Part shown: one piece after another, positions 1 through 64,000 of the stretch | Layout of the letters: every line of letters starts with the position of its first letter | Position numbering within the stretch: the first letter of the stretch is position 1 | Assembly: GCA_017991395.1 (NCBI GenBank) | Contig: JAGOQQ010000003.1 | Coordinates: forward strand, 2,400 to 66,399 | Reading direction: 5' to 3' | DNA: 64,000 nucleotides | Source: Minisyncoccota bacterium | GTDB taxonomy: Bacteria > Patescibacteriota > Minisyncoccia > Phycocordibacterales > UBA9973 | Program-made: the position numbers and the translations under genes | Notes under the pieces: model-generated | Seen by the model: only the letters and a program-made list of their open reading frames with translations | The model's database searches: none | What the model was told of the DNA's origin: nothing

Positions 1-595
1 CACCAAGAGATTTGAGGCGGATCACATATGGCACGCCATTTTTTATTTTTTCTTCTACTTCTTCGATTGAAAGCTCTCGGTCTTTTGCCCACACACCATA
101 GTAGCCGGGTTTTATCTTGCTTGCTTCTTGTTCTTTACGAATTGCGTCGAGTTCTTCACTTGTCGCAAAGCTTGGATATGCACGCCCAAGAGATACGAGA
201 TGTTTGGCAAATGAATGATAGATATCGATTCGATTGCTTTGCATATACGGACCATAATCGCCTTTTTCCTCACCATCATTAAACACACCTTCATCGGGTG
301 CAAGACCAAATTGTGCGAGTGAATCTACAATTTCATTGACGCCATTGTCCTTTTCTCGATTTTTGTCTGTATCTTCGATACGAAGCATATACACTCCGCC
401 AGACTGACGAGCAAGTCGTTCTGCTGCAACTGCAATATATATTCCTCCAATATGAATAAACCCAGTCGGTGATGGGGCAAAACGTGTGACAAATGCACCT
501 TCTTTGAGACTTCGTTTTGGATACACTGCCTCCCAATCTGAAACTGTTTTTGAGATATTCGGATAGAGAATTTCGGAAAGATTTTTGTAATCCAT
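1..595 (-). CDS. gltX: glutamyl-tRNA synthetase, N-terminal ~198 aa; gene continues past window start
   Basis: Minus-strand frame open from ATG at 593-595 to position 1, missed by the ORF track. Translation MDYKNLSEILYP...FAPSPTGFIHIGG...RIEDTDKNRE has the class I HIGH motif and GluRS N-terminus. The listed ORFs 325..708(-) and 28..282(+) are shadow frames. Confidence 0.85.
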   Translation of the reverse strand, partial: MDYKNLSEILYPNISKTVSDWEAVYPKRSLKEGAFVTRFAPSPTGFIHIGGIYIAVAAERLARQSGGVYMLRIEDTDKNREKDNGVNEIVDSLAQFGLAPDEGVFNDGEEKGDYGPYMQSNRIDIYHSFAKHLVSLGRAYPSFATSEELDAIRKEQEASKIKPGYYGVWAKDRELSIEEVEEKIKNGVPYVIRLKSLG

Positions 596-711
596 AATGT
601 CTTTACAATACCACAATATGGGGACATTTTGAAGATTCGGGCAATTTTCTGGCAAATAAAAAAAGCGTCGAAAATAAATTTTCGACGCTTCACATTGACA
701 CAATACAATTG

Positions 712-1338
712 TTACATTGTTTGCATTTCTTGACGATGTAATAATCGTGGTCTTACAACACTTTCCAGAATCTGCGTATATGCTTCGTTCAAATTGATAT
801 TTGGAATAATATGATCAAACGAATGCTTTTTTGCGTTTTCCATTTCGTACCTTTTAAGACGCTTTTGAATTTCTTCTTCGGTCTCACCACGTTTACGCTC
901 TCTAATTCTCATTTCCTGAACATCACACGGCACATCTAAGAAAATTGGCGTAAAAGAAAATGGCCGGCCAAGCACTATTTCTGCATACTTCCGAATCCGT
1001 TCAGCACCGTTGACCTCAATATCAAGCAAAGGTACTTTTCCATCGCTTAAGATCGTTTCAATCTGCTTCACAGAAGTGCCATAGAGATTTGAATTTACCT
1101 CCTCCCACTCCAGAAATTCATTACGAGCAATCATCTTCTTAAAATGCTTGTGGTCGATAAAAAAGTAGTCAATTTTATGGGTTTCAAATTTGCTTTTTGG
1201 TCTCGTTGTGTGGGACACAGAAAAAGAAAAAATCGTTGGATAATCATTAAGCAATTTTTTTGCCAGGGTCGTCTTTCCACTTCCAGAAGGACCAATTAGT
1301 GCAAATGCTTGAACTGTTGCATTGGGTTCGCTATTCAT
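712..1338 (-). CDS. gmk: guanylate kinase
   Basis: P-loop GPSGSGKTT, then SHTTR and guanylate-kinase-like layout, 208 aa. Confidence 0.85.
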   Translation of the reverse strand: MNSEPNATVQAFALIGPSGSGKTTLAKKLLNDYPTIFSFSVSHTTRPKSKFETHKIDYFFIDHKHFKKMIARNEFLEWEEVNSNLYGTSVKQIETILSDGKVPLLDIEVNGAERIRKYAEIVLGRPFSFTPIFLDVPCDVQEMRIRERKRGETEEEIQKRLKRYEMENAKKHSFDHIIPNINLNEAYTQILESVVRPRLLHRQEMQTM

Positions 1339-1425
1339 TTTTTAATGTGCTTTAGGTTAGATGGAAATTATATCACACATGTTGCTATAGTCAAATATTA
1401 CTTTTTCTGCTAGTATCAAAATGTA

Positions 1426-2631
1426 ATGAAAATACTATCCATAGAAACAAGTTGCGACGAAACAGCGATTTCGATACTTGAAGTAAAAGGTGGCGACAGC
1501 TCGCCTGTTTTTACAATTCTAAGTGACAAACTAGTATCTCAGATAGATATTCACCGAGAGTTTGGTGGTGTTTTCCCTGCTATTGCAAAACGTGAACACG
1601 CAAAAGCAATTTTCCCGCTTTTTATTTCTGCACTCAAAGAATCAAACTTGCTTAACAGTGGCACAACTTCAATCACACAAGAGCACATCGAAACTCTCCA
1701 AAAACTTTTCACTCACGAACAAGAACTGTGTGAATTGTTCATTCAAGAAATTTCAAAAATTGAAAAACCTGATTTGGATTGCATCGCGGTCACCACTGGT
1801 CCTGGACTTGAACCAGCGCTTTGGGTGGGTGTGAATTTTGCGCGTGCACTTTCGTATATTTGGGATATTCCAATTGTTCCTGTGAACCATATGGAAGGTC
1901 ACGTGATGTCTGTGGTGGCACAACAAGAAGGTAATACATTCACAAGTGCGAAGATTGAATTCCCCGCACTTTCACTTCTCGTCTCAGGTGGACACACTGA
2001 GCTTGTGCTCATTCGCGACTGGATGAACTATGAAAAGATCGGGCAAACAAAAGATGATGCTGTGGGTGAAGCATTCGACAAAGTCGCCCGTATCCTCGGG
2101 CTCCCATACCCCGGCGGACCAGAAATTTCAAAGATCACAAAAGTATCTCGCCCACTTCGAAAAGATTCTAGAATATCTCTTCCCCGTCCAATGATTCACT
2201 CAGGTGATTACAATTTTTCATATTCTGGACTCAAGACTGCCGTACTTTATACTGTGCGAGATATTGGTGAACTCACAGAAGATATTAAAAACGAAATCGC
2301 CGTCGAGTTTGAAGATTCCGCAATTGAAGTACTTGTCAAAAAAACAGTTCGCGCTGTTGAAGAATATAATATTCGTACTGTTATGGTGGGTGGTGGTGTC
2401 GCAAACAATTCTCATTTACAAACTGAACTCAAACAAGCTGTCGAAAAATATGATGCTTCTGTTGCGCTCTATTTCCCTCGGGTAGATTTCTCAACTGACA
2501 ACTCATTGATGATCGGCGTGGCAGGATACTATCAATTTTTGAAAAATAATCCTATCTCGCCAGATGGCGAACGGACAAAAAAAGGCACGAACGTCTTTGA
2601 CGTTCGTGCCAATGGAAACTGGTCTCTGTAA
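1426..2631 (+). CDS. tsaD: tRNA N6-adenosine threonylcarbamoyltransferase TsaD (Kae1/YgjD family) with an internal insertion
   Basis: IETSCDETA start, HMEGH metal motif, VSGGHTEL, DDAVGEAFDKVARILGLPYPGGP. 401 aa, longer than typical TsaD. Confidence 0.85.
   Translation: MKILSIETSCDETAISILEVKGGDSSPVFTILSDKLVSQIDIHREFGGVFPAIAKREHAKAIFPLFISALKESNLLNSGTTSITQEHIETLQKLFTHEQELCELFIQEISKIEKPDLDCIAVTTGPGLEPALWVGVNFARALSYIWDIPIVPVNHMEGHVMSVVAQQEGNTFTSAKIEFPALSLLVSGGHTELVLIRDWMNYEKIGQTKDDAVGEAFDKVARILGLPYPGGPEISKITKVSRPLRKDSRISLPRPMIHSGDYNFSYSGLKTAVLYTVRDIGELTEDIKNEIAVEFEDSAIEVLVKKTVRAVEEYNIRTVMVGGGVANNSHLQTELKQAVEKYDASVALYFPRVDFSTDNSLMIGVAGYYQFLKNNPISPDGERTKKGTNVFDVRANGNWSL
2581..2631 (+). repeat. copy 1 of 51-bp module (last 17 codons of tsaD) containing a perfect 12-4-12 palindrome ggcacgaacgtc-tttg-acgttcgtgcc
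   Basis: Direct sequence comparison with 3487..3537: 43/51 identical. The palindrome is maintained in both copies by compensatory changes. Confidence 0.8.
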
Positions 2632-2644
2632 TCCGCGGACTTAA

Positions 2645-2684
2645 CCAAAAAAAATAGACCTCCCAAAAATGGTGAGGTCTATAC
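2645..2684 (-). terminator. rho-independent terminator for lipoprotein gene (hairpin tagacctc/gaggtcta, A-run on plus = U-run on minus)
   Basis: Inverted repeat 2657-2684 preceded by a8 run; lies just 3' of the minus-strand stop at 2688. Confidence 0.55.
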
Positions 2685-2687
2685 GAT

Positions 2688-3404
2688 TTAGCGTAATGCG
2701 GGTGTATATGTCATATCACTGAGATTAAAATAATCACCTGTATAAACACGTACAGTCACTTGTACTCGTTCAACCTCAGACTCTAGTCCTCTAGCAACTT
2801 CAGGACTTATGAGATTTTTGGCATGCATTGCTTTACCTTTGTAAAGAGATAGTCCGAAATATTCGGCTAAATCTATACTAGTTTGATAATCAACATACCG
2901 GTTTATTCCTTGACCCTTACTAATTGTAAAATCAAGTGAAGTATTTCCTAGTCGGGACATTCCTTCAAGGTCGTCTATTGATCCGAACATTCCATTTTGA
3001 CAATATAAAATGATCATTACCGGCTCCTTTTTTCCATCAAAGTAGATTAACGCAACTGGTTCATGTACAATTTTTCCTTCAAAAACTTTTTTGTTTCTGT
3101 CTTCGGCTTGCGCATCAGCACTTCCGTAGTACCAAATGAGTGAGTCAATTCGTGTGCTTTGTGGTATTTGTTCCAGTTTTCTTGCATATAATACCAATCG
3201 ATTTGTAAGCCAGTTGTTTTCTTGAATAATCCTCATCCGATCAGGATTACTTCCCGCGGCTCGAATCATTCCAATTACTTCATTAAGCTTCTCGGTAGGC
3301 GGAACACGAGGGGTAATGTCTGTTGCAAGATTTACTTCTTCATTTTTTGAACAAGAAACAATAAGCACTAAGACAAATAGAACGAGAATGTGTTTTGTTT
3401 TCAT
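2688..3404 (-). CDS. lipoprotein (lipobox LIVSC), function unknown
   Basis: Signal peptide MKTKHILVLFVLVLIVSCS with lipobox Cys; 238 aa; no recognisable enzymatic motif. Confidence 0.6.
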   Translation of the reverse strand: MKTKHILVLFVLVLIVSCSKNEEVNLATDITPRVPPTEKLNEVIGMIRAAGSNPDRMRIIQENNWLTNRLVLYARKLEQIPQSTRIDSLIWYYGSADAQAEDRNKKVFEGKIVHEPVALIYFDGKKEPVMIILYCQNGMFGSIDDLEGMSRLGNTSLDFTISKGQGINRYVDYQTSIDLAEYFGLSLYKGKAMHAKNLISPEVARGLESEVERVQVTVRVYTGDYFNLSDMTYTPALR

Positions 3405-3486
3405 GGGAACAGATATTTAGTTTTTTACATTTAATCACGTATAATAGATAATGTCAATTTACAGCTTTATTACTTTTTAAAATAAA

Positions 3487-3537
3487 AAAGGCGCGAATGT
3501 CTTCGACATTCGCGCCAATGGAAACTGGAGTTTGTAA
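3487..3537 (+). repeat. copy 2 of the tsaD-3'-end module (diverged, palindrome ggcgcgaatgtc-ttcg-acattcgcgcc), intergenic
   Basis: Reads in frame as KGANVFDIRANGNWSL* versus tsaD KGTNVFDVRANGNWSL*. Most substitutions are synonymous, so it is a relic of a diverged tsaD 3' end. Confidence 0.8.
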
Positions 3538-3834
3538 TTAATGAACAAAACTACCGTGAGTCATTTTCAAATCCTGAAAACCCATATCGTACATTCCATG
3601 ACCTTCAAAATTTACAAGAAAAACATGGTCAGTTGTTCCGTTAGAGAAAGGTTCATCAATTTCAACAACCTTTCCACTTGCTCCATCTGGACAAAAAACT
3701 CTTCCGTTTGAAATAACGGTGTCATTCAAACTAATCTTGTTTCCACCAGTAGATGCACAAGATATGATTGTTTTTTTCAGCGGACTAATTTCAATAACGT
3801 AGCCACCTTTACACTCTTTAGTTTTAATTTTCAT
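3538..3834 (-). CDS. hypothetical protein (98 aa)
   Basis: Clean ORF with stop abutting the repeat copy; no recognisable motifs. Confidence 0.45.
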   Translation of the reverse strand: MKIKTKECKGGYVIEISPLKKTIISCASTGGNKISLNDTVISNGRVFCPDGASGKVVEIDEPFSNGTTDHVFLVNFEGHGMYDMGFQDLKMTHGSFVH

Positions 3835-3953
3835 GTTCTTTCTGTATTTATTTAATTAAATTATATACTATTTTTAGTGTTTTGTCAATATATTCAAATT
3901 TCCTACATTCTTCTAACCCAAAACCTGCCTTTTATGCTATATTTTAAATACTT

Positions 3954-6173
3954 ATGTCAGAAGAAAATACATACAAAATTATCCCCGAAAAACTATTGAA
4001 GCCCTACGACCCTGTCGAAACAGAACCGCGAATATACAAAATGTGGGAAGAATCAGGACTTTTTAATCCTGACAAATCTATCGAAGCTGGCTATACAAAA
4101 CCGAACGCAAAACCATACACCATCGTCCTACCTCCTCCAAATGTGACAGGCGTGCTTCATATGGGACACGCAATGATGCTCGCTGTTGAAGATATTATGA
4201 TTCGCTATCATCGAATGAAAGGCGATCGCACTCTTTGGATTCCTGGAACAGACCATGCCGCTATTGCTACTCAATCAAAAGTTGAAAAAGAAATTCAGAA
4301 AAAAGAAGGCAAATCTCGCCACGATCTTGGGCGTGAAGAATTGCTCAAGCGAGTAAATCAATTTGCACAAGAATCTCACGACACTATTATTTCTCAAGTC
4401 AAAGCAATGGGAGCATCTTGTGATTGGTCACGAGAAGCATTTACTCTCGACGAAACTCGCACAAAAGCCGTTCGCACAATGTTCAAAAAAATGTACGATG
4501 ACGGACTCATCTATCGTGGTACTCGCGTTGTAAACTGGGATCCAAAAGGTCAGACGACAATCGCTGATGATGAGATTGTATACGAAGAACGCAAAGCAAA
4601 ACTTTACACATTTAAGTACTCAAAAGAGTTCCCTATTTCTATTTCAACAACTCGCCCAGAAACAAAAGTGGGTGATACTGCTGTTGCGGTACATCCGGAT
4701 GACGCACGTTACAAAGAATTTGTGGGCAAAGAATACGACATGGAATTTTGTGGTGTGCCTATTCATATCAAAATCATTGCAGATGAATCAGTTGAAAAAG
4801 ATTTTGGAACTGGAGCACTCGGTGTGACACCTGCACACTCAATGATAGACGCTGATATTGCACGACGACACAATCTGCCGTCTGTACAAGTAATCAATGA
4901 GTACGCAAAAATGACTATGGGTGACGAAAGAATTCTCGGAAAGAAAACTACTGAAGCTCGCGAAACAATCGTCGAGTGGCTTCGTGGCGAAGGACTTCTC
5001 GAAAGTGAAGAAGAAATTACGCAAAATGTCTCAACAGCAGAACGCACAGGTGGAATCATCGAACCACTTCCGAAGCTTCAATGGTTTATCGATGTAAACA
5101 AAGAATTCACTATTCCCTATTCTGAAATAAAAGGAATTGAAAGTGGATCAAAGACTACGCTCAAACAACTCATGAAAAATGCAGTTGAAAGTAAACAGAT
5201 TTCAATCATTCCTGAATATTTCGAAAAAACTTATTTCTATTGGATCAACAACTTGCGGGATTGGTGTATTTCTCGACAAATTTGGTACGGACACCGAGTA
5301 CCAGTGTGGTATAAAGGTGATGAAATATATACAGGAGTTGATGCACCGGAGGGTGACGACTGGACTCAAGACGAAGACACTCTCGATACATGGTTTTCTT
5401 CTGGATTGTGGACATTTTCAACTCTCGGCTGGCCAGAGAAGACAAAAGATTTTGAAATATACCACCCAACTCAAGTTCTTGAAACTGGATATGATATTTT
5501 GCCTTTCTGGGTAGCGCGTATGATTTTGATGACAACATATGGACTTGGAACTATTCCGTTTGAGGCTGTGTATCTTCATGGGCTTGTAAGAGATCCAAAA
5601 GGTCAGAAAATGTCTAAGTCACTAGGCAATGCAATGGATCCACTCGACATTGCAGCAAAATACGGCGCAGATGCAGGCCGTATGGCACTCGTGATGGGAA
5701 CAGCTCCAGGAACAGACAGTAAAATTTCTGAAGACAAAATCAAAGGGCAAAAACATTTTGCAAACAAAATCTGGAACATCACACGATTTGTTCTTTCATC
5801 TACCCCAGATGAAGTACGTTATGAAAACAAACCAGCACTCACTGCTCGTGATCAAGAAATTTGGAATGAATTTGTAGACATTAGAAAAGATATTACAAAA
5901 GATATCGAAGAATATCGTTTTTATATGGCGAGTGAAAAAGTTTACCACTATGTATGGTCAACATTTGCTGATACAATATTAGAAGAGAGTAAGCCGATTG
6001 TTAAAGATGGAAGTGCCGAAGAAAAATCTTCTCGCGAGTGGCTTTTGTATGCAATACTTCATGACTCTCTTATTACATTGCATCCATTTATGCCGTTTGT
6101 TACCGAAGAACTTTGGTCACTGATTCCAAAATCTCACAATCGTCCGCTCCTTGTCGAGCCATGGGTGATTTAG
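3954..6173 (+). CDS. valS: valyl-tRNA synthetase (short form lacking C-terminal coiled coil)
   Basis: PPPNVTGVLHMGHA (HIGH), KMSKS, editing-domain layout; 739 aa. Confidence 0.85.
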   Translation: MSEENTYKIIPEKLLKPYDPVETEPRIYKMWEESGLFNPDKSIEAGYTKPNAKPYTIVLPPPNVTGVLHMGHAMMLAVEDIMIRYHRMKGDRTLWIPGTDHAAIATQSKVEKEIQKKEGKSRHDLGREELLKRVNQFAQESHDTIISQVKAMGASCDWSREAFTLDETRTKAVRTMFKKMYDDGLIYRGTRVVNWDPKGQTTIADDEIVYEERKAKLYTFKYSKEFPISISTTRPETKVGDTAVAVHPDDARYKEFVGKEYDMEFCGVPIHIKIIADESVEKDFGTGALGVTPAHSMIDADIARRHNLPSVQVINEYAKMTMGDERILGKKTTEARETIVEWLRGEGLLESEEEITQNVSTAERTGGIIEPLPKLQWFIDVNKEFTIPYSEIKGIESGSKTTLKQLMKNAVESKQISIIPEYFEKTYFYWINNLRDWCISRQIWYGHRVPVWYKGDEIYTGVDAPEGDDWTQDEDTLDTWFSSGLWTFSTLGWPEKTKDFEIYHPTQVLETGYDILPFWVARMILMTTYGLGTIPFEAVYLHGLVRDPKGQKMSKSLGNAMDPLDIAAKYGADAGRMALVMGTAPGTDSKISEDKIKGQKHFANKIWNITRFVLSSTPDEVRYENKPALTARDQEIWNEFVDIRKDITKDIEEYRFYMASEKVYHYVWSTFADTILEESKPIVKDGSAEEKSSREWLLYAILHDSLITLHPFMPFVTEELWSLIPKSHNRPLLVEPWVI

Positions 6174-6898
6174 TCAATCATAAAGTTATACTTGTAGCAC
6201 TTGTTGGGGGAATTTTCCCTGCACTTTTTTGGTTGTGGTTTTGGCTCAAAGAGGACAAAGAAAGACCGGAGCCACGCGGACTGATATTTCTCACCTTCCT
6301 ACTCGGAATGGCAACAGTGATATTTGTACTACCATTCCAACAACTCGCACGTACTCACCTCGATAACCAAATGTTTCTTACATTAGTCTGGGCTACCATG
6401 GAAGAAGTGATCAAATATGGAGCAGTTGCACTGGTCGCATTCAAAAGTGCCTATGTAGATGAGCCGATTGATTACCCTATTTATATGATTGCCGCAGCAC
6501 TTGGATTCGCAGCGCTCGAGAATACACTTTTCTTGATTCATCCACTTTCAGTAAATGACACAACTGTCGGACTCCTTACTGGAAATCTTCGATTCCTTGG
6601 TGCGACACTGCTTCATGCAGTAGCGAGTGCAATGGTGGGAATATCTATGGGTCTCGCATTTTATGGCACATGGTTTCAAAAAAAGTTTTATCTCTTTGGT
6701 GGGATACTCACAGCGATCGCATTGCATGCACTCTTTAACTTTTTTATAATGAAGAATGATGGACAAAACTTTTTTAGCGTCTTCGGATTCCTCTGGATTG
6801 TCACGATAATCTGCATACTCTTGTTTGAAAAACTGCGACGTATGAGTGAAGCACTTACCCATGTTAATGTCGAACCAATTGAACCACTACCAAACTAA
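6161..6898 (+). CDS. PrsW-family intramembrane protease-like protein
   Basis: Multi-TM protein with EEVIKY (EExxK), FAALEN (FxxxE) and HALFN (HxxxN) motifs. The ORF opens at 6113; start ATG at 6161 is chosen to limit overlap with valS. Confidence 0.6.
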   Translation: MGDLVNHKVILVALVGGIFPALFWLWFWLKEDKERPEPRGLIFLTFLLGMATVIFVLPFQQLARTHLDNQMFLTLVWATMEEVIKYGAVALVAFKSAYVDEPIDYPIYMIAAALGFAALENTLFLIHPLSVNDTTVGLLTGNLRFLGATLLHAVASAMVGISMGLAFYGTWFQKKFYLFGGILTAIALHALFNFFIMKNDGQNFFSVFGFLWIVTIICILLFEKLRRMSEALTHVNVEPIEPLPN

Positions 6899-6909
6899 TC
6901 TTTAGCACT

Positions 6910-7431
6910 ATGCAAAAAAAACGATCATTTTTCGAAAGACTCACTGGAGGAATACGAATGGAAGACGAATCTCATGATTCTGTTTCGCACGATCAATACG
7001 AAGAAGAACAACATCCTCGTACTATCAGTACACCTGGATCAAAATTCTCAAAAGTAACACCACAAGAAGAACCTCACGGAGCGTGGCAAGAAGAAGACGT
7101 GGGTGGACAACTCGCAGTCGATGTATATCAAACACCGGGAGAAATAATTGTACAGACAATGGTGGCTGGTGTACGACCAGAAGATCTCTCAATCAACATC
7201 ACACGAGACATGATTACAATTCGAGGAAAGCGTGAAGAAAATCGTACAATAAGCGAGGAAAACTATTTTACAAAAGAATTGTACTGGGGCTCATTTTCAC
7301 GTACGATTCTCCTTCCCCAAGAAATCGACCCAGAAAGTACTGAGGCGATAGAAAAGCACGGATTGCTCATCATAAAGCTTCCAAAGCTCGATAAAGGGCG
7401 TCAGACAAGTATCAAGGTGAAATCACTCTAA
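6910..7431 (+). CDS. Hsp20/alpha-crystallin family small heat-shock protein
   Basis: Alpha-crystallin domain: AVDVYQTPGEIIVQTMVAGVRPEDLSINI...FSRTILLPQEID...LLIIKLPK. Confidence 0.8.
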   Translation: MQKKRSFFERLTGGIRMEDESHDSVSHDQYEEEQHPRTISTPGSKFSKVTPQEEPHGAWQEEDVGGQLAVDVYQTPGEIIVQTMVAGVRPEDLSINITRDMITIRGKREENRTISEENYFTKELYWGSFSRTILLPQEIDPESTEAIEKHGLLIIKLPKLDKGRQTSIKVKSL

Positions 7432-7478
7432 TCAACAAATGGGCGACTGCATGCGCCGTCGCCCATTTGTTGATTTTT
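7432..7478. terminator. bidirectional rho-independent terminator (caacaaatgggcgac...gtcgcccatttgttg + T-run)
   Basis: Extended perfect inverted repeat followed by tttgttgattttt. Confidence 0.7.
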
Positions 7479-7505
7479 AACCCAATTTTTGCTATATTTT
7501 AAACC

Positions 7506-7802
7506 GTGGACGACGAACTTAAAAAACTCCTAGAAGAAAACTTGGAACTTTCAAAAGAGAACAATCATCTTTTGAAGAGTGTTCGTGGCTCCCAAAAACG
7601 TGCGGCAATGATGCGCACGCTGTATTGGATTTTGATACTTGGAATGACATTTGGTGCATATTACTACATTCAGCCGTATATTGAACAAATGATGTCTCTG
7701 TATACTGGTGCACAAGACAACGTCAAATCACTTCAAGACTATTTTCCTGAATCAAAAAATGTTCAATCAATAATTGAGCAGTTTGGTGGAAACAAAGAGT
7801 AA
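7506..7802 (+). CDS. small membrane protein, hypothetical (GTG start)
   Basis: 98 aa, one TM helix (LYWILILGMTFGAYYYI); no known motif. Confidence 0.4.
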   Translation: MDDELKKLLEENLELSKENNHLLKSVRGSQKRAAMMRTLYWILILGMTFGAYYYIQPYIEQMMSLYTGAQDNVKSLQDYFPESKNVQSIIEQFGGNKE

Positions 7803-7809
7803 GTAGTAT

Positions 7810-7826
7810 GCTCGGGTAGCTCAGTT
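7810..7826 (+). repeat. truncated 5' fragment (17 nt) of tRNA-Phe, copy 1
   Basis: gctcgggtagctcagtt identical to the tRNA-Phe 5' end, preceded by the same tatg context; the sequence then diverges. Confidence 0.7.
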
Positions 7827-7896
7827 CCCTGCCTTTACAGCAGGATAAAGTCCGAGCGCTCCACCCACCACGTGTGATAAGCGAATTAAATAATAT

Positions 7897-7936
7897 GCTC
7901 GGGTAGCTCAGTTGGTAGAGCGCTCCCCTGAAGAGG
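7897..7936 (+). repeat. truncated 5' half (40 nt, through anticodon loop) of tRNA-Phe, copy 2
   Basis: 40/40 identical to positions 1-40 of the intact tRNA-Phe at 8087, with the same aataatatg upstream context. It then diverges and no 3' half follows. Confidence 0.75.
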
Positions 7937-8086
7937 CGAGGAGCGAATACTTGGAGCTTCGCAAGACCTTTTGAGATAAATTTTAGTTTACGAAAAAATA
8001 TATCCAAAAGGTGTACAGCTTCTGTAAGAAGTAGGGCACCTATCCCTCGTATGATAAAATAGGCACATAAAATAAATAATAAATAT

Positions 8087-8159
8087 GCTCGGGTAGCTCA
8101 GTTGGTAGAGCGCTCCCCTGAAGAGGGATAGGTCACCAGTTCGACCCTGGTCCCGAGCA
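8087..8159 (+). tRNA. tRNA-Phe (anticodon GAA), CCA not encoded
   Basis: Hand-folded cloverleaf: acceptor GCTCGGG/CCCGAGC, D-arm GCTC-AGTTGGTA-GAGC, anticodon loop CTGAAGA, T-arm ACCAG-TTCGACC-CTGGT; 73 nt. Confidence 0.85.
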
Positions 8160-8172
8160 CAGCACAGAATAG

Positions 8173-8217
8173 ACTACACAAACGACGCTTCACTATATGA
8201 AGCGTCGTTTGTGTAGT
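8173..8217 (+). terminator. long perfect hairpin (19-bp stem) downstream of tRNA-Phe
   Basis: actacacaaacgacgcttca / tgaagcgtcgtttgtgtagt inverted repeat. Confidence 0.55.
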
Positions 8218-8239
8218 TGTTTACATATTCAAAAATACA

Positions 8240-9088
8240 ATGTATAGTGAAATTAAATATACAAAAAACAGAAACAATATGGGTAACATGCCAAAAAATC
8301 TTATCCTTGTAAGACATGGGCAGTCTGAGGGTAATGCAGTTCAAAAAGAATTTGAAAATTCAGGTGACGACAGATTCTTTTCTGAAGAGTTTCTCAGTCT
8401 TCATGAGTCCCAATATGCATTAACAGAGCTCGGTATCGAACAAGCCAAAAAAGCCGGACGTTGGCTTATTGAAAACGAGCTAGACTCCTTTGATCGATAC
8501 TATGTATCAAACAATGTAAGAGCGTTGCAAACAGCTGCATATCTCGGATTGAAAAATGCTTCTTGGTACAATGATTTCAATTTGCGTGAACGAGATGGTG
8601 GATTATTTCATACAATTACTCCATCCAAACGAGATGAATCGTATGCAGACCAACAGAAATTCTACAACACTCAGCCTTTTCTCTTTAGGCCACCACAAGG
8701 AGAATCCATTGCGGATGTATGCCAACGTGTTCAAAAAGTACTTGAAACACTTGCTCGAGAATGCGGCGGAAAGAATGTTATTATTGTATGTCATGGACAT
8801 GTCATGAGAACATTCAGAATTGTTCTTGAAAGAATGTCACTTGATAAGGCAAATAAGTACCTATCAGGAACTGAAGAATGGGCACGCGTTCCAAATTGTT
8901 CAATTATTCACTACACACGAGAGGACCCAAGCACAGGATTACTTAATGCGTATTTAAATCATGTGAGAATGATTAGGCCGACAGGAGGTGGACTACCAAT
9001 CGACCAGTGGCAGAAAATTGAACGAGTTAGATTTTCAAATGAAGACTTACTTGAAGAAGCAGAAAGGAACAGAGTAATTACTGCGTAA
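8240..9088 (+). CDS. histidine phosphatase superfamily protein (phosphoglycerate-mutase-like)
   Basis: LILVRHGQSEGN catalytic RHG motif near the N-terminus; the true start may be the MGNMPKN Met at ~8279. Confidence 0.7.
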   Translation: MYSEIKYTKNRNNMGNMPKNLILVRHGQSEGNAVQKEFENSGDDRFFSEEFLSLHESQYALTELGIEQAKKAGRWLIENELDSFDRYYVSNNVRALQTAAYLGLKNASWYNDFNLRERDGGLFHTITPSKRDESYADQQKFYNTQPFLFRPPQGESIADVCQRVQKVLETLARECGGKNVIIVCHGHVMRTFRIVLERMSLDKANKYLSGTEEWARVPNCSIIHYTREDPSTGLLNAYLNHVRMIRPTGGGLPIDQWQKIERVRFSNEDLLEEAERNRVITA

Positions 9089-9091
9089 CAC

Positions 9092-9132
9092 AAAACGTTT
9101 AAAATGACACATGTCATTTTAAACGTTTTTTT
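9092..9132. terminator. rho-independent terminator, 18-bp AT-rich perfect stem + T-run
   Basis: aaaacgtttaaaatgaca-ca-tgtcattttaaacgtttt followed by ttt. Confidence 0.7.
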
Positions 9133-9351
9133 AATCACAGACCATTATCTATTTGTCATCGCTCTCGACTGGGACCAAAGCACAAAATCCCGCGTAGGCG
9201 GGATGTTTGTGTCTTGTGGTCACAAATATTTTTCTCGTCGTCACTCGAAAAATTTCGCGACCCCGCCTCAGTTATTCGCATTGGTATGCGAATATACTTC
9301 CGACCGGCACAAGTATCAAAAAATGCCAAGCAGTTGGCGTTTTTCTCTCTT

Positions 9352-9366
9352 GTGCCCTTACTCCGA
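9352..9366 (+). repeat. 15-bp direct repeat of the tRNA-Arg 3' end (gtgcccttactccga)
   Basis: Identical to 9525-9539, the 3' end of the minus-strand tRNA-Arg; 17 bp if the preceding tt is included. Confidence 0.75.
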
Positions 9367-9475
9367 CGCTTCGCTATCTCACTCTTTGGAAACCCACGGT
9401 TTTCCAACGTTTGCTTCGCTCACTGCCTTCCTCCACGGGAAAACTAGAGTTTTCCCGACCCCTTTCCTGTTCGAT

Positions 9476-9488
9476 TCGGAGTAAGGGC
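9476..9488 (+). repeat. inverted copy (tcggagtaagggc) of the tRNA-Arg 3' end; with 9354-9366 it forms 13-bp terminal inverted repeats around a 109-bp ORF-free segment
   Basis: Perfect reverse complement of 9354-9366. Confidence 0.7.
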
Positions 9489-9490
9489 GT

Positions 9491-9519
9491 AAATAAAAAT
9501 ACACTTATACGAGTGTATT
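9491..9519 (-). terminator. terminator hairpin for tRNA-Arg (aatacact-tatacg-agtgtatt with U-run on minus strand)
   Basis: 8-bp stem; A-run 9491-9497 on the plus strand. Confidence 0.5.
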
Positions 9520-9525
9520 ATTTTG

Positions 9526-9597
9526 TGCCCTTACTCCGAATCGAACGGAGATCTATTCCTTAGGACGGAACTGTTCTATCCATTGAACTATAAGGGC
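9526..9597 (-). tRNA. tRNA-Arg (anticodon CCU)
   Basis: Reverse complement folds as GCCCTTA-TA-GTTC-AATGGATA-GAAC-A-GTTCC-GTCCTAA-GGAAT-AGAT-CTCCG-TTCGATT-CGGAG-TAAGGGC-A; 72 nt. Confidence 0.8.
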
Positions 9598-9604
9598 AAA
9601 ACAT

Positions 9605-9626
9605 AAAAAGCGCGTATGCGCTTTTT
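9605..9626. terminator. bidirectional terminator aaaaagcgc-gtat-gcgcttttt
   Basis: Perfect 9-bp stem flanked by A-run and T-run, between the convergent glutaredoxin gene and tRNA-Arg. Confidence 0.65.
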
Positions 9627-9641
9627 ATAACACACAGAACA

Positions 9642-9881
9642 CTATTTTTGAAGCTCTAGTGCTTCGGAAATCTTTGGTTCATTGAATCCCACAATCACTT
9701 CATCATTGATGACAATCACAGGAACGCCCATTTGCCCGCTTTTCTCAATCATTTCTGCACGCTTTGCTAAATCTGATCCAACATTAAATTCTTGGTATGC
9801 TACGTTGTGAGCCTTGAAGAAATCCTTTGCAAGACCGCAAAAATGACACGTTGGAGTACTATAGATTGTTACATTTTTCAT
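9642..9881 (-). CDS. glutaredoxin-like protein (NrdH/YruB-like thioredoxin fold)
   Basis: 79 aa, CHFC active site (TCHFCGLAKDFF) and GVPVIVIND motif. Confidence 0.8.
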   Translation of the reverse strand: MKNVTIYSTPTCHFCGLAKDFFKAHNVAYQEFNVGSDLAKRAEMIEKSGQMGVPVIVINDEVIVGFNEPKISEALELQK

Positions 9882-10062
9882 ACGTAATTGTGAATTATTT
9901 TATAAGTAAATACAGTATATCACACTCGAAATATCTGCACAGATTGACCGAATTGGTAGATATTTCGAAACCAATAATTCTGAAAAGTGTATTTATTGTT
10001 GCTTGACTTTTATGCTATTATGTGATACAATATTTTCAGAAAAACCTTAAAAAATCTATACT

Positions 10063-11190
10063 ATGTTAACAAAAATTATCTTATCGATTCTTGCAATTGC
10101 AGGACTCGCATTACTTTATTATTTGATTCATCTAGGATTTGCCGAAGTAATCAAATGGCTCGCAAAAAGAAAAATTCTTTGCGTGTACCTAAAAGAAAAC
10201 CGTATCATACAAATTGATGACGGTGAAAAATTCAATGAATTTGTTCTTAGCAAGAAAGGGTATTCATTTCAATTTCAAAAAGAAGAAAAGGAATGGAAAC
10301 ACGAGCGTGAGAAATGGAAAATTGTAAAAAATGAAAATTTCAACCTCGATGATCATCTATCTGGATTCAAAAGATGGTGTATGAAAGAACTTGGAATCTA
10401 TTGGTTCGGCGGATGGTTATTTTCAAGAAAGGTGAGGGTACGAGAAGTTGAGTTGTTTAGTTATGACCAACGAAATAAAAAGCTCGAAGAAATCGAACGA
10501 AGCTCGCCGTATTTATTTGCAACAGATACCCTGTATGCATGGGAAGTCCGTAATGCTGAAGATATCACAGGAAATTCCTTTCACGTAGATTTTGGAGTAA
10601 TCGCAAGTGTTACAAATCCATATATAGTATGGATTGAAAATGAAAAATGGGATCAAACTTTTGGTTCTATTGCCTGCTCTGCTCCACTGTCTTTAATTAA
10701 GTCGAAGCCCTTCCATATTCTCAGTAAACAAATTCAAAAAGGTGTTGAAAAAATAAAGGAAGAAGCGTCAAAGGGTGCAAAAAATGATGCAGAAAAAGAT
10801 GGAGAAAATGACGACGAAATTGCGGAAGCATTTAGTAAGGTTGTTATTGAAAAGCTAAGAAAGCAACTTAAAGGATTTGATTTTAAAAGAGTCACATTGT
10901 TTAATGTTGACCCAGAGAATCCAGGCGTTTTAGAAGCAATCCTAAAGTTTTATACTGCACAGTATGAAGCAGAGGCTTTAATTGAAGTGGGACGCGGAGA
11001 GGCCGGTAAAAATGCCCAACTCTTGAAAGTTGAGCGAGATGACTTGAAGAAAAGACTTAAAGCCATGGATGATCATCCAGAATCTGCGCGACTTTCGACA
11101 CTAAAGGAAACCTTCAAAAATGTAACAGTTCTTGGAGGAGATCAAATGACATTGTTAATCGATCCAAAACAAAAAGCAAAAAATGACTAA
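10063..11190 (+). CDS. membrane-anchored hypothetical protein with charged coiled-coil C-terminal region
   Basis: N-terminal TM helix, 375 aa, C-terminal AQYEAEALIEVGRGEAGK segment loosely reminiscent of SPFH/flotillin tails. No firm family. Confidence 0.45.
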   Translation: MLTKIILSILAIAGLALLYYLIHLGFAEVIKWLAKRKILCVYLKENRIIQIDDGEKFNEFVLSKKGYSFQFQKEEKEWKHEREKWKIVKNENFNLDDHLSGFKRWCMKELGIYWFGGWLFSRKVRVREVELFSYDQRNKKLEEIERSSPYLFATDTLYAWEVRNAEDITGNSFHVDFGVIASVTNPYIVWIENEKWDQTFGSIACSAPLSLIKSKPFHILSKQIQKGVEKIKEEASKGAKNDAEKDGENDDEIAEAFSKVVIEKLRKQLKGFDFKRVTLFNVDPENPGVLEAILKFYTAQYEAEALIEVGRGEAGKNAQLLKVERDDLKKRLKAMDDHPESARLSTLKETFKNVTVLGGDQMTLLIDPKQKAKND

Positions 11191-12079
11191 AATGGGTAAT
11201 TGGATTAAAAAAACATTCAGTGGCACTGGAAAGTACTTCAGAAAAAAAATGCCGAACGTGCGTCACAAAATGACGAGAATCGGCAATTGGATTGGAAAAG
11301 TATTTGGTGGTACCGGAAAGTATCTCCGACGAAAGCTGTCTGGTGTACGAAGTAATTTATCGAAAAGAATGAGCGGATTATTTAAAGGGTTCAAAAGCGT
11401 TCCTTACTTCTATGGTCTAAAGTCGGTATTTGCAGTTATTGCATTTGTAGTAGTCTCTAAAATTATGTTTTCAGATACCAGCAGTACTGAGAGTGGAGGC
11501 GTTGACTGGGTTACAATATGGCAAATTATTGGTCTACTAGCATTTATAGCACTCTGCATCTATCTAGTTGTCAGATTTGCCAAAGTGACTGGAAGTAGCA
11601 CTACACCTAGTGCAAAAATTAAAACAAGCGCACCCGTTACGGTTGTCTCAAGTCAATCAACTTCGACAAAATCTACTGTGTGGGGATCGCTGAAAAGCTT
11701 TGTTGGCTTCTTGATAGGAGCGGCATTGGTAATGTACGTCATCATGCTAACTTATGGATACGGAGTCAAAACCATCCATGAAATTACTGGTAACGATGGT
11801 AAAAAATCACCCACATTCAAGGAAAGCACCTGGGAGCAAAAAACATTAAAGTTTACCTCGGAGGAGAATGCAGAATTTGTTCTTGTAGCACCGCCAGGAT
11901 ATCGGATTAAATCCGACGACTTTCCCGCAAACGGGATAATCATCGCAGATGATGGCACACGTTATCGAGTGGGACCAGATTACGGATACAAGATTCCAGA
12001 TATGAAAACAAACATTCACTGGAAATGTATCTCAATGGGAAATCCATTTGAGGTGACAATTTACACCTCAAGAAAATAG
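11183..12079 (+). CDS. membrane hypothetical protein with N-terminal tandem repeat GNWIxKxFxGTGKYxRxK x2
   Basis: 298 aa, overlaps the upstream gene by 8 nt (operon); 3 TM segments. Confidence 0.45.
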   Translation: MTKMGNWIKKTFSGTGKYFRKKMPNVRHKMTRIGNWIGKVFGGTGKYLRRKLSGVRSNLSKRMSGLFKGFKSVPYFYGLKSVFAVIAFVVVSKIMFSDTSSTESGGVDWVTIWQIIGLLAFIALCIYLVVRFAKVTGSSTTPSAKIKTSAPVTVVSSQSTSTKSTVWGSLKSFVGFLIGAALVMYVIMLTYGYGVKTIHEITGNDGKKSPTFKESTWEQKTLKFTSEENAEFVLVAPPGYRIKSDDFPANGIIIADDGTRYRVGPDYGYKIPDMKTNIHWKCISMGNPFEVTIYTSRK

Positions 12080-12100
12080 TATAGAGTATGTTCTTTAGGA

Positions 12101-12126
12101 GCCCGACGATTTTGTCGGGCTTTTCT
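12101..12126 (+). terminator. rho-independent terminator gcccgacgat-tttg-tcgggc + T-run
   Basis: Sequence. Confidence 0.7.
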
Positions 12127-12131
12127 TATAC

Positions 12132-12164
12132 AAAAAATCCCTCACAATTGTGAGGGATTTTTTC
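12132..12164 (-). terminator. terminator aaaaaatccctcaca-attg-tgtgagggatttttt for the convergent minus-strand operon
   Basis: Perfect 14-bp stem flanked by A/T runs, 4 nt from the stop of 12168..12482. Confidence 0.7.
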
Positions 12165-12167
12165 AAA

Positions 12168-12482
12168 CTAGTTTATGTCTCTTATTTCTACAGTGCCTTG
12201 CCTTGGATCAATACCTTGGATGCCAAATGTATTGATAATGATTTGCATCAAACCAAACACGGCAACCATGATAAACATTCCAATTATTCCATAGAGCATG
12301 TGATCCTTGCCCTTTGTTTTTTCAGATTCACTTTCTGACCTAAAGAAAACCAACATTCCCCACAAAAAATACAGCACAGCTACTGTGAAAATAAAAAGTA
12401 TGACTGGATTTATTATGAGTCGATTTACTTTTCTGACGAGCTCATCAACACCTGCATATGCGATTGGAATGAAATAATGCAT
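12168..12482 (-). CDS. small two-TM membrane protein, paralogue 5 of pilin-like family (no cleavable signal evident)
   Basis: 104 aa with TM1, a KTKGKD loop, TM2 and INTFGIQG, the motif architecture shared with the four upstream paralogues. Confidence 0.55.
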   Translation of the reverse strand: MHYFIPIAYAGVDELVRKVNRLIINPVILFIFTVAVLYFLWGMLVFFRSESESEKTKGKDHMLYGIIGMFIMVAVFGLMQIIINTFGIQGIDPRQGTVEIRDIN

Positions 12483-12499
12483 TGAGTGGTTTAATCAAC

Positions 12500-12862
12500 T
12501 TAACAACCTGATGTTCCTGGGATACAAGGAATGTTTTGAATAGATCCTTCATTTCCGTTAAGAAATGTATTTGAAAGCACATCTACAAGTCCCCACATTG
12601 CAACAATAACAAACAGTCCAATAATACCTGAAATCATCATGTTTCTTCCCTTCTCTTTTGTTCCGTCGTCCTTACCCATAACGTATGTAATCACACCGTA
12701 AATAAACACTGCAACTGCAAAAGTAATAAGCAATGGAATTATAATGTTCAAAATACGTTGAATTGTGCCAAGTATGCTCTCTGCATCAACAGTACCTTGT
12801 GCACCAACTACAAATGGGAACAAAAACATCAAAGGTAACAAAAACGAAATATACTTTTTCAT
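12500..12862 (-). CDS. secreted two-TM pilin-like protein (TrbC/VirB2-type architecture), paralogue 4
   Basis: Sec signal ...FVVGAQG, then TM1, a GKDDGTKEKGRN loop, TM2 and SNTF. Confidence 0.55.
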   Translation of the reverse strand: MKKYISFLLPLMFLFPFVVGAQGTVDAESILGTIQRILNIIIPLLITFAVAVFIYGVITYVMGKDDGTKEKGRNMMISGIIGLFVIVAMWGLVDVLSNTFLNGNEGSIQNIPCIPGTSGC

Positions 12863-12960
12863 AATTAATTTAATGAATAATAACTTATAATGAAGAGGAA
12901 ATACCTACTCTCCTTTGCTTATAATTATAGCACCGATTTTACAAAGTCAATACTAAAATA

Positions 12961-13500
12961 CTATTGATCTGTAGGGAAAAGTGGCAATACCGTATCAAAG
13001 CCGAAAGTATTCCCCACAACACGAACTATCCCCCACATTGCCGTCATAAAAAACAGTGCAAGTATTCCCCACAGAATATACTGTCTACCTTTCAAAAGTT
13101 CTTTTGGGTCAGCAGAAATCACATATTTAATAATCCCAATGATAAACAACGTAATCGCAAGAGTAAATACAAGTCTGAATATATTTGTTTGGATAAAGCA
13201 TCTTATATAATCCAAAAGCTCTCTTAAGTTTTCAAAATTTTTATTACAATACGCGAATACTTGAATATCTGTATTTTGTGTGGAACTATACAAATTTGAA
13301 TTTGTATCATATTGAACCTCATTTGGATCAACATTTCCCCAATCAAAGGTATTAAATACATTTCCATCATCAAATGTATTTCTCTGGGCAATAGCAACAC
13401 TCGGCACAAGTGTAGCAACACAAACAAACAACATAGCCATTACTGTCATGCATATTGCAATTCTTTTACTTATACTCATTGTTATACTTTTTTTACTCAT
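12961..13500 (-). CDS. secreted two-TM pilin-like protein, paralogue 3 (longer N-terminal Asn/Thr-rich region)
   Basis: Signal ...VAIAQR, TM1, an ADPKELLKGR loop, TM2 and GNTFGF. Confidence 0.55.
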   Translation of the reverse strand: MSKKSITMSISKRIAICMTVMAMLFVCVATLVPSVAIAQRNTFDDGNVFNTFDWGNVDPNEVQYDTNSNLYSSTQNTDIQVFAYCNKNFENLRELLDYIRCFIQTNIFRLVFTLAITLFIIGIIKYVISADPKELLKGRQYILWGILALFFMTAMWGIVRVVGNTFGFDTVLPLFPTDQ

Positions 13501-13504
13501 AGAT

Positions 13505-13954
13505 TTATGGGGTTACTAGCTCGTTGACTGTCTCGCCCAATGCATTTGCAAGCACCCATGCACCGAGAAGTATCGCGGCGCCAATCATTACACCAAAAAG
13601 ATTATTTTTTGCCTTTTCAATTTCGGAAGGATTTCCCCGTGCAGTGACAAATTTGAAACCTGCAAGAATAATAAATACGGCGATCACAGGCACACCAATA
13701 GTGAGTACAATATCAAGCAATCTTTTTACAAAATCAGTTATTGTATTGACACCAGAACCAGCAAGAGGGTTGTTGAGTTCAAAATCCAAAGTTATATCGC
13801 CAGTTCCTGTATCGAGACCTTGACCTCCACCTGTACCAGTATCTAATTGTGCGTACACAACACCAACATTCTGATTGCAAAGTGTTGCAATCGCCATTAG
13901 CAAAATTATGCAAATTTTTGTATTTTTATAAATCCAAAGTAAATGTTTTTTCAT
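13505..13954 (-). CDS. secreted two-TM pilin-like protein, paralogue 2 (Gly/Thr-rich N-terminal stretch)
   Basis: Signal ...VVYAQL, TM1, an ARGNPSEIEKAK loop, TM2 and ANALG. Confidence 0.55.
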   Translation of the reverse strand: MKKHLLWIYKNTKICIILLMAIATLCNQNVGVVYAQLDTGTGGGQGLDTGTGDITLDFELNNPLAGSGVNTITDFVKRLLDIVLTIGVPVIAVFIILAGFKFVTARGNPSEIEKAKNNLFGVMIGAAILLGAWVLANALGETVNELVTP

Positions 13955-13960
13955 AATTTT

Positions 13961-14341
13961 TTAATAAAATGCATCAAATTTGTCTGCATCGAATCCCAGA
14001 CCTTGCATTATCACCTTAACAATAAGATACGCTCCGAGCGCAACACCATATCCGATAAGCATCTTAATAAACATTGACTTTGCTTTTCCTTTATTGCTTG
14101 GATTGTCGCCTGATCGCATATAAAGCCACCCCGCATACGCAAACACAATTGCTGCAAAGGGTGTGGCGAGTGTGAACAACATGAAGTTGATTACATTGTT
14201 GAAAAGCACCATCAACTTCTCAAAACTACAATCCTCTCCGTCACATGGAATCAAATTTCCCTGCGCGTGTGTAATTGCTGGCACATAAATAGCGGTGAGT
14301 ATTAGAAATGATGTGCACAACGCCAAAATTTTTTTATACAT
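13961..14341 (-). CDS. secreted two-TM pilin-like protein, paralogue 1
   Basis: Signal ...AITHAQG, TM1, an RSGDNPSNKGKAK loop, TM2 and QGLGF. Confidence 0.55.
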   Translation of the reverse strand: MYKKILALCTSFLILTAIYVPAITHAQGNLIPCDGEDCSFEKLMVLFNNVINFMLFTLATPFAAIVFAYAGWLYMRSGDNPSNKGKAKSMFIKMLIGYGVALGAYLIVKVIMQGLGFDADKFDAFY

Positions 14342-14343
14342 AC

Positions 14344-15669
14344 TTATATTCTAATTGGATTAAGTAAAATATCAAATTGAGTATCAAGTTTGTTTGTCAC
14401 CTGATCGGCGCTTTCTGCGCCTGATTTGAGTTTTCTGAGGGCGTCGATAAAGAGTGTAGTAGTATCAGGCCCAGAAGGATCAAACCAAGCTTTTGATATC
14501 AATGATGATTGGTAAAAAACACTTACATATGGAATCGTCTGAGGAGTGGAAAGGAGGTCACGACGTGCTGGTGGCAATGACAAACTTGAAGCGATAATGC
14601 CCGCAAACTGTGGACTTGTGAGCTGTGTTACAACTGAAAATGCGGCTCCAACATTTTTCGAATTTTTTGTGATGGCGATGCTGTTCATTTTACCATACGT
14701 TGTTTTGAGTTTTGCACCTTCTAATTGTGGTACAAGTGAGACATTGAAATTGAGGTTTGGATTTCTGTCTTTGATATAGAAAAGTTCACTTGCATAGCCG
14801 ATATAAAATGCGCTATTGCCCGCTATAAACGTATTGCGTGAGTTTTCCATGCCCGCATTCCATGTATACACTGCGCTCTCAGCAGGATTTGAAAACTTTG
14901 TATAAAATTCTAACGCACGTGGACCTGGGCGAAATTGCCCATCGGGTGCTGTGTCATTGATAGCCGAAAGAAGTTTGTCGCCACTCTTAACAACAATCGG
15001 TGTGCCAAATTGCATCATGAGAAGAGAGATAATTTCCTTTGCATTTGAAATATTGTTAAATTCACCAAGTGCAATGGTGCTCTGAGAAATATTATATGAC
15101 GTATCAGAAATTGTAAGGGTTGGAATCAAGGCGATGATTTCTTGCCATGTTTTTGGTGGAAGCGCAACACCAGACGAATCAAGCATTGCTTGGTTGTAAT
15201 ACAGTACGAGTGGATCTACGGTAATTGGAAGTCCAAAGATACCCGAACTTCCGAGATACAACTCTGCTTCACTGATGAATGTATCTTGAAATTGCTTGAG
15301 AGGATAATTTGTGTATGGAATTTGAAATACTTTGTCGCTGTATCGAATCACCAAATCATTTGGAAGAAAAATAAGGTCTGGTCCTTTGCCTGAAGCGAGT
15401 GCTTCGATCAGCTCAGTATCAAAATCATTTTGATTTACGTATTTATAGCTTAAACTAAATGCCTTGTTGTTTGCATTTATTTGATCAAGTAATGGCGACA
15501 TTGTCTTTTGTGGGACTGAACCCCAAAGAACAACAGGAACACCCGCGGTTGAAGCAGAATTTTTGCCGACAGATATTGCTCCAGAAAAAACCAGCACTGC
15601 TAAAACAACAAATGCTCCAAATACGACGAGAAGTATCAATTGAAATTTTGAACTTTTTTCTTGTGCCAT
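14344..15669 (-). CDS. membrane-anchored extracellular solute-binding-protein-like protein (ABC SBP family 1-like)
   Basis: N-terminal TM anchor; 441 aa; motifs typical of sugar-type SBPs (DLIFLPND, FGLPITVDPLVLYYNQAML). Two nt from the pilin-like array. Confidence 0.5.
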   Translation of the reverse strand: MAQEKSSKFQLILLVVFGAFVVLAVLVFSGAISVGKNSASTAGVPVVLWGSVPQKTMSPLLDQINANNKAFSLSYKYVNQNDFDTELIEALASGKGPDLIFLPNDLVIRYSDKVFQIPYTNYPLKQFQDTFISEAELYLGSSGIFGLPITVDPLVLYYNQAMLDSSGVALPPKTWQEIIALIPTLTISDTSYNISQSTIALGEFNNISNAKEIISLLMMQFGTPIVVKSGDKLLSAINDTAPDGQFRPGPRALEFYTKFSNPAESAVYTWNAGMENSRNTFIAGNSAFYIGYASELFYIKDRNPNLNFNVSLVPQLEGAKLKTTYGKMNSIAITKNSKNVGAAFSVVTQLTSPQFAGIIASSLSLPPARRDLLSTPQTIPYVSVFYQSSLISKAWFDPSGPDTTTLFIDALRKLKSGAESADQVTNKLDTQFDILLNPIRI

Positions 15670-15672
15670 AAA

Positions 15673-16227
15673 TTATATTCTTTTCATTATTATTCCGTAA
15701 TGGTGAGTGCCTGGGTCAAAACTTTTGTCATATGAAAATCCTGTTTCTTCAAAAAGCCTTCGTGCTGATGATTCGTTGACTACATGATCACCTTTTGGTC
15801 CTGCGCCTGCACCGTCACCCGTCCAATCCACAATCATCACCCGTCCACCTGGCTTCATGATTCGCGCAATCTCTCGAGCAAAGCCTACTTTGTCTTCAAT
15901 TTGAAATAAGACATTTGCGACAATGGATGCGTCAACCAACTTATCAGCAAGTTTTGTGCCACCGCGGAGTTCTATGTTTGCCCACACACATTCAACATTT
16001 CCGAGACCTTCATCTCGGATTCTGTTTTTCAATGTTTCAACAAGTTCTTTTTGAACATCAAGTGCATATACCTTGCCAGAGCTTCCAACTCGTCGTGATG
16101 CTTCGCGTGTGTACCATCCGCTTCCTGCGCCAAGATCCACCACAATCTCTCCTTCTTTTAGGTATAATTCTTTTATGTTATCCGCTGGTTCTTTGAATTG
16201 CATACTATGTATATATAATTGTATCAC
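15673..16227 (-). CDS. class I SAM-dependent methyltransferase
   Basis: VVDLGAGSG motif I, acidic motif II (ALDV); the start may be the internal Met at 16203. Confidence 0.7.
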   Translation of the reverse strand: MIQLYIHSMQFKEPADNIKELYLKEGEIVVDLGAGSGWYTREASRRVGSSGKVYALDVQKELVETLKNRIRDEGLGNVECVWANIELRGGTKLADKLVDASIVANVLFQIEDKVGFAREIARIMKPGGRVMIVDWTGDGAGAGPKGDHVVNESSARRLFEETGFSYDKSFDPGTHHYGIIMKRI

Positions 16228-16308
16228 TCAAAATACGTACTGTGTGGGGAAAAGCTTTGGGCGGGTGAGGTCGGAAGCAATGAAAGAATGTTGTATGGGA
16301 TTCTTATT

Positions 16309-16342
16309 CAAAAGAGCGGCGCCCATGGGCGCCGCTCTTTTG
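16309..16342. terminator. bidirectional terminator, 15-bp perfect palindrome aaaagagcggcgccc/gggcgccgctctttt
   Basis: Immediately 3' of the gyrA stop. Confidence 0.7.
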
Positions 16343-16378
16343 AATAAACACATTTCATTTTCCCTCTTAAACTATTTT

Positions 16379-18853
16379 TTAAAGAATCGTAAGTGATGCA
16401 ATAGTATCTCCCGCACGAAGCTTCATCACTGTCACACCTTGAGTCTGTCTTCCAAGTGATGGAATGGCTGAGAGTTCTACACGAATCACCTGACCCTTTT
16501 TCGAGATTGCCACCATTTCTCCCTCACCTTCACTTTTAACAATTTTTCCGATTATGAGCTTTCCGGTTTTTGGAGTAATTTTTGCAGTGAGTACTCCTGA
16601 TCCACCACGTTTTTGAACTTTGTATTCTTTTATAGAAGTTTTCTTTCCGAGTCCATTTTCACTCATGACAAGAAACGATCCGTCATTGTCTCCTTTCCTA
16701 ATCGCATCCACTGACACAACTGAGTCGCCTTTTCCGAGACTAATTGCTCGTACTCCACCCGCTGATCGGCCCATTTCACGAATGTCAGATTCTTTGAATC
16801 GAATTGATTGACCATTGTTACTTCCGAGAAGCACGTCATCGCCTTTCTCTACGAGCAATGCTGATTTGAGTGCATCATCTTTGTCGAGTCGAATTGCAAT
16901 GAGCCCACTTCGTCGAACATCTTTGAAACTATCTGCAGACATTTTTTTACCTACACCTTGCTCTGTGATAAGCACGAGTGAGAGACCTGCTTGAGCTTTG
17001 ACTTCTTTTGGAACAGGAAGAATTGATTGAACTTTTTCATCAGATCCTAGTGAAAGGAAGTTCATAATTGATTTTCCTTTTGTTGCACGTTTGCCTTCAG
17101 GAATATCATACATTTTCATCTGATATGCTTTTCCGAGGTTTGTAAAGAAAAGAAGATCATTGTGAGTATTTGCAGTAACGAGCATGGTGACCAAATCCTC
17201 TTCCTTGGTCTCCATATCTATCACGCCCACACCTCCGCGCTTTTGAGTACGGTACTCACTTGGGTCTGTACGCTTCACGTATCCGCCTTGTGTAAACACA
17301 AGTACAGATTCTTTTTCTGGAATAAGGTCTTCGATGTTGATCATTTTTACACCACCTTTAACAATACGACTTCGGCGTTCGTCTGCATATTTTTCTTTGA
17401 TTTCTGCGAGTTCAGTTGAAATCACACCAAGTATTCGCTTTGGGCTTGCAAGAAGCGCTTCAAGTTCTTTGATGAGATCTTGTTTCTCTTTGAGTTCGAG
17501 TTCGACATTTTTTCGTTCAAGACCTGCGAGTTTTTGGAGTCGCATTTCGAGAATTGCAGTTGCTTGAATATCAGAAAACTTAAATTCTTTTATCAAGTTT
17601 GTTTTTGCGGTTGCAGTATCTTTTGATGCACGGATGATTGAAATGACTTTATCAATGTGATCAAGAGCTTTTTTGAGTCCAAGCAAAATATGCTCACGTT
17701 CTTTTGCTTTTCGAAGATCAAATTCTGTGCGACGTCGCACCACTTCGCGTCGGTGAAGCAGAAATTCATTTAGAAGTGATTTGAGTGAGAGTGTTTGAGG
17801 AATACCGTCCACGAGCGCCACCATATTAAAATTGAAATTTGATTCGAGTTGTGTGTGCTTGTAGATATAGTTGAGGACTTTTTGAGGATGTACGCCATTT
17901 TTCAAATCAATGACCACACGAATATCTCGTGTCGACAAGTCTCTAATATCTCGAATACCTTCAAGTTTTTTTTCTTGAACAAGGTCTACGATATTTGTAA
18001 TCAAGTCTGATTTGTTTACGCGATACGGAAGTGAGGTAATGACAATTTGAGATTGCCCTGATTTGAGTTCGGCAATTTCTGCATGACCACGACACACGAC
18101 ACCACCACGTCCTGTGGCATATGCATGTGCGAGATCTTTTTCACCATAGACAATTCCACCAGTTGGAAAATCTGGACCTTTTACAAATTCGAGCAAGTCT
18201 TCTGTAGTTGCCTCTGGATGTTCAACAAGATGAGTACATGCATCAATCAGTTCACCGAGATTGTGCGGAGGAATATTTGTCGCCATGCCCACAGCAATAC
18301 CAAGTGTTCCATTTAGTAGCAGTCCTGGAACTGCAGATGGAAGTACAATTGGTTCTTTTCGTGTGGTGTCGTAGTTTGGACGAAAATCCACAGTGTCTTT
18401 TTCGATATCACGAAGTAGCTCACCAGAGAGCTTTGACATTTTTGCTTCGGTATAACGCATCGCCGCTGCTGAGTCGCCGTCGATTGATCCGAAGTTTCCT
18501 TGACCAATCACAAGTGGATATCTGTATGAAAATTCTTGTGTGACGGTCACCATTGAGTCGTACACAGCTGTGTCGCCGTGTGGGTGATATTTACCGAGCA
18601 CGTCTCCCACGATAAACGCTGATTTACGAAACTTTGCAGACGCAGTGAGCCCGTTTTCATGCATTGAATAAAGAATTCTTCGGTGTACAGGCTTGAGCCC
18701 ATCACGTGCATCAGGGAGCGCACGAGATACGATAACAGACATCGCATATGACAAATACGAGTCTTTCATTTCAGTCACAATATTGATTGGAACCACAGAC
18801 TGTCGTGGAACCTCTGGTTGTTCACCTTTAGGAGAAATATCTTTTTTTGCCAT
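16379..18853 (-). CDS. gyrA: DNA gyrase subunit A
   Basis: [27 protein letters not shown] active-site region, 824 aa, C-terminal beta-pinwheel repeats. Confidence 0.9.
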
Positions 18854-18880
18854 ATTTAATACGTATTATTGTACTATATT

Positions 18881-19282
18881 TTACTCATTATTTGGAGTTG
18901 ACGAGGGTGTTTCTGTGGGTTGTGGTGTGAGAATTACTTGCCCACCCACTGTTTCGACACTTTCGTCGCTTGAATCCATTTCAGATGTCGACGGGACCAA
19001 CTCGGCATCTTGGGTTGGAGTTTGCTCTGTCCCTGCTGGCTCATTTTTGGGTACAGAATACTTTGCATTTGACCACATATTTGAGATACCACTTGAAAGA
19101 GATTTGAGAGGTGCAAAACGATCATCGGTTGAAGCGGTATTTTGATTTTTGTGTGAATCAAAATAGAGTAGCGTAAGCCACACACCACAGACCACAAGTG
19201 TCACCACGAATGCACTTCCGTAGACGATACGTTGTCGCTCCTTTAGTGGTCGCGAACGAATTTTGTACAACAGTCCTGACAT
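18881..19282 (-). CDS. membrane protein with Pro/Thr/Ser-rich low-complexity C-terminus, hypothetical
   Basis: One TM helix (VVTLVVCGVWLTLLYF); 133 aa. Confidence 0.4.
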   Translation of the reverse strand: MSGLLYKIRSRPLKERQRIVYGSAFVVTLVVCGVWLTLLYFDSHKNQNTASTDDRFAPLKSLSSGISNMWSNAKYSVPKNEPAGTEQTPTQDAELVPSTSEMDSSDESVETVGGQVILTPQPTETPSSTPNNE

Positions 19283-19296
19283 TATAAAATTAAAAA

Positions 19297-19929
19297 TTAT
19301 GCACTAAATACCACCACCTCGCCAGCTTTTCCTTCGAGGTCTTTTCTTTTTATTGTGAGCTTTTCAACAGGTGCAACTTTCTCGTCTCCTCCTTCTTTCA
19401 AAAATGTTTTGAGTGCATCTTTTCCAGCATCTTCGAAATCCATTGGGATGATGAGTTTTGGTTCAAGTGAAGTCGCTATTGCATATGCCTCAGATGGCGA
19501 CACAGTATCATTTGATCCAATTGGAACAAACACCACATCCACATCATCAATTTGTCCACGAATTTCCGAAGAGAGCTTTGAAGTGGTAAGCGCTCCAAGA
19601 AAACAAAGAGAAATGTTGTCTACTGTGAGTGTATAAATAGTATTGATAAACTTCTTTCCATCCATCATTCCTTCATTCAAAATACCTTTGATGAAAATAC
19701 CTTTGATTTCATAATCTCCAGGACCTTTGACCGCAAAAGGAACAGTGTCACCATGTGAGACCATTTCAAGTCCATTGTAATCTGGATGATTTGTGCTTGA
19801 AATCACAATATCTGCACCAAACCGAGATGGCTTGCCAGTCTTTGAATCTTTACTGATAGGATTAAACGCAAGCACAGTGTCTCCATACTGTACTTTGAAA
19901 AATTGTTTTCCGAAATAAGAAATAATCAT
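19297..19929 (-). CDS. MBL-fold metal-dependent hydrolase-like protein (UPF0173-like, His motif degenerate)
   Basis: The layout ...ADIVISSTNHPDYNG... parallels the beta-lactamase-fold THGHxDH region but with substitutions. Confidence 0.45.
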   Translation of the reverse strand: MIISYFGKQFFKVQYGDTVLAFNPISKDSKTGKPSRFGADIVISSTNHPDYNGLEMVSHGDTVPFAVKGPGDYEIKGIFIKGILNEGMMDGKKFINTIYTLTVDNISLCFLGALTTSKLSSEIRGQIDDVDVVFVPIGSNDTVSPSEAYAIATSLEPKLIIPMDFEDAGKDALKTFLKEGGDEKVAPVEKLTIKRKDLEGKAGEVVVFSA

Positions 19930-19959
19930 ACTCCTATTATAGCAAAAAAGAGGTAAATA

Positions 19960-19989
19960 AAAAAGCCGCCTGAATCTAAATTCAGGCGG
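19960..19989 (-). terminator. terminator gccgcctgaat-ctaa-attcaggcgg with U-run on the minus strand
   Basis: Sequence; 3' of the minus-strand gene ending at 20010. Confidence 0.65.
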
Positions 19990-20009
19990 AGAATTATTTC
20001 TTATTGGTA

Positions 20010-20474
20010 CTACACACCGATCTCAGCTTCTTCAGCTTTTTTTGCACGAATGGTCAATCTGAGCTTATATGCCTTGATAGCTTCATAAAAAGAAGCGTAA
20101 AAAAGTGATGCAGTAACAACAAAAATACCAAGTAAAATCATCCACTCCAAACTTTTGACCAATCCTAAAAACGGAAGCGTTCCAAAAAGAAAAAGTATCG
20201 GCAGGACAATTTTCCATGCCATTTTGCGATTTTTCTGGAAAAAATACTCCTGCCTTGTGGAAAGAGAGAATGGAACTACTCCAGCAATTATGCCAAACAG
20301 AATACCGAAAATGATTGGAAATACTAGGTGTTGATAGATATTGGAAAATAAATGGATCACCTGGTCTTCATTTAGTTTCTGAAATCGTATTATTACAGTG
20401 GACATTCCTACAATTACCATGAATGGCGGGACGAAGAAAGAAATACTTGCGAGCGGATTGAATGTTTTTTTCAT
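20010..20474 (-). CDS. polytopic membrane protein, hypothetical
   Basis: 154 aa, 4 predicted TM helices. Confidence 0.45.
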   Translation of the reverse strand: MKKTFNPLASISFFVPPFMVIVGMSTVIIRFQKLNEDQVIHLFSNIYQHLVFPIIFGILFGIIAGVVPFSLSTRQEYFFQKNRKMAWKIVLPILFLFGTLPFLGLVKSLEWMILLGIFVVTASLFYASFYEAIKAYKLRLTIRAKKAEEAEIGV

Positions 20475-20559
20475 ATGCAGTTGTGTGTTTTAGGTTTGGT
20501 ATCATTATACTTAATAATGCAACATTGTCAATATTTCTCATGAGCCATATTTTATGGTA

Positions 20560-20671
20560 TAGTGACCTCGTTATTCATTAGAAACACGGCTTGTAACAAG
20601 GCCAGATTTTGGGCTAACCCTCCTGCCGGCAGACATGGCACGAGCACCCAAGACAAACATGAATCCCATGT
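20560..20671 (+). promoter_or_regulatory. structured 5' leader upstream of rpsA with mutually exclusive hairpins (possible attenuator or autoregulatory leader)
   Basis: Hairpin A (acaaacat-gaatccc-atgtttgt) overlaps hairpin B (aatccca-tgtttg-tgggatt + T-run); upstream helices ggcttgt..caaggcc and ctgccggcag. Confidence 0.3.
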
Positions 20672-21781
20672 TTGTGGGATTTTTATATTTATTTTATGGA
20701 TACAACAGTAGTAAACGAAGGAATGTTTAAGCCTTTCCTCGACAAGACAACCACACGACCTGAGCCAGACGCGCTCATCGAAGGTCCTGTGATTTCAATT
20801 CAAAAAGCGAGTGTATATATCAACCTTGCACCATATGGTACAGGTATTATCTACGGTCGTGAGTTTGCAAACGCACGAGATATCATCAAGAAAATCAACA
20901 TTGGTGATGTCGTCAAAGCAAAAGTTGTTGAATCTGAAAACGAAAACGGATACATCGAACTTTCACTCAAAGAAGCAAAGCAAGCACTCATTTGGAGTGA
21001 AGCTGAAAAAGCAATCAAGTCAAAGACAGTTCTTGAAATTCCAGTCAAGGAAGCAAACAAAGGAGGTCTTATACTCGAATGGAATGGTATCGCAGGATTC
21101 CTTCCCGCTTCACAGCTCAAGCCTGAGCACTATCCTCGAGTTGAAGATTCTGACAAAGACAAGATTTTGAAAGAACTCAAAAAGCTCGTTGGTGTGAAAA
21201 TTTCAGTGATTATGATCAACGCACTTCCAAAGGAAGGAAAGCTTATCTTCTCTGAAAAAGACAACAACCCAGAAGAACGACAAGAAATTATCGGAAAGTA
21301 TGTAGTTGGACAAGAGCTTGCATGTGAAGTCGCAGGAATCGTCGACTTCGGAGTATTCCTCAAAATTGAAGAAGGACTCGAAGGACTCGTACACATTTCT
21401 GAAATCGATTGGGGACTTGTGGAAGACCCACGACAAATGTTTAAGATTGGAGACAAAGTGAGTGCAAAAATCATCGAAGTAAAAGATGGCAAAATCTCAC
21501 TCTCAATCAAAGCACTCAAAGAAAATCCTTGGAAAGAATTTGATGGCAAATTGAAAAAAGGAGACATCATCAAAGGAGCAGTGATCAAGTTCAACAAACA
21601 CGGAGCGCTTGTAGCTATCAAGGAAGGTGTTGCTGGACTCGTCCACAATTCACTCTTTGGTGGAGAATCAAAACTCCGCGAAAAGCTTGAACTCGGAAAG
21701 ACTTACAATTTCCAAATCACCCTCTTCGAACCAAAGGATCAGAGAATGACATTGGCGTTTTTGGAGGAAAAGAAAGCGTAA
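20672..21781 (+). CDS. rpsA: 30S ribosomal protein S1-like (four S1 domains, shortened)
   Basis: Repeated S1 OB-fold motifs (GDVVKAKVV..., GQELACEVAGIVDFGVFLKI..GLVHISEI, GDKVSAKIIEV..., GDIIKGAVIKF...); the start codon is uncertain (20672 or 20696). Confidence 0.75.
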   Translation: MWDFYIYFMDTTVVNEGMFKPFLDKTTTRPEPDALIEGPVISIQKASVYINLAPYGTGIIYGREFANARDIIKKINIGDVVKAKVVESENENGYIELSLKEAKQALIWSEAEKAIKSKTVLEIPVKEANKGGLILEWNGIAGFLPASQLKPEHYPRVEDSDKDKILKELKKLVGVKISVIMINALPKEGKLIFSEKDNNPEERQEIIGKYVVGQELACEVAGIVDFGVFLKIEEGLEGLVHISEIDWGLVEDPRQMFKIGDKVSAKIIEVKDGKISLSIKALKENPWKEFDGKLKKGDIIKGAVIKFNKHGALVAIKEGVAGLVHNSLFGGESKLREKLELGKTYNFQITLFEPKDQRMTLAFLEEKKA

Positions 21782-21840
21782 ATCGCGGAACTACGCGGAC
21801 TAGACGCGGATTATCGCGGATAAACACGCAGATAATCGCG
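21781..21840 (+). repeat. array of six CGCGGA(T/A) motifs at ~10-bp spacing (reverse complement reads (T)TATCCGCG, a DnaA-box-like 9-mer)
   Basis: aatCGCGGAactaCGCGGActagaCGCGGAttatCGCGGAtaaacaCGCAGAtaatCGCGGAtat. Confidence 0.6.
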
Positions 21841-21845
21841 GATAT

Positions 21846-21871
21846 AAAAACCACCCAAATGGGTGGTTTTT
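21846..21871. terminator. terminator aaaaaccaccc-aaat-gggtggttttt after rpsA
   Basis: Perfect 11-bp stem with A/T runs. Confidence 0.75.
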
Positions 21872-21875
21872 ATAG

Positions 21876-21903
21876 TTGACAAAATCTTTCATTATGCTAT
21901 AAT
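21876..21903 (+). promoter_or_regulatory. consensus sigma70-type promoter TTGACA-16nt-TATAAT
   Basis: TTGACA 21876-21881 and TATAAT 21898-21903, 25 nt upstream of the ATG at 21928. Confidence 0.55.
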
Positions 21904-21927
21904 TTTAAAAACTAAAATCTTTACAAA

Positions 21928-22425
21928 ATGAACACACCAGAAACTGCTGCTGCTCCAGAAAAAGCAGAGGAACAAAGTATTAAATTAACACTAAACTGGA
22001 ATATTCCAATTAGATCAATTTGGTCTACAATCGCATTTGTTTTACTCGCAGGCTTCACCTATCTACAAACGATTTGGTACATATTGCCAAATATTAAGAT
22101 AATAGACACTTTCAAGCCAAAAGATATAATCTTAGAAAACATTGTATACATTTGGCCACCAATTATTGGTTACATTTTATTTGCAGTATTAGTGTGTGTC
22201 TATATAAACATTTTTAAGTCACTGAAAAGCACGAGCAATTTAGGGTTAATTAGGTTTCTTTGTTTATTTTGCGTGATAACACTCTTGCTGTGCTTTCTAA
22301 TAATTGTAGGTAACATATTTCTTGGACAAGACCCAGCAATTAATATCGGATACGCCATGATTAGGCTTATCTATGCCATGTTTTTTTTAGGATTATTTTT
22401 AGGATTTCAGCATGAATTTAAATAG
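21928..22425 (+). CDS. polytopic membrane protein, hypothetical
   Basis: 165 aa, four hydrophobic helices. Confidence 0.45.
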   Translation: MNTPETAAAPEKAEEQSIKLTLNWNIPIRSIWSTIAFVLLAGFTYLQTIWYILPNIKIIDTFKPKDIILENIVYIWPPIIGYILFAVLVCVYINIFKSLKSTSNLGLIRFLCLFCVITLLLCFLIIVGNIFLGQDPAINIGYAMIRLIYAMFFLGLFLGFQHEFK

Positions 22426-22530
22426 ACCAAATCATAATGGAACACATTTGTGTTCCATTATTTTATTTTAATTTTATTTTTTTGAGATCCTGAAACAAGT
22501 TCAGGATGACACAATGCAAAAATTCACGAG

Positions 22531-22715
22531 TATTTATCCGCGACAGTTCGCGTCTAATCAGCGATCATCCGCGTTATAGCTCTGCATAAGTGTTCCCTTA
22601 GCTTTGCATAAGTGTTCCCTTAGCTTTGCATAAGTGTTCCCTTATCTGCGGTATTTATCCGCGTTAAGTCCGCGACAGTCAGCGTTTAGTCCGCGTTAAG
22701 TTCGCGACAGTGTCC
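22531..22715 (+). repeat. array of about seven (T)TATCCGCG / TCCGCG(A/T) motifs in opposite orientation to the 21781 array; subfamilies TCCGCGACAG x3 and TCCGCGTTAAG x3
   Basis: tatttaTCCGCGacag, gtTCGCGtc, caTCCGCGttatag, tatttaTCCGCGttaag, agTCCGCGacag, agTCCGCGttaag, gtTCGCGacag; overlaps the last 7 codons of rlmB. Confidence 0.6.
22578..22643 (+). repeat. perfect tandem repeat 3 x 22 bp (AGCT(C/T)TGCATAAGTGTTCCCTT)
   Basis: Three contiguous copies; copies 2 and 3 are identical. Confidence 0.85.
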
Positions 22716-23478
22716 ATTGATACATCACCAACGCCGCAGAGACCGACGCATTCAAAGATTCCACTCCATTTTCCATTGGAATCGTGACCTTGAAATCACA
22801 TCGTTCAAGAGTTTTCATTCGTACACCATCACCTTCTGCGCCAATCACAATACACATTGGCATATCCATATCTACTTTCGAGAGTTCTGTGTCGCCATCT
22901 GCATCAAGTCCAAGTACCCAAAAACGATTGTCTTTCAATACATCGAGTGCATTGTTCAAATTGTTTACGCGAATGAGAGGAATTTTGCCAAGTGTTCCGG
23001 CTGAAGTTTTGTATGTGGTACCAGAGATTGGACTTTGTCGATGTTTGCCGATAATTATTCCGTGAATTCCAAACGCGGTCGCACTTCGAATAATCGCGCC
23101 GACATTTCCTGCATCTTCAAGTTCATCCAGAAGTAGGCAGCAAGGATTTTTAATATCTTTCACACTTTCTATCCAATCTTTAAGCTCTACAAATTCAACT
23201 GCACTCATTACTGCAACCACACCTTGATCATTCACGTCACCAACAAGTTCAAAAATTTTCTTTTTGTCCACAAGTACCACTGGGATTTTGTGTAGTGATG
23301 CAGTTTTCTCAATCATCGAATTAAACCCAGCCTCATTTCCCTTTTTTAGAAAAATTTTACTTACTTTTTTTGGAGATTGATCAAGTGCTTCTTCTACAGG
23401 ATGTCTTCCAAACACAAAAAGCGACTCACTTTCTGTCGGAGAATTTCGTGATTGAATTGTTGGGAAATTTTTTTTCAT
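22696..23478 (-). CDS. rlmB: 23S rRNA (guanosine-2'-O)-methyltransferase RlmB (SpoU/TrmH family with N-terminal substrate-binding domain)
   Basis: SpoU motifs LLLDELEDAGNVGAIIRSATAFG, IVIGAEGDG, SLNASVSAAL. Confidence 0.75.
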   Translation of the reverse strand: MKKNFPTIQSRNSPTESESLFVFGRHPVEEALDQSPKKVSKIFLKKGNEAGFNSMIEKTASLHKIPVVLVDKKKIFELVGDVNDQGVVAVMSAVEFVELKDWIESVKDIKNPCCLLLDELEDAGNVGAIIRSATAFGIHGIIIGKHRQSPISGTTYKTSAGTLGKIPLIRVNNLNNALDVLKDNRFWVLGLDADGDTELSKVDMDMPMCIVIGAEGDGVRMKTLERCDFKVTIPMENGVESLNASVSAALVMYQWTLSRT

Positions 23479-23485
23479 AAATTAG

Positions 23486-24070
23486 CTACTCACCGTTGAA
23501 TATTGTCATCGCCTTATCTTTGCCTTCGCTCACCAATACCTCAAGTGCTTCTTTGACAACCTTTGAAACTTTTTTGAGTTCATCCATTTGTTTTGGAGTA
23601 AATTCTTTCATCAAAAATGCCTGACCTTTGCCTGTGCCTGTCACCTTTTTCAATTTACCTGTAGGAGTACTCGGTGAGACACCAATTCGGATTCGCACAA
23701 ATTCTTCGCTTTTGACAACTTTGATTATAGAGTTCATTCCATTGTGTCCACCAGAAGAACGATTGAAAGAAATTTTTATTTTACCGATTGGCAAATCAAG
23801 TTCATCGTATACCACAACAAGCTTCGCCAAATCTTTTTCACATTTGATATACGGCGCGACAGATTGCCCAGAATTGTTCATAAATGTATTTGGCAAAATA
23901 AACGTCGTTTTCTTCTCATACAAAATTACATTTCCAATGTGTGCATTTGCTTTTTTATCAATCCGAAAATCTGTATTTTTGCCCGCAATCATTTCAAGCA
24001 CAAGTCTACCCGCGTTGTGGCGAGTATTTTTGTATTCTTCCCCAGGATTTCCGAGTCCAACGATATACAT
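23486..24070 (-). CDS. pth: peptidyl-tRNA hydrolase
   Basis: MYIVGLGNPGEEYKNTRHNAGR signature. The ORF track extends 31 codons further upstream (to 24163), but the Pth-like start is the Met at 24070. Confidence 0.85.
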   Translation of the reverse strand: MYIVGLGNPGEEYKNTRHNAGRLVLEMIAGKNTDFRIDKKANAHIGNVILYEKKTTFILPNTFMNNSGQSVAPYIKCEKDLAKLVVVYDELDLPIGKIKISFNRSSGGHNGMNSIIKVVKSEEFVRIRIGVSPSTPTGKLKKVTGTGKGQAFLMKEFTPKQMDELKKVSKVVKEALEVLVSEGKDKAMTIFNGE

Positions 24071-24255
24071 AAGGTTAGTGAGTAGATAGTAGTAAGTAGG
24101 TAGTAAAAAATCAGAACCAAATACAAGAAAAATTAAAAACCAATTACAAAAACATAGTACCACAATTCAACATTTTTTTCATTAGTCAAAAAATAACACA
24201 ATGCAACAACAATGACATTTGTGTCAACACGCATAAATATAGTACAATCACACAC

Positions 24256-24885
24256 ATGATAGAAGAAAAAAATGATTCTATACCTACAGTGGATGCTGTA
24301 CATAGAACAAGTGAATACTCACAAACTCCTGATACTCAAAAAAAGAAAAATTCGATTGTTGAACTTATCAAATTTGCATTTATTGCAGCATTGATTGTCA
24401 TTCCAATTCGCACATTTATTGCACAGCCATTTATTGTCTCTGGAAATTCGATGATTCCAACATTTCACGATCAAGAATATCTTATTGTTGATGAACTTTC
24501 ATTTCACATGCGTGACCCTCATAGAGGAGAAGTGATTGTATTTAAATATCCAAAAGATACCTCAAAATATTTCATCAAACGTGTTATTGGACTTCCTGGA
24601 GAAACACTCAAGTTCAAAGCAGGAGAAATAATTATCGTCAACGAAAAATATGCCGAAGGAATTGCGCTCGATCAATCATATATTGAGAACAAATCAAAAG
24701 ACACATTTGAAGTAACTCTCAAAGAAGATGAATACTACGTAATGGGAGACAACCGTATTGCAAGCTCTGACTCTCGCGCATGGGGACCACTTCCACGAAA
24801 ATACATGGTTGGCCGCGCACTTATACGAGTACTTCCATTTTCAAAAATTGACTATCTACCAGGAAACTACATCACACAAGAATAA
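24256..24885 (+). CDS. lepB: signal peptidase I
   Basis: SGNSMIPT (Ser box), VFKYP, GDNRIASSDSRAWGP (boxes D/E). Confidence 0.85.
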   Translation: MIEEKNDSIPTVDAVHRTSEYSQTPDTQKKKNSIVELIKFAFIAALIVIPIRTFIAQPFIVSGNSMIPTFHDQEYLIVDELSFHMRDPHRGEVIVFKYPKDTSKYFIKRVIGLPGETLKFKAGEIIIVNEKYAEGIALDQSYIENKSKDTFEVTLKEDEYYVMGDNRIASSDSRAWGPLPRKYMVGRALIRVLPFSKIDYLPGNYITQE

Positions 24886-24906
24886 TTATTAGCTATATAT
24901 ATTTTC

Positions 24907-26211
24907 ATGTCAGAAAAAAAAGCACCACAACCAAAAAAGGAACAACTCAATTCACCAAAAGGAATGCACGACATCTCTGGAGAAAAATATTATGAATACC
25001 AAGGCTTCTTTGAAAAGGCGCAGGAAATCGCTGCATACTACGGATTTACTCCAATCAACACTCCAATCATGGAGCATGAAGAAGTATTCACCTCAACTGT
25101 TGGAGAAGGTACTGACATTGTAGACAAAGAAATGTATACCCTTCGCACAAAAGGTGGCGACAAGCTCGCACTTCGTCCAGAAGGAACTGCAGGTGTGATG
25201 CGTGCGTACATCGAACAAGGCATGCAATCTCTCCCTCAGCCTGTGATGCTCTACTACTACGGACCATTTTTCCGACATGACAAACCCCAGCGTGGACGAT
25301 ATCGAGAACTTCGCCAATTTGGTCTTGAAGTTATTGGAAACGAAAAAAGTATTGTGGACGCACTCGTCATCAAAACTGTCGTTTCGATTCTTGAAGAAGC
25401 GGGCGCAACAAATCTCATTGTTGATATCAATTCAACCGGTAACAAAGAATCACGCGCACACTACACAAAAGAACTCACAAATTATTACAAAAAGCATTCA
25501 GCAATGCTCGCCCCACTTGATCGCGAACGACTGAAGACAAATCCACTTCGCATTCTTGATTCAAAAGAACCAAAGACAATTGCAGTCAATGAACACGCAC
25601 CTGATGCAATCGGATATCTCAACAGCGAAGACAAAAAGCATTTCAAAGAAGTACTTGAGTATCTCGAAGAAATGGGAGTTACGTATCGTATGAACAAAAA
25701 CCTCGTCCGTGGACTTTCGTATTATTCACGCACAGTATTTGAAATCATTGCTGAAAACGCTGGTGAAAACGGCGAACCTCTCACAATCGCTGGTGGTGGA
25801 CGATATGACTATCTTGCAAAAGGTCTTGGTGCAAAAAAGGACATCGCGGGAATGGGTGCAGGTATCGGCGTCGACAGAGTGGTTGAATCTTCATGGTACA
25901 AAAAGCTTTGTCCGCGAATTTTGAAGAAACCAAAAATTTATTTTATTCAACTTGGATTTGAAGCAAAACTAAAATCACTCAACGTGATTGAAATTCTTCG
26001 AAAAGCACATGTTCCAATCGCACAATCACTTTCAAAAGACAGTCTTGGTGCACAGCTAGGAATGGCCGAAAAAATGAATATTCCCTACACAATTATTTTT
26101 GGACAAAAGGAGGCAGTTGAGAGTACAGTTATTGTCCGAGACATGAGTAACCGTAGCCAAGAAACAGTTCCAATAAAAAAATTGCTCGAATACATAAAAT
26201 CACTTAAGTAG
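24907..26211 (+). CDS. hisS: histidyl-tRNA synthetase
   Basis: Class II motifs; YYYGPFFRHDKPQRGRYRELRQFGLE (HisRS motif 2), GGGRYD motif 3. Confidence 0.85.
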   Translation: MSEKKAPQPKKEQLNSPKGMHDISGEKYYEYQGFFEKAQEIAAYYGFTPINTPIMEHEEVFTSTVGEGTDIVDKEMYTLRTKGGDKLALRPEGTAGVMRAYIEQGMQSLPQPVMLYYYGPFFRHDKPQRGRYRELRQFGLEVIGNEKSIVDALVIKTVVSILEEAGATNLIVDINSTGNKESRAHYTKELTNYYKKHSAMLAPLDRERLKTNPLRILDSKEPKTIAVNEHAPDAIGYLNSEDKKHFKEVLEYLEEMGVTYRMNKNLVRGLSYYSRTVFEIIAENAGENGEPLTIAGGGRYDYLAKGLGAKKDIAGMGAGIGVDRVVESSWYKKLCPRILKKPKIYFIQLGFEAKLKSLNVIEILRKAHVPIAQSLSKDSLGAQLGMAEKMNIPYTIIFGQKEAVESTVIVRDMSNRSQETVPIKKLLEYIKSLK

Positions 26212-26249
26212 TTTTGAAGTACTGGTGTGGGTAAGGCACTTACAGACGC

Positions 26250-26284
26250 AAAAATTCCCCCGTCATTTGACGGGGGAATTTTTG
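26250..26284 (+). terminator. terminator aaaaattcccccgtca-tttg-acgggggaattttt after hisS
   Basis: Perfect 16-bp stem. Confidence 0.75.
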
Positions 26285-26346
26285 CGGCTGTAATTGCGAG
26301 GGGCTTCAAAAAACACTCAAAAAAGCATATACTGTGGGTACAAGAC

Positions 26347-26871
26347 ATGAAAGACATCATCCAACAAGACAATAAGGTATTGCGACAAATTGCAAAGGAA
26401 GTTCCAGTAAAGGATATCGCAAGTCCCAAAATTAAAAAAATCATCGCCGAAATGAAGGAATCACTTCTCTCTCAAGATGATGGTGTGGCAATTGCTGCCC
26501 CGCAAATCGGGGTATCACTTCGTATTTTTGTTGTGTCTCACAGAATATTTGCACCAAAGGAAGACGGTGCACAACTGACGCCAAAAGATGATTTAGTGTT
26601 TATAAATCCAAAAATAATTAAGTTCTCAAAAAAGACTGAGTGGAAACAAGGCGAAGGATGTCTTTCTGTTCGATGGCTCTACGGTGAAGTAAAACGTCAC
26701 ACAAATGTCACAATTGAATACTTTGATGAGAAAGGTGATGAATATAGTCGCGGCGCAGGAGGATTGCTCGCGCATATTTTTCAACACGAAATTGATCATC
26801 TCGATGGAATACTTTTTATAGACAAAGCACGAAACGTGCACGACCTTCCTCCTGAAAAAGATGGCGAATAA
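26347..26871 (+). CDS. def: peptide deformylase
   Basis: GVAIAAPQIG, EGCLSV, HEIDHLDG motifs. The start is set at MKDIIQ downstream of the hisS terminator; the ORF track opens at 26227. Confidence 0.85.
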   Translation: MKDIIQQDNKVLRQIAKEVPVKDIASPKIKKIIAEMKESLLSQDDGVAIAAPQIGVSLRIFVVSHRIFAPKEDGAQLTPKDDLVFINPKIIKFSKKTEWKQGEGCLSVRWLYGEVKRHTNVTIEYFDEKGDEYSRGAGGLLAHIFQHEIDHLDGILFIDKARNVHDLPPEKDGE

Positions 26872-27706
26872 TAATTTCAAAAAATTTGTATTCTTTGGAA
26901 CACCAGATATTTCAGTTGATGTACTCGACCAACTGAAATCTTTTGATATTATCCCATCGCTTATCGTTACCCAGCCGGACAAAGCACAAGGTCGCGGACT
27001 TGAAATCACACCACCGCCGGTCAAAGTGTGGGCGATGAAGAACCAAATTCCCTACCTTCAACCACAAAAACTCAAAGAGATTGAAGAGGATTTGGAAAAA
27101 GTCGGCGCGGATTGGTATCTCGTTGTTGCGTATGGAAAAATTCTTCCGAATTGGCTTTTGTCGATTCCAGGACGGCGTGTGCTCAATATTCACCCTTCAC
27201 TTCTTCCGCTCTACCGCGGGCCATCACCTATCGAAAGTGCACTTCTTCACGGAGATACAATCACTGGCGTGTCACTTATGATACTAGACGAAGAAATGGA
27301 TCACGGACCACTTTTGGGACAAGCAGATTTGGAAGTTTCTGATTCAACCACAAAAAAGGAATTGTATGAAAAATTGAGTTCGCTTGGCGCAGTTCTCGTA
27401 CGAGACTATGTACCAGAGTATCTAAAAGGAAGTTTGACTGCAGTATCTCAACAACACGACCATGCAATCTACTGCGAAAAGTTTTCAAAAGCAGATGGAG
27501 AAATTGATGAACAGGACACATCAAAAACAACATGGAATAAATGGCGTGCATTTTATGGTTGGCCAGGGTTGTATTTTTATCGAGAAATAGATGGCAAAAA
27601 AATTCGATACAAAATCACCGACGCAACACTGGAAGATGACAAATTCAAAATTCTACGAGTAATTCCGGAGGGAAAGAAAGAACAAGAATATAATTATGTA
27701 AAATAA
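26861..27706 (+). CDS. fmt: methionyl-tRNA formyltransferase
   Basis: VFFGTPDISV..., HPSLLPLYRGPSPIESALLHGD; overlaps def by 11 nt. Confidence 0.85.
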   Translation: MANNNFKKFVFFGTPDISVDVLDQLKSFDIIPSLIVTQPDKAQGRGLEITPPPVKVWAMKNQIPYLQPQKLKEIEEDLEKVGADWYLVVAYGKILPNWLLSIPGRRVLNIHPSLLPLYRGPSPIESALLHGDTITGVSLMILDEEMDHGPLLGQADLEVSDSTTKKELYEKLSSLGAVLVRDYVPEYLKGSLTAVSQQHDHAIYCEKFSKADGEIDEQDTSKTTWNKWRAFYGWPGLYFYREIDGKKIRYKITDATLEDDKFKILRVIPEGKKEQEYNYVK

Positions 27707-27710
27707 AAAA

Positions 27711-27739
27711 ATCCCGTGATGCTTCACGAGATTTTTTTG
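27711..27739 (+). terminator. terminator atcccgtga-tgct-tcacgagat + T7
   Basis: 9-bp stem with one mismatch, strong T-run. Confidence 0.6.
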
Positions 27740-27752
27740 GTTTGGATTAAAA

Positions 27753-28061
27753 TCAAAACCAAAGTTGTACAAGTTTTACAATCGGAACATTCAGATGTTC
27801 CGATGCTGAATAAAAGAATCCTGCGATCATGACTACTATCACTACAGCAGCTATGCCACCATTTCTGATTGCGGTTGATTTTTGCTCTTCGTCGCTTTTC
27901 TTTTCCACATACATCATTTGCGACACTATGAGTGCGGAGAATGTAATTAGGCCAATCATGCTCGGGATAATCATTGTGGGCTCAAGATAAAACATGAGTC
28001 CGGCAAGGAGTATTCCTGCAAATACTACAAATGAAATGTAAGACTTGATACCTGTTGTCAT
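27753..28061 (-). CDS. small membrane protein, hypothetical
   Basis: 102 aa, three TM helices. Confidence 0.4.
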   Translation of the reverse strand: MTTGIKSYISFVVFAGILLAGLMFYLEPTMIIPSMIGLITFSALIVSQMMYVEKKSDEEQKSTAIRNGGIAAVVIVVMIAGFFYSASEHLNVPIVKLVQLWF

Positions 28062-28162
28062 AAGTTTTATGGGTTTTTATGTTTAAAAAAATACTAGAAT
28101 ATTTTAAAGAATTTGTCAATAAACCCCATTTAAATAAAATTTATAAAAAACTGGAACCCAAA

Positions 28163-28190
28163 ATCGCCTGAGCACATGTGCTCAGGCGAT
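28163..28190. terminator. bidirectional terminator atcgcctgagcac-at-gtgctcaggcgat
   Basis: Perfect 13-bp palindrome 3' of hpf. Confidence 0.65.
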
Positions 28191-28287
28191 TATTTATTTC
28201 AGTCAGTAGTTTTTAAAACTTATCAGCAAACCCCTTTTTGAATTCCATCTCCTTCTATTTCCTAATTACTACTATCTACTCACTAAT

Positions 28288-28671
28288 TTAGTATTTCGAT
28301 GTAAATGGATTTCTTTTTGACAATCCTTTGAGCATTTTCTTTACACTTCTTGCGCCGCGCTTCCAGAGAGTTTGGTTGCGGTCTTTTTCTGAGGTGATAG
28401 TTTCAAACAAATCTTCTTTTGCTTCATCGATCGCTGCGTACAAATCGCTTGTTTCAGAAGTTGCGCGATATGTTTTTCCGTCAAGAGTCAAATTAATTTC
28501 TGCCTTGTACACATCTCCAGACCTGTGATGATTTGTAGTTTTACCTACTTCTACATATGCATTACTATCTCCTTTCGAAAACTTATCGAGTGATGCGATG
28601 CGCTTTGTAACATAGTCACGTAGTGCATCAGTGAGATCCATATTTATCGTTTTGATTTGAGTGTGAATCAT
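28288..28671 (-). CDS. hpf: ribosome hibernation promoting factor / RaiA family
   Basis: INLTLDGKTYRATSETSDLYAAIDEAKEDL, the pattern of the sigma-54-modulation-protein fold. Confidence 0.75.
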   Translation of the reverse strand: MIHTQIKTINMDLTDALRDYVTKRIASLDKFSKGDSNAYVEVGKTTNHHRSGDVYKAEINLTLDGKTYRATSETSDLYAAIDEAKEDLFETITSEKDRNQTLWKRGARSVKKMLKGLSKRNPFTSKY

Positions 28672-28715
28672 GGCGTACTTGGTTAATTATTACTAATACC
28701 TCTATTATACCACTA

Positions 28716-28952
28716 TCACTCCATACCCAAAATCTCTAGTATCTTTGATGAAGACGTGGCGCCTTGAGCCACCCGAACAGCCTTATACGGCACGCTATAA
28801 TGCTCAGCAATAAGCTCTTTTACTCTATCGTTTGCCATGCCATTTTCCCTGTCTTCTCTGACGGAAATCAAGAAAACCCCTGCACTTTTTTCATACAGAG
28901 ATTCTTGTTTTGCATTGGGAGTAACTTTGACTCTAATTCGCATAAATATCAC
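28716..28952 (-). CDS. DUF167 (YggU/UPF0235) family protein
   Basis: IRVKVTPNAKQESL ... NGMANDRVKELIAEHYSVPYKAVRVAQGATSSSKIL matches the DUF167 pattern. Confidence 0.65.
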   Translation of the reverse strand: MIFMRIRVKVTPNAKQESLYEKSAGVFLISVREDRENGMANDRVKELIAEHYSVPYKAVRVAQGATSSSKILEILGME

Positions 28953-30377
28953 CTACACAGTCTCAACAATCATCATGTTTGTTGAACCAGGTTTTCCAAA
29001 CGGGACACCGGCCGACACAATGATGATGTCACCAGTCTTTAGATTCATTATTTTTTTGACTTCTTTTTTTACAGCCACGAGTGCAGATTCAAGATCTTTC
29101 AAGTGCGGGAGAAGTACTGGCACACACCCAAATGACAACATAAGTCTATTGAGTACTCTTTCATGCGGAGAACACGCTAGAACATACTGTGGGCTCTTGT
29201 GTCGTGTGATGAGTCGTGCAGTTCCTCCACTTTGCGTCAAAGCAACAATCGCTTTTGCATTCAAGTCTCGAGCAGTGCACACCACCGAGTGACTCACCGC
29301 ATCCGCAGATGAATCATCAAGTGAATCTTTTGATCTGAAGAATCCGTTTGAATACATCGACTCTTCCACTTCTTGAGCGACATGAGTCATCACATTCACC
29401 GCTTCAACAGGAAATTTTCCAAGTGCAGTTTCCTCAGAAAGCATGATTGCATCCGTACCATCAAAAATTGAGTTCGCAATATCAGACACTTCTGCACGAG
29501 TTGGCACAGGAGAATTAATCATTGATTCAAGCATTTGAGTTGCTACAATTACAGGCACGCCCATTGCATTACATTTTTTGATTATCATCTTTTGCACCAC
29601 GGGTACATGCTCTGCACCAATCTCAATTGCCAAATCTCCACGTGCTACCATTATTCCATCGGAGAGTCTTACGATTTCATCAATATTGTCCACTGCTTCT
29701 TGTGTTTCAATTTTTGAAATGATTGCGATATCCTTTTTTCCTTTTTTCAAAATATCTCGTAGCGTCAAAATATCTTCAGGTGTTCGTACAAATGAAAGCG
29801 CCATCATGTCGACATTTTCTTTTATGCCAAATACAATATCTTCTTTGTCTTTGTCTGTAATAGATGAAAGAGAAAGATATGCGCCCGGAACATTCACCCC
29901 ACGTCTTCCTTTGATTACACCACCCACAATTATTTTTGTTTTGATTTCATCACCGTCAACTTTTATCACTTCGAGTTTTTGTCGTCCATCGTTTAACATG
30001 ATGTACATTCCCTTCTTGACCTCTTTTGGAAGCCTAGAATAGCTCACTGATACTTTTTTCTCTGTACCAATAATTTTCTTTGTCGTCAGTGTAATAAATG
30101 CACCAGGGATGAGAGTAATTGTCTCTGTTTCAAAGTCTCCAATTCGGATTTTTGGACCGGAAAGGTCTTGAAGTATTGCCACACGAATTCCATCTTTTTG
30201 TGATTGTGCACGAATATTTTTCACGCGAATCCCATGCTCTTTGTGGTCACCGTGACTCATATTGAGACGACACACATTGAGACCTGCTTTCATAAGTGCA
30301 CTTAGTTTTTCAGTTGATTCTGTTGCCGGACCAATCGTTGCGACAATTTTTGTTCTCTTTAAAAATCCTTGTTCCAT
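28953..30377 (-). CDS. pyk: pyruvate kinase
   Basis: KIVATIGPAT, MSHGDHKEHG, MVARGDLAIEI, 474 aa. Confidence 0.9.
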   Translation of the reverse strand: MEQGFLKRTKIVATIGPATESTEKLSALMKAGLNVCRLNMSHGDHKEHGIRVKNIRAQSQKDGIRVAILQDLSGPKIRIGDFETETITLIPGAFITLTTKKIIGTEKKVSVSYSRLPKEVKKGMYIMLNDGRQKLEVIKVDGDEIKTKIIVGGVIKGRRGVNVPGAYLSLSSITDKDKEDIVFGIKENVDMMALSFVRTPEDILTLRDILKKGKKDIAIISKIETQEAVDNIDEIVRLSDGIMVARGDLAIEIGAEHVPVVQKMIIKKCNAMGVPVIVATQMLESMINSPVPTRAEVSDIANSIFDGTDAIMLSEETALGKFPVEAVNVMTHVAQEVEESMYSNGFFRSKDSLDDSSADAVSHSVVCTARDLNAKAIVALTQSGGTARLITRHKSPQYVLACSPHERVLNRLMLSFGCVPVLLPHLKDLESALVAVKKEVKKIMNLKTGDIIIVSAGVPFGKPGSTNMMIVETV

Positions 30378-30541
30378 ATAGTTTTTTATAGTACCACACT
30401 TTTGCTTTTTTTGACCTTTTTTGGTATTATAGTTGACGTATTCCCCTAGTGCTTAGCGAGCCATAAAGCTTTATAACCACGAAAGAATACATACAAAAAA
30501 AGAATATTCCCCTGTAGCTCAGCGGTAGAGCAATCGACTGT

Positions 30542-31111
30542 GGACATTTTCCGCCTGTTGTTATACTTAAGGTATGACCGACAAAAGGAAATATGCCGAT
30601 AGACGCGAGGCATTAATCAAAGCTGTTGTGAAAAGACGCAAGAAAGTAAAAGATCTTGCAATAGAATACAAAGGAGGCTCTTGCCAAATTTGTCACTACT
30701 CAAAATGTGTGGACGCTCTTGAGTTCCATCATATCAATCCTTTGGAAAAAGAATTCGGTATCGGAGCAAAAGGCTATACACGTTCTTGGGAAAGTGTTCG
30801 CAACGAATTAGATAAATGTGTTCTCTTGTGTGCAAATTGCCACAGAGAAGTTGAGTCTGGCATAACGCAGCTTTCTATCGAAAGATAGATTGAAAATGAG
30901 GTGAATTCGGGGAAACCCAAATGACGAAAAACAAGTCATGGGCAATCCCGAGCCAAGCCTTGATGAAAATCAAGGAAGGTGTAGAGACTATCCCGTAAGG
31001 GAGTAGGCTTCCGACTTTTGTTGGAACCCGAAGCGCCTCGGTCCTAAATTTTGTGGAAACAAAACACGGATATGATATAGTCCATCCCTTTAAGTAATTT
31101 TAGGATAAATG
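30542..31111 (+). mobile_element. group I intron in tRNA-Asn anticodon loop (between nt 35 and 36) carrying an HNH homing-endonuclease ORF
   Basis: Conserved group I elements: P-like gaattcggggaaa, Q-like aatcccgagc, R-like agagactat, S-like gatatagtcc. HNH ORF 30574..30888. Confidence 0.75.
30574..30888 (+). CDS. HNH endonuclease (intron-encoded)
   Basis: CQICHYSKCVDALEFHHINP...CANCHREVE: HNH nuclease motif with zinc-finger cysteines, 104 aa. Confidence 0.8.
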   Translation: MTDKRKYADRREALIKAVVKRRKKVKDLAIEYKGGSCQICHYSKCVDALEFHHINPLEKEFGIGAKGYTRSWESVRNELDKCVLLCANCHREVESGITQLSIER

Positions 31112-31198
31112 TAATCGATTGGTCGTAGGTTCGATCCCTACCGGGGGAGCATTGAATAAAAAGTTTGCCGTCCTTAAAGGGGCGGTTTTACTTTTTTA

Positions 31199-31359
31199 GC
31201 TCCGTGGAATAAAGAGAAGCTTTGTGTGTTGGGATCGAACGGATTGACGGTCTACGCAAACAACAGTTTCTGTCGCCAATCCGGTGCCCAGAAATTTTTG
31301 AGTGGCGACGAGAAAATTTCGAGGGAGATAAGTGTACTCACGTCCATACCCACGGAGCA
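31199..31359 (+). repeat. direct-repeat unit A (~161 bp): terminal 9-bp complementarity, 3' end a diverged copy of the tRNA-Asn 3' end
   Basis: Paralogous to 33068..33230 (shared gctttg...gggatc(g/a)aac...ggtgcccaga...tcgagggagataagtgtactcacgtcc). The ends gctccgtgg/ccacggagc are complementary. Confidence 0.7.
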
Positions 31360-31469
31360 CTTCTTTTACCTTCTTGATATATTCGTTCTTGGCACTACCT
31401 AGTTTGCTTTTTTCATCGAACATCATTATAATGTAGTGATACGTTCTTTAACTCTAAAAATATAAAGAT

Positions 31470-32888
31470 ATGAATCAACTCCCCATCATTATTCAAGGCG
31501 GGATGGGTGTTTGTATATCAAACTCCCACATTGCCAAAACTTGTTCTCAACACCCTTTTGTCCTTGGCACTTTGTCGGGGGTCGCTATTGAAAGGGTTGT
31601 GCCACAGGTTCTCCAGCAAGGAGATCCTGGCGGCCACTATCGGAGAGCATTGCTGCACTTTCCCTTTCCAGAAGTTGCTGAACGCGTTGTCAGTAAATAT
31701 TTTGTTGAAGGTGGCATTCCAGCAGGGAAAAAAATAAAAGCTGTCTCTGTGGTTAGCCTGCATCCCAACCGCGAATTGATTGAGCTTATGATAGTAGCGA
31801 ATTTTGCTCTCGTCTGGCTTGCGAAAGAAGGGCACAAGCGTCCCGTCAGTGTGAATTATTTGGAAAAAATTCAGATTCCTCACATTTATAACATCACCGG
31901 TGCGATAATTGCCGGAGTTGACTATCTGACAATGGGAGCTGGCATTACACTGCAGATTCCCGCTGTACTCGATTCGATTGTGTCAGGTACTGCAGTAAAC
32001 TACAGAGTACAGGTTGAAGGAAGTAAAGATGGATTTGTGACAATAAGTTTCAATCCGAAGGAATTCTTTGGTAGAGCATTGCCACCACTCAAGCGTCCAA
32101 GCTTCCTGCCCATTGTTTCAACAGATGTACTTGCAACGCTTATGGCTAAAAAACTGCCGGCTGGAAGCATTCAAGGATTTGTCATTGAAAAACCCACAGC
32201 TGGAGGCCATAACGCGCCACCGAGAACAAAAGGTGTCTTTGATGAAAAAGGTCAACCGATTTACGGACCGAAAGATGAGGTTGTTTTCAGTAAACTTCGC
32301 GAACTTGGCATTCCGTTTTGGATCGCAGGATCATGTGCCACGCAAAATAGTGTTGCGGAAGCAAGGGCGCTTGGCGCTGTTGGCATACAGGCTGGCTCAA
32401 TATTTGCACTCAGCGATGACTCTGGAATGCTTGGATATTTTCGAAATGAAATCAGGCGTCTTGGTTATCGTGGTGAACTTGAAATTCGCACTGACCCTAG
32501 AGCTTCACCGACAGGATTTCCCTTTAAAGTAGTCCAATTACCAGAGACACTATCTGATCATGCCGTGTATATTGCCCGTGAACGTGTTTGCGACGTTTGC
32601 GCGCTTCGTATTGTATGTGAACAACATGATGGTGAAATCTGTTATCGGTGCCCGGGTGAACCACTCAATGATTTCTTGCGAAAAGGAGGCAAGGTTGAAG
32701 ACACAGTCGATGCGAGGTGTCTGTGTAATGGTTTGCTTGCAGCTGCTGGATTTGGTAATCCGCTTGAACCACCGATATTTACTCTCGGTGATGATGTCAG
32801 TTTTTTGCGCCATCTCATGCGAAACGAAACAGATTCGTATGGCGCGGTTGATGCTATTAAGTATCTTTTGTCGTCTGAGAAAAATTAA
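31470..32888 (+). CDS. nitronate monooxygenase / FabK-like FMN-dependent oxidoreductase (NMO family) with Cys-rich C-terminal extension
   Basis: LPIIIQGGMGVCIS N-terminal signature of NMO/FabK TIM-barrel enzymes; C-terminal CDVCALRIVCEQHDGEICYRCPGE...CLCNG cluster. Visibly GC-richer than its surroundings. Confidence 0.65.
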   Translation: MNQLPIIIQGGMGVCISNSHIAKTCSQHPFVLGTLSGVAIERVVPQVLQQGDPGGHYRRALLHFPFPEVAERVVSKYFVEGGIPAGKKIKAVSVVSLHPNRELIELMIVANFALVWLAKEGHKRPVSVNYLEKIQIPHIYNITGAIIAGVDYLTMGAGITLQIPAVLDSIVSGTAVNYRVQVEGSKDGFVTISFNPKEFFGRALPPLKRPSFLPIVSTDVLATLMAKKLPAGSIQGFVIEKPTAGGHNAPPRTKGVFDEKGQPIYGPKDEVVFSKLRELGIPFWIAGSCATQNSVAEARALGAVGIQAGSIFALSDDSGMLGYFRNEIRRLGYRGELEIRTDPRASPTGFPFKVVQLPETLSDHAVYIARERVCDVCALRIVCEQHDGEICYRCPGEPLNDFLRKGGKVEDTVDARCLCNGLLAAAGFGNPLEPPIFTLGDDVSFLRHLMRNETDSYGAVDAIKYLLSSEKN

Positions 32889-33027
32889 ATAATAGTCCCG
32901 CTTTAAATATGATTAAGCGGGATTATTTTTTTGAAGTGCCATCACTGGAAACACCCGAAAAATCTTAAAGAACTCAATATCTCTTTTAATTTGAATCCAA
33001 TTGAGAGTTCTGAACTCGTCCAACAAA

Positions 33028-33073
33028 GGGAGCAATAAAACAAGTCACGAAAGTGGCTTTTTTTATTGCTCCC
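33028..33073 (+). repeat. 13-bp perfect inverted repeat gggagcaataaaa / ttttattgctccc with 20-nt loop
   Basis: Sequence; overlaps the start of repeat unit B. Confidence 0.6.
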
Positions 33074-33230
33074 CCGAGAAAGCAAACTGCTTTGCTTTCG
33101 TGCAGGGATCAAACAGCGGAGCGATAAATTTCAGTAGGAAATTTCGCGAGCTGGTGCCCAGACAAATACGAGCGACGGCGAGTATTTAGTCGAGGGAGAT
33201 AAGTGTACTCACGTCCCTACCGGGGGAGCA
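33068..33230 (+). repeat. direct-repeat unit B (~163 bp); last 17 nt (tccctaccgggggagca) identical to the tRNA-Asn 3' end
   Basis: Terminal complementarity gctcccccg/cgggggagc; paralogue of unit A. Confidence 0.75.
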
Positions 33231-33305
33231 AAATTTTAAACTATTTTTTACAATGGTTATTTTTTGGAGGTTAGTAGAAGTTCGAACCTATGGTAAAATA
33301 CAAAT

Positions 33306-34040
33306 ATGGAATTTGAACCTAAAAATAGTAAACCCATTGATTATGTTAAAAGTAAGATAGAAAAATCTGAATATATTAGATTTGATAAAGATAAATATCT
33401 TAAACCTCTTTTTGAATATGATTCTTATATGGAATCTGGAAGTATTAAAGGAAAGATTGGTCAATCAGAAATCGATCTTGATTACACACAAGATGATCGC
33501 AAAATTTCCAATCCAAATATTAGAAAATTAGAGAGATTTATACTAAAAAATGATAAAACAAAGCTTGATGTCCTCGGTCTTCTTTCATCAGATTATTCTA
33601 CATATATAACGACAAACATAGATAAAGAAGACACTTCTTTTGGAAGTGTTAATCGTCCCAGAGAAAGAAAAATATATGTTAATACTCCTTTATTGAGTGT
33701 TGATGGTATCATGAGTCTTTTGCATGAAATTGGTCATAATAATAGAGACAAACAACAAAGTATTTCAGAACAAAATAAAGATGAAAATAGTCTATTAAGA
33801 TTTAAAGTGTCTGGGATAGTAGAAAAAATTTTAGCAGGAATGAGTCTCAGGGGTCCAAATATTAAAGATGCTTCACGTGTTTTACGAGACGAGAGAGATT
33901 CATGGAGTTTTGCTTTACAAAAAATAAGACCTTTTATGAAAGATTTAAATATTAATATTGAGGATATGGAGAACATAATACATCACGATGCACTTTACTC
34001 ATATTCATGGCTAATAAAGGATGATGTAAAACTTGAATAA
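33306..34040 (+). CDS. hypothetical protein with HExxH zinc-metallopeptidase motif (LLHEIGHNN)
   Basis: 244 aa, very AT-rich; the only recognisable element is the HEIGH motif. Confidence 0.4.
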   Translation: MEFEPKNSKPIDYVKSKIEKSEYIRFDKDKYLKPLFEYDSYMESGSIKGKIGQSEIDLDYTQDDRKISNPNIRKLERFILKNDKTKLDVLGLLSSDYSTYITTNIDKEDTSFGSVNRPRERKIYVNTPLLSVDGIMSLLHEIGHNNRDKQQSISEQNKDENSLLRFKVSGIVEKILAGMSLRGPNIKDASRVLRDERDSWSFALQKIRPFMKDLNINIEDMENIIHHDALYSYSWLIKDDVKLE

Positions 34041-34225
34041 ATTAATAAATTTTTTATCTTTCTTTGATTATGTTTATTCGAACATCCTCCCAAGTTCGGA
34101 GCATATTAAAAAGCACCAGAAATGGTGCTTTTTAATTACCGTATACCAAGTTCGAAGCTGGTTGTCTTTGTTTTGACATTTTATGTGAATAATGTAGTAT
34201 TTGGGTAAATTAATTAGCACACAAA

Positions 34226-34771
34226 ATGGAAATAGCAAAAGAAACAGTAGATTTTCTTCATGAAAATCTACATCAAACAAGAGCTGAATATTATATTAAT
34301 TTATTTAAATCAATGTCACAAATTGACTTTGATACAAGAATAAAAAAATATTGTTTCTTAGCATCTGAACGTGAAAGAAAACATTTTCTTGGAAAGTTGG
34401 ACACCGTCTCTGCTTTACTACTTATCGCAATTAAGATTATGGAGAAGGCAATTCAGGATAGGAAGCTCAACCTAAGACATTCCAATGAAGTGGGTATCTA
34501 TGCCTCACAAAAGGAAATTCTAAAAGCACGCAGTGATTACGAAGAAGCTGAGAGCCAGATCAGTAAAGCGGCAAAGGATTATTGGAGAACAAGGAAAAAA
34601 CTTTATCAAAATATTAAAGAATGTTTTAATAAAGAATTACCCTTACTACTTGAGTCTGGGGATTTACTTAAAACTCCAGCTGATTTTTATTATCAAAACT
34701 CAGGTTACGACTTTACATTTTATGGGCAAGATATCTATGTAATTAATTGGTATCCAATGGGTGGGGATTAG
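34226..34771 (+). CDS. hypothetical protein (181 aa)
   Basis: Clean ORF, followed by a 28-nt conserved motif and a terminator-like hairpin. Confidence 0.4.
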   Translation: MEIAKETVDFLHENLHQTRAEYYINLFKSMSQIDFDTRIKKYCFLASERERKHFLGKLDTVSALLLIAIKIMEKAIQDRKLNLRHSNEVGIYASQKEILKARSDYEEAESQISKAAKDYWRTRKKLYQNIKECFNKELPLLLESGDLLKTPADFYYQNSGYDFTFYGQDIYVINWYPMGGD

Positions 34772-34912
34772 ATTATCATAAAGGTTGAATTATAAACGTT
34801 CAGCCTTTTTTTATTTCCCCTCTAAAATAACTATTCGAACTTCATCCCACGTTCGGGGCAACAAAAAACCTGCTCCGACAACGGAACAGGTATTAAATTT
34901 AGTAAATGCAAA

Positions 34913-35551
34913 TCAGGCAGACACCTGAGATCGCAATTCAATTATTTTCTTTATGATTTTCAATAGGGTTTTATCCCCCGGCTCCTCTCCTTCTTCAGGT
35001 GCACTTAAGTATGCTTTTTCTGCTTCTTCCAATGTACAATTACCATAGTCCGAAAGAGATGAATATTTTGCCCTACGAATAAATCGGATAGGTATACCTG
35101 TTTCTTTCGCCATCTTTTCGTTTTCAGAAATTTCTTCACCAAAAACAATCTGGTACCCGATTTCGTCATCAATCTGTATGCTAGTTTGCATTTGCCCGGA
35201 AACATCTCCTCCAAACGCTCTCAACATATCTGTAGTGTTTTGTGATAATAGCATTTGCTGGCTATTTCTAATTGCCTTCGATAATAAATTAATTGATAAG
35301 CCAAAAATCCACTTTTGTTTTTCTTTTAACGTTTCAATTAATTCTTTAGATGGCACGCCTTTGATCTTGAAATCATCCTTATCATTTGAATACTCAATAT
35401 TCAAATCACTATCATCAGGATCAGATATAAGGTAATTGCAGGAAACCTCATCTCCGTTTTCGTTTTTAAAGGAAAACACACCCTTAAACTGGTTTTCAAT
35501 ATCTGTCCTAGATACTGTAACAGTAAGATTAATAATATGCATATTGTTCAT
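34913..35551 (-). CDS. hypothetical protein (212 aa), acidic
   Basis: ORF only. Confidence 0.4.
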   Translation of the reverse strand: MNNMHIINLTVTVSRTDIENQFKGVFSFKNENGDEVSCNYLISDPDDSDLNIEYSNDKDDFKIKGVPSKELIETLKEKQKWIFGLSINLLSKAIRNSQQMLLSQNTTDMLRAFGGDVSGQMQTSIQIDDEIGYQIVFGEEISENEKMAKETGIPIRFIRRAKYSSLSDYGNCTLEEAEKAYLSAPEEGEEPGDKTLLKIIKKIIELRSQVSA

Positions 35552-35787
35552 TTTTTGGTTTAGGCGAACTATATCATAATTTAATATTTTGTAAATAGTC
35601 TTCTTATAAACTTTCTGATGCAGGAAAATTCTATAAAAATCTAAGTATCTTTTATTTAAGCTGTATTTTCGTATTATTTCACCTCTTCATTATTCATTTT
35701 GGCCGCTGCTTCTGGAGTAGAAACAGTTCTTCCCAAAGTATTTGTAAATTATTCTTCACAAAAAGAGGAATAAGGTAGAATACTATT

Positions 35788-36381
35788 ATGGAAACAAAAG
35801 AGATACTGGCCATCATTGCTACACTGTTTGCGATCATCGGGAATGTTCCGTATCTAATTGATGTTATAAAGAAAAAAGTTAAACCTCATCCGTATACCTG
35901 GCTAGTGTGGACTATTGTTTCTGGAGTTACTTTCTTCGGAGCGCTAGTCAAAGGTGCAGGAGTTGGAGCGATACCGACCGGCGTCGCAGAAATATTTACC
36001 GTTATAATTTTCTTTTTTTCACTGCGATACGGGTTCAAGAATATCGTTCGTCGAGACACGTATTTTCTGATATTTGCATTACTAGGGTTGATACCTTGGG
36101 CAATAACAAAAGATCCAACGATTTCGGTTATCATTGTTGTTTCTATTGATTTTATTGCTTTCTTGCCGACACTGCGCAAGACATGGACAGAGCCAAAAAC
36201 TGAAACCGCACTGTTGTATGAGATGAACGTTTCAAGACATATTCTGACCCTATTTTCTATCCAGTCGTACAATATAGCGACAATGCTTCACTCTATAGTC
36301 ATGATAGTTATGAACACAATCATGAGCTTTATAATTGTATGGAAAAGAAAAGTTGAAAAAATAGCAAATACAAGTGAATAG
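35788..36381 (+). CDS. polytopic membrane protein, hypothetical
   Basis: 197 aa, 5-6 TM helices. Confidence 0.45.
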   Translation: METKEILAIIATLFAIIGNVPYLIDVIKKKVKPHPYTWLVWTIVSGVTFFGALVKGAGVGAIPTGVAEIFTVIIFFFSLRYGFKNIVRRDTYFLIFALLGLIPWAITKDPTISVIIVVSIDFIAFLPTLRKTWTEPKTETALLYEMNVSRHILTLFSIQSYNIATMLHSIVMIVMNTIMSFIIVWKRKVEKIANTSE

Positions 36382-36417
36382 CGATAAAAGTATACGACTT
36401 CTTATGTTCATTAACCG

Positions 36418-36933
36418 CTACCTCAAATAACTATCAAACCAAATTGCATGACACGTATATCCAGCGGGATTTTTTTGAAGATAGTCTTGATGGTACTCTT
36501 CCGCTTTGTAAAAAGCCGTGAGTGGCTCAAGTGTGGTCACCACAGGATCTTTCCATCGTTTTGAGTTGTTTACAATCTCAATAAAATTTTCTGCTTCCCT
36601 TTTCTCGTCGTCGTTTCCATAAAAAATAGCCGAGCGATATGATGTCCCTTTGTCATTGCGTTGCTGATTGAGTGTTGTGGGATTGTGAATTTGAAAGAAA
36701 AAGTCGAGAAGATTTTTGTATGAGGTTTTTGACGAATCATATTCTATCTCCACTGCTTCGGCGTGACCCGGATGATTGTCATATGTAGGATTGTCATTTT
36801 GTCCGCCCGTATATCCCACTTGTATTCCAACAACACCCGGCTGATTTCTCATCAGCTCCTCAAGCCCCCAAAAGCATCCGCCGGCAAGTACGATTTTTTT
36901 GTTCATAAGATTATTTGTCATCAAATTTTTCAA
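36418..36933 (-). CDS. msrA: peptide methionine-S-sulfoxide reductase
   Basis: GGCFWGLEE active site. Confidence 0.85.
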
Positions 36934-37303
36934 AACACACCGAATTTATGCAGTATCTTTTTCCGGTTTGTGTAGGACCATCATCAAAGAGATGTCCCAG
37001 ATGCGACCCACAGACCGCACACACAGTCTCAGTTCTACTCATACCATATGAATCATCGGCAATATTTTTCACGGCACCTGGAAGTGCGTCGTCAAAGCTC
37101 GGCCAGCCGGTACCCGAATCAAACTTTGCTTCAGCTTTAAAGAGCGGATTGCCACAGCCTGCACATCGATAAAAACCATCCTTGTCGGGAGATATGAGCT
37201 TGCCAGAAAAAGGCGCTTCAGTACCCTTGTTTCGCAACACTTCATATTGCTTTGGTGTAAGCTTTTTCTTGAATTCTTCTTCGTTTTGTATTTGGTGTGT
37301 CAT
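36911..37303 (-). CDS. msrB: peptide methionine-R-sulfoxide reductase
   Basis: CxxC zinc pairs (CAGCG...CAVCG), GWPSF and RYCINS motifs; overlaps msrA by 23 nt. Confidence 0.85.
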
Positions 37304-37333
37304 GTGTGTTTATGTGGTGAATAATTAAATAAA

Positions 37334-37591
37334 TTATTTCTTTCTATGTGGACACCCTATCCAACAGCATGGACGGCGTTTTCCTTTCAGTAGATTTTCG
37401 GACATAATTTTTATTCTGCGATTTCTCGTTTCTTCCATTTTTGCACTTGTAATCCAGCAAATCCACTCATTTCGAGCAAGAGGTGTAATGTCTTCCCAGA
37501 CATTCAATAGAGATGCTTTTGAAGAAAGAATTGTTTTTACGTCGCTTGGCAGAGTGTGCGCAACCCCAGCCGAGATTTTCATATTGGTCAT
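37334..37591 (-). CDS. YdeI/OmpD-associated (OmdA-like) family protein
   Basis: WITSAKMEETRNRRI...KGKR pattern typical of that small-protein family. Confidence 0.5.
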   Translation of the reverse strand: MTNMKISAGVAHTLPSDVKTILSSKASLLNVWEDITPLARNEWICWITSAKMEETRNRRIKIMSENLLKGKRRPCCWIGCPHRKK

Positions 37592-37690
37592 ATGAGAATT
37601 ATAACAAATATTATCATTACCGAACCATACTGAATTACTCTAAGTTAATTTTATGAATTAGTCTTTGTACAAGTATTCAAAAAATAAAAA

Positions 37691-37720
37691 AACTGTACAG
37701 GGACTTTTCCCTGTACAGTT
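37691..37720 (-). terminator. terminator aactgtacaggga-cttt-tccctgtacagtt with U-run on minus
   Basis: 13-bp perfect stem 6 nt 3' of the arginine-kinase stop; a/t-rich run 37676-37690. Confidence 0.7.
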
Positions 37721-37725
37721 TCGTC

Positions 37726-38751
37726 TTACAACGATTTTTCTAACTCAATGAGTTTTTTCACACCATTGTAAAGTTGTTCAAAAATTTCTCTTTCTGTAAT
37801 ACCGAGACGTCGCTTGTTTGAAATGTCATAGATTCCATCAGATGACTCTGAATGTTCTCCGTGTACTCCTCGAATCGAAAGACCAAGCGATTTACATACC
37901 TCATTGAAATCAGGACTCGCTGAAAGTTTTGGAATTCTGATGTGCACTGAGGCGCGCATTGCTGTGCCAAGATTTGTTGGACATGTTGTGTAATATCCAC
38001 GAACATCGTCGAACGCAAAATTGATTTTCTTGTTTATTGTATCAAGCGCTGACGCAAGTCTACTGAAAACTTCTGCAATATCTGCTCCTTGTTGCATGCT
38101 GATAATTCGCATTGAATCTTCCTCTGAAACCCATACCAAAAACTTTTTATCATTTGAAAAAAAGATTCCGCGGTTTTTTGGCCAATCGCGATTGACACCA
38201 ACACTTTCCAAAAATCTATCTGCTTGTTTGAACAAGAAATGATCTTCAACCATTTTCTGTCGAACTTCCTCTGACATTCCATCTAGTGGAAAGTATTCTC
38301 CTTTCAGCGACTCAGGGAGCGCATTGAGCGCGTCTACAATTTCTGATTCCATTCTTGCCCTATCTTCCGCAGAAATCGCTGATGGAAATGCATACTTTGC
38401 AAAGTTTCTTCCTACCCGAATACGAGTAGAAACTACATACTGACCTTCAGGATCCAAATTTTCAGTTGACAGACCGCTCAGTGAAAAATCACTTTTGTGG
38501 CCGGTCATTTCATAATTGTGATATTCACGGATAATTGGATCAAATAACGGCGCAAGAAGCGTATACGACTCAGGTCCTCCTGCATATACACCTATGCTTG
38601 AATCTGGATTATCCTTCCCTGACTGTATAGCTCTCTGAGCTGTCCACCCGTTGGATTCGGTTATTCCATTAAGTTTTGCCAATAATTCTTCAGTACAGTG
38701 CTTCAACATAAGCATGTCTGGATTTGTTTTGATTTCTTTCATAAGGTACAT
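37726..38751 (-). CDS. arginine kinase-type phosphagen (ATP:guanido) kinase with metazoan-like N-terminal domain
   Basis: [15 protein letters not shown] active-site Cys motif and [34 protein letters not shown]. The N-terminal block [27 protein letters not shown] follows the guanidino-specificity region of arthropod arginine kinases. Confidence 0.85.
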   Translation of the reverse strand: [341 protein letters not shown]

Positions 38752-38845
38752 TTTAGTATAAATTCAAAAATAATACTATCTTTTATTGACTTTTTGTCAA
38801 TATGTATTGTTTTGAATTATATTGCTTAATTTACTTATTTAAAAA

Positions 38846-39367
38846 TCACATCTCCCTACTATCATACGCCCAATGCAAGAGTGCTTGGCGCTGGCGAGGA
38901 CGGCAAAACAAATCACCTTTTCGGCAATTCTTTTTGATTTGTGCGATATGCCTTCGGATTGCATTCCATCGCTTAATTTGACGTTCGTCTTCCTTTGGAA
39001 TTCGCCGTCCCAAATAGTATCTACAGTACCACTCAAACCAACCTCGTGGATCATCTTTGTATATCCATCCCTTTTTTCGCCACACTGAAAGCGGCTGGCT
39101 CGCATTCATTCCGAAAAAGTTTACAGACGCGAGAGGTTTCTTGCTACTTAATGGCGCAAATTTCGCTTTCTTAAACCACTTCTTCGGATATTCACTAGGG
39201 CAATCTCGCATATACACACCACCAAATACTCCAAGCTCAAGCATTTGCTCTGGTGTAAGATCAGGTTTAAATAATGGATTAAAATCTTTACCTGGTCGTG
39301 CAGAAATCTCATATTTATACCCTTTCTGCATAGCATTATTAACATTAACTATGCTTTTTTTCTTCAT
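38846..39367 (-). CDS. hypothetical protein (173 aa), basic
   Basis: ORF only; no family recognised. Confidence 0.4.
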   Translation of the reverse strand: MKKKSIVNVNNAMQKGYKYEISARPGKDFNPLFKPDLTPEQMLELGVFGGVYMRDCPSEYPKKWFKKAKFAPLSSKKPLASVNFFGMNASQPLSVWRKKGWIYKDDPRGWFEWYCRYYLGRRIPKEDERQIKRWNAIRRHIAQIKKNCRKGDLFCRPRQRQALLHWAYDSREM

Positions 39368-39432
39368 ATAATAATTATAACATTTAGAATTAATGCACAG
39401 CTAAGAATATACAAATTTGTTACACTCAGTAT

Positions 39433-39837
39433 ATGAAAAAATTGTATTTTGAAGTCGCTGGGGTTGTTGTAATTGTTGTGTTTCTTACGCTTACTTTTTA
39501 TGGCAACCTCATACAAGTTACCTCATTTTGGAACTCCCAATTTCTCTGGAGTAGTGTTTTATCAATCGGATGGATTGTAGTTGCACTCGGCTACTACAAT
39601 CAAGGATGGATTATTCACGAGAACAAAAGCTCAAAAAATGTTTCTGTTGTTCTTCCAGTTGCTGTACTTGTTGTGCAGTGCGTGCTATTTATAAAAGGAA
39701 TTTTTTATCATGATTGGTCACTTATTGCAGGTGCAGTAATGGTGAACTCTGGGGTACTTTTCAATCTATATCAAATCTACAAAACACGACACGCCAATCA
39801 TTATTCAAATTCGATTATTTCTCATATTAAAATGTAA
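39433..39837 (+). CDS. small 3-4 TM membrane protein, hypothetical
   Basis: 134 aa. Confidence 0.4.
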   Translation: MKKLYFEVAGVVVIVVFLTLTFYGNLIQVTSFWNSQFLWSSVLSIGWIVVALGYYNQGWIIHENKSSKNVSVVLPVAVLVVQCVLFIKGIFYHDWSLIAGAVMVNSGVLFNLYQIYKTRHANHYSNSIISHIKM

Positions 39838-39872
39838 TCATTATTTCACTTACATTCACTCATGATCAATGT

Positions 39873-39900
39873 TTGAAAATTTATTTAAATATCGTACAAT
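39873..39900 (+). promoter_or_regulatory. sigma70-like promoter TTGAAA-16nt-TACAAT
   Basis: Hexamers at 39873-39878 and 39895-39900, 30 nt upstream of the small basic ORF. Confidence 0.4.
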
Positions 39901-39929
39901 AGTACTATCTTATCAATAATATATTTCAT

Positions 39930-40058
39930 ATGGGAAAAAGAGCTACATCACTTGGTCCAAAAAAGAAATCACCACGATCTCCAAAGACCAAAAAAAGACT
40001 TGCAATCAAGAAGACAATGCTTGCAACACGTGCTGCAAAAAAGAAAAAGCGAGCATAG
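39930..40058 (+). CDS. unannotated small basic protein (42 aa, MGKRATSLGPKKKSPRSPKTKKRLAIKKTMLATRAAKKKKRA), ribosomal-protein-like composition
   Basis: Not in the ORF track (shorter than its cutoff). Bracketed by a consensus-like promoter and a strong terminator, a complete transcription unit. Confidence 0.35.
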   Translation: MGKRATSLGPKKKSPRSPKTKKRLAIKKTMLATRAAKKKKRA

Positions 40059-40065
40059 CAGAATT

Positions 40066-40098
40066 AAAACTACACCAAACTTTTGGTGTAGTTTTTTT
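40066..40098 (+). terminator. terminator aaaactacaccaaa-cttt-tggtgtagttttttt
   Basis: Perfect 13-bp stem + T7. Confidence 0.75.
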
Positions 40099-40114
40099 GT
40101 GCTACAATCGACCC

Positions 40115-40996
40115 ATGAAGCACACAACACTTTCCGCACTCACTCTAGGTATCACACTCGTCATCGTGGCGACTCTAGGATATGTTGGGTATCGTGGATA
40201 CACTACACTTCGCCAAGAAAACACATTGCTTTTTGGACAGATTTCTACTCAGAACGCTTCACTTGAAAACACAGAGGTCAAATTTGAAGAACTCACAAAC
40301 TCACACGCCGACCTCAAGGACACCCTTGCAATCCAATCTCGCAGAAACGAACTTCTCGAGCAATACGTAAACAAGATCACCAACACAGTCGCCAATTTTG
40401 AAAAATTGAGCAAGCTTGATCCGGAGCTTTTGAAGAAGTATTCCAAGGTGTACTTTCTCAATGAAAACTATTCCCCTATCGACCTAAAGGAAATTCCAAA
40501 AGAATATACTCACAACGACGGACGAACAATTGAAATCCATGAAAAAGTCGCACCATTTCTAGAAAACCTTTTTGCAAATGCCGAGGCTGATGGATTGTCA
40601 CTTCGAGCACTTTCGTCATATCGATCATTCAAAACACAAACATCATTAAAAGCTCAAAATACTGTTGTCTACGGAATAGGCGCAAATAGATTTTCGGCTG
40701 ACCAAGGATATTCTGAACACCAGCTCGGCACAACTGTTGATTTCACGACTACCTCAAGCAATGGTGTACTTGGAAAATTTGAAGGTACAAAAGAATACGA
40801 ATGGATGACAGAAAATGCATACAAATACGGATTTATACTTTCGTACCCAAAAAACAATTCATACTATATTTTTGAACCATGGCACTGGAGATTTGTCGGA
40901 GTAGCACTTGCCACAAAACTTCATCGTGACAAAATGAATTTTTACGATATGGATCAACGGGAAATAGATGAATATCTCTTGACTATCTTTGACTAA
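40115..40996 (+). CDS. peptidase M15 (VanY-like D-Ala-D-Ala carboxypeptidase) with N-terminal TM anchor
   Basis: SYRSFKTQ, SEHQLGTTVD, EPWHWRFVG metal-binding motifs of the M15B/VanY fold. Start at the MKHTTLS Met at 40115; the ORF track opens at 40097. Confidence 0.7.
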   Translation: MKHTTLSALTLGITLVIVATLGYVGYRGYTTLRQENTLLFGQISTQNASLENTEVKFEELTNSHADLKDTLAIQSRRNELLEQYVNKITNTVANFEKLSKLDPELLKKYSKVYFLNENYSPIDLKEIPKEYTHNDGRTIEIHEKVAPFLENLFANAEADGLSLRALSSYRSFKTQTSLKAQNTVVYGIGANRFSADQGYSEHQLGTTVDFTTTSSNGVLGKFEGTKEYEWMTENAYKYGFILSYPKNNSYYIFEPWHWRFVGVALATKLHRDKMNFYDMDQREIDEYLLTIFD

Positions 40997-41040
40997 GCGC
41001 ACAATATGTGTGGTACACTATCTAAGTAACAAATAGCACT

Positions 41041-41238
41041 ATGATCAAGAAAAATGTAGGTGGAATTGATAAATATATTAGAATCTTTGCAGGATGCATA
41101 CTTGTATTCGTTGGATATCGCGAAGAAGCTCTATGGGCGACACTTCTTGGTGCGATACTCTTTTTTACAGGCTGGTACGGATGGTGTGGTCTCTATTCAC
41201 TTTTAGGCAAAACAACGTGCAAAAATTCACCACAATAA
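41041..41238 (+). CDS. DUF2892 (YgaP-like) small membrane protein
   Basis: GGIDKYIRIFAG..LV.VG....LLG.ILFFTGWYGWCGLYSLLG pattern. Confidence 0.6.
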   Translation: MIKKNVGGIDKYIRIFAGCILVFVGYREEALWATLLGAILFFTGWYGWCGLYSLLGKTTCKNSPQ

Positions 41239-41261
41239 CCTTTAAAATGTGAGTTCTTTGA

Positions 41262-41296
41262 AAGCAAAAAAGTAGGCATTGCCTACTTTTTTGCTT
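41262..41296. terminator. bidirectional terminator gcaaaaaagtaggca-ttg-cctacttttttgc
   Basis: Perfect 15-bp stem; overlaps the last codons of the SET-domain gene. Confidence 0.7.
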
Positions 41297-41711
41297 TGTT
41301 CTTTTCTTTTTTAAGTACACACGACTGACATCGGCATCCAAACGGTTTGATGAATTCATCAAAATATTCTTCGCCATAATCATAATTGAGCTCTTCTCCT
41401 TTCTTTATAGTCTTCACCGCACTCACAAATATTCTTCTCTTTGGTGTATCAATCTCGCAATTTGGCTTACACGCATGATTGATATATCGTGCAACGTTTT
41501 TTCTGTCTGCACCATCTATCGTTAGATTTTTATTTATTTCAAAAAGATATTTCCCGCCTTTTTTGTTTGCTTCATCTGCGGTGAGCGCTTTTCCAATATA
41601 TTCAATCACAAACTCTCCCTTCTTAATATCCTCGTCTGCATACAACCCTAAACCGGAATGAGACTTTTTGACCCGTACCTTCTTCGGACTATCGTACTTA
41701 CTTTTTTTCAT
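41283..41711 (-). CDS. SET-domain protein (putative protein-lysine methyltransferase)
   Basis: GLGLYADEDIKKGEFVIEYIG...ARYINHACKPNC...ELNYDYG plus a post-SET Cys cluster CRCQSC. Confidence 0.8.
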   Translation of the reverse strand: MKKSKYDSPKKVRVKKSHSGLGLYADEDIKKGEFVIEYIGKALTADEANKKGGKYLFEINKNLTIDGADRKNVARYINHACKPNCEIDTPKRRIFVSAVKTIKKGEELNYDYGEEYFDEFIKPFGCRCQSCVLKKEKNKAKK

Positions 41712-41795
41712 ATATCAAAAATAATATCATACTATGTAGCAAAATAAAAAAGCGCCTCTTACGGGAAGCGCTCACTGAATACCTTACGGGGTACA

Positions 41796-42536
41796 TTAAT
41801 AAAACATTCTTCTGACACCAAATTCAATACTGTTTGACACGTTTTCATGATCACGATACACAGGCGGTGACACAAACAGTGCCGAGTAAATCCATACAGG
41901 TGTATGCGTCATTTTGTAATAAATTCTAGGTCCATACCCTCTCATAGATTCACTTCCAATGGCAATCCAAAACTTTTCGTACATTGAAAGTCTTTTTGAA
42001 ATTTCCGCAAAATGATGCAGCGCGTATTTTGAATGCTCACCATAGAACATCATTGATGAATTAAGAGTGTGTTTCTCAATAAAAAAACCATACGAGAGTT
42101 CTTCTCTAAATGATCCTCTTCGTGTAGAAATATCACCTTTGTCATCGCGAACGATGTGTTTTGAACCCAAGAGTCCAAAAGCAAATGTACGATACGTCGC
42201 ACCAATTTTCATCCTTGAAGTAAGATGATCAAAACTAAAGCGACCATCAACGCCAACAAAATAATGAACTGGTTTCTTGCTGTTAAACCTCATGTCATAC
42301 CCAAACTCAAAACCGAGTGTAGGACTAAGTGTGGTTACTTTTTTATTTGCCTCAGCAGTAAAATCACGTCCCTCAATTTTTGAGACGGAATTTGAAAGAC
42401 TAATTCGCATCCCACATGCAATCGTATCATCATATGATTTTGATTGCAGGTCAATAAGTTCATGCCACATTTGTGCATGAAGAGACGGCGATATGCAAAG
42501 ATACAGGCATACCACCATTATTTTGGTTCGAGTCAT
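41796..42536 (-). CDS. secreted hypothetical protein (signal peptide MTRTKIMVVCLYLCISPSLHAQ)
   Basis: The ORF opens at 42602; the likely start is the internal Met. Alternating hydrophobic pattern and a C-terminal ...RRMFY. Confidence 0.4.
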   Translation of the reverse strand: MTRTKIMVVCLYLCISPSLHAQMWHELIDLQSKSYDDTIACGMRISLSNSVSKIEGRDFTAEANKKVTTLSPTLGFEFGYDMRFNSKKPVHYFVGVDGRFSFDHLTSRMKIGATYRTFAFGLLGSKHIVRDDKGDISTRRGSFREELSYGFFIEKHTLNSSMMFYGEHSKYALHHFAEISKRLSMYEKFWIAIGSESMRGYGPRIYYKMTHTPVWIYSALFVSPPVYRDHENVSNSIEFGVRRMFY

Positions 42537-42609
42537 ATGAATTTGTGTTAAGGTTCGTTTGCAATAAGTGTAGCACTTTTGTGTAGAAAGAAAATGGTAC
42601 ACTGTTCAT

Positions 42610-43221
42610 ATGAATTTCAATACACTTTTGACAAAAGCGGAAATCGCGCTTTTCAAAAAACTCTCAACACCTGCAAAAATACAGGATTATTTGAATACGC
42701 TCAAAAATAATACTGATGAAAAAAAGATACTCATGTCACCACGTGAAGTAATACAACACAAAAAAGCACACTGCATGGAAGGTGCACTTTTGGCAGGAAG
42801 CATCCTGTGGTATCACGGACATACACCATACATACTTGATTTGAAAACAACACGAAGCAAGAAAGACAGCGATCATGTTGTAGCACTTTTCAAAGAGCAC
42901 GGACACTGGGGCGCAATTAGTAAGACCTCGCACGCAGTTCTCCGCTTCAGAGAACCAATATACAAAACACTCCGAGAACTTGTGCTTTCATACTTTCATG
43001 AATACTTTTTGGATGATGGGACCAAAACTCTTCGTAGTTATTCAAAACCATTCAATCTCAAATCACTTGGAACGAAATGGATTGTTTCTGATGAAGATTT
43101 GTGGGAAATAGGTGCAACACTCGACGAATGTGTGCACTATCCGCTCATTCCAAAACAACTCAAAAAACTCCGCAAGGCAGATCCAATTGAAATTTCAGCG
43201 GGTAAACTTGTTGAGAATTAG
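42610..43221 (+). CDS. hypothetical protein; possible Cys-His-Asp hydrolase-like core (HCMEGALLAG...HGH...D)
   Basis: Motif spacing only; no confident family. Confidence 0.35.
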   Translation: MNFNTLLTKAEIALFKKLSTPAKIQDYLNTLKNNTDEKKILMSPREVIQHKKAHCMEGALLAGSILWYHGHTPYILDLKTTRSKKDSDHVVALFKEHGHWGAISKTSHAVLRFREPIYKTLRELVLSYFHEYFLDDGTKTLRSYSKPFNLKSLGTKWIVSDEDLWEIGATLDECVHYPLIPKQLKKLRKADPIEISAGKLVEN

Positions 43222-43262
43222 ACACTTTATATGTATAGAAAACGGGTGTATACTTCACGTAT

Positions 43263-43787
43263 ATGAATATACATCCAATGATTGTGCACTTCCCAATAGC
43301 TCTTTTAACCATATATAGCGTACTTGAACTTATCAGAATCAAAAAAGTACTTGAAAAACCTTGGTTCAAATATGTTAAAGGTGCATTTGTCATTATTGGC
43401 TCACTCTCGTCTTCCCTTGCACTAAGTACTGGGGAAATGGCCGAAGAATTGTACGAAAAATCTGAATTAAAAAATCTTATTGAAACTCATTCTGCATGGG
43501 CAGGATTTGCGACATATGTATTTGCTATTCTTGCAATCATCTACGCTGTTCATTTTATTTCAGAATCTTCATTTAATGAAAAAATTCGGAAAACATTTTT
43601 GCGCTCATTTTGGAATTTTCTTACTTCTATTTCAGAAAAATTGTTCACTACCACATGGCTCATGATGACGGCGGCATTTGTGGGGCTTGTAGCACTCACA
43701 GTCACAGGAGGACTTGGTGGTGCAATAGTCTATGGACCGGATGTTGATCCAATAGTCAAAATTATTTACACAACACTTGTACGTTAG
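43263..43787 (+). CDS. DUF2231 membrane protein
   Basis: MNIHPMIVHFPIALL N-terminal signature, 4 TM helices. Confidence 0.6.
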   Translation: MNIHPMIVHFPIALLTIYSVLELIRIKKVLEKPWFKYVKGAFVIIGSLSSSLALSTGEMAEELYEKSELKNLIETHSAWAGFATYVFAILAIIYAVHFISESSFNEKIRKTFLRSFWNFLTSISEKLFTTTWLMMTAAFVGLVALTVTGGLGGAIVYGPDVDPIVKIIYTTLVR

Positions 43788-43798
43788 AATTCATCTCT

Positions 43799-44488
43799 AT
43801 GAAAATTCATCGTTTTTATTATCCGCACAATATTCCTGAAGGAATTCACACACTCGTTGATGTCGATATTGTTCACCAAATACGCAACGTGTTGAGACTT
43901 GAACCAGGAGAAACACTTGAGCTTTTTGATGGCAATGGGCATACCTACACAGGCACCGTCTCATCACTATCAAAAAACTCAATAGATATTGAGATTACCA
44001 ACATTTCATTCAAAGAAAAATCACCTCGTCATGTTGCACTTTTTGTGTCGATTCTCAAAAAAGAAAACACTGAACTGGCGATTGAAAAAGCGGTTGAAAT
44101 TGGAGTGTCTGAGATCGTACCTGTTATCACATCACGAACTATTAAAACTGGACTGAAAGAAGAACGTCTTCTTTCAGTAATCAAAGAAGCGACTGAGCAA
44201 TCTGGTAGAACGTACTTGCCCGAATTGCACGAAATTATGAAATTTGAAGAAGCGATACTTTTTGCTAAAAAGAATTTTTCACGTGTCGTACTTTTTGACC
44301 CACGAGGAACACCGTTTACCGCAAAAGATGAATCACGTGTAGCTGTATGTGTCGGACCGGAAGGCGGATTCACCGATGAGGAACTTGCTTTTGCAGAAAG
44401 TCATGAAGTCGAAATTTGTTCTCTTCCTACACACATTCTTCGTGGAGAAACTGCGGTAATTGTGGGAGTGTACAGTGCGCTCCTTTAA
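43799..44488 (+). CDS. rsmE: 16S rRNA (uracil1498-N3)-methyltransferase
   Basis: N-terminal PUA-like region, then C-terminal AVCVGPEGGFTDEE...LRGETA motifs. Confidence 0.75.
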   Translation: MKIHRFYYPHNIPEGIHTLVDVDIVHQIRNVLRLEPGETLELFDGNGHTYTGTVSSLSKNSIDIEITNISFKEKSPRHVALFVSILKKENTELAIEKAVEIGVSEIVPVITSRTIKTGLKEERLLSVIKEATEQSGRTYLPELHEIMKFEEAILFAKKNFSRVVLFDPRGTPFTAKDESRVAVCVGPEGGFTDEELAFAESHEVEICSLPTHILRGETAVIVGVYSALL

Positions 44489-44502
44489 TTTTGCTAAACA
44501 AT

Positions 44503-45273
44503 ATGACACTTTTTGATTCAATTATACTTGGAATAGTCGAAGGCATTACCGAATTTCTTCCAGTCTCATCGACTGGGCATCTTATGATTGCAAACAGACT
44601 TCTCGGAAACACTCCTACTGATTTTTCAAAAACATTTGAAATCGCAATACAAAGCGGTGCAATTTTTGCGGTACTTTTTTTGTACATCACACTTCTCTTC
44701 AAACATAGAAATCTGATTTTAAAAATTGCTGTTGGTTTTTTGCCTACACTTGTCGCAGGTCTAATTTTGTACCCTCTCGTTAAATCATTCTTCCAAGAGA
44801 ATATTATTGTTGTTTTTATTGCACTTATTGTGGGTGGAACTGCAATGCTATTTGTTGAAAAAAATTCCCCACAAAATACTGCTCCACGTACGCTTGAATC
44901 TCTGTCGTATAGAGATGCACTCAAGCTCGGAACCATGCAAATTCTCGCACTCATCCCCGGTATTTCACGTTCGGGTGCGACAATCATTGGAGGGCTTGCA
45001 CTTCGCTATCCACGAACGTTTTTGGTCGAGTTTTCATTTCTCCTCGCACTTCCTACTATCTTTGGTGCAACAGCGTATGATTTGTACAAAAACAATTTTG
45101 TATTTTCTCGAGACGAAATCACGCTTCTCTTGGTCGGAGCACTTGTATCTGCTGTCGTGGCATACATTGCGATGAAAACATTTCTTAATTACATAAAAAA
45201 TAACACCTTTACTCCATTTGCATACTATCGCATATGTATTGGGATAATTGGATTGTTGTATTTCCTCCTATAA
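44503..45273 (+). CDS. uppP: undecaprenyl-diphosphatase (BacA/UppP)
   Basis: GITEFLPVSSTGHL, PGISRSGATI motifs. The ORF opens at 44416 inside rsmE; the MTLFDS Met at 44503 is chosen. Confidence 0.8.
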   Translation: MTLFDSIILGIVEGITEFLPVSSTGHLMIANRLLGNTPTDFSKTFEIAIQSGAIFAVLFLYITLLFKHRNLILKIAVGFLPTLVAGLILYPLVKSFFQENIIVVFIALIVGGTAMLFVEKNSPQNTAPRTLESLSYRDALKLGTMQILALIPGISRSGATIIGGLALRYPRTFLVEFSFLLALPTIFGATAYDLYKNNFVFSRDEITLLLVGALVSAVVAYIAMKTFLNYIKNNTFTPFAYYRICIGIIGLLYFLL

Positions 45274-45278
45274 AAATA

Positions 45279-45307
45279 AAAACATCCTGCGTATGACAGG
45301 ATGTTTT
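45279..45307 (+). terminator. terminator aaaacatcctg-cgtatga-caggatgtttt
   Basis: Perfect 11-bp stem with T-run. Confidence 0.7.
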
Positions 45308-45338
45308 TACGTGTATGGTCGTATTTAGCTGGTCGAAT

Positions 45339-45764
45339 TTAGAGAGTTGTACCGACAACATCCATAGCGGTTGTGTCAGTGATTGGTGCTCCACATGAAA
45401 TACGATCGGTCTTAAACGTACTCCATGCTGATTGTCGTGAAGACTTCATTGTCGAATGTGCAGATTTTGCATCAGTACGATATGTTGTCCACGCAGTCTT
45501 ACGAGCTTCATTGCGAGATACTTTGTCTTCAATTTTCCATGCGTCCACAAGTGCCGTCTTTCGAACATTGTGAATTTTTGAAATTGATCCGTGAAAAGTA
45601 TCGACTGCACTTATTATTGATGTCTCACGTTTCTCCACTGCTGATTGCATACAAGTAAGCATACTTGATGAACTAGTAGTTGTTGAAGTACTTTGTGCAA
45701 GTACTGGAGATGTTATTCCGAGAACCATGAGCCCCAATGCAGAATAGGCAAGTAGTTTCTTCAT
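45339..45764 (-). CDS. secreted Ser/Thr-rich hypothetical protein
   Basis: Signal peptide MKKLLAYSALGLMVLGITSPVLAQ; the ORF track extends further upstream. Confidence 0.4.
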   Translation of the reverse strand: MKKLLAYSALGLMVLGITSPVLAQSTSTTTSSSSMLTCMQSAVEKRETSIISAVDTFHGSISKIHNVRKTALVDAWKIEDKVSRNEARKTAWTTYRTDAKSAHSTMKSSRQSAWSTFKTDRISCGAPITDTTAMDVVGTTL

Positions 45765-45959
45765 AGTAAAAAAATTATTAGTAAGTAAGCGTAGTCTATA
45801 AGACTGCTTACATATAGTATGACGTACCGCATCAACATATGTGACATTGACAACAAAAATAAAAAACGGCACAACTTACGTTGCGCCGCTGACACCTTGA
45901 GCTCTCACTGCACGAACCTAAAACATACAACACTTGCTCTCGATGTCATTGTCATTTCT

Positions 45960-46709
45960 TTAACGTGGGGCACGAGGCTCAACATTAAAGGGATTGCCTT
46001 GCTGGGCAGGTGGATTACGAGGTTCCGGATTTGCCGGTTGCTGATTCTGATTTTGCTGATTCGCATCAGGAACAAAATTGTTTTGTTGCTGATTGCCACC
46101 ATCATTGGAATCATTTCCATTTGAATTACCACTTCCTGTGACCTCAATCCCTGAGGCCGAAAATGAATCCTGATCTGTACTGGTCCTCTCTTTGTATTTG
46201 ATCAGCAAGACGACATCTTGATCACTTGGAGTATAATTCACACCCTGATAGGATATTACGCCATTCTTGGTGACAATCTTATACAACCCGTTACCAACTG
46301 CTGAAAACTGAATTGGTGGTCCGATTTTCCCATCATTTCCGTCATGGAACTGAACCATCAAAGATGAATTCGAAACATTAACGATCTTTCCTTTTATCTT
46401 GTCCTTGAATTTGATAATAGTGCCAAGACTTACTTTTTGGAGCACCAATACTCCCTCTTCGACGAGAACAGTCTGGGAATAGCTACTTGCAGTTAATTGG
46501 AAAGCTTTTGATCCATAGACCTGGATCAGAATTAGGCTTGCTCCACTTACATTGAGCTTTTTGACGTGCTCAGAATAGTTAAACTCGACAAATGACTCTT
46601 TCGAATCACTTGATTTTCCCTCCGAAGTAGTCTTTGAAGGTGTCTTGCAAGATGCAAGAGCAACTATGGCACTAAGGATTAAAAACCCTTTAAATGTCTT
46701 GTTTTTCAT
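45960..46709 (-). CDS. lipoprotein with Gln/Asn/Pro-rich C-terminus, hypothetical
   Basis: Lipobox IVALASCK. Confidence 0.45.
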   Translation of the reverse strand: MKNKTFKGFLILSAIVALASCKTPSKTTSEGKSSDSKESFVEFNYSEHVKKLNVSGASLILIQVYGSKAFQLTASSYSQTVLVEEGVLVLQKVSLGTIIKFKDKIKGKIVNVSNSSLMVQFHDGNDGKIGPPIQFSAVGNGLYKIVTKNGVISYQGVNYTPSDQDVVLLIKYKERTSTDQDSFSASGIEVTGSGNSNGNDSNDGGNQQQNNFVPDANQQNQNQQPANPEPRNPPAQQGNPFNVEPRAPR

Positions 46710-46826
46710 CTTATATTGATTTTTGTTTTGCCTAAATTATATACTATATAGGTATTTTGTCAAGGGGCTGTAGACATATAAAAAACCCCTTCTTTACGAA
46801 GGGGTGCACTGCACTTAAGTACAGTA

Positions 46827-47540
46827 TCAATGACGCGGCACAAATTTGCATACATACCAGTAGTTGTAAAATGCACGGACGTACATATCTTCACCACCAG
46901 TAGATATTTTTTTAATGGATGGCTTGAAGAATCGCTTGGCCCATGGCAATGTCGACAACAATGATGAGTCGTACTGAATTCTCCACTCAGCTCTGGAACT
47001 ATACGGCGTCGGATCTTCAATAAGTAAATGAGAATCTCTCGCGCCAATAAGTATTTGATTTGGCACTGTGAAAGATAATGACATTGCTATCATATCAAAC
47101 AAATTGCATGGCATAAGGACGCCTGGCAACGCAACATTATGAGAGTTCAATTCATACAGACATTTTTTGAATGTATTTTGATTTGTCTCGACAGTACCTC
47201 CACGCCATGCAAACAAGATGGGGTGAAAATCATACCAGTCTTTTCCCTGATGTTCTTTGAAAAGTTGTTGCTGAACTTGTTCAAACTCCGTCAGTGAAAT
47301 TTCATTACCGCAGATAATGCGGTTTTTGACATAATCAAGGTCCATGTCTAAGTTGACTACTACTTTAGATTTTTTACTCCACCGAAAATACGATTCGGGC
47401 GGCGTTAGTTTTCGTGCAGGTAATGCACTTTTCTTTCTTTGAGATTCTTCCTTGGCGATTGTTTCTAGTACGCGCATAGCTAAGATATTTTGTTGTTTAA
47501 GGTTCTTTTCCTGCACCATGCAGGGTTTAGAATATAACAA
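46827..47540 (-). CDS. hypothetical protein (237 aa)
   Basis: ORF only. Confidence 0.35.
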   Translation of the reverse strand: MLYSKPCMVQEKNLKQQNILAMRVLETIAKEESQRKKSALPARKLTPPESYFRWSKKSKVVVNLDMDLDYVKNRIICGNEISLTEFEQVQQQLFKEHQGKDWYDFHPILFAWRGGTVETNQNTFKKCLYELNSHNVALPGVLMPCNLFDMIAMSLSFTVPNQILIGARDSHLLIEDPTPYSSRAEWRIQYDSSLLSTLPWAKRFFKPSIKKISTGGEDMYVRAFYNYWYVCKFVPRH

Positions 47541-47542
47541 AC

Positions 47543-48175
47543 TTATTTTGCTTTGTCAATTTTAGTGTGGAAAACGCCCTTCAAAAACGTTTTTCGGTGC
47601 TCTTTTGAGATGCCGTATTTCAAAATAGATTCGAGGTGCTCTTTTGTACCATACCCTTTATGTTTCCAAAAATGATACTTTGGGTACTTTTTTGACAGTG
47701 AAGTCATGTATTGATCACGAACTACTTTTGCACAAATTGAAGCAAGTGAAATCACGCGAATTTTTTCATCACCTTTGATAATTGTTTTTTGTTTTGAAAA
47801 TTCTTTTGGCGCACGAAGTGAGCCGTCTAGATATAGAGCCGAAGTGTACGGCACATCTAGTTCTCCAAGTCCTTTTGATATGAGCTCACGAATCACAACC
47901 GCAATCCCTTTATCATCAATCTCACGAGCACTTCCTTGCATCACACAAAAATCTACTTTTCCAAGTTTTTTCCACTCATTAATTTCACTCCACCATTCAT
48001 TTCTTTGGCGTTCCGAGAGTTTTTTTGAGTCTTTGAGTTTGAGTTTTTTGCTGCGAGGGCGAAGTACGGCGTTGTTTCTTATAACAAAAATACCCACTGC
48101 CACAGGTCCGGCGACTGGCCCCCGTCCTGCTTCATCAATACCCACTATATACGAGCGCTTGTCCATATAATCCAT
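47543..48175 (-). CDS. rnhB: ribonuclease HII
   Basis: GIDEAGRGPVAGPVAV active site; DxK... spacing. Start chosen at the MDYMDK Met; the ORF track extends 23 codons further upstream. Confidence 0.8.
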   Translation of the reverse strand: MDYMDKRSYIVGIDEAGRGPVAGPVAVGIFVIRNNAVLRPRSKKLKLKDSKKLSERQRNEWWSEINEWKKLGKVDFCVMQGSAREIDDKGIAVVIRELISKGLGELDVPYTSALYLDGSLRAPKEFSKQKTIIKGDEKIRVISLASICAKVVRDQYMTSLSKKYPKYHFWKHKGYGTKEHLESILKYGISKEHRKTFLKGVFHTKIDKAK

Positions 48176-48196
48176 ACTACATTCATTTGGTATACT

Positions 48197-51100
48197 ATGC
48201 ACTATATGTCGAAACAGTTTGTGCATCTTCATACCCATTCTCACTATTCGCTTCTGGATGGTCTTTCAAAAATCCCTGAATTGGTAAAAAAAGCCAAATC
48301 ATATGGTATGCCTGCGCTCGCACTCACGGATCACGGGAGTATGTATGCGGCGATAGAATTTTATAAAGAATGCAAAAAGGCAGAAATCAAACCAATCATC
48401 GGAGTAGAAGCGTACATCGCAAATCGCTCACGCTTTGACAAGGATCCTGGTGTCGACAACAAACGTTTTCACCTCACACTTCTCGCTCGAAACACGCAAG
48501 GATACAAGAATCTCATGACACTTGTCACCAAGGCAAACCTCGAGGGCTATTACTACAAACCTCGAATGGACAAGGACCTTTTGAAAGAATACGGTGATGG
48601 GCTTATATGCCTCACTGGATGTCCCGGAAGTGAGTTTGTACACTATCTCAAAAGCGACGATTTAGACAGCGCACGTGGTCTTGTACAGTTTTATATTGAT
48701 ACATTTGGACGAGAGTCTGTGTTTGTAGAAATCATGAAGCACGATGAAGTGGAGTGGTATGTTCCGCTTCAAAAAAAGATTCAAGCGATGGCGGAGGAAT
48801 TCAATCTTCCGTTGGTTGGAACATGGGATTCGCACTATCTTCACAAAGATGACAATGAAGCACACGACACACTTGTGGCAATCAACACTGGTACAGAAGT
48901 TGGCTCATCAAAAATGTCGATGAAAGCCGGAAATTATTCTTTTATTAATCCCGAAGAAGCTCATGAAGTATTCAAAGATTTTCCCGGTGCAGCCGAAAAC
49001 ACTGTCAAAGTTGCCGAGCTTGTTGATATAGAAATTGATCTTGGAAATCTGTATTTTCCGACATTTGAAATTGCAGACAATCGTTCACCTGATGACGTCC
49101 TAAAAGAAATGACGTATCAAGGTATCGAACGACTGGGAATAGAAAAAACTGAAGAAGTGGTAACACGCGCCAATTACGAACTCGATGTTATCAAAATGAA
49201 AGGCTACCCGTCGTACTTTTTGGTGGTGGCTGACTTGATGCGTTTTGCACGAGAAGCGGGAATTCTCACTAACACTCGAGGTAGTGCCGCGGGTTCATTT
49301 GTGTCATATGTGTGCGGAATCACAAACGTGAATCCAATCGAATACAATCTTCCCTTCGAGCGATTTCTCAATCCCTACCGACCATCTGCTCCCGATATCG
49401 ATATGGACATCGCCGACAATCGCCGTGATGATCTCATTGAATATGCGCGAAAAAAATATGGCGAAGATCGGGTGGCACAAATTGGAACATTTGGAACAAT
49501 GGCAGCTCGTGGTGCAGTCAAAGACGTAGCACGTGCACTTGGCTATCCATATGCAATTGGTGATAGAATTTCAAAACTCATTCCGATGGGCTCGCAAGGA
49601 TTTCCAATGACGATAGAACATGCACTTGAAATAACACCGGAGCTCAAAGGTTTTTACGACAACGAAAAGGATACAAAGAAAATTATTGACCTCGCAAAGA
49701 AACTCGAAGGTGGTGCACGACACATTTCTGTACACGCAGCGGGTGTAGTGATTTCTCCACGTCCTATCACCGAATTCACTCCAGTACAGCTCGACCCGAA
49801 GGGCGGAAAAATCATTACTCAATACGACATGTATTCAATCGAAGATGCGGGTCTTCCAAAATTCGACTTTCTCGGAATTCGAAACCTTTCGTTTCTCGCT
49901 GAATCTATCAATATCGTTCGCACGCTGTACAACATTGAAGTAGATCTAGTAAAAGTCCCACTTGATGATAAAAAAACATTTGAAATGCTCGCACGCGGAG
50001 AGACCGAGGGACTTTTCCAGCTCAACGGAGGTGGGATGACTCAAAAACTCGTCAAACTCAAACCTACAAGTATTCACGATATCAACGTAATGGTGGCATT
50101 GTATCGACCTGGGCCGATGCAGACGATTGATGAATATATCGATCGAAAACATGGCAAAAAACCGATTGTGTACTATCACCCAAAAATGAAAAGCTATCTC
50201 GGCGCTTCACTTGGACTGATGGTGTATCAAGACGACCTTCTTTTTACTGCTATCGAACTTGCCGGATATGACTGGGGTGAAGTAGACAAATTTCGAAAAG
50301 CGGTTGGTAAAAAAATTCCAGAAGAAATGGCGAAACAGCATATTCGCTTCGTTGAGGGGTGTCAGTCTCATTCAAAAATGACAAAAAAAGAATCAGAATT
50401 CATTTGGACACTTTTCGAACCATTTCAAGGATACGGATTCAACAAAGCTCACGCCGCGAGTTATGGAAAACTTGCGTATCATACGGCCTACATGAAGGCA
50501 AACTTCCCTGTGGCATACATGACCGCCATGCTCACCGCAGAATCTGGTGACGTTGAAACTATTGGAATCTACGTCAACGAATGTCGACGTATGGGAATTG
50601 AAGTTCTTCCACCCGATGTAAATGAAAGTCTCGGAGGTTTTGCGATTGCACCAGAGGAAGGCAAATCTATCATCGACAGTCGGACAATTCGTTTTGGACT
50701 CTACACTATTAAAAATCTCGGTGGTGACATTTCCGACGCCATCATAGAGGAGCGGAAGAAAAATGGTCATTACAAAGATCTTTCAGATTTTCTCACACGA
50801 GTTCAACACAAAAATCTCAATAAAAAATCTATCGAAGCACTCATTAAAACTGGTGCGATGGATCTCTTTGGTGAACGAGGAGAACTTCTCGCAAACTTTG
50901 AAGACATGCTGACTTTTAGCAAAGAAATTGGACGACTTGCATCTGCGTCACAAGCATCACTCTTTGGTGATATGAGCGAGCAAATTTTGCCCACATTTAC
51001 CCTGACCCACACCGCACCAGCAACAAAACCTGAAAAACTCGCATGGGAAAAAGAACTTTTGGGTCTTTATATTTCCGGACACCCACTCGACAGAATCCGA

Positions 51101-51403
51101 GAAAAACTCGAAACAAAACCTGTAAATATAAAAGTAATCAGAGAAGAACTTGGCAATGGTCGTCCTGTGACAATTGGAGGAATGGTAGAAGAATCACGTG
51201 TTGTCATCACCAAAAACAATGACCGCATGGCATTTATCAAATTTACGGATTTTACTGGGACAATAGAAGCAGTAGTATTTCCAAAGCTCTACAAAGATAA
51301 TGCGCTCCTTTTTGAGACCGAAAAATGTCTTGCGATGGTAGCAAAAGTATCTATTCGTGATGGTGAAAAATCGCTTATTGTAGAAAACGCAAAAGAGATA
51401 TAG
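48197..51403 (+). CDS. dnaE: DNA polymerase III alpha subunit
   Basis: PHP domain HLHTHSHYSLLDG, polymerase core; 1068 aa. Confidence 0.9.
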   Translation: MHYMSKQFVHLHTHSHYSLLDGLSKIPELVKKAKSYGMPALALTDHGSMYAAIEFYKECKKAEIKPIIGVEAYIANRSRFDKDPGVDNKRFHLTLLARNTQGYKNLMTLVTKANLEGYYYKPRMDKDLLKEYGDGLICLTGCPGSEFVHYLKSDDLDSARGLVQFYIDTFGRESVFVEIMKHDEVEWYVPLQKKIQAMAEEFNLPLVGTWDSHYLHKDDNEAHDTLVAINTGTEVGSSKMSMKAGNYSFINPEEAHEVFKDFPGAAENTVKVAELVDIEIDLGNLYFPTFEIADNRSPDDVLKEMTYQGIERLGIEKTEEVVTRANYELDVIKMKGYPSYFLVVADLMRFAREAGILTNTRGSAAGSFVSYVCGITNVNPIEYNLPFERFLNPYRPSAPDIDMDIADNRRDDLIEYARKKYGEDRVAQIGTFGTMAARGAVKDVARALGYPYAIGDRISKLIPMGSQGFPMTIEHALEITPELKGFYDNEKDTKKIIDLAKKLEGGARHISVHAAGVVISPRPITEFTPVQLDPKGGKIITQYDMYSIEDAGLPKFDFLGIRNLSFLAESINIVRTLYNIEVDLVKVPLDDKKTFEMLARGETEGLFQLNGGGMTQKLVKLKPTSIHDINVMVALYRPGPMQTIDEYIDRKHGKKPIVYYHPKMKSYLGASLGLMVYQDDLLFTAIELAGYDWGEVDKFRKAVGKKIPEEMAKQHIRFVEGCQSHSKMTKKESEFIWTLFEPFQGYGFNKAHAASYGKLAYHTAYMKANFPVAYMTAMLTAESGDVETIGIYVNECRRMGIEVLPPDVNESLGGFAIAPEEGKSIIDSRTIRFGLYTIKNLGGDISDAIIEERKKNGHYKDLSDFLTRVQHKNLNKKSIEALIKTGAMDLFGERGELLANFEDMLTFSKEIGRLASASQASLFGDMSEQILPTFTLTHTAPATKPEKLAWEKELLGLYISGHPLDRIREKLETKPVNIKVIREELGNGRPVTIGGMVEESRVVITKNNDRMAFIKFTDFTGTIEAVVFPKLYKDNALLFETEKCLAMVAKVSIRDGEKSLIVENAKEI

Positions 51404-51448
51404 TTGACATATATTTTGGTAGTGGTAGAATTTAAAAAAACCATACAA

Positions 51449-51901
51449 ATGAATACACCATCAAATGAATTTGGGTCCAGAAATGTTGACCCCCTTCTCT
51501 ACGAGAGAGCTCAAGAAATACTTAATGATTACAACCTAAGAAAGTTGTCGAAATTATGTCCAATTTCAAAAAATCATTTTTTTGATGCGCTTGAACATTA
51601 TTACAATGCTCATAAACTTAAAAATGCGTACAAGAATAGATTCAAAAGATTCTGCAGCGAAATTATACCTATTTGTAAAATCATTCAACCTCCCGCTTCG
51701 CATACCAAACAAACAGTCGAAAAAACCGAACAGGATTCGCCTACTCAAGAGACACCAAAAGAATTGAGAAAGGAACTAAAGGAATGCGCAAAGGAGTTCA
51801 TCAGAAACAACTGCTCCCCGGGAATCGAGTACCTACGAGAGTACATGGAAGGAATCATTTCGGATGATGAGATTGACCGAATAGGAAATCTCGCATCATA
51901 G
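51449..51901 (+). CDS. hypothetical protein
   Basis: The ORF opens at 51404; the MNTPSNEF Met is chosen. Confidence 0.35.
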   Translation: MNTPSNEFGSRNVDPLLYERAQEILNDYNLRKLSKLCPISKNHFFDALEHYYNAHKLKNAYKNRFKRFCSEIIPICKIIQPPASHTKQTVEKTEQDSPTQETPKELRKELKECAKEFIRNNCSPGIEYLREYMEGIISDDEIDRIGNLAS

Positions 51902-51915
51902 TGCATTAATTATGC

Positions 51916-51949
51916 AAAAAGCGCACACCAGATTGGTGTGCGCTTTTTT
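51916..51949. terminator. bidirectional terminator aaaaagcgcacacc-agat-tggtgtgcgcttttt
   Basis: Perfect 14-bp stem. Confidence 0.75.
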
Positions 51950-51960
51950 ACTTTTTAAGA

Positions 51961-52566
51961 TTAAGATGTCGCTACATCAATAGAAGTATTTTCGATATCT
52001 TCCATGATTTTCATCACTTGATCTGCATACTTTTCTACAATACTAGGAGGGTTGTAGGTTTGAAGGATAGCCTTCACATCCTTACCTTCATAGTAATGAT
52101 CAGTATTTGGGTGGTTACCCGCAAGGTGCGTAGTAACCTTCACAATCGCAGTATCAACAGATTCGAAACCAAATTTACATGATCCCCATCCAAACGGATT
52201 GTTTGGTGCTTTTGGGTTTTTACACATAAACTTACCTCCTGTTGTTTCTCGCATTGCGATCGCTGCTACAAGACGCCAATCAAGGTCATTCTCATCAGCT
52301 GCTTCAACGAATGTCTTACCGTGTCCTGCGAGCGGAAGCCCACGTGACGCGAAGTACTCGTCAATTCGCTCTGCGCGTGTATCTACGACAGCTTCTGTTA
52401 TATCAGCCATCGCAATACTATTATTGATTTGAAGTGACGTTACGAATGAATTTGCAAATCCTGTTGGTGCAGTCTGTTTGACTGGTCCTGGAGTCGCAAA
52501 CATTGTTGTTACTAATGGAATAAAGAGTAATGAGTGAACGTATCGTACTAGTGTGTTTTTTTTCAT
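51961..52566 (-). CDS. secreted glucosaminidase-domain (FlgJ/LytD-like) peptidoglycan hydrolase
   Basis: Signal peptide, then WRLVAAIAMRETTGGK...NNPFGWG motif. Confidence 0.5.
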   Translation of the reverse strand: MKKNTLVRYVHSLLFIPLVTTMFATPGPVKQTAPTGFANSFVTSLQINNSIAMADITEAVVDTRAERIDEYFASRGLPLAGHGKTFVEAADENDLDWRLVAAIAMRETTGGKFMCKNPKAPNNPFGWGSCKFGFESVDTAIVKVTTHLAGNHPNTDHYYEGKDVKAILQTYNPPSIVEKYADQVMKIMEDIENTSIDVATS

Positions 52567-52795
52567 AATTAACGGTTGAGCTCCGTCAAACTCCGTGGTA
52601 GAAATTCCCTTGCGGGAAAATAAAACACCCAAACAATAGATATTTGGGCTTGTGTATATAGTAGCATATATGACCAGAAAAGTCAATAGTTATACCATAT
52701 TTTTATGGTGAGTCAAATATAAAATACCCTTATAAAATAAGGGTATTTTAGCGTTTACTGGTTGACCGATTTGTTTAAAAATTGTAGTATTTTGA

Positions 52796-54583
52796 CTACT
52801 TTTCATTCAGTGCATCAAGTCCCTCCTTCATCGACTGCATTCTTGATGCAATAATACGTTCAGCATCTTCGATATCCTTTGTATGTTGAGAAATAAGCCT
52901 TTTTTCACCGTCATTTGTTGAGCTGAGCAAACTTGCCCTCTTCAACGCCTGAGCGTCTTCTGATAAAATATCAAAACTACGCGCCAAAAGATGCTCTGTG
53001 TCTCTTAACTCATGAGATATCTTGTACTTCATCAGTCTCATTCTGTACCATATAAATGCAAGAAAGAAGGCAAGAATAATAATGACTATTATAATCGGAC
53101 CAATGAGTCCTCCACCCAGCATTCCAGCAAATAGCCCGGTTGATTTAACAACTACTATAACTGGCTCGGAATCCTCACTTGTTGCCCCTTCTTTATTCAC
53201 GGCTTTGACGCTAATCACATACGTATCTGCTCCAAATCTCTCTGCCAGCACAACGGTAAATGTGCCGTCTGCCCTAGCTTCAGTGGTCGTCTCAAATACA
53301 ACACCATCCTTGTTTTTTGAATTATAAAAAATCTTACTTCCCTTTTGGTTATTGTTTTGAGCTGAAAGTGACAACACCACATCAAAGTTTGGCAATGTCG
53401 TTCCTTTTATTATGATTGGTTCTCCTTCGTCTACAACACCTGTGTACTCGATAATCTTTGGCACAGGCAATCCTGTAATGGTAAATGTTTTCTTTTCTTT
53501 TATACTATTTCCTGCGCGATCTTTTGCGGTCACGGTGATAGTATGTTCTCCTGGTGGCAACGCTGGAGTCTCATAGATATTTGATGAATTCTCAAACCAT
53601 GTTGTTCCATATGAAGTTCCAATCTCAATTTCGTATTCCTTTATTCCTGAACTCAAATCTTCTGACTCAAACATGAAGCGTGCACGAGGGCTTGTTTTTG
53701 CACTCTTGTCCATTTCTGTAACGACGAGCTTTGAAGGTGGTGTTGTGTCTATTTGAAACCGGAAATGCGCTATTGACCCCCATCCTTTTTCGTTTCTGGT
53801 TCTCACATGTAAATACCAAGAACCATCCTCAAGTACATCGGTTGTGTACATAGACATCATACCTTTTGATGATGTGCCTGGATTTGTAGTTGGTTTTTTA
53901 TCTACCACATATGTCACTCCGGTAGTATCTGGGGCAAGATTCCATGCGAAAGATGCCTTATTTATTGGATACCATTCAAAACCACTTTTGTGTGTTGATG
54001 ATATGACTTGCGGCGCTTGTGGCAACCCTTTCCCTGCTTCCTCAGTAGTAAACTCAGATCCTACAGGTCCAAGCACATATGTGCCATCTCGAACAGACGC
54101 GAGTATGTTTGTACCCTTTCCGTCATTAGCAAGAACTGATGCTGAAAGAAAATTCACCGGAGCGGTACCTTGTGCTTTTACTTTAAATGTAATTGTAAAT
54201 ATTGTTCCTCGTGACCCCTTGTATCCTGGATTAAGCACAATACCTTCAAATCTCATCACGCCAGGTTCAGACGAGTATTCACCCGGGTCAATAGTCCAAA
54301 AATTGACTATTGAAGATGCCTTGGAAACCGAAGTGACAGAGAGCTTATCAGAAGGATAATTTATTCTTCCTGAAAGTGCATTGAGGGCTTGCTCGGTACT
54401 TGTAGTATAAATAGACACTGAAAAACTATCACCAACATTGTAATTTCCTGAATTTGGTGACACAAGCAAACTTGCCGCAAAAGAGTAGTGCGGAGCGACA
54501 AAAAAACAAAACACCGCAAACACGCACGCTAAAATCGCCTGAAAAAAAAGCAGTATATTACTCTTTTTTCCTTGTATATACAT
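52796..54583 (-). CDS. cell-surface protein: N-terminal cohesin-like domain, Ig-like repeats, C-terminal TM anchor and cytoplasmic coiled-coil tail
   Basis: LLVSPNSGNYNVGDSFSVSIYTT...INYPSDKLSVTSV...GTIFTITFKVKAQGTAPVNF, a cohesin-type beta-sandwich signature. TM segment GPIIIVIIILAFFLAFIWY near the C-terminus. The ORF opens at 54625; the likely start is the MYIQGKK Met at 54583. Confidence 0.55.
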   Translation of the reverse strand: MYIQGKKSNILLFFQAILACVFAVFCFFVAPHYSFAASLLVSPNSGNYNVGDSFSVSIYTTSTEQALNALSGRINYPSDKLSVTSVSKASSIVNFWTIDPGEYSSEPGVMRFEGIVLNPGYKGSRGTIFTITFKVKAQGTAPVNFLSASVLANDGKGTNILASVRDGTYVLGPVGSEFTTEEAGKGLPQAPQVISSTHKSGFEWYPINKASFAWNLAPDTTGVTYVVDKKPTTNPGTSSKGMMSMYTTDVLEDGSWYLHVRTRNEKGWGSIAHFRFQIDTTPPSKLVVTEMDKSAKTSPRARFMFESEDLSSGIKEYEIEIGTSYGTTWFENSSNIYETPALPPGEHTITVTAKDRAGNSIKEKKTFTITGLPVPKIIEYTGVVDEGEPIIIKGTTLPNFDVVLSLSAQNNNQKGSKIFYNSKNKDGVVFETTTEARADGTFTVVLAERFGADTYVISVKAVNKEGATSEDSEPVIVVVKSTGLFAGMLGGGLIGPIIIVIIILAFFLAFIWYRMRLMKYKISHELRDTEHLLARSFDILSEDAQALKRASLLSSTNDGEKRLISQHTKDIEDAERIIASRMQSMKEGLDALNEK

Positions 54584-55445
54584 AGGCAAAAATACTAACT
54601 CCAATAAGCAATGCACACAGCCCAATCAATACACCCAAGCCCAGCATGCTCACAAGATTATTTCCAAACTTTATTTTTGCCTCTCTCTCGTTTCCGTTTT
54701 TATCGACAGCAATTACCCTGATTGTTGATTTTAATGATTGATCTTGAAGTAAGTATGGGCTTTTTGCACTAATCCAACTACTTGAACCTTCTTTTATTCT
54801 ATATGAGGCAATACCTGTTTCTTTGTCTTTGGCGTCAAATACTACAAAATATTTTCCGTCGAAAAATCTATTATCTCTTTTTACTAAAAGAGTAAACGGT
54901 TCTGGAGGATTTGTGTCGAATGAAAAATCATCCACAGAAAATCCTTCATTTGAGATCATAAATTCATATGGCAATGTCTTGGTTACACCGCGAGTTCCCA
55001 AACCATCATTTAGAAATGTGTCAGCCGATGTAAAAGTGAGTGACCCCTTTCCTTCACTTTTTGCGACAAATACGAGCCTTGTGACACGTCCAGAAGAAAC
55101 AGAATTGGTGACTGGGTCAATAAGACCACTAAAACCCCCTGCAGCAATACCTGCAAAGCGAATTGAATTTCCGTTAAGTGCGGGTGTCTCAACCCATCCG
55201 TTTATTATTGATCCGGTATCAAAATAATCTACAAATTCAAGAAATTCACTTGGAAATATTATTTCTGCCTCGACAGCATTTGTGTTTTTTCCCTCTGTGT
55301 CGAGAAAAATATCAAAATAAATTTTATCCCCAGTTTTGAAATGTTGAGTTGGTGATGAAAAATATATCTCAGATGCCAAAGTTGCTCGAGGAGTTACGGC
55401 GAGTAAAAGAAAGGCAAATGTGATTATATAGAAAAATTTTTTCAT
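54558..55445 (-). CDS. cell-surface protein with N-terminal cohesin-like domain and C-terminal TM anchor
   Basis: SEIYFSSPTQHFKTGDKIYFDIFLDTEG...AVEAEIIFPSEFLEFVDYF...GRVTRLVFVAKSEGKGSLTF, then TM LGLGVLIGLCALLIGVSIFAYVY. The ORF runs to 55460, overlapping the upstream stop; start taken at the MKKFF Met at 55445. Confidence 0.5.
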   Translation of the reverse strand: MKKFFYIITFAFLLLAVTPRATLASEIYFSSPTQHFKTGDKIYFDIFLDTEGKNTNAVEAEIIFPSEFLEFVDYFDTGSIINGWVETPALNGNSIRFAGIAAGGFSGLIDPVTNSVSSGRVTRLVFVAKSEGKGSLTFTSADTFLNDGLGTRGVTKTLPYEFMISNEGFSVDDFSFDTNPPEPFTLLVKRDNRFFDGKYFVVFDAKDKETGIASYRIKEGSSSWISAKSPYLLQDQSLKSTIRVIAVDKNGNEREAKIKFGNNLVSMLGLGVLIGLCALLIGVSIFAYVYTRKKE

Positions 55446-55447
55446 AA

Positions 55448-56338
55448 TTATCCAGTCCAATAATACGCCATAATACTAAAGTCAACAATTGACACGATTC
55501 CGTCTTTACTCAAATCAACGTATGACGGGGGTGCCACTTTTTTGTACCAAAATGCAAGAATACTGAAGTCAACAATGTTGACATATCCATCTTGATTTAA
55601 ATCAGCGTCAATAAACGTATTATTATTTTGATTTTTGATAATCGTCTCATTTCCAACTTTAAAATATGTAAGCTTACCGTACTGACTTACTTCATTTGTA
55701 TACACTGCTTTTGATTTTGCTGAGTGATCGCCGTATTCTAAAATTGATGTATCCAAATTAAATAAATATGCTCCACCAGAATCGGATGGCACTTGAAAAA
55801 AATGTGGCACCAATGAGTTTACATTTATTGTAACATTACTGTTTGGAGCAGTTTGTCCGAAAATGGAAAGTGTATCACCTTGCTTGACCTGAATTTTGTC
55901 GGTATCAATAGTAGGAGCAAGAAAAATGCCAGAAATGGTAGCAAAAACTCCCTGTGATATCATGATCGGAAAAGTAAACAATGTAGAACGCCTTCCTAGT
56001 GAATCCTCAGACCATACCGAAAATGTGTAAGTGGATGGAGAAAGCCCACTTACAACAATTTCAAAATGCGCATCTGGACCTGCAATAGTAGAGACTATCT
56101 GCTGACCGTCTTTGAGCACCACCACCGTAGAGAGAGGATATGCTCTTCCAATAAATTTTACACCCGTAAAAATACCTCCGGTACCCCCCGAACCTCCACT
56201 CCCTTGACCAGGATCAGTAGTACTAACAACTTGTGCTGTGATAGTTATGTTTTCTGTTCCCTGCGACTGCGCATAGGAAACTGAATATGTTGAAACAATA
56301 GTTAAAATCAGTAAAAATGATAGTAGAAATTGCTTCAT
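55448..56338 (-). CDS. secreted protein with C-terminal type-I dockerin module
   Basis: Signal peptide; C-terminal duplicated Ca-binding segments DLNQDGYVNIVDFSIL and DLSKDGIVSIVDFSIM. Confidence 0.7.
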   Translation of the reverse strand: MKQFLLSFLLILTIVSTYSVSYAQSQGTENITITAQVVSTTDPGQGSGGSGGTGGIFTGVKFIGRAYPLSTVVVLKDGQQIVSTIAGPDAHFEIVVSGLSPSTYTFSVWSEDSLGRRSTLFTFPIMISQGVFATISGIFLAPTIDTDKIQVKQGDTLSIFGQTAPNSNVTINVNSLVPHFFQVPSDSGGAYLFNLDTSILEYGDHSAKSKAVYTNEVSQYGKLTYFKVGNETIIKNQNNNTFIDADLNQDGYVNIVDFSILAFWYKKVAPPSYVDLSKDGIVSIVDFSIMAYYWTG

Positions 56339-56351
56339 GATTTATATACTA

Positions 56352-57365
56352 CTACGAGCGATTTTGTGTTGGTGGCATCATTCCCTTTCGAGCTTGTTCA
56401 ATAACCCACTTATTGTAATGAGTGATTGCGGTCTTTATAATAAACAGTGCAAAAATCAATGCAATTAGAAGAGTTAGTAGAAGCTGCCAAGGAAGTACTA
56501 AGAATGAGTACATTGCAGTTGCTGCTTGATTACTTTTTCCGTATGAAAGGTCGAGGTATGCCGTATACTTTCCAAATGCAAAATTTTTCCACTGACGAGA
56601 TATTGTCTCAGTAAAAGATTCATTAGTTATTTTTTCTGCATCTGCAAGAGTAAGACTTCCGTCAGCACCTGATTGCCATACCACTTCAAATTTTCGAGTA
56701 CTCTTTGGAAGTACATTTCCTTCTACTTGGTTGGCAGGAAGGTTTTTTGTTGTCATTCCAAATGTGTTTTTAATCACAAGCAAACCTTCTGGCTTTATAC
56801 GGTCATTTCCACCGTTTTGAAATCTGTATGTAAACCCCACAGGAAGTGCGTCAAATTTCTTCTGTCCGTCCTTTGTAGAAAAATCCATTACTTTTCCTTC
56901 TTCAGTAATTTCACCAGAAACAGTGAGAAGTACGAGTGTACCAATCTTTGCTCCAATAGAAACTTGTCCTGGCTCGTTTGGATTGCTTGACCAAAAAACT
57001 GCAGCAAAATGTCCTCCAGCCTCTGCACCGCTTGGAACATTGATAGTAAATGGTACCACTTTAGATTCACGAGGATTGAGCGTGATTGATGGCTCAGTTG
57101 AAATCCATGTACCAAGTCCTTCTGCTGCTGGAACAAACGTCGGCGTTCCGTTTTCTCCGCGAGCTTCAAAATTATCGAATGATGAATAAAGGGTTTTTAT
57201 TTCATCTTGCTCATTCATCACAATCATTTCACCTGAGACAATTTGTCCAGGGTCAGATGAGATTTCAAAACGTACAGGAGTGATAGTCACCGCATATGCA
57301 TAGTTTCCTCCAAGAAATGCACCGAGCACCATCAGCGCTATAAGTGAAAGTTTTTTATAATTCAT
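56352..57365 (-). CDS. DUF916/DUF3324-like (CscA-like) cell-surface protein with C-terminal TM anchor
   Basis: Signal peptide, VTITPVRFEISSDPGQ...TLNPRESKVVPFTINVPSGAEAGGHFAAVFW, C-terminal TM LLTLLIALIFALFII. This is the architecture of CscA proteins of Gram-positive WxL loci. Confidence 0.45.
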   Translation of the reverse strand: MNYKKLSLIALMVLGAFLGGNYAYAVTITPVRFEISSDPGQIVSGEMIVMNEQDEIKTLYSSFDNFEARGENGTPTFVPAAEGLGTWISTEPSITLNPRESKVVPFTINVPSGAEAGGHFAAVFWSSNPNEPGQVSIGAKIGTLVLLTVSGEITEEGKVMDFSTKDGQKKFDALPVGFTYRFQNGGNDRIKPEGLLVIKNTFGMTTKNLPANQVEGNVLPKSTRKFEVVWQSGADGSLTLADAEKITNESFTETISRQWKNFAFGKYTAYLDLSYGKSNQAATAMYSFLVLPWQLLLTLLIALIFALFIIKTAITHYNKWVIEQARKGMMPPTQNRS

Positions 57366-57383
57366 AGTGATTAGAAAAAATTA

Positions 57384-58451
57384 TTAAAAACTTCCAGTAG
57401 CTACGTAAGTAAGTGTTGCACTATATGATCCCGCTTCAGTGTTTGAAGCGATGTTTGCTATGTATCGAGCTGAATATGTAGTAGTTGCTGATGGTATTGT
57501 TGAAGCAGCTATTTCATCTGGAAATGCTGCAGAATCAAATGCAAATCCAGCTGCGGCATATGGAGCAGTAACTGCACCTGAACCTCCTGATGCAGTGAAG
57601 CGAACTCCGAATTGTTCAGAACCTACTGATGTAGCGGTGTTTGAAGCACCGATTGCGGTGATTGTTTTTGCACCGTCTGTGAGAGTGTTTCCTGTGAGAG
57701 TGATTATGTATCCGCCGGCTGCGTTTGTTCCTGCAGCAAGAGTGTGTGCTTCTACTTCTGTGGCATTACCTGCTGCGTTGTCGGCAAAAGTGTCATCAGA
57801 AGCAGAAAGGTTTCCGAATTCTATAGTGTTGTCTGAGATTGCAAAAGTGAGAGTTGGTTGTACTGTTGCAGTGACGACGACTTGGTCGTCTGTGATGATG
57901 TCTACAGCTGATGTTCCTGTGTCTCCAAATGATCCTCCGACAACAACAGTATCATCATCATCCACGTCTGTTGGGTTGGTGATTTGGTTTGCACCAGTTC
58001 CACTACTTACTGCGTTTGTACCAACACGGAAACGCACACATCGATCTGCGGTGACAGTACCTGTACCAGAAGTGAGTGTGATCACTTGTCCAGACTTTGC
58101 AATACCCCATGTTGCACCTGAAGGAGTTGTGTTGGTTGCAGCCTCGTTGAATGTTGCTGAAGTACAGTTGTTGGTTGTACCGATTGCAAAGTCAACATCA
58201 TCTTCGGTAATAGGTGTAAGTGACCATTCTCCAGAGTATGTAAGAGTTATTATTCCACCTGCTCCTACTCCTGTAGGAGTTACGAACTTGATTTCCTGGT
58301 TTGAAAGCTCAGAAACCTTGAGTCGGCTAAGCACGACAGAATAGCTTGTGATTGTCGCAGCCATTGCATTCAATGGAAAAAATCCAACACACAAAGAAAG
58401 TATCGTTGCAAAAAATGCCATTCCGCCCATTGTTTTTTTAAAAAAATTCAT
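57384..58451 (-). CDS. secreted Thr/Ala/Gly-rich surface protein with C-terminal WxL-like (YxL) domain
   Basis: Signal peptide MNFFKKTMGGMAFFATILSLCVG...NAMA. C-terminal ~160 aa (PTLTFAISDNTIEFGNLS...GGYIITLTGNTLTDGAKTITA...GSYSATLTYVATGSF) is shared with two neighbours. Confidence 0.5.
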   Translation of the reverse strand: MNFFKKTMGGMAFFATILSLCVGFFPLNAMAATITSYSVVLSRLKVSELSNQEIKFVTPTGVGAGGIITLTYSGEWSLTPITEDDVDFAIGTTNNCTSATFNEAATNTTPSGATWGIAKSGQVITLTSGTGTVTADRCVRFRVGTNAVSSGTGANQITNPTDVDDDDTVVVGGSFGDTGTSAVDIITDDQVVVTATVQPTLTFAISDNTIEFGNLSASDDTFADNAAGNATEVEAHTLAAGTNAAGGYIITLTGNTLTDGAKTITAIGASNTATSVGSEQFGVRFTASGGSGAVTAPYAAAGFAFDSAAFPDEIAASTIPSATTTYSARYIANIASNTEAGSYSATLTYVATGSF

Positions 58452-58579
58452 AATTAATAGTACTAAGTAAATAATAATCAATAAAAAACATTCTCCCAAT
58501 TTGATATATATATATTATATAGTGTTATTTAAAAACACCTAGTATAGTTTTCCACATACACAAAAGATTTTAAATCTAA

Positions 58580-59644
58580 CTAAAAACGTCCAGTTCCTAC
58601 ATATGTGAGTGTGGTGGTGTATGATCCCGCTTCAGTGTTGGCTGCAATGTTTGCAATATACCTCGCTGAGTATGTGGTGGTTGCAGTAGGTGCTGTGGAT
58701 GCTGCAATTTCATCAGGAAATGCAGCTGTATCAAATGCAAATCCAGAAGCCGCATATGGAGCCGTAACTGCGCCTGAACCTCCTGATGCAGTGAACCGTA
58801 CTCCGAATTGTTCAGAACCTACTGATGTGGCAGTGTTTGAAGCACCAATTGCAGTGATTGTTTTTGCACCGTCTGTAAGCGTGGCACCATTCATGGTGAT
58901 TACGTATCCACTCGCTGCGTTTGTCGACGCTGAAAGTGTATGTGCTTCAACTTCTGTTGCGTTTCCTCCTGAATCATCAGCAAAGGTATCGTCACCGGCA
59001 GAAAGGTTTCCGAATTCTATGGTGTTGTCTGAAATTGCGAAAGTAAATGACGGCTGAACAATCGCAGTGACGACAACTTGGTCGTTTGTGATGATGTCTA
59101 CGTATGCAGTACCTGAGTCGCCCCCAGCTATAGAGACAGTCAAGGTATCGTCATCATCTTCAGACCCATTAGTAATTTGACTATCACCTGTAAAGCCATA
59201 TGAAGCATTTGTTCCAAAATAAAATCTTACACACCTATCACTATCCACCGCACCAGTGTCTGAATGAATTAAAATTGATTGTCCTGCAACCTCAACCCCC
59301 CAAGTAGCGCCCGACGAGGCTGAATCTAATTCCTCCTCTGTAAATGTTGCAGTGGTGCAATCATTTGAATCTCCTATTGCAAAATCAACATCTTTCCAAT
59401 CAAAAGCGCCCATACCCGTAAAATCTGCACTCCATGTAAAAGTAGTCGTACTTCCTGCGGAAATTCCTGATGGCACCACAAAATAAACTGTTTGATTTGC
59501 GGCAACATTTGCTCTTAATCTTGAGAGGTATACTTGAAAATTTGTAACAGAAGCTGCAAAAACCACTTGAGGAAAGAGTATTGGGGTACAAAAAAATACC
59601 AACACAAAAAATGGAATTACATTTTTTTTCATTAAAACATTCAT
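58580..59644 (-). CDS. secreted surface protein, paralogue with the same C-terminal WxL-like domain (~90% identical over that domain)
   Basis: Start chosen at the MNVLMKK Met at 59644; the 5' part of the listed ORF overlaps the upstream gene. Signal ...QVVFAAS. Confidence 0.5.
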   Translation of the reverse strand: MNVLMKKNVIPFFVLVFFCTPILFPQVVFAASVTNFQVYLSRLRANVAANQTVYFVVPSGISAGSTTTFTWSADFTGMGAFDWKDVDFAIGDSNDCTTATFTEEELDSASSGATWGVEVAGQSILIHSDTGAVDSDRCVRFYFGTNASYGFTGDSQITNGSEDDDDTLTVSIAGGDSGTAYVDIITNDQVVVTAIVQPSFTFAISDNTIEFGNLSAGDDTFADDSGGNATEVEAHTLSASTNAASGYVITMNGATLTDGAKTITAIGASNTATSVGSEQFGVRFTASGGSGAVTAPYAASGFAFDTAAFPDEIAASTAPTATTTYSARYIANIAANTEAGSYTTTLTYVGTGRF

Positions 59645-59678
59645 GGTTAAATTTAGTATATCATTTTTATATGCACAT

Positions 59679-62600
59679 TTAAAAATTTCCAGTTGCAATA
59701 TATGTAATTGTCGAAGAATATTGTCCCGCTTCTGTGATTGCTGAAATATTTCCGAGATATCGAACAGAATATGTTGTGAGTGTATTGTCCCCAGTAGCTG
59801 CGGATGCGACTTCATCTGGAACCGAAACACCATCGTATGCATAGTTTGACGCGTGATTGTATGGAGAAGATGCTGCACCTGATCCACCTGAAGCGGTAAC
59901 TCTAATACCAAATTGTTCTGTATTTGTCGAAGATGCGGCACTTGTGCCACCAATAGCATCGATTGATTTTGCGCCATCGGCAAGAGAAGCTCCAGAAACC
60001 GTCACAAGATATCCGGATGGCGCATTTGTGGTGACATCAAATGTATGCGCAACAGTCTCTGACCCCGATCCAAGTGTGTCTCCGGTGGCATATCGTGCGG
60101 CTCCAGATGAGAGATTTCCAAATCCGATTGTATTATCAGAAATTGCAAATGTGAGTGATGGTGTAAATGAACTAAATGTCCAATTCGTATTTCCTGTCGA
60201 ATCATAGTTTGAGGTATCAGATGCATCAATTGTCACTCCTCCGCTTGCATCAGAATCTTTGGCATCAACATTAAACACAATTGCATCTCCACCGACCACA
60301 TTAAAATACCAAGGATTTCCAGATGTAGACGATCGTAATGCCACTCGAGTTCCTGTGGCTTGACCATTAAAATCAATTCCATTGCCGATTTGGTATGTTT
60401 CTCCTTCTTGGAATCGTATTTTTACATTTGCAGTCGTTACCACAAAAGTCTTTTCTACATTAAATCCATCTAAAAATATTACCGAAGGACTCGTATCGGG
60501 ATTGCTACCTGAGTTATTTACTATTTGAAGATCTTGAAATGGATAATCAATCATCCCACCCGCAGGACCAGACAATATCTGCTGACTTGCGCCATCTAGA
60601 GTTAATGTACTCCCATTATGATAAAACACTGCATTGTTTGTATAATCTCCACCGAGAGTCCATTCAATAGTATTTGGTGCATCAAATTGTGCGCCTGAAT
60701 TAATTGTCAAATCTCCGTTTATATCCAAAGCTGAAGCATTTGAAGTGAACACTGAACCGGAATTTAATGTGAATCCTCCTGTAGTAAATGAAAAATTGGA
60801 ACCACTAGTATCAAGATTTGTTGTTGCCGAACCGGTCGGAGTAAGGACTGTATTTCCAGAAACCACAAGCTCATCTGCAAACACAAAATCAAGCTGACAT
60901 GCACACCCACTAGGAGTCACTGAAAAATTTGTATTAATAGTCGATATTGCCCCTGACTGAATTGTGTATATTCTCCCCACAGAAGCAAAAGATGGCGAGA
61001 GTGTTAAATTTCCATAAGTATCTCCGTCTATTGTAACGGCCGCATCACCATTGTATACATACGTAGCACTTCCCGCATTATGAGTTCCACCATCAGTAAA
61101 TGGCAAAGATACCGCTCCAGTGAGTGTGACAGTAGATGCATTTGCTTCCCATGTGGTTGATGCATCAATTGTAATTGAACGCATCGTCACGGCGTAGTTT
61201 GACACATTTGTATTAAATACCACAGTCGCGGTTCCGGTAGGATTTACATCAATATCACTATTTGAACCACCAGTAAACACGCCACCTGTATTAAGTGTTA
61301 ATTCATATGGTGTGATACTTGCTGATGGCACAACAGAAACATCCCCTGTAAAAGTAATTGTACTTCCAGATGTAAATTGATACGCTCGATCGGCGGTAAT
61401 AGCAGGATTCACTGTGACATTGTTGAATGTAATAGCCCCTGAAGTCATCGGATTTACATCTGCATTTGCATTGAACACTACAGTCGAAGTTCCTGCAGTA
61501 AATGTTCCACTAGAAAGGGTGAATGGTGTTGATGATCCTGTAAGTGTAATTGTCGATCCATTTGCAGTTAAAATTCCTCCTGAAAGAATTTCGATTCTTC
61601 CTGCTTCGAGTGCATAGTTTGTACCTGTGGTATTCCACTCACAATCTGCAGAAGTATTTTTCTTAATTGTGAGAAGGTCAGTGACGTCAATAGTATTTGC
61701 CATATCCACTTGAAGCTCATAAACACCACCAGAGCCAGACGGGTTGCAAAGTAGATCGTCCAACACAGTCACAGCACTTGTCGAAATTGTATAGGTACGT
61801 GATGCAGTAAGTGTGGGTGAAAGTTCCAAATCATAAAACTCTGTTATTCCCGACGAAAGTGTGAGTGTTCCTACACCATTGAAAATCACAGTACTTGTTC
61901 CCTCATCAAAAGTACCTGCACTTCGTGTAAGTGGTGACGAAGATGTACCAGTCAAGGTAATTGTCGAAGTCTCTGCGGTGAAAGTTGCTCGTGCGTCGGA
62001 TAGTGTTAAGGATGCCGCGGTGACTGAGTACCCATTAGTTTGCAACTCAGCATATGCAGTACTCGACGGAATTATCTGTATTCTGTCTGTCGCAGATATT
62101 CCACCAGCACCAAGATCTACGGTCAGTGCATTATTGTTTATAAATGATGAAGTTGGGCTAATTATAAAATCATCATTAACTGTTATTGCGCCTGCACCGA
62201 AAGTATAGGTTTTTCCAGTTGAAAGTTCTGGTGAAAGAGTGATGTTGTTGAAAGTAATTGCACCTGAGGTGAGAGTAGTACTTCCATCACCGTTAAAAAT
62301 CACAGTACTTGTCGAAGGAGTAAATGTTCCGCTGTTTGTAAACATCACACCACTTGTACCATATATTGTGATAGTGTATGTTCCGCCAGCATTCAGTGTA
62401 TGCGAACTGGCAATCGAAATTGTTTTTGCGTTCATTCCTGACGCAAGAAGTAATTGAGGTGTTGATGTTCCACCTGTAAGACTAATATCTCCAAGACTAT
62501 CGAGTGATCCGTTGTTTGTAAATGTTGCGGTACCTACCGATGAAAACGTAATTGGATTTGCCGAAGACGCAATCCATACCGCACTCGTGTGTATTGTCAT

Positions 62601-64000
62601 ATCACCTTTGAGTACAAGTGCAGGATCGTAAGTATCGTGCTGAAGTGTGAGGGTTCCTCCATTCCCCACAACAAAATCTTCATTCACTGTGATTGTTTGT
62701 GATGTTGTCGTACCGAGTGTGTATGTTTGAGTACCAGATGCGGGATACACTTGCAATGTGGCGTATGTGGTCGCTTGAACTTCAGTCGCAGAAGTTCCAG
62801 TAAATCGTGTGATATTTCTATCTGGTGTATAGGTTCCTTCTACGACAAAAGGTCGAGATGTTCCTGTGCCACTATTTGAAAGTGTCAAAGTCTCCGTCAC
62901 ACCAGTGTACGTTCCTGCCGATCCAATTTTTAACACAGTCGAATTCACATCACCTCCAGGAGTATATTCATCTACAACAAGCACACCACCGGTAGTATAT
63001 GTAGGTACGTTTGTTGAACATGTAAAAAGATTGTCACCAGAAGCTGGGTATGTTGAAAATCCACACACTTCGACGTTTGTCGTCGCATCAGTGTGAGTAT
63101 GATAAATAGCCGCTCGGTCTACGTACAAATGCAGAGTTTGATTTGCAGCATTTACTTCTGAAATCGAGTTTGCATCATTTGCGTTTCCTTGAATATATAC
63201 TGCGATCTGATCTCCGGCCGAAATTCCAACGTTTGAAAATGAGTACGCCCCGCCTGATGCCGTGGTTGTGACCGGCGAGCCATTGTTGATTGAGAGTGCG
63301 ATAGTGTATCCAGTGGTGTCTAATGTGGATTCACTTCCCGATTGGTAAATATTTCCCGATACTGTGTACTCAGGAACAGTATCAACCCATCCCATCGTGA
63401 CAAATGCAAAATCAAGTTCATTGTTTGTACCAGCTGCTCCTGGAGATGAATTTCGCAAGCGAAGCCATACTTTATCACTCACCGTATTTACTATATCTTC
63501 TGGCCAGACATTAAATCCGTTGATTCCCTGACAAGTTCCAGTTGCACTACAACCAGAAAGCCCAAACACAGTTCCGATAGTAATCGGATCACTATACACG
63601 GCAGTAGTAGTGGCACCAGAAGTGGCATTTGAAGTAGAGCCCACAGATGTCACACCAAAATTAGAGCCAGATTTATCAAACATAGACAAAAGCACTGTTC
63701 CATTTACACTTGAACGAAATCTCCCCCCCACGAATACAGATGTTAGATAGACATTGTCTGGTTTAGTAAGCGGGAAATTGAGCCACTGTGCACCACCATA
63801 TTCTTGGTTGATATCATTGTCACTATCATACGCATAAAACGCTGTTCCAAATGTATTCGATTCTTGCACTGCTGTATTAATCCACTGCGCTGCTGTCGTA
63901 GTTGTGTCAATAGTTCGAGTATCCGTACAATCTCCCGATGAAAGTGTTCCAAATGATATGAAGCAATCTGTTCCCGCAGAATCATTGTTTGTGCTTCCCA
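59679..64000 (-). CDS. giant (>1,440 aa) Thr/Gly/Ser/Asn-rich surface protein, C-terminal WxL-like domain; N-terminus lies beyond the window end
   Basis: The minus-strand frame is open from 59679 through position 64000 with no in-frame ATG/GTG/TTG upstream of the listed GTG at 63869. No signal peptide at the listed start. The repetitive beta-strand-like composition suggests a beta-helix/adhesin-like fold. Confidence 0.55.
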   Translation of the reverse strand, partial: GSTNNDSAGTDCFISFGTLSSGDCTDTRTIDTTTTAAQWINTAVQESNTFGTAFYAYDSDNDINQEYGGAQWLNFPLTKPDNVYLTSVFVGGRFRSSVNGTVLLSMFDKSGSNFGVTSVGSTSNATSGATTTAVYSDPITIGTVFGLSGCSATGTCQGINGFNVWPEDIVNTVSDKVWLRLRNSSPGAAGTNNELDFAFVTMGWVDTVPEYTVSGNIYQSGSESTLDTTGYTIALSINNGSPVTTTASGGAYSFSNVGISAGDQIAVYIQGNANDANSISEVNAANQTLHLYVDRAAIYHTHTDATTNVEVCGFSTYPASGDNLFTCSTNVPTYTTGGVLVVDEYTPGGDVNSTVLKIGSAGTYTGVTETLTLSNSGTGTSRPFVVEGTYTPDRNITRFTGTSATEVQATTYATLQVYPASGTQTYTLGTTTSQTITVNEDFVVGNGGTLTLQHDTYDPALVLKGDMTIHTSAVWIASSANPITFSSVGTATFTNNGSLDSLGDISLTGGTSTPQLLLASGMNAKTISIASSHTLNAGGTYTITIYGTSGVMFTNSGTFTPSTSTVIFNGDGSTTLTSGAITFNNITLSPELSTGKTYTFGAGAITVNDDFIISPTSSFINNNALTVDLGAGGISATDRIQIIPSSTAYAELQTNGYSVTAASLTLSDARATFTAETSTITLTGTSSSPLTRSAGTFDEGTSTVIFNGVGTLTLSSGITEFYDLELSPTLTASRTYTISTSAVTVLDDLLCNPSGSGGVYELQVDMANTIDVTDLLTIKKNTSADCEWNTTGTNYALEAGRIEILSGGILTANGSTITLTGSSTPFTLSSGTFTAGTSTVVFNANADVNPMTSGAITFNNVTVNPAITADRAYQFTSGSTITFTGDVSVVPSASITPYELTLNTGGVFTGGSNSDIDVNPTGTATVVFNTNVSNYAVTMRSITIDASTTWEANASTVTLTGAVSLPFTDGGTHNAGSATYVYNGDAAVTIDGDTYGNLTLSPSFASVGRIYTIQSGAISTINTNFSVTPSGCACQLDFVFADELVVSGNTVLTPTGSATTNLDTSGSNFSFTTGGFTLNSGSVFTSNASALDINGDLTINSGAQFDAPNTIEWTLGGDYTNNAVFYHNGSTLTLDGASQQILSGPAGGMIDYPFQDLQIVNNSGSNPDTSPSVIFLDGFNVEKTFVVTTANVKIRFQEGETYQIGNGIDFNGQATGTRVALRSSTSGNPWYFNVVGGDAIVFNVDAKDSDASGGVTIDASDTSNYDSTGNTNWTFSSFTPSLTFAISDNTIGFGNLSSGAARYATGDTLGSGSETVAHTFDVTTNAPSGYLVTVSGASLADGAKSIDAIGGTSAASSTNTEQFGIRVTASGGSGAASSPYNHASNYAYDGVSVPDEVASAATGDNTLTTYSVRYLGNISAITEAGQYSSTITYIATGNF

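Follow-up and report, generated by a model that had tools for sequence, protein, structure and literature searches.

A conserved seven-gene operon encoding five putative VirB2-like pilin paralogues, an anchored solute-binding protein, and a methyltransferase in Patescibacteria

Introduction

Tandem arrays of VirB2-like genes are a known feature of Patescibacteria. A survey of the phylum reported arrays of 2 to 11 genes, with an internal identity of about 25%, in 383 assemblies, being most abundant in Microgenomatia and Saccharimonadia. The same work found VirB4 in 2,417 of 3,035 assemblies, located the pilin genes away from virB4 in about 40% of the genomes having both, and raised the idea of antigenic variation for the arrays (Quinonero-Coronel et al. 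2025, PMC12102498). Moreover, the six-pilin array of Southlakia epibionticum ML1 is essential (Wang et al. 2023, PMC10633639). Here, we analyze an array of this kind in a 64-kb stretch of DNA (hereafter, the window), where five pilin-like genes belong to a fixed seven-gene unit, together with a solute-binding protein (SBP) and a methyltransferase, that appears to be unreported.

Organization of the operon

All seven ORFs of the preliminary description are present on the minus strand of the window, in the transcriptional order methyltransferase, SBP, pilA, pilB, pilC, pilD, and pilE, with spacers of 3, 2, 6, 4, 98, and 17 nt. The first gene encodes a small class I SAM-dependent methyltransferase; its ORF spans 15673–16227, and translation probably begins at the ATG at 16203, which gives a protein of 176 aa (15673–16203) and matches all gene calls on related contigs. 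Next is a membrane-anchored carbohydrate-type SBP (SBP_bac_1/8; 14344–15669, 441 aa), both genes lying directly upstream of the array as had been claimed. Five adjacent genes (12168–14341) then encode paralogous two-helix membrane proteins. Paralogue A (pilA, 13961–14341, 126 aa) combines a signal peptide, a CxxxxC motif, and a helical hairpin; in B (pilB, 13505–13954, 149 aa), a signal peptide and a hypervariable N-terminal tail rich in Gly and Thr precede a hairpin core that is nearly invariant; in C (pilC, 12961–13500, 179 aa), the signal peptide and the hairpin are separated by an ectodomain with two Cys and a length of about 60 aa; D (pilD, 12500–12862, 120 aa) consists of a signal peptide and the hairpin, followed by a Cys-x-Cys tail at the C-terminus; and E (pilE, 12168–12482, 104 aa) consists of a 10-residue leader, MHYFIPIAYA, and the hairpin.

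The seven genes form one tight operon between two perfect palindromes. Upstream, a 44-nt palindrome (16304–16347), with two arms of 22 nt that are 100% complementary, lies between the gyrA stop and the methyltransferase gene, and Logan contigs break exactly at this position; it is probably the gyrA terminator and the upstream boundary of the operon. Downstream, a repeat search and reading of the sequence located a 32-nt palindrome (12132–12163) flanked by A and T runs, where Logan contigs also end. This element, a bidirectional terminator, separates pilE from the convergent gene at 11183–12079 and marks the downstream boundary. Scans for promoters, terminators, and repeats detected no invertible elements in the operon and no more internal terminators than expected by chance. 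As for the promoter, the minus-strand string TGATACAAT (16218–16226), some 15 nt before the ATG at 16203, might conceivably be an extended −10 element, this site being absent from the matches of a two-hexamer promoter search.

Family assignment of the pilin-like proteins

Comparison with profile models supports the assignment of the five proteins to the TrbC/VirB2-like pilin superfamily, as had been proposed, and specifically to the Pfam family T4SS_pilin (PF18895), the best Pfam match for all of them. Its gathering score of 26.6 bits is passed by B (43.5), D (38.7), and E (28.9), and narrowly missed by A (25.8), C being weak (18.9). Also, TrbC (PF04956, threshold of 27.9 bits) is matched below threshold by A and B (22.6 and 23.9 bits), and NF045849, a Mycoplasma ICE pilin-like conjugal transfer protein, is matched by all five below its 40-bit cutoff (34.4 bits for B); it ranks first among the NCBIfam models for every protein but C, for which it ties for first.

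The paralogy of the five genes, as judged from their sequences, is beyond chance. In blastp comparisons, the paralogues are connected by E-values of 9e-14 (C–D), 1e-14 (D–E), 3e-13 (C–E), 4e-7 (A–B), and 6e-4 (B–E). The set divides into two subgroups, {A,B} and {C,D,E}. A family HMM, run against every window ORF of 60 aa or more, picks out exactly these five. The block formed by TM1, a K/R-rich loop, and TM2 can be aligned in the whole set, one lysine of the loop being nearly invariant; this agrees with the architecture given previously, and the loop strings quoted there are exact. Identity between paralogues is only 16–28%, and a repeat search found no DNA repeats of at least 14 nt shared between them.

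Two features that had been attributed to every paralogue hold for part of the set. A signal peptide is present in A, B, C, and D, whereas hydropathy analysis of pilE found no canonical Sec signal and no hydrophobic segment in the 10-residue leader; this leader motif is kept in the related loci L006 and L008 and serves as a linker in a fusion protein (P0087). Likewise, the terminal N-T-F-G motif occurs in C, D, and E, whereas A has QGLGFD and B has GETVNE.

An AlphaFold2 model of B predicts a confident helical hairpin (pLDDT >90 at residues 72–147) and disorder at residues 33–57. However, this fold is too simple to discriminate, and no match to solved VirB2 or TraA pilins was obtained with Foldseek (best E-value of about 3) or in a profile search of the PDB. 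Given the modest Pfam scores (19–44 bits) and the many spurious weak matches to other membrane families in the same scans, one could argue that these are unrelated two-TM proteins, such as holins, toxins, or immunity proteins, matching pilin models through hydrophobic composition. We regard this as the most improbable of the explanations considered: one curated family ranks first for all five and is above its cutoff for three, an independent NCBIfam pilin-like model concurs, and the family profile retrieves 70,623 cluster representatives. In addition, no phage or lysis genes were found nearby, and the small proteins have no PADLOC matches.

Regarding the secretion machinery, Pfam scans of 39 window ORFs (all those of at least 600 aa except a DnaE-like ORF of 1068 aa, plus smaller ones) detected no VirB4, VirD4, or other type IV secretion system (T4SS) family, as anticipated in the preliminary description; a 1396-aa ORF had no Pfam match. 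The precomputed Pfam calls on syntenic loci agree with this result. Also, 19 long related loci were found to have no VirB4, VirD4, VirB6, or other T4SS gene within 7–10 kb of the module. A signal peptidase I is encoded in the window at 24256–24885.

Accessory proteins and conservation of the module

The methyltransferase matches Methyltransf_31, 11, and 25 with 54–59 bits, and its closest solved structure is 3dh0 (1.7e-22), of unknown function. Its gene is directly upstream of the SBP gene in all 19 long loci tabulated and also in L105, which has a different neighborhood. The SBP is matched by PF13416 (72 bits) and PF01547 (67 bits), and its profile finds sugar-binding SBPs in the PDB, e.g., 4r9f (1e-15) and 1eu8. 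Its N-terminal TM anchor is conserved, with F9, F17, A24, V25, F28, and G30 invariant across nine species, and no permease or ATPase gene adjoins it. In the literature on T4SS pilus biogenesis, we found no precedent for a constant SBP partnership.

About 90 related loci contain the unit formed by methyltransferase, SBP, and pilins A-B-C-D-E, with SBP identities as low as 39%. Methyltransferase and SBP are accompanied by five or six pilins in all 39 loci having at least 3 kb downstream of the SBP, and the A-B-C-D-E order is kept in 31 of the 45 arrays of at least four genes, most of the others containing one extra D-like gene. Moreover, the module is intact in L105, where it lies away from gyrA, and where genes have been inserted between gyrA and the methyltransferase gene. 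The module genes diverge at a similar rate, with identities of 38–45% versus 70% for gyrA. Comparison of copy number across relatives thus gave a fixed array, and the earlier proposal of a gene reservoir, like the idea of an array of variable copy number, is not supported; instead, the fixed order and number, taken with the modules at A and C and the exchanges between strains described below, argue for a five-subunit hetero-oligomeric surface filament or conduit.

Variation among positions and strains

Divergence is located mainly in the exposed N-terminal parts, and the helical hairpin is conserved, as first noted; the B core is almost invariant while the SBP is only 74–80% identical. Position A exceeds 200 aa in 14 of 38 orthologues, and in many relatives it bears 200–500 aa of fn3-like or TSP1-like N-terminal modules behind the signal peptide; these long proteins match PF18895 with 31–42 bits plus Pur_ac_phosph_N/fn3, TSP_1, or DUF5018. 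Position C is the most divergent, with identities of 66% to L006 and 37% to L008 (98% and 93% for gyrA), and relatives frequently have two pilin domains fused at this position. Pairs of extracytoplasmic Cys are found in A, C, and D.

Close strains are about 98% identical in nucleotides along the methyltransferase, SBP, and pilA genes, yet the signal peptide and the Gly-rich N-terminus of pilB are entirely different (13787–13956 in the window, replaced in L002 and L003), and the pilC allele is replaced as a whole. Surface variability, as formerly suggested, is thus partly supported, at these two positions; it corresponds to allelic replacement between strains and not to variation within a genome. 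These sharp differences in the B tails and C ectodomain are what could be expected if the paralogues were alternately expressed or recombined, as proposed for the VirB2 of Bartonella and Anaplasma. Nonetheless, an antigenic-variation system or reservoir is very unlikely and largely refuted, because copy number and order persist in a clade where gyrA has diverged to about 70% identity, the 16–28% identical paralogues offer no shared repeats of at least 14 nt for gene conversion, the genes lie in one tight operon free of invertible elements and of internal terminators beyond chance, and A, D, and E show no amino acid change among close strains (pN = 0).

Proposed assembly and an alternative membrane complex

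On balance, we lean toward the view that this chromosomal operon encodes the five subunit types of a VirB2-like assembly and two conserved accessory proteins. A to D would be exported by Sec and their leaders cut after Ala-x-Ala by a signal peptidase I, such as the one encoded in the window, whereas E would probably insert without a cleaved signal. All five would be membrane-resident helical hairpins, N-out/C-out and with the short basic loop in the cytoplasm, a topology in keeping with the passenger domains behind the signal peptide at position A, the extracytoplasmic Cys pairs, and the K/R-rich loops. From this membrane pool, they would be drawn into a hetero-oligomeric surface filament or an envelope-spanning conduit by a patescibacterial (monoderm, MPF-FATA-like) VirB4/VirB6 apparatus whose genes presumably lie elsewhere in the genome. 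B, D, and E would be compact core subunits, and A and C display positions with outward N-termini, where relatives carry adhesin-like modules. The exposed N-termini of B and C are exchanged between strains, presumably under host or phage pressure. The anchored SBP and the methyltransferase would be obligate partners; speculatively, the former could be a sensor or receptor for a ligand, placed at the base of the structure, and the latter could carry out a modification in the cytoplasm, perhaps on the conserved lysine of the loop.

Polypeptides with 2 to 17 fused hairpin domains exist in the family, which shows that subunits are neighbors in the final assembly. However, it is difficult to see how such polyproteins could be extracted one subunit at a time to build a dynamic pilus, and a static membrane ring fits equally well; in the literature, we found no filament of PF18895 proteins seen experimentally. 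Fused hairpin chains are known for the ring-forming c subunits of ATP synthase, and the best, nonsignificant, Foldseek matches include subunit c. In a second, less probable explanation, the five or six different hairpins form a T4SS-independent hetero-oligomeric ring or bundle in the cytoplasmic membrane that works with the anchored SBP in uptake, sensing, or tethering, the homology with pilins reflecting ancestry and not present function. The SBP with its conserved anchor always directly precedes the hairpin genes, the module never adjoins T4SS genes in the loci examined, fixed gene number and order fit a fixed stoichiometry, and the B core is better conserved than the SBP. Nonetheless, the module contains no energizing component (ABC ATPase or permease), the adhesin-like N-termini at A and the swapping of exposed tails suit a displayed surface structure better than a transporter, and other Patescibacteria have the same sequence family, essential there, inside their T4SS clusters.

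Comparison with known systems

The patescibacterial VirB2-like arrays are the known systems closest to this locus, sharing the Pfam family (by PF18895/PF04956 search criteria), the phylum, the tandem genes, the signal peptide followed by a helical hairpin, and a low identity within the array (about 25% there and 16–28% here). However, the surveyed arrays peak in Microgenomatia and Saccharimonadia, whereas the present one belongs to Paceibacteria, and the S. epibionticum array lies inside a T4SS cluster, whereas here no T4SS gene was found within 64 kb. Moreover, neither study (PMC12102498, PMC10633639) mentions a constant linkage with an anchored SBP and a methyltransferase, an A-B-C-D-E order that is fixed, or positions A and C bearing adhesin-like or duplicated modules.

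The canonical TrbC/VirB2/TraA pilins (PF04956) of the Agrobacterium T-pilus and the F-pilus likewise combine a long leader with two hydrophobic helices and a short basic loop, in an N-out/C-out hairpin. In contrast to them, the TrbC scores here are below threshold, the organism is monoderm, there is no adjacent VirB machinery nor any sign of cyclization or acetylation enzymes, and five different subunits replace one major pilin. The Mbov_0395/ICE_MMCAP2_0565 proteins (NF045849) rank first in NCBIfam for four of the five proteins, sharing that rank for C, and come from a wall-less/monoderm MPF-FATA type of system, which is consistent with the proposed origin of the patescibacterial T4SS, although the scores are below cutoff and the Mycoplasma genes are single-copy on mobile elements. 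In the VirB2 clusters of Bartonella and Anaplasma, several tandem virB2-like genes are likewise present and surface variation is discussed; however, the paralogues described here are ancient, fixed in position, and individually conserved, with allelic replacement between strains at two positions and no repertoire within the genome.

Finally, type IV pili and type II secretion pseudopili use sets of major and minor pilins, with several distinct subunits encoded together and one position tied to adhesin domains. Although their fold and assembly machinery are unrelated and no prepilin peptidase motif is present here, they provide an analogy, and only that, for a fixed multi-subunit pilin-like set with one adhesin-linked position.

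Organization and boundaries of the module

Seven closely packed open reading frames lie on the minus strand between positions 12168 and 16227. The first encodes a small SAM-dependent methyltransferase (MTase, 15673-16227; the ATG at 16203 gives a 176-aa product, as called on every related contig), followed by a sugar-type solute-binding protein (SBP, 14344-15669, 441 aa) with a transmembrane anchor at its N-terminus. Then come the five pilin-like genes on the same strand, pilA (13961-14341, 126 aa), pilB (13505-13954, 149 aa), pilC (12961-13500, 179 aa), pilD (12500-12862, 120 aa), and pilE (12168-12482, 104 aa), the successive intergenic spacers being 3, 2, 6, 4, 98, and 17 nt. On each side, the module is bounded by a perfect palindrome, of 44 nt at 16304-16347 and of 32 nt at 12132-12163 (the latter flanked by A and T runs), and short-read assemblies of the same organism show contig breaks precisely at these two DNA hairpins. 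A scan for promoter and terminator consensus motifs gave counts close to the shuffled expectation, and only the two palindromes were retained from it. Also, the locus is fragmented in many assemblies, leaving contigs of 0.7-4.8 kb.

Five divergent members of the T4SS pilin family

PF18895 (T4SS_pilin) is the top Pfam match for all five pilin-like proteins. Its gathering score of 26.6 bits is passed by B (43.5 bits), D (38.7 bits), and E (28.9 bits), and is missed narrowly by A (25.8 bits) and also by C (18.9 bits); nonetheless, PF18895 calls are present in an orthologue of C from a close relative (locus L008) and in the long orthologues of A. For the TrbC/VirB2 family (PF04956, gathering score 27.9 bits), A and B reach sub-threshold scores of 22.6 and 23.9 bits, and C, D, and E have no match. 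In NCBIfam, the top-ranking family for A, B, D, and E, and a joint-top one for C, is NF045849, a pilin-like conjugal transfer protein of Mycoplasma ICEs; all five matches fall under the family cutoff. Mutual identity among the adjacent paralogues is 16-28%. In pairwise blastp, C, D, and E are strongly linked (1e-14 to 3e-13), as are, at higher E-values, A and B (4e-7) and B and E (6e-4), a pattern that indicates two subgroups. Moreover, a single hairpin block (helix, basic loop, helix) aligns all five proteins, with a nearly invariant loop lysine and the variable regions on its N-terminal side, and the family HMM picks out exactly the five pilin frames when run against all window ORFs. A search with the family profile returned 70,623 cluster representatives, and freshwater-specific structure clusters have been described as dominated by PF18895.

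The preliminary description, in which the genes were presented as five TrbC/VirB2-type pilin paralogues, is thus confirmed as to the array and its pilin-family assignment by PF18895, NF045849, blastp, and the shared hairpin block. Two of its details hold in part. The Sec signal attributed to every paralogue is found in A-D and is missing from pilE, whose 10-residue leader (MHYFIPIAYA) contains no detectable signal-type hydrophobic segment; hydropathy shows two hydrophobic helices joined by a short charged loop behind a leader, pilE being exceptional in its short leader. Likewise, only C, D, and E have the N-T-F-G-like terminal motif, as NTF(G); A and B lack it. The window also encodes, at 24256-24885 on the plus strand, a signal peptidase I (Peptidase_S26, 150 bits) that likely processes the Ala-x-Ala leaders of pilins A-D.

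The AF2 model of B contains hairpin helices at residues 72-104 and 109-147 with pLDDT above 90, preceded by a signal helix and a disordered Gly/Thr-rich stretch. When this model was compared with the PDB by Foldseek, no match with E <= 0.001 was obtained (best E 3.0), the non-significant hits being ATP synthase subunit c, T3SS needle proteins, and the like; helical hairpins are not discriminated by such comparisons. Also, the five-paralogue profile searched against all PDB sequences recovered no pilin and gave chance membrane matches only, with E of at least 0.26. Such uninformative searches are expected for a bare helical hairpin. An alternative in which the five products are small membrane proteins other than pilins is given little probability.

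Conservation of the module within a Paceibacteria clade

In the close relatives L006-L010, the gene order is gyrA, MTase, SBP, five pilin genes, and then a convergent gene pair. With the SBP as query, a GTDB scan yielded seven species, and a metagenome scan added 80 loci with SBP identities of 39-45%. Array counts rest on the 39 loci that extend at least 3 kb downstream of the SBP gene: pilin-HMM matches directly follow it in all 39, five being the mode and six the other number found. MTase is the gene preceding SBP in 19/19 of the long loci tabulated. Apparent exceptions on short contigs correspond to long position-A genes truncated at the contig end, and one true exception is known, L074 (3720-5745), where SBP is followed by tsf (elongation factor Ts) with no pilin genes after it. 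The module remains unbroken in loci with one to four genes between it and gyrA, and in L105 it is intact in a wholly different neighbourhood.

According to paralogue-specific HMMs, 31 of 45 arrays have the order A-B-C-D-E, and most of the others carry one extra D-like gene. This fixed order indicates that the five types split before the clade radiated and that each has been kept since. Across the clade, identity to the window proteins is 38-45% for MTase, SBP, and pilins alike, versus 70% for gyrA. A difference also exists against the closest species (L006), to which gyrA, S1, and glutaredoxin show 97-99% identity but the module genes only 66-88%. A small membrane protein encoded at 18881-19282 (minus strand), between gyrA and a metallo-beta-lactamase-fold gene, is another fast-evolving envelope protein, being only 57-58% identical to its counterparts in L006 and L008, compared with 90-98% for its neighbours.

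The SBP scores above the gathering thresholds of PF13416 (72.2 bits) and PF01547 (67.2 bits), and its PDB relatives are sugar-binding proteins. Its transmembrane anchor is invariant, as are many of its aromatic and acidic residues. Cognate permease and ATPase genes are absent beside it; in related loci its neighbours are MTase upstream and the pilin genes downstream, except in L074. The MTase is a minimal class I enzyme, and the structures nearest to it are uncharacterised. A reading of the locus as a defence system was discarded, since PADLOC matched only the generic methyltransferase domain (mad2) and neither the pilins nor the SBP. The linkage of the SBP and MTase genes to the hairpin genes, unbroken across such deep divergence, implies a shared function.

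Variation between strains

Contigs from other samples are collinear with the window and 98-100% identical to it. Nonetheless, two haplotypes can be distinguished in public metagenomes, differing at window positions 13787-13956 and 12961-13342 (L002:3048-3229 and L003:1780-2735) between flanks that are ~98% identical. L002 and L003 match the window at ~98% across MTase, SBP, and pilA, but they carry an entirely different pilB signal peptide and Gly-rich mature N-terminus (window 13787-13956), together with a pilC allele of a type found in another species. More generally, pilB orthologues combine a nearly invariant hairpin core with a hypervariable leader and first 15-25 mature residues. Among collinear strains, A, D, and E show no amino-acid change, and the changes are concentrated in the B loop and the C leader.

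It had been proposed that the array could encode an antigenically variable filament or appendage, or act as a gene reservoir. The second idea is refuted because the paralogues share no DNA repeats (a gene-conversion comparison gave short chance matches only), their number and order are fixed, and each is individually conserved. As for antigenic variation, alleles do differ between strains at B and C, but the Bartonella/Anaplasma pattern of variable copy number and recombining close paralogues is not what is found, the 39 loci having five or six genes in fixed order; this explanation is therefore given little weight. The result also argues against taking such pilin arrays as antigenic-variation repertoires.

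Display positions, topology, and fused pilins

Position A exceeds 200 aa in 14/38 arrays. These long proteins start with a signal peptide, continue with fn3-like/Pur_ac_phosph_N, TSP_1, or DUF5018 modules, and end with a C-terminal PF18895 domain. At position C, the long proteins consist of two fused pilin domains, and B and E are compact in all arrays. A, C, and D carry Cys pairs in their N- or C-terminal tails, and the loops are K/R-rich. Taken together, the modules at positions A and C, the Cys pairs of the tails, and the basic loops suggest a topology with both termini outside and the loop inside.

Also, "poly-pilins" were observed, single chains in which one signal peptide precedes 2, 6, or as many as 17 hairpin domains in tandem. 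The profile search yielded P0078 (555 aa), P0083 (501 aa), P0082 (1775 aa), and P0087 (240 aa), and further cases are located at L066:7786-8526, L095:9142-9939, L053:8997-9776, and L035:9474-10220. In P0087, a B-like domain is fused to an E-like domain, and the linker keeps the E leader motif (LLVPIAYA). The T4SS survey paper (PMC12102498) makes no mention of such fusions.

Secretion machinery and possible mechanism

That the window lacks VirB4 and VirD4, as noted in the preliminary description, holds: no T4SS family was found among the 39 window ORFs scanned. In related loci, no T4SS family and no VirB4-sized gene occurs within 7-10 kb of the module, so that neither in the window nor in these flanks is the array encoded with VirB4 and mating-pair-formation genes. 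In the region L107:2641-6798, a distant single PF18895 gene lies among unannotated genes of 416, 352, and 413 aa; yidC, rnpA, dnaA, and dnaN (L107 6823-11131) directly adjoin this region. Published synteny places the Paceibacteria T4SS machine near dnaA; the L107 context agrees with this T4SS location near oriC and differs from the stand-alone module of the window.

We consider it somewhat probable that the module products form a VirB2-like filament or conduit assembled by a T4SS, and a hetero-oligomeric assembly would be the most economical mechanism. In this case, subunits would be drawn from a Sec-inserted membrane pool by a patescibacterial VirB4/VirB6 machine encoded elsewhere in the genome, and three compact core subunits would be combined with two outward-facing ones, variable or adhesin-bearing. 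Alternatively, the products could build a static membrane complex that works with the SBP independently of any T4SS. The lack of T4SS genes nearby, a fixed gene number and order suited to a fixed stoichiometry, and the fusion of 2, 6, or even 17 hairpins per chain, recalling fused ring subunits, would all suit such a complex; however, the adhesin-like N-terminal domains and the exposed tails swapped between strains favour a displayed structure, and the same family is essential inside a T4SS cluster elsewhere, which makes the static complex rather unlikely. Still more speculative, and in our judgement improbable, is that the unit of MTase, SBP, and five hairpins represents a distinct, unrecognised envelope apparatus of Paceibacteria, in which VirB2-derived hairpins, sometimes as polyproteins, would form a fixed hetero-oligomeric conduit or ring with the anchored sugar-binding protein, possibly without VirB4, capturing or sensing host-derived glycans. 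If true, the conjugative-pilin fold would have found a new use.

Neighbouring genes

Downstream of the array, a convergent pair on the plus strand encodes proteins of 375 aa (10063-11190, one N-terminal TM) and 298 aa (11183-12079, multi-TM), with an 8-nt overlap between the genes. A pair of similar size occupies this position in most related loci, often with unrelated sequences: identities to the window pair are 97% and 70% in L006 and only 22% and 16% in L008, and the L008 and L027 versions are Band_7/SPFH-like. A weak match of the 298-aa protein (E 0.0067, 15.7 bits versus a cutoff of 90) to MMCAP2_0566 (NF045848), the conjugal transfer gene adjoining the Mycoplasma pilin-like gene, was set aside as probably compositional. 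Farther away, the minus strand carries a cluster of large predicted surface proteins (52796-63869), which may be a cell-surface adhesion locus. Its members include a 1396-aa ORF with no Pfam match, ORFs of 371 and 337 aa, a 296-aa protein with Big_6 and a dockerin-like repeat, and a 609-aa protein with Big_13 and a cohesin-like domain. Finally, a full-length ATP:guanido phosphotransferase of the arginine/creatine kinase family (247 and 69 bits) is encoded at 37726-38751 on the minus strand, an unusual enzyme for a bacterium with a reduced genome.

Comparison with known pilin arrays

A large part of bacterial diversity belongs to the Patescibacteria, whose lifestyle appears to be one of attachment to other microbes. 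Few systems are demonstrably essential for this attached lifestyle, and the T4SS with its pilin array is one of them; in Southlakia epibionticum, epibiotic growth requires the array, which lies within the T4SS cluster (PMC10633639). In a survey of 3,035 Patescibacteria genomes, VirB4 was present in 80% of the assemblies; a search with PF18895 and PF04956 found VirB2-like pilins together with VirB4 in 1,948 assemblies, in only 1,135 of which the pilins lay near virB4, and 441 arrays of 2-11 pilin genes with a mean identity of ~25% were described (Quinonero-Coronel et al. 2025, PMC12102498).

The window array, with its five tandem PF18895 genes of low mutual identity in a Patescibacteria genome, belongs to this already known kind. 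As a member of a class described recently, it is ordinary, and its well-defined conserved context MTase-SBP-A-B-C-D-E is apparently unreported: no mention of an MTase-SBP-pilin linkage was found in the accessible literature, and a search for a link between CPR pilins and a solute-binding protein gave nothing. The locus therefore represents no new kind of system and instead sharpens the question of what the pilin paralogues do. In one large Paceibacteria clade, these paralogues amount to five fixed subunits, each conserved in its own right and tied to a sugar-type binding protein and a methyltransferase, and two outward-facing display positions vary between strains. This conserved context makes array function more testable, through the tip subunit, the SBP and host glycans, and the MTase and the loop lysine.

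Follow-up and report, generated by a model that had tools for sequence, protein, structure and literature searches.

The window analysed here, a stretch of DNA of 64 kb, contains a split tRNA-Asn gene that standard tRNA finders overlook. In intron mode, ARAGORN reported a single tRNA-Asn(gtt) with a 570-nt intron from gene position 35, which agrees with the host tRNA, the U1:A72 pair, the CUGUUAA loop and the intron length given in the original prediction, and all coordinates of the split gene held. Exon 1 (30508-30541; all features described are on the plus strand) covers nucleotides 1-35 of the standard tRNA numbering, lacks position 17 and ends with ...CUGU. The group I intron follows at 30542-31111, as indicated by ARAGORN, an Rfam match and covariation. 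Exon 2 (31112-31149) extends from U36 to the discriminator base G73 according to ARAGORN and the sequence, and does not encode the CCA end. The joined exons form a 72-nt cloverleaf in the ARAGORN prediction. Thus, as predicted, the intron is inserted between anticodon nucleotides 35 and 36 of tRNA-Asn(GUU) and follows the U|...G| rule, with U35 (U30541) as the -1 nucleotide and G31111 as the final intron nucleotide.

A terminator-like hairpin with a T-run (31167-31196) is located directly 3' of the tRNA. Upstream, the sequence contains a candidate extended -10 promoter, TGGTATTAT (30422-30430), which might drive the pre-tRNA transcript and lies just upstream of a partial copy of the tRNA. A two-hexamer promoter scan gave nothing relevant, because the candidate promoters at this locus are of the extended -10 type; the one at 30422-30430 was missed since it has no -35 box. 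A second tRNA-Asn, a possibility raised in the prediction, was not found within the 64-kb window. The tRNA body of exon 1 is common to more than 70 related loci. For 27 of the related loci ARAGORN called a tRNA-Thr(tgt) with the intron at position 33 or 34. A second host tRNA was rejected because all 27 carry the Asn body (U1:A72, G73); the call is due to the sequence GU...UG being repeated at both intron boundaries.

The Rfam covariance model Intron_gpI (RF00028) matches positions 30828-31104 over its full length (model positions 1-253) with 58.3 bits (E 3e-12), above the gathering score of 50 bits, so that the predicted group I core was recovered. In a covariation test with 55 related loci, 94.9% of the cells were paired in the fold versus 35-47% in slid controls. 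Compensatory changes were found in 38 of 51 pairs, located in P2, P3, P4, P5, P6/6a, P8 and P9, and none of 500 shuffles reached the observed values. The covariation across related loci supports selection on the ribozyme fold.

P1 is predicted to be a long-range helix. Its 5' strand, CUGU|G (30538-30542), contains the splice site after U30541, and its 3' strand is the internal guide sequence C-GCAG (30866-30870), in which GCAG is invariant in the alignment. The splice-site U is in a U-G wobble with the guide sequence, as in group I introns. Of 75 loci, 71 pair intron nucleotide +1 with the base that precedes GCAG (G:C in 54, A:U in 15, C:G and G:U in one each). In three related loci with ORF-less introns (L058, L068 and L082) GCAG is found 6-10 nt after the splice site and P1 is a simple hairpin. 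P1 of the window intron spans a 323-nt loop, which counts against self-splicing, as do a weak P10 of three pairs at most and two internal U-U mismatches in P9 of the window copy. A guide sequence near the intron 5' end with the ORF in P2 was also considered; it was rejected because no candidate pairs there and because GCAG in the ORF-less introns is located beyond the position of the ORF.

The remaining helices form a compact core. P2 (30874-30879/30884-30889) is a hairpin with a GAAA loop, with compensatory changes in all six pairs and 99.7% of cells paired. P3 (30897-30903/31034-31040) encloses P4 (30908-30912/30946-30950), P5 (30916-30918/30940-30942), P5a (30921-30925/30935-30939, read from the window sequence only), P6 (30953-30954/30978-30979) and P6a (30958-30964/30969-30975). 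P3, P4, P5 and P6a are supported by covariation, with 94-100% of cells paired. P7 (30984 and 30986-30990/31078-31083), the predicted guanosine-binding site, forms a pseudoknot with P3. It is unchanged in the 55 loci and agrees with the Rfam consensus AGACUA ... AUAGUC; since it is invariant, covariation cannot test it. The approximately 43 nt between P7 and the P3 3' strand form two extra hairpins within 30991-31029, one at the P7.1 position (30991-30994/30999-31002; GUAA loop, compensatory changes in all four pairs) and one at the P7.2 position, read from the sequence (31006-31015/31020-31029). Ten related Asn loci have a compact core without either of them. P8 (31041-31044/31068-31071), with all four pairs compensatory, is extended by P8a (31049-31054/31059-31064). 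The P9 hairpin (31087-31104) carries a GUAA loop; six of its seven pairs covary across loci, and 79.6% of cells are paired. GNRA-type loops are retained across the alignment on P2 (GAAA) and P9 (GUAA), and omega-G, the last intron nucleotide (31111), is an invariant column (G247 in alignment A2).

The intron contains an ORF for an HNH endonuclease of 104 aa (30574-30888). Its placement was refined: it does not lie in a peripheral loop of the core but in the P1 loop, overlapping the guide sequence and P2. Three of its codons (T-Q-L) constitute the guide sequence, and the last codons and the stop codon UAG (30886-30888) fall within P2, the stop in the P2 3' strand. The assignment as HNH, part of the original prediction, narrowly passed the Pfam cut-off (PF01844, 21.9 bits versus 21.4 bits) and was clear with PHROG HNH family 2255 (E 4e-29). 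Among 32 diverse homologues C40, H52, C86 and C89 are invariant and C37, H53, N88 and H90 nearly so. More than 2740 homologues were found; the top 120 share 69% identity or more and have a length of about 104 aa. The identical protein is encoded on seven independent contigs. The predicted structure, a model of moderate confidence (pLDDT 70), shows strand-strand-helix elements, with one long basic helix and a Cys4 HNH core. A profile search of solved structures revealed no close homing endonuclease, the weak best matches being the endonuclease domain of a group II intron maturase and McrA, and Foldseek with the model returned only weak, generic matches to the HNH domains of CBASS Cap5 and Cas9. 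The ORF is disrupted in some of the related loci, such as L047 and L063, and ORF-less introns of 190-234 nt are present at the same tRNA-Asn site.

Six nucleotides before the ATG of the HNH ORF an extended -10-like box is located (TGT TATACT, 30559-30567). A box matching at least five of the six positions of TATAAT is found 6-10 nt upstream of the start codon in 58 of 69 loci; the match is exact in 45, and 41 of the loci examined additionally carry TGn. This conservation suggests that the box may serve as an internal promoter for a leaderless HNH mRNA. The window box itself matches only five of six positions and has no -35, which counts against a promoter function.

At this tRNA-Asn site, no fewer than 70 of the 80 species-representative genomes sampled, mostly Patescibacteria, contain the same intron with HNH, and the HNH protein is encoded at no fewer than 519 loci. 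Altogether, the element is spread over many classes of Patescibacteria and a few other phyla. Intronless alleles exist as well. Locus L092, from metagenomes, is an uninterrupted tRNA-Asn identical to the ligated exons of the window gene (70.8 bits on RF00005), and identical intronless alleles were found for other intron-bearing variants in 10, 3 and 2 copies. As is typical for homing endonucleases, an intron-encoded ORF is thus accompanied by intron-plus and intron-minus alleles of the same target. The L092 allele is not syntenic with the window and therefore does not provide a direct before-and-after pair.

Free-standing homologues of the HNH protein are also associated with tRNA-Asn. They abut tRNA-Asn(GTT) in the Bacillus phages Bastille, Goe5 and BCU4 and in a Lak megaphage, and the nearest tRNA is tRNA-Asn(gtt) in 35 of 80 viral-contig loci. 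At one further viral-contig locus ARAGORN reports a tRNA-Asn(gtt) with a 48-nt intron. In Bastille and Goe5 a 3' fragment of tRNA-Asn, starting at the anticodon stem, directly follows the HNH gene. In L058, L068 and L082 a free-standing HNH gene is located just upstream of the tRNA-Asn with the ORF-less intron. A DNA search of phage genomes with the ribozyme core yielded no more than short stretches of similarity to generic group I cores.

Upstream of the split gene, at 30439-30458, local alignment identified a degenerate partial copy of the leader and the tRNA-Asn 5' end, TATTCCCCTAGTGCTTAGCG. With gaps allowed, 18 of 21 positions agree with the leader and tRNA 5' end, and without gaps 14 of 18. 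When the upstream 400 nt were shuffled 1000 times, the copy scored better than 998 of the shuffles (p ~0.002). Copies matching the acceptor stem of their own locus are present in 11 of 71 related loci (p<0.01) versus approximately 0.7 expected, with the best reaching 16/16 and 25/28. The predicted partial copy is therefore genuine. The syntenic relative L001 has the fragment identical base for base, and carries a second, younger layer in which an old exon 1 and intron start lie upstream of a fresh complete copy. The likeness to 5'-fragment duplications at tRNA-Phe, likewise part of the prediction, was confirmed and extended: tRNA-Phe and also tRNA-Arg in the window have fragment copies without any intron. 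The fragment is thus not peculiar to the split tRNA-Asn, and the scar need not stem from the endonuclease of the intron. An intron remnant at tRNA-Phe was considered and rejected, since an Rfam scan at permissive settings detected only a truncated pseudo-tRNA in the spacer that separates the 5' copy from tRNA-Phe.

Other fragment arrangements were observed in the locus family. In L016, L029 and L013 tRNA nucleotides 1-10 are repeated directly and nucleotides 3-18 in inverted orientation; in L016 and L029 these copies enclose a structured, conserved ~95-nt element. In L001 and L002 the element interrupts an old exon 1, and in the window it adjoins a duplicated tRNA-Arg 3' end. The sequence of its first hairpin varies between copies, with the pairing kept. 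Rfam scans of the element and the tRNA-Arg flank found no family, only spurious hairpin matches.

Group I introns of subgroup IC3 have no P5abc and carry GNRA loops on P2 and P9, and the same is seen in the window intron. Like the classic tRNA introns of this subgroup (in Azoarcus tRNA-Ile(CAU), Agrobacterium tRNA-Arg(CCU), cyanobacterial and plastid tRNA-Leu(UAA) and cyanobacterial tRNA-fMet) it interrupts the anticodon loop and has a small core. Its J3/4-P4, P6 and J6/7-P7 are presumably very similar to those of the Azoarcus intron. It differs from the classic introns in the host tRNA, the site (35/36 versus 34/35 or 36/37), the two extra hairpins between P7 and P3' and the ORF in the P1 loop. 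In IC3 introns P7 is followed almost directly by P3'; this holds for ten sister loci, not for the window intron. P7.1 and P7.2 between P7 and P3' are a feature of subgroup IA. The window intron has two hairpins at that position, and its core sequences look IC3-like.

Four classic sites, Leu.3Ug, Arg.5Ug, fMet.2Ug and Ile2.5Ug, all IC3, are given by Williams (2020, bioRxiv 10.1101/2020.01.27.920355), and the original prediction was right that the Asn 35/36 site is not among them. The seed alignment of the same study nevertheless contains tRNA-Asn site 35/36 as class Asn.4Ug, and the arrangement is extremely common in public Patescibacteria genomes. With a tRNA-Asn host, insertion after the fourth anticodon-loop nucleotide, U at -1 and G at omega, the window intron is a member of this already catalogued class, is of a kind very common in Patescibacteria, and by itself adds little new. 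Homology to the seed row Pam37.Asn.4Ug is seen in the guide sequence, P2, P3/P4 and P7. This row shares with the window intron the isoacceptor, the site, U at -1 and G at omega, the guide ..GCAGCC, a four-base P2 loop (GUGA versus GAAA in the window) and the core strings UCGGGUGAAUUCA.GGAAA, GCAGAGACUA and AUGAGAUAGUCC. In the same row the P1 loop is approximately 50 nt long and there is one hairpin between P7 and P3', whereas the window intron has a 323-nt P1 loop with the HNH gene and two hairpins.

HNH enzymes encoded in phage group I introns, I-HmuI, I-BasI, I-TwoI and I-TevIII, come from introns of protein-coding genes; they exceed the window protein in size and have additional DNA-binding modules. 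The window protein resembles them as an HNH (beta-beta-alpha-metal) nuclease inside a group I intron and differs from them in its 104 aa, which comprise one long basic helix and the Cys4 HNH core. I-Ssp6803I belongs to the PD-(D/E)XK family, not to HNH, and SegB of phage T4 is a GIY-YIG enzyme. Zeng, Bonocora and Shub reportedly described in 2009 a 'collaborative homing' of a free-standing enzyme and an ORF-less intron, which the pairing in L058, L068 and L082 resembles. I-Ssp6803I is encoded by the Synechocystis tRNA-fMet intron (Bonocora and Shub 2001, in PMC3984707), from which the window intron differs in host tRNA and site. SegB is a free-standing homing endonuclease in a phage tRNA cluster (PMC13096335); likewise, homologues of the window protein are free-standing next to tRNA-Asn in phage tRNA clusters, with partial tRNA copies flanking them.

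Altogether, the locus is very probably a functional tRNA-Asn(GUU) gene of a Paceibacteria-like member of the Patescibacteria, split by a self-splicing mobile group I intron. Transcription of the pre-tRNA would begin at the upstream promoter and end at the terminator (31167-31196). P1 would form over the long distance between CUGU|G and the guide sequence, closing the 323-nt loop, and P2-P9 would fold into a compact core similar in sequence to the classic tRNA (IC3) introns, with the two hairpins between P7 and P3' added. Guanosine would then attack after U30541, and omega-G31111 would direct exon ligation to yield mature tRNA-Asn. The zinc-type HNH protein might be expressed as a leaderless mRNA from the intron-internal extended -10 promoter and might nick or cut intronless tRNA-Asn near CTGT|TAA, with repair copying the intron in. 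Such a target is supported indirectly by the free-standing homologues next to tRNA-Asn and to tRNA-Asn fragments starting at the anticodon stem. Since the 3' end of the ORF doubles as guide sequence and P2, translation and ribozyme folding would compete on the same RNA.

Loss of function at one of two levels would change this interpretation. The split gene could be a dead pseudogene with tRNA-Asn supplied from elsewhere in the genome, which would fit the tRNA-gene debris common in the window and a view limited to 64 kb. This is highly improbable, as the flawless exons match a live uninterrupted gene exactly, every invariant core position and all covarying helices are kept, a terminator follows the gene, and the arrangement is retained in dozens of species. 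Alternatively, the intron might splice but be immobile and only vertically inherited, the HNH ORF being an inactive or domesticated remnant or a maturase. The borderline Pfam score, the broken ORFs in L047 and L063 and the existence of ORF-less versions point in this direction and would correspond to the stage of decay in a typical homing cycle. We consider this quite unlikely, because the window ORF is intact, its metal-binding and catalytic columns are conserved across the 32 diverse homologues, the same protein occurs on seven independent contigs, identical intronless alleles exist, and the element is found across many Patescibacteria classes and a few other phyla.

The upstream copy is probably a recombination scar. 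It may have arisen in an earlier gene replacement, in which a break in the resident gene was repaired from a foreign intron-bearing allele with a short leader and the resident 5' stump was left behind as the partial copy. That a fragment so short and imperfect (14/18 ungapped) resembles the tRNA 5' end by chance is effectively refuted by the shuffles, the matching copies at 11 of 71 loci and the conservation in L001. The copy could instead be a functional leader or belong to a small mobile element that uses tRNA-end sequences. The direct and inverted copies in L016, L029 and L013, the structured element that they flank in the first two, its position within the old exon 1 of L001 and L002 and next to the tRNA-Arg 3'-end copy in the window, and the maintained pairing of its variable first hairpin would all fit. 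A passive scar is still the better reading and the alternative an unlikely one, since the Asn fragment in the window is degenerate, with indels and mismatches, and has neither an inverted partner nor a copy of the element, fragment lengths and distances vary by locus, and the element has no Rfam family.

On a more speculative level, the loci might represent one HNH lineage specialised on the tRNA-Asn anticodon region. Three states would be known of it: a free-standing gene within phage tRNA clusters, a free-standing gene upstream of a tRNA-Asn with an ORF-less intron, and a gene nested in the P1 loop of that intron. The stacked 5' exon stumps would then be a fossil record of homing. We regard this as a doubtful possibility. 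If true, the series would show how a free-standing endonuclease becomes an intron passenger; in the nested state the gene would have a leaderless promoter of its own, and its 3' end would provide guide sequence and P2. Repeated heterologous invasion, with about 35 nt of exon homology per side, would leave the stacked upstream 5' exon stumps, and the tRNA-end copies together with the ~95-nt element at several tRNA genes would reflect the same recombination biology.

For the annotation of these genomes the split gene is of direct relevance, as Patescibacteria in which it is missed or called tRNA-Thr(UGU) seem to be without tRNA-Asn or to possess a mischarging tRNA. In organisms with minimal genomes, ribozyme splicing would thereby be required for an essential and probably single-copy tRNA. 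The locus family constitutes a large natural data set from hundreds of species on how an endonuclease gene and a ribozyme share sequence, and may inform on the movement of such elements between phages and ultra-small bacteria.

The tRNA-Asn(GUU) gene of the window is split by an intron. The sequence of the original prediction is present at 30437-31149. With default settings, the window yields no ARAGORN calls other than tRNA-Phe and tRNA-Arg; with introns allowed, the program calls a tRNA-Asn(gtt) with the predicted 570-nt intron, which starts at gene position 35. Joined as had been proposed, the exons (30508-30541 and 31112-31149) form a regular cloverleaf in which the first pair is U1:A72, the discriminator G73 and the loop CUGUUAA. 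The splice sites follow the expected rule, U30541 preceding the intron and G31111 being its last nucleotide. We scanned metagenomes for intronless alleles, defined as uninterrupted tRNA-Asn genes with the same D-arm and T-arm, and obtained at least 120 DNA stretches. One of these (L092) matches the predicted product of exon ligation without a single difference (72/72 nt); its score with the tRNA model is 70.8 bits. The set also contains identical intronless counterparts of the spliced products of other intron-bearing variants, at 10, 3 and 2 copies. The predicted splice junction is correct, and because such uninterrupted alleles occur, the intron is optional at this site in nature. The 3′ CCA is not encoded in the window (31149-31152, GAG/CATT); it is encoded in three other loci with the same tRNA body (GAG/CCAG; L001, L003 and L008) and not in L007.

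The predicted group I core is found by the Rfam model over its full length at 30828-31104, with a score of 58.3 bits (threshold 50). The HNH ORF fills the loop of P1. In ORF-bearing introns, the guide sequence GCAG lies approximately 324 nt downstream, within conserved T-Q-L codons of the ORF; P2 follows directly and contains the ORF stop codon. In three loci (L058, L068 and L082), the same tRNA-Asn site is occupied by ORF-less introns, which are just 190-234 nt long; in these, GCAG is located 6-10 nt past the splice site, and GCAG and CUGU make up a simple P1 hairpin. In 71 of 75 loci, the base immediately 5′ of GCAG is complementary to, or forms a wobble with, intron position 1 (G:C 54, A:U 15, C:G 1, G:U 1, intron base first). 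For a test of the fold, 55 loci were aligned from the guide sequence to exon 2 and a structure was drawn by hand, comprising P2, P3, P4, P5, P6/6a, P7, a hairpin after P7, P8 and P9. Paired cells amounted to 94.9%, compared with 35-47% when the partners were slid, and 38 of the 51 pairs showed compensatory changes; no shuffle reached the observed values. P7 did not vary across this alignment. The intron fold is under selection. A small hairpin (GUGGA CAUUU UCCGC, 30540-30554) followed by a U-rich run is located at the 5′ splice site, and related loci contain an analogous GGAAAUUUCC hairpin; it might insulate the putative internal promoter described below or extend P1.

Between P7 and P3′, the window intron has two hairpins, the position occupied by P7.1 and P7.2 in subgroup IA introns. 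The rest of the core sequence looks similar to that of the classic tRNA (IC3) introns, as in Azoarcus. Ten loci (L035, L036, L046, L052, L060, L064, L067, L068, L070 and L079) have a compact core without these hairpins (GGGAUAACGGUGAA...). They share the tRNA-Asn site and, except for ORF-less L068, the P1-loop ORF; in Williams' seed alignment, the Tyr.4Ug row is similar to this compact core. An exchange of either the ORF or the core between intron lineages is therefore suggested. In the three loci with ORF-less introns, a free-standing HNH gene directly precedes tRNA-Asn (L058 1501-2160, L068 1495-2110, L082 1489-2110); in L058, the old guide sequence within this ORF has decayed.

The 104-aa ORF (30574-30888) does code for an HNH protein, which scores just over the Pfam cut-off and belongs to PHROG family 2255 (E 4e-29). 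A profile search and Foldseek on a structure model found nothing close among solved structures. More than 2740 homologues are detectable, the best 120 having at least 69% identity and mostly 104 aa. A scan of one genome per species gave at least 519 loci encoding an HNH relative. Nearly all of the best 80 come from Patescibacteria MAGs (labelled Paceibacteria, Parcubacteria, Nomurabacteria and others), with a few labelled Acidobacteriota, Elusimicrobia, Eubacteriales or Gammaproteobacteria. The ORF lies inside a tRNA-Asn(GUU) intron at the identical position in over 70 of the 80. Four loci labelled Elusimicrobia, Eubacteriales or Acidobacteriota (L071, L073, L076 and L086) have the same intron and HNH gene at the same site, with different tRNA-Asn bodies; P7 is followed by one hairpin, and the TATAAT box upstream of the ORF is missing. 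Either these contigs are mis-binned or the element truly has a wider host range. Approximately 27 loci (L020, L032, L035, L040-L044 and about 20 more), as well as the viral contig L211, are called tRNA-Thr(tgt) by ARAGORN. We rejected this assignment, as all have an Asn body; the call places the intron two bases earlier because of the GU at the intron start and the UG at the intron end. For annotation, this is a trap: it would yield a tRNA of Asn identity that falsely reads as having a Thr anticodon.

Among phages, the closest annotated homologues are HNH genes of the Bacillus phages Bastille, Goe5, Janet and BCU4 (59-72% identity). In the three genes examined, those of Bastille (L207, 2161-2830), Goe5 (L209, 861-1540) and BCU4 (L210, 826-1416), an intact tRNA-Asn(GTT) directly precedes the HNH gene. 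In Bastille and Goe5, a tRNA-Asn 3′ fragment beginning at the anticodon stem (GGCTGTTAACC...) directly follows the HNH stop codon. A Lak megaphage (Lak-C1, L208, 1279-1900) encodes a homologue immediately downstream of tRNA-Asn. The free-standing homologues (44-72% identity) are located in phage tRNA clusters, with a position directly beside tRNA-Asn(GTT) being the most frequent. The 80 viral-contig loci (L211-L290) nearly all lie within such clusters; the nearest tRNA is tRNA-Asn(gtt) in 35, one more is called with a 48-nt intron, and L211 has the intron form. These neighbourhoods tie the HNH lineage to tRNA-Asn genes irrespective of the presence of an intron, an association that would fit a homing enzyme recognising the anticodon region.

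A TATAAT-like box (at least 5/6 matches) is located 6-10 nt, most commonly 6 nt, before the ATG in 58 of 69 loci; it is exactly TATAAT in 45 and has a TGn extension in 41. In the window, the box reads TGT-TATACT (30559-30567) and the ATG follows at 30574. No ribosome-binding sequence fits between box and ATG. These sequence features suggest an internal promoter giving a leaderless HNH mRNA. ORFs reaching into core intron sequence require tightly controlled expression (Hausner et al., PMC3984707); the ORF in the window overlaps the guide sequence and P2.

The partial tRNA 5′ end upstream of the gene (TATTCCCCTAGTGCTTAGCG, 30439-30458), noted in the original prediction, is not due to chance (p ~0.002 by shuffling). 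Copies of the own 5′ end, including the ATAT leader, are significant in 11 of 71 related loci (up to 16/16 and 25/28 matches, 37-174 nt upstream). In L001, which is syntenic on the upstream side and has an identical HNH protein, the fragment is the same base for base. As a second layer, L001 has an insertion of approximately 199 nt that consists of an old exon 1, broken by a conserved ~95-nt element, the first ~25 nt of an old intron, and a fresh exon 1 behind a new leader. Similarly, L058 has a remnant of an older exon 1 end (CCTGT/AGAG...) before a whole HNH ORF, both upstream of a new complete gene. These stacked remnants look like layers from repair off a foreign allele: a broken resident tRNA-Asn gene would be repaired from an allele sharing only the short exons, leaving such layers behind. 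The phage endonuclease SegB was recently reported to promote segmental amplification at tRNA loci (PMC13096335), which may by analogy be relevant here.

The proposed parallel with tRNA-Phe was borne out. The tRNA-Phe gene (8087-8160, plus strand) is preceded by two copies of its 5′ part with the same TAT(G) leader: a 17-nt copy (7810-7826) followed by a small inserted hairpin, and a perfect 40-nt copy (7897-7936) that stops just past the anticodon loop and reads as a truncated pseudo-tRNA (19.6 bits). The spacer contained no detectable remnant of a group I intron in a permissive Rfam scan. The tRNA-Arg(cct) gene (9525-9597, minus strand) has 3′-end copies approximately 35 and 160 nt downstream (9469-9488 and 9352-9366; inverted GCCCTTACTCCGAATCGAAC and direct TCGGAGTAAGGGCAC), which could jointly close a ~140-nt hairpin element whose stem mimics the acceptor/T arm. 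Because these intronless genes also have copies, the fragment-forming process is not specific to the tRNA-Asn intron. The ~95-nt element (window ~9219-9300, minus strand; L001 ~1500-1610; L002; L016 and L029, both ~1310-1400) is a structured element that, in several genomes, accompanies fragments of tRNA genes. The core reads GGCGGAG...GGGGTCGCGA(A)ATTTTTC..GAAAAATAyTTGTGAC, and its first hairpin stays paired though the sequence varies between copies; no Rfam family matched. In L016 and L029, copies of the tRNA-Asn 5′ end flank the element, one direct (nt 1-10) and one inverted (nt 3-18).

A 2025 preprint reportedly deals with group I introns in CPR tRNA genes, which PMC8172020 mentions as well. 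According to Williams (2020, bioRxiv 10.1101/2020.01.27.920355), the curated intron database held only four bacterial tRNA classes, all IC3, and that study raised the tRNA intron classes to 21. The tRNA-Asn site is, as predicted, outside the four classic classes; it is already catalogued there as Asn.4Ug, and the seed alignment row Pam37.Asn.4Ug is clearly homologous to the window intron by sequence, so this kind of intron is already known. The overall interpretation is supported: the split tRNA-Asn is real, well conserved and functional-looking. The ORF within P1, the putative internal promoter, the link to free-standing phage HNH genes and the exon stumps may be described here for the first time.

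Follow-up and report, generated by a model that had tools for sequence, protein, structure and literature searches.

Folded elements that copy tRNA 3′ ends recur at cassette boundaries in arrays behind tRNA genes of Patescibacteria

We analyzed a 64-kb stretch of DNA (hereafter the window, to whose positions all unit and ORF coordinates refer; other loci are designated by L numbers). The tRNA-Asn(GUU) gene of the window is genuine, as a preliminary description had proposed, but it is split by a group I intron. Exon 1 (30508..30541, plus strand), read from the sequence, comprises the acceptor 5′ strand, the D arm and the anticodon stem up to anticodon nucleotide 35, and agrees at 100% identity with the 5′ half of an intronless tRNA-Asn gene in L141 that ARAGORN calls. 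The intron, 570 nt within the anticodon loop (30542..31111, +), scores 58.3 bits against Rfam RF00028 (gathering score 50) and contains an HNH homing-endonuclease ORF at 30574-30888 (Pfam HNH, E = 1.9e-4). Exon 2 occupies 31112..31150 (+). In L141, window position 30541 is joined cleanly to 31112 to give a canonical tRNA-Asn(GUU), which fixes the exon boundaries. ARAGORN does not see the split gene in the window, where its calls are tRNA-Phe and tRNA-Arg only. The final 17 nt of tRNA-Asn exon 2 with the next A (31135-31151, TCCCTACCGGGGGAGCA) constitute the sequence that we term X, copy 0. In the trailer (31152..31198, +), the terminator scan finds an intrinsic-terminator hairpin (31167-31186) followed by a T run, and in the flanks of this hairpin X (GGAGC, A-rich) is predicted to pair with the 5′ end (U-rich, GCTCC) of the element that comes next.

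That element, unit A (31199..31359, +), and a second one, unit B (33068..33230, +), lie where the preliminary description placed them, and both have the 9-bp self-complementary termini that it reported (GCTCCGTGG/CCACGGAGC in A; GCTCCCCCG/CGGGGGAGC in B). Both are structured elements of type I, scoring 114.9 bits (A; E = 1.6e-29) and 168.4 bits (B; E = 4e-44) against covariance model R1, and on the plus strand they fold far more strongly than shuffled sequences (z = −4.1 for A, −6.8 for B). Helix P1 of unit A (GCUCCGUGG/CCACGGAGC) is followed by P2–P6, and its 3′ end is X copy 1 (31343-31359, TCCATACCCACGGAGCA). Unit B, with P1 formed by GCUCCCCCG/CGGGGGAGC, ends in X copy 3 (33214-33230), the tRNA-Asn end unchanged. 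The identity between the last 17 nt of unit B and 31135-31151 is complete (17/17), with 0.01 matches at ≤3 mismatches expected from shuffles. The terminus of unit A is indeed a degenerate form of the 17-mer (76% identity); it differs from tRNA-Asn at 4/17 positions, and compensating changes are present in A's own 5′ strand. An identical 27-nt block, TCGAGGGAGATAAGTGTACTCACGTCC, is common to the two units.

Copies resembling the tRNA-Asn 3′ end number six rather than three, and they span 31135-34860. A short element like the 3′ half of a tRNA, psi1 (32990..33034, +; ...TCCAATTGAGAGTTCTGAACTCGTCCAACAAAGGGAGCA), ends in X copy 2 (33018-33034) and is homologous to a psi element that stands in place of tRNA-Asn in L142. 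It overlaps a long hairpin/terminator (33028..33073, +; inverted repeat I1, 21-nt arms, 90%; also found by the terminator scan; fold z = −6.4), in which psi1 GGGAGCAATAAAA is paired with TTTTTATTGCTCCC of the unit B 5′ end and an inner terminator hairpin is enclosed. Further downstream are two mini-hairpins. The first, psi2a (34077..34103, +; X copy 4), consists of UUCGAAC, the loop AUCCUCCCAA, GUUCGGA and then GCA (z = −6.4); a terminator follows at 34105-34135, and the same motif is present in L012 and L141. The second, psi2b (34834..34860, +; TTCGAACTTCATCCCACGTTCGGGGCA; X copy 5), is also followed by a terminator and probably closes the array in the window as its final junction. These mini-hairpins preserve the three topmost acceptor pairs of tRNA-Asn and its discriminator G, and with terminators downstream they lie inside transcripts; of the 7 bp in a psi2 stem, one or two are U-G pairs, a weak pairing in DNA. 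The order in the window is tRNA-Asn, A, NMO-psi1, B, ORF244-psi2 and ORF181-psi2, an array of at least five modules that reaches ∼34.86 kb.

The gene between the two units (31470..32888, +), located as first described, encodes an NMO/FabK-like flavin oxidoreductase of 472 aa with a C-terminal Cys cluster. The protein scores 19.3 bits against Pfam NMO (PF03060), under the cut-off of 28, and matches the PDB FabK entry 4iql at E = 4.6e-4. Many of its ∼8000 homologues are named nitronate monooxygenase, and many that are 60–70% identical have a precomputed PF03060 assignment. The Cys cluster, initially taken as unusual, is a family-wide trait across thousands of homologues, with four Cys invariant. 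Because a promoter-like TTGCTT-17 nt-TATAAT (31404..31432, +; read from sequence, with the consensus scan silent) precedes the gene, unit A is unnecessary as a 5′ UTR. A 13-bp inverted repeat had been noted 3′ of the gene; the repeat is present, but it is the NMO terminator hairpin (32887..32931, +; inverted repeat I6), whose 17-nt arms are 88% complementary and followed by a T run. The gene had also been called GC-richer than its surroundings, and at 45.7% (z = +2.15) it does rank first for GC among 52 scored ORFs, although at the third codon position (GC3, z = +0.9) it is unremarkable. The strongest compositional outlier is instead the next cargo ORF (33306..34040, +; 244 aa, HExxH motif), with GC of 28.6% (z = −3.4) and GC3 of 15.9% (z = −3.5). 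Like this ORF, a further cargo ORF of 181 aa (34226..34771, +) has no Pfam match, and both of these ORFs downstream of unit B are low-GC. Close NMO homologues, at 82% and 67% identity, were found in unrelated surroundings, with neither a tRNA nor a unit; because of this, the NMO gene is plausibly the cargo of one module here. The A-NMO-B block moves together, occurring at 97% identity in three different contexts.

Units A and B belong to a conserved family of folded elements, ∼165 nt long and previously undescribed. In a search of Rfam 15 that extended to E ≤ 10, no family overlapped A or B, the only matches being snoRNAs and miRNAs at chance level (E > 0.4). Members were found across phyla of the ultra-small CPR bacteria, in Paceibacteria, Parcubacteria, Saccharibacteria and Taylorbacteria. 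RNAalifold, run on 22 units in an independent MAFFT alignment, gives 51 pairs, with compensatory changes in 41. For 27 distinct units, in an alignment that was fitted to the covariance model, 95.2% of cells pair, compared to 72% in shuffles and 40–48% in slid registers, and changes on both sides are seen in 42 of the 51 pairs; the observed values were reached by 0 of 500 shuffles. Across units, there are 61 G-U pairs versus 15 A-C cells, and hence the tRNA-sense strand is the folding strand. Internal hairpins P2, P4 and P5 covary, and the unpaired motifs that flank them are invariant across phyla.

In the outer helix, P1+P3, the last 15–20 nt of the preceding tRNA gene (T-stem 3′ strand, acceptor 3′ strand and discriminator) are imitated in double-stranded form. 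The 3′ strand of the unit repeats the 3′ end of that tRNA and the 5′ strand is antisense to it; what is copied from the tRNA is the 3′ strand of the acceptor/T stem only. In the place of the T loop is the conserved core: AUCGAAC, P4, GGUGCCCAGAC, P5, AGUCGAGGGAGAUAAG and P6. Units form neither a cloverleaf nor a tRNA-like domain of the kind seen in tRNA or tmRNA: T loop, D arm and anticodon arm are missing, and ARAGORN finds none among them. A tRNA gene on the same strand lies within 200 nt upstream of 19 of the 30 assessable units, mostly 24–48 nt away, and 10 of these 19 units have at least 13 contiguous nucleotides in common with the 3′ end of that tRNA. Eight tRNA identities are represented (Arg, Val, Gly, Glu, Gln, Trp, Phe and Asn). 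Between units at Glu, Val, Asn and Gly tRNAs, identity is 89–97% in the core and just 31–64% at the ends. Most units stand behind a tRNA with zero cargo, downstream of intrinsic-terminator hairpins and without a promoter of their own. Near-perfect palindromes of 18–29 bp connect the tRNA end with the 5′ end of the unit. There are exceptions to the general plan: copies persist with the P1 5′ strand missing (L017, and unit B in L141 and L142), and in L008 the antisense segment is perfect against the neighboring tRNA and pairs with its own 3′ end only by wobbles plus one mismatch. Presence is also variable, since a unit follows tRNA-Phe in L015 and none does so in the window or L006. Elsewhere in the window, a type-II unit (9347..9486, −; z = −3.8) lies behind tRNA-Arg(CCU) (9525-9597, −), with a 13-bp closing stem, GCCCUUACUCCGA/UCGGAGUAAGGGC; its 3′ 15 nt equal the tRNA-Arg 3′ end. 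Directly behind it is a degenerate type-I unit (9187..9353, −; covariance model R1, 37.6 bits, E = 1.6e-8). Among Logan contigs, short-read assemblies of CPR genomes break at units.

Units and short psi hairpins recur at module boundaries in arrays behind tRNA genes, and they mark the sites at which small cassettes of genes come and go. Arrays of cassettes with such structured palindromes were seen in the window, L001, L083, L120 and L141. Behind tRNA-Gln in L001 there are three units with two ORFs in each gap, and L120 carries a pair of units. In L083, seven psi elements and two units all end in TAGGGTCAC, the tRNA-Glu end; some cargo ORFs of this locus are oriented against the array. The cargo consists of varied small accessory genes (HAD, NUDIX, HD, PNPOx, GNAT, ArsR/ArsP and hypothetical proteins). 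Strain comparisons locate the boundaries precisely. L141 and L142 are 99.4% identical across 2.4 kb and split exactly at GGAGC/ATTGAAT, where L141 has tRNA-Asn and L142 has an ORF of 204 aa and a short mimic of the tRNA end. The window and L141 diverge exactly after ...GGGGGAGC of unit B, and in L141 a GNAT cassette has direct repeats of GGAGCC plus terminator on both flanks. Breakpoints fall inside the common 5-nt GGAGC (tRNA positions 70–74), and nearly identical strains differ by whole modules. These data support the repeated copies of the tRNA 3′ end, suspected of being attachment-like sites, as genuine recombination junctions.

No integrase had been noticed at the locus, and our searches agree. 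With XerD and lambda Int as queries (approximate sequences; phmmer, E ≤ 1), no homologue was found in the 64-kb window, nor among six-frame ORFs of the window and 29 unit-bearing loci; this negative applies to tyrosine recombinases, with serine, DDE, HUH and DEDD enzymes covered non-exhaustively. Pfam scans of neighbors, in which 20 cassette ORFs were read per family and 72 others summarized by top families, revealed no enriched family, no recombinase and, beside units, no IS110, TnpB or IscB gene. We found no excised circle, and tRNA-Asn joined directly to 33231 onward was not found either. With no recombinase, circle or exact empty site found, integration is inferred here from static polymorphism in a single metagenome population.

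The explanation we favor, while holding it tentatively and at somewhat less than even confidence, is that the units, by mimicking the acceptor helix, provide the fold-back junctions of an integron-like array of cassettes seeded at tRNA 3′ ends, with the enzyme supplied in trans. The helix-end mimics would be the attachment sites of small recombinase-less cassettes that enter the 3′ end of a tRNA gene, the tRNA gene itself being the primary site and the recombinase being encoded elsewhere. The site would be read as a fold-back of the tRNA-sense strand, by analogy with integron attC or the folded attP of CTX phage. A unit free of cargo would then be a minimal cassette, and the NMO gene would be cargo. 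Since this strand is transcribed too, the mimic probably serves additionally as a putative RNA substrate of enzymes that process tRNA ends. Several observations sit uneasily with this explanation. The type-I core is elaborate, with multiple helices and invariant unpaired stretches, a design more usual in functional RNAs than in DNA sites. The U-G pairs of psi2 are weak in DNA, and the units do not match the attC consensus (equally, their position after terminators is awkward for an RNA). Copies without the P1 5′ strand persist, some cargo ORFs of L083 face against the array, and homologous recombination between repeated modules, for example by natural transformation, could yield the breakpoints without a dedicated enzyme.

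A rival reading is set at the level of RNA. The units might be stand-alone, stable non-coding RNAs that arise by read-through from the tRNA or the preceding gene. P1+P3 would imitate the acceptor/T-stem minihelix, and RNase P, RNase Z and the CCA-adding enzyme would excise and finish the molecule (compare tRNA punctuation and mascRNA). The core would act as RNA, for instance as a putative decoy or sponge against some enzyme or toxin recognizing the 3′ ends of tRNAs, and cassette accretion would be a separate, ordinary integrase-driven process using the same partial-tRNA repeats. The strong covariation, the G-U excess on the tRNA-sense strand and the complex core, 89–97% identical across classes with its invariant unpaired motifs, are all consistent with such an RNA, as are the many cargo-free units behind tRNAs and the mini-hairpins that keep three acceptor pairs and the discriminator G upstream of terminators. 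However, a purely RNA-level role leaves unexplained why strains 99% identical break exactly at the helix end and why long near-perfect palindromes run from the tRNA end to the unit 5′ end. It also fits poorly with units that sit 3′ of intrinsic terminators and lack promoters, and with copies that persist without the P1 5′ strand. We consider it unlikely, though deserving of serious weight. It is improbable that the units are programmable guide RNAs, in which the constant core would be a protein scaffold while X′, the P3 5′ strand and the 3′ sense copy specify the end of a tRNA gene. By analogy with IS110 bridge RNAs and TnpB omega RNAs, the effector would be a recombinase or nuclease, acting in trans because no protein is encoded in cis. 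A constant scaffold whose ends match the target for eight tRNA identities is what such a guide predicts, and the L008 antisense, perfect against the neighboring tRNA and imperfect against its own 3′ end, points the same way. Yet the supposed guides pair with each other in cis instead of lying open in loops, no candidate effector gene (IS110, TnpB or IscB) was seen beside any unit among the scanned neighbors, the short psi junctions mark boundaries without any scaffold, and Rfam holds nothing similar.

Long near-perfect palindromes, multiple copies, variable presence (as at tRNA-Phe) and the interruption of short-read assemblies would all be expected of a selfish, MITE-like palindrome that spreads to tRNA trailers and has no host function; template switching would homogenize its arms and so produce covariation, and homologous recombination between the scattered copies would vary the cassettes as a side effect. 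We find this quite doubtful, given that P2, P4 and P5 covary between unpaired motifs invariant across phyla, and that template switching fails to explain why the 3′ end equals the end of the neighboring tRNA for eight tRNAs. The preliminary description itself took A and B as attL/attR-like ends of one decayed or trans-mobilized island at tRNA-Asn with NMO cargo. Direct repeats of the tRNA end do flank the NMO gene, NMO homologues are located elsewhere in other genomes, and the A-NMO-B block recurs in its three contexts. Nevertheless, each of A and B is a conserved, covarying element of ∼165 nt whose family occurs behind many tRNAs without cargo, and this distribution largely refutes a single island. 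The compensated mismatches at the end of A, the six tRNA-end copies in an array of several modules and the normal GC3 of NMO also argue against it, and we regard it as very improbable.

Of known systems, integron attC sites and the integrase-less attC clusters called CALINs (e.g. the Vibrio cholerae repeats) are similar in several respects to the cassette-junction model. They form arrays of mostly single-gene accessory cassettes, each ending in an imperfect palindrome of 60–170 nt with structure more conserved than sequence; one specific strand folds, the junction is at the 3′ end of the fold, and many arrays have no adjacent integrase. Unlike integrons, the arrays described here yielded no IntI (approximate XerD/lambda-Int queries), use a tRNA gene end rather than attI as primary site, contain cassettes with their own promoters and terminators, and mix short psi and long unit junctions within one array. 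In place of a simple hairpin there is a multi-helix junction that has a conserved core, and the RYYYAAC...GTTRRRY core is missing: the internal AUCGAAC is RYYRAAC, and the 3′ ends are tRNA-specific, with no GTTRRRY. Islands that target tRNA genes and tycheposon arrays (bioRxiv 10.1101/2020.12.28.424599) likewise integrate at tRNA 3′ ends, grow by tandem accretion that displaces older modules outward, have partial-tRNA direct repeats scattered through the island and leave cargo-only remnants. However, they encode tyrosine or serine recombinases and have att repeats of ∼40 nt of plain tRNA sequence, whereas here no recombinase is nearby, modules are just 0.2–1.9 kb, the common crossover core is down to 5–9 nt, and a conserved structured element accompanies the repeat.

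The CTX phage and IMEX that use host XerCD are also integrase-less, with a single-stranded site folded in imitation of the host target and a host recombinase acting in trans. Their target is dif rather than a tRNA gene, Xer is unsupported here, and the likeness does not cover an ssDNA stage. An acceptor/T-stem-like helix with a discriminator-like tail is shared with tRNA-like RNAs on which tRNA enzymes act (mascRNA/MALAT1, viral TLS, the bacterial Y RNA YrlA and tmRNA), but the units have no T loop, D arm or anticodon arm, give no match to tRNA-like Rfam families or with ARAGORN, and copy the neighboring tRNA nucleotide by nucleotide on the 3′ strand only. The IS110 bridge RNA and TnpB omega RNA resemble the units in joining a constant scaffold of ∼120–180 nt to short target-matching segments; those of the units pair in cis, no cognate gene is adjacent, and there is no similarity in sequence or in Rfam.

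CPR/Patescibacteria have tiny genomes with few recognizable mobile elements. Up to ∼13% of CPR genome length has nevertheless been ascribed to horizontal transfer (PMC12455944). On the practical side, intron-split tRNA genes beside units escape standard tRNA finders, and unit repeats break CPR short-read assemblies, as in the Logan contigs. A widespread structured element of unusual design, with a constant core and ends copied from the neighboring tRNA, is added to the unexplained bacterial RNAs. Should the ends truly determine the target, the element would be a compact, retargetable integration platform. That the units are programmable RNA parts of a new, CPR-specific cassette-capture system, retargeted between tRNAs by changing the ends alone, strikes us as a long shot; if true, it would amount to an RNA-specified integron analogue in organisms thought poor in mobile elements. 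If our preferred model of cassette junctions is correct, a module that mimics tRNA ends would give a concrete mechanism to the flux of accessory genes behind tRNA genes in the CPR.

Unit A (31199-31359) and unit B (33068-33230), the two folded elements behind the tRNA-Asn gene, lie where the preliminary description placed a pair of direct repeats, and they align to each other over their full length. The two share a 27-nt identical block that is absent from the rest of the window. Their 9-bp self-complementary termini were confirmed, with terminal differences between A and B that are compensatory (GCTCCGTGG/CCACGGAGC versus GCTCCCCCG/CGGGGGAGC). The reported copy of the tRNA end is also there: nucleotides 31135-31151 are repeated (17/17) at the end of B, compared to 0.01 matches expected in shuffled sequence even with three mismatches. 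On the plus strand, the RNA folds of A and B have predicted energies of −56.6 kcal/mol (z = −4.1) and −70.7 kcal/mol (z = −6.8), respectively, and the minus strand folds more weakly in both cases. A search of the whole window against Rfam 15 at the gathering score returned only a group I intron and two tRNAs; at E ≤ 10 on 30400-33400, no family was matched by A or B, and ARAGORN called no tRNA or tmRNA at the units.

A and B belong to a new structured family of modular design, in which the 3' strand is identical to the end of the neighbouring tRNA. A 19-mer from the shared block, used in a scan of one genome per species, hit 13 loci. Twelve of these come from CPR bacteria (Paceibacteria/Paceibacterota, Parcubacteria RAAC4, Saccharibacteria and Taylorbacteria); the thirteenth, in Dorea, is a chance match. 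About ten further real copies came from a looser metagenome scan, whose gapped pattern was too permissive (120 loci, most by chance). All copies have a common architecture: a closing helix P1, a hairpin P2 (often AGCAAACUGCUUUGCU), a helix P3 and an unpaired AUCGAAC, followed by the P4 hairpin, GCUGGUGCCCAGAC, the P5 hairpin, AGUCGAGGGAGAUAAG and a small hairpin, GUG-UACU-CAC. From a MAFFT alignment of 22 units, RNAalifold predicted 51 pairs, and compensatory changes were seen in 41. When 27 distinct units were aligned to the covariance model, 95.2% of cells were paired, compared to 72% for column shuffles and 40–48% for registers slid by 1–3 columns. Changes on both sides were seen in 42 of the 51 pairs, and none of 500 shuffles reached any observed measure. 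G-U cells outnumber A-C cells in this alignment (61 versus 15), indicating that the folding strand is the tRNA strand. The core, from the joining stretch J3/4 to P6, is 89–97% identical among Glu, Val, Asn and Gly units from different CPR classes, while the ends of the same units are 31–64% identical. The design is thus a constant core with tRNA-specific ends.

Other subfamilies follow the same plan (antisense 5' end, P2, P3, sense 3' end) around other cores, e.g. GUACUGAACCUGUAAGGUUCGA. They occur in loci from other genomes and metagenomes (L numbers throughout): L001 (4271-4413, 5774-5974 and 7351-7516), L083 (1381-1523), L120 (1099-1252) and L008 (2103-2227). The L001 element at 5774-5974 is a subfamily-3 unit fused to the 3' third of a type-I unit. 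The small P6 hairpin exists in two versions, GUG-UACU-CAC or GC-GAA-GC. GCGAAGC is a DNA mini-hairpin of unusual stability, and it occupies the P6 position in four units; sites are found on the minus strand of the window (9374-9380 and 9419-9425), in L008 (2166) and in L017 (1544). At most, its recurrence hints that the element folds as single-stranded DNA; it is not decisive because its overall frequency across the loci is not above expectation. Two unit-bearing CPR contigs also carry an Rfam match to LOOT RNA (RF03000; L012 6584-6699 and, on the minus strand, L083 9352-9480; 86.7 and 75.4 bits), with no obvious tie to the units.

At locus after locus, the unit starts 24–48 nt past a same-strand tRNA gene, just beyond the terminator hairpin of that gene. 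The last 13–19 nt of the unit duplicate the 3' strand of the T stem, the 3' strand of the acceptor and the discriminator of that tRNA. Upstream sequence was sufficient to assess 30 units; 19 of these have a same-strand tRNA within 200 nt upstream, and the remainder are internal members of arrays. The partners are Asn (the window, L004, L141), Arg-CCU (L006), Arg-GCG (L009, L044), Gly-UCC (L013, L048), Gly-CCC (L008), Glu (L011, L036), Gln (L001), Trp (L017), Val (L007), and both Phe and Arg-CCU (L015). P1 and P3 run unbroken on the 3' strand and together form a ∼15-bp helix, a duplex image of the tRNA gene end; P2 branches from this helix, and the conserved core takes the place of the T loop. 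We considered whether the units might be tRNA pseudogenes. As seen in L006, the 5' strand of the unit complements the tRNA 3' end and does not reproduce the 5' acceptor strand of the tRNA itself. Because this strand complements the 3' strand independently, the pseudogene reading is rejected.

Elsewhere in the window, a type-II unit, without the P2 hairpin, lies behind tRNA-Arg(CCU) on the minus strand (9486-9347). It has a 13-bp closing stem, its end is identical to that of tRNA-Arg, and it is followed on the same strand by a degenerate type-I unit (9353-9187). The window's tRNA-Phe (8087-8160) has no unit; its counterpart in L015 has one.

ARAGORN called only tRNA-Phe and tRNA-Arg in the window, missing the intron-split tRNA-Asn. 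Rfam places a group I intron at 30828-31104, and an HNH endonuclease ORF (30574-30888) lies inside the tRNA-Asn intron. By reading of the sequence, 30508-30541 is the 5' half of the tRNA, as far as anticodon nucleotide 35. In the metagenome contig L141, window position 30541 is joined straight to 31112, and ARAGORN calls the product as tRNA-Asn(GUU). This intronless allele indicates that the tRNA-Asn (30508-31150) is real and holds a 570-nt intron, positioned between anticodon nucleotides 35 and 36. The Paceibacterota genome L004 has the same intron and HNH ORF within its tRNA-Asn.

Units also occur in arrays, spaced 0.2–2.6 kb apart with genes in between: three in L001 (behind tRNA-Gln) and two each in L120, L015, L017, L005 and L083. 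The intervening genes are small and varied, encoding a HAD hydrolase, NUDIX, HD, PNPOx-like, trypsin-like peptidase, ArsR/ArsP, NAD-binding epimerase and GNAT proteins, and many have no family. Other module boundaries are marked by short tRNA-3'-end-like hairpins, which we term psi elements, so that both units and psi elements are placed at module boundaries. L083 has seven psi copies of the form GATTCCAATTTGAAC-NNNN-TAGGGTCAC, spaced 0.5–1.3 kb apart, each with the tRNA-Glu end as its terminal part and each followed by a terminator. In the window, psi1 (GTCCAACAAAGGGAGCA) ends at 33034, and two psi2 mini-hairpins (34077-34103 and 34834-34860) have a 7-bp stem, a 10-nt loop and a GCA tail, each with a terminator after it. 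Across ∼0.9 Mb of loci, the psi2 motif was seen only in Asn-type arrays. Given psi1 and the two psi2 boundaries, the window array reads tRNA-Asn / terminator-A / NMO-psi1 / terminator-B / ORF244-psi2 / ORF181-psi2.

Around the terminator there is a long hairpin, one arm being the tRNA (or psi) end and the other the 5' end of the next unit. Its pairing is without a mismatch along 26 and 29 bp in L015 (around 2405-2440 and 1698-1740) and along 18 bp in L008 (around 2738-2790), AT-rich spacer included. Complementarity in these palindromes, which span the tRNA 3' end, the trailer and the unit 5' end, goes far beyond the needs of a terminator; the excess might have arisen by templated copying or by template-switch homogenisation. 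That the hairpins serve as terminators of minus-strand genes can be ruled out, because the G-U pairs of terminators and units lie on the plus strand.

The cargo of the window had been described as richer in G+C and as carrying an unusual Cys cluster. The NMO-like gene does have the highest GC content among 52 ORFs scored (45.7%, z = +2.15), but is unremarkable in GC at third codon positions (35.9%, z = +0.9). The strongest outlier of the 52 is ORF244 (33306-34040), with GC of 28.6%, GC3 of 15.9% and z about −3.5. This ORF carries an HExxH motif, has no Pfam family and opens a low-GC stretch (33306-35551) in which ORF181 (34226-34771) and the ORF at 34913-35551 also lack a family. At E ≤ 1e-5, about 8000 homologues of the NMO-like protein were found; many of these are 60–70% identical and named nitronate monooxygenase, mostly from Patescibacteria. 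Residues C374, C394, C417 and C419 are invariant in 13 aligned homologues, and hence the Cys cluster is a family trait. Nor does the gene always travel with units: homologues 82% and 67% identical lie in unrelated neighbourhoods, with neither units nor tRNA genes within 5 kb.

Strain variants were sought among contigs with identical PK, NMO, ORF244 and ORF181 proteins. Only L141 and a second Logan contig, L142, were informative; the remainder have the window's arrangement or break at units. In L141, A-NMO-B comes after the intronless tRNA-Asn and matches the window at 97.5% identity. All sequence upstream of the tRNA differs, as does all sequence past the ...GGGGGAGC of B, where two GNAT genes take the place of ORF244 and ORF181. 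This GNAT module itself lies between direct repeats that consist of GGAGCC and a terminator. L142 and L141 agree at 99.4% identity across 2.4 kb, and left of GGAGC/ATTGAATAAAAAG L142 has a 204-aa ORF and a psi element where L141 has the tRNA. Both comparisons bracket the exchange point to a common GGAGC, tRNA positions 70–74. Strains thus differ by modules, with breakpoints at the helix end. In L141 and L142, a 50-nt deletion between AGCA repeats has removed the terminator and the P1 5' strand from unit B. A promoter-like sequence, TTGACTTTTT(T)ATATTTTTATGCTATTATA, is nearly alike in different cassettes (L141 3461-3490 and L142 50-79), which suggests a 5' module common to cassettes. None of these contigs showed the exact empty site expected without A-NMO-B, in which tRNA-Asn T loop...GGAGC would run directly into AAAATTTTAAAC. 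Short-read contigs of the same study end at units, as repeats are expected to break short-read assembly; Logan contigs with identical PK or NMO (L134-L143, runs SRR110883xx-884xx) begin or end within ∼150–350 nt of the tRNA-Asn/unit A region.

Pfam searches of 20 cassette ORFs and 72 further neighbours gave no enriched family and no recombinase, and phmmer with XerD and lambda Int queries had no match among ORFs from all six frames of the window and of 29 loci. At this sensitivity, the absence of an integrase noted previously is upheld. A phage or plasmid origin of the units was rejected: IMG/VR pattern scans gave 0, 0 and 1 match, the last being a chance match unconfirmed by the covariance model, so that no unit copy was found in IMG/VR viral contigs. 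Full-text searches of the literature turned up no account of such an element.

These helix-end mimics may serve small cassettes as junction (attachment) sites for integration at the 3' ends of tRNA genes. An enzyme encoded elsewhere would read them as fold-back structures of the tRNA-sense strand, by a logic like that of integrons or CTX in which the tRNA gene acts as the primary site. In the main rival reading, the unit would be chiefly an RNA, a tRNA-end mimic excised by RNase P and RNase Z. The complexity of the core and the G-U-rich mini-hairpins speak for such an RNA. Three features argue for a role at the DNA level instead: the terminator ahead of the unit, the perfect palindromes and the breakpoints in the DNA. 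We regard a chiefly RNA function as possible, if somewhat less likely than the junction-site reading. The two roles are not mutually exclusive. We think it improbable that the unit is a scaffold-plus-guide RNA programming a trans-acting recombinase.

Several known categories do not fit the element. Unit arrays have neither IntI nor the attC core that define integrons; no recombinase was found here, in contrast to classical tRNA islands and tycheposons; and the units are neither Rfam families nor tRNA-like genes by the tests that define these. Closest in working is an integrase-less attC array, as if grafted onto a tRNA integration site. The fold of the units, RNA or DNA, appears to be undescribed so far. 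As for the single decayed island proposed in the preliminary description, its observation was confirmed and its interpretation is partly supported: it accounts for the direct repeats but not for the distribution of the family or the number of junctions. What underlies the observation is of considerably wider occurrence, and of more interest, than a decayed islet, and these tRNA-end units fragment CPR assemblies.
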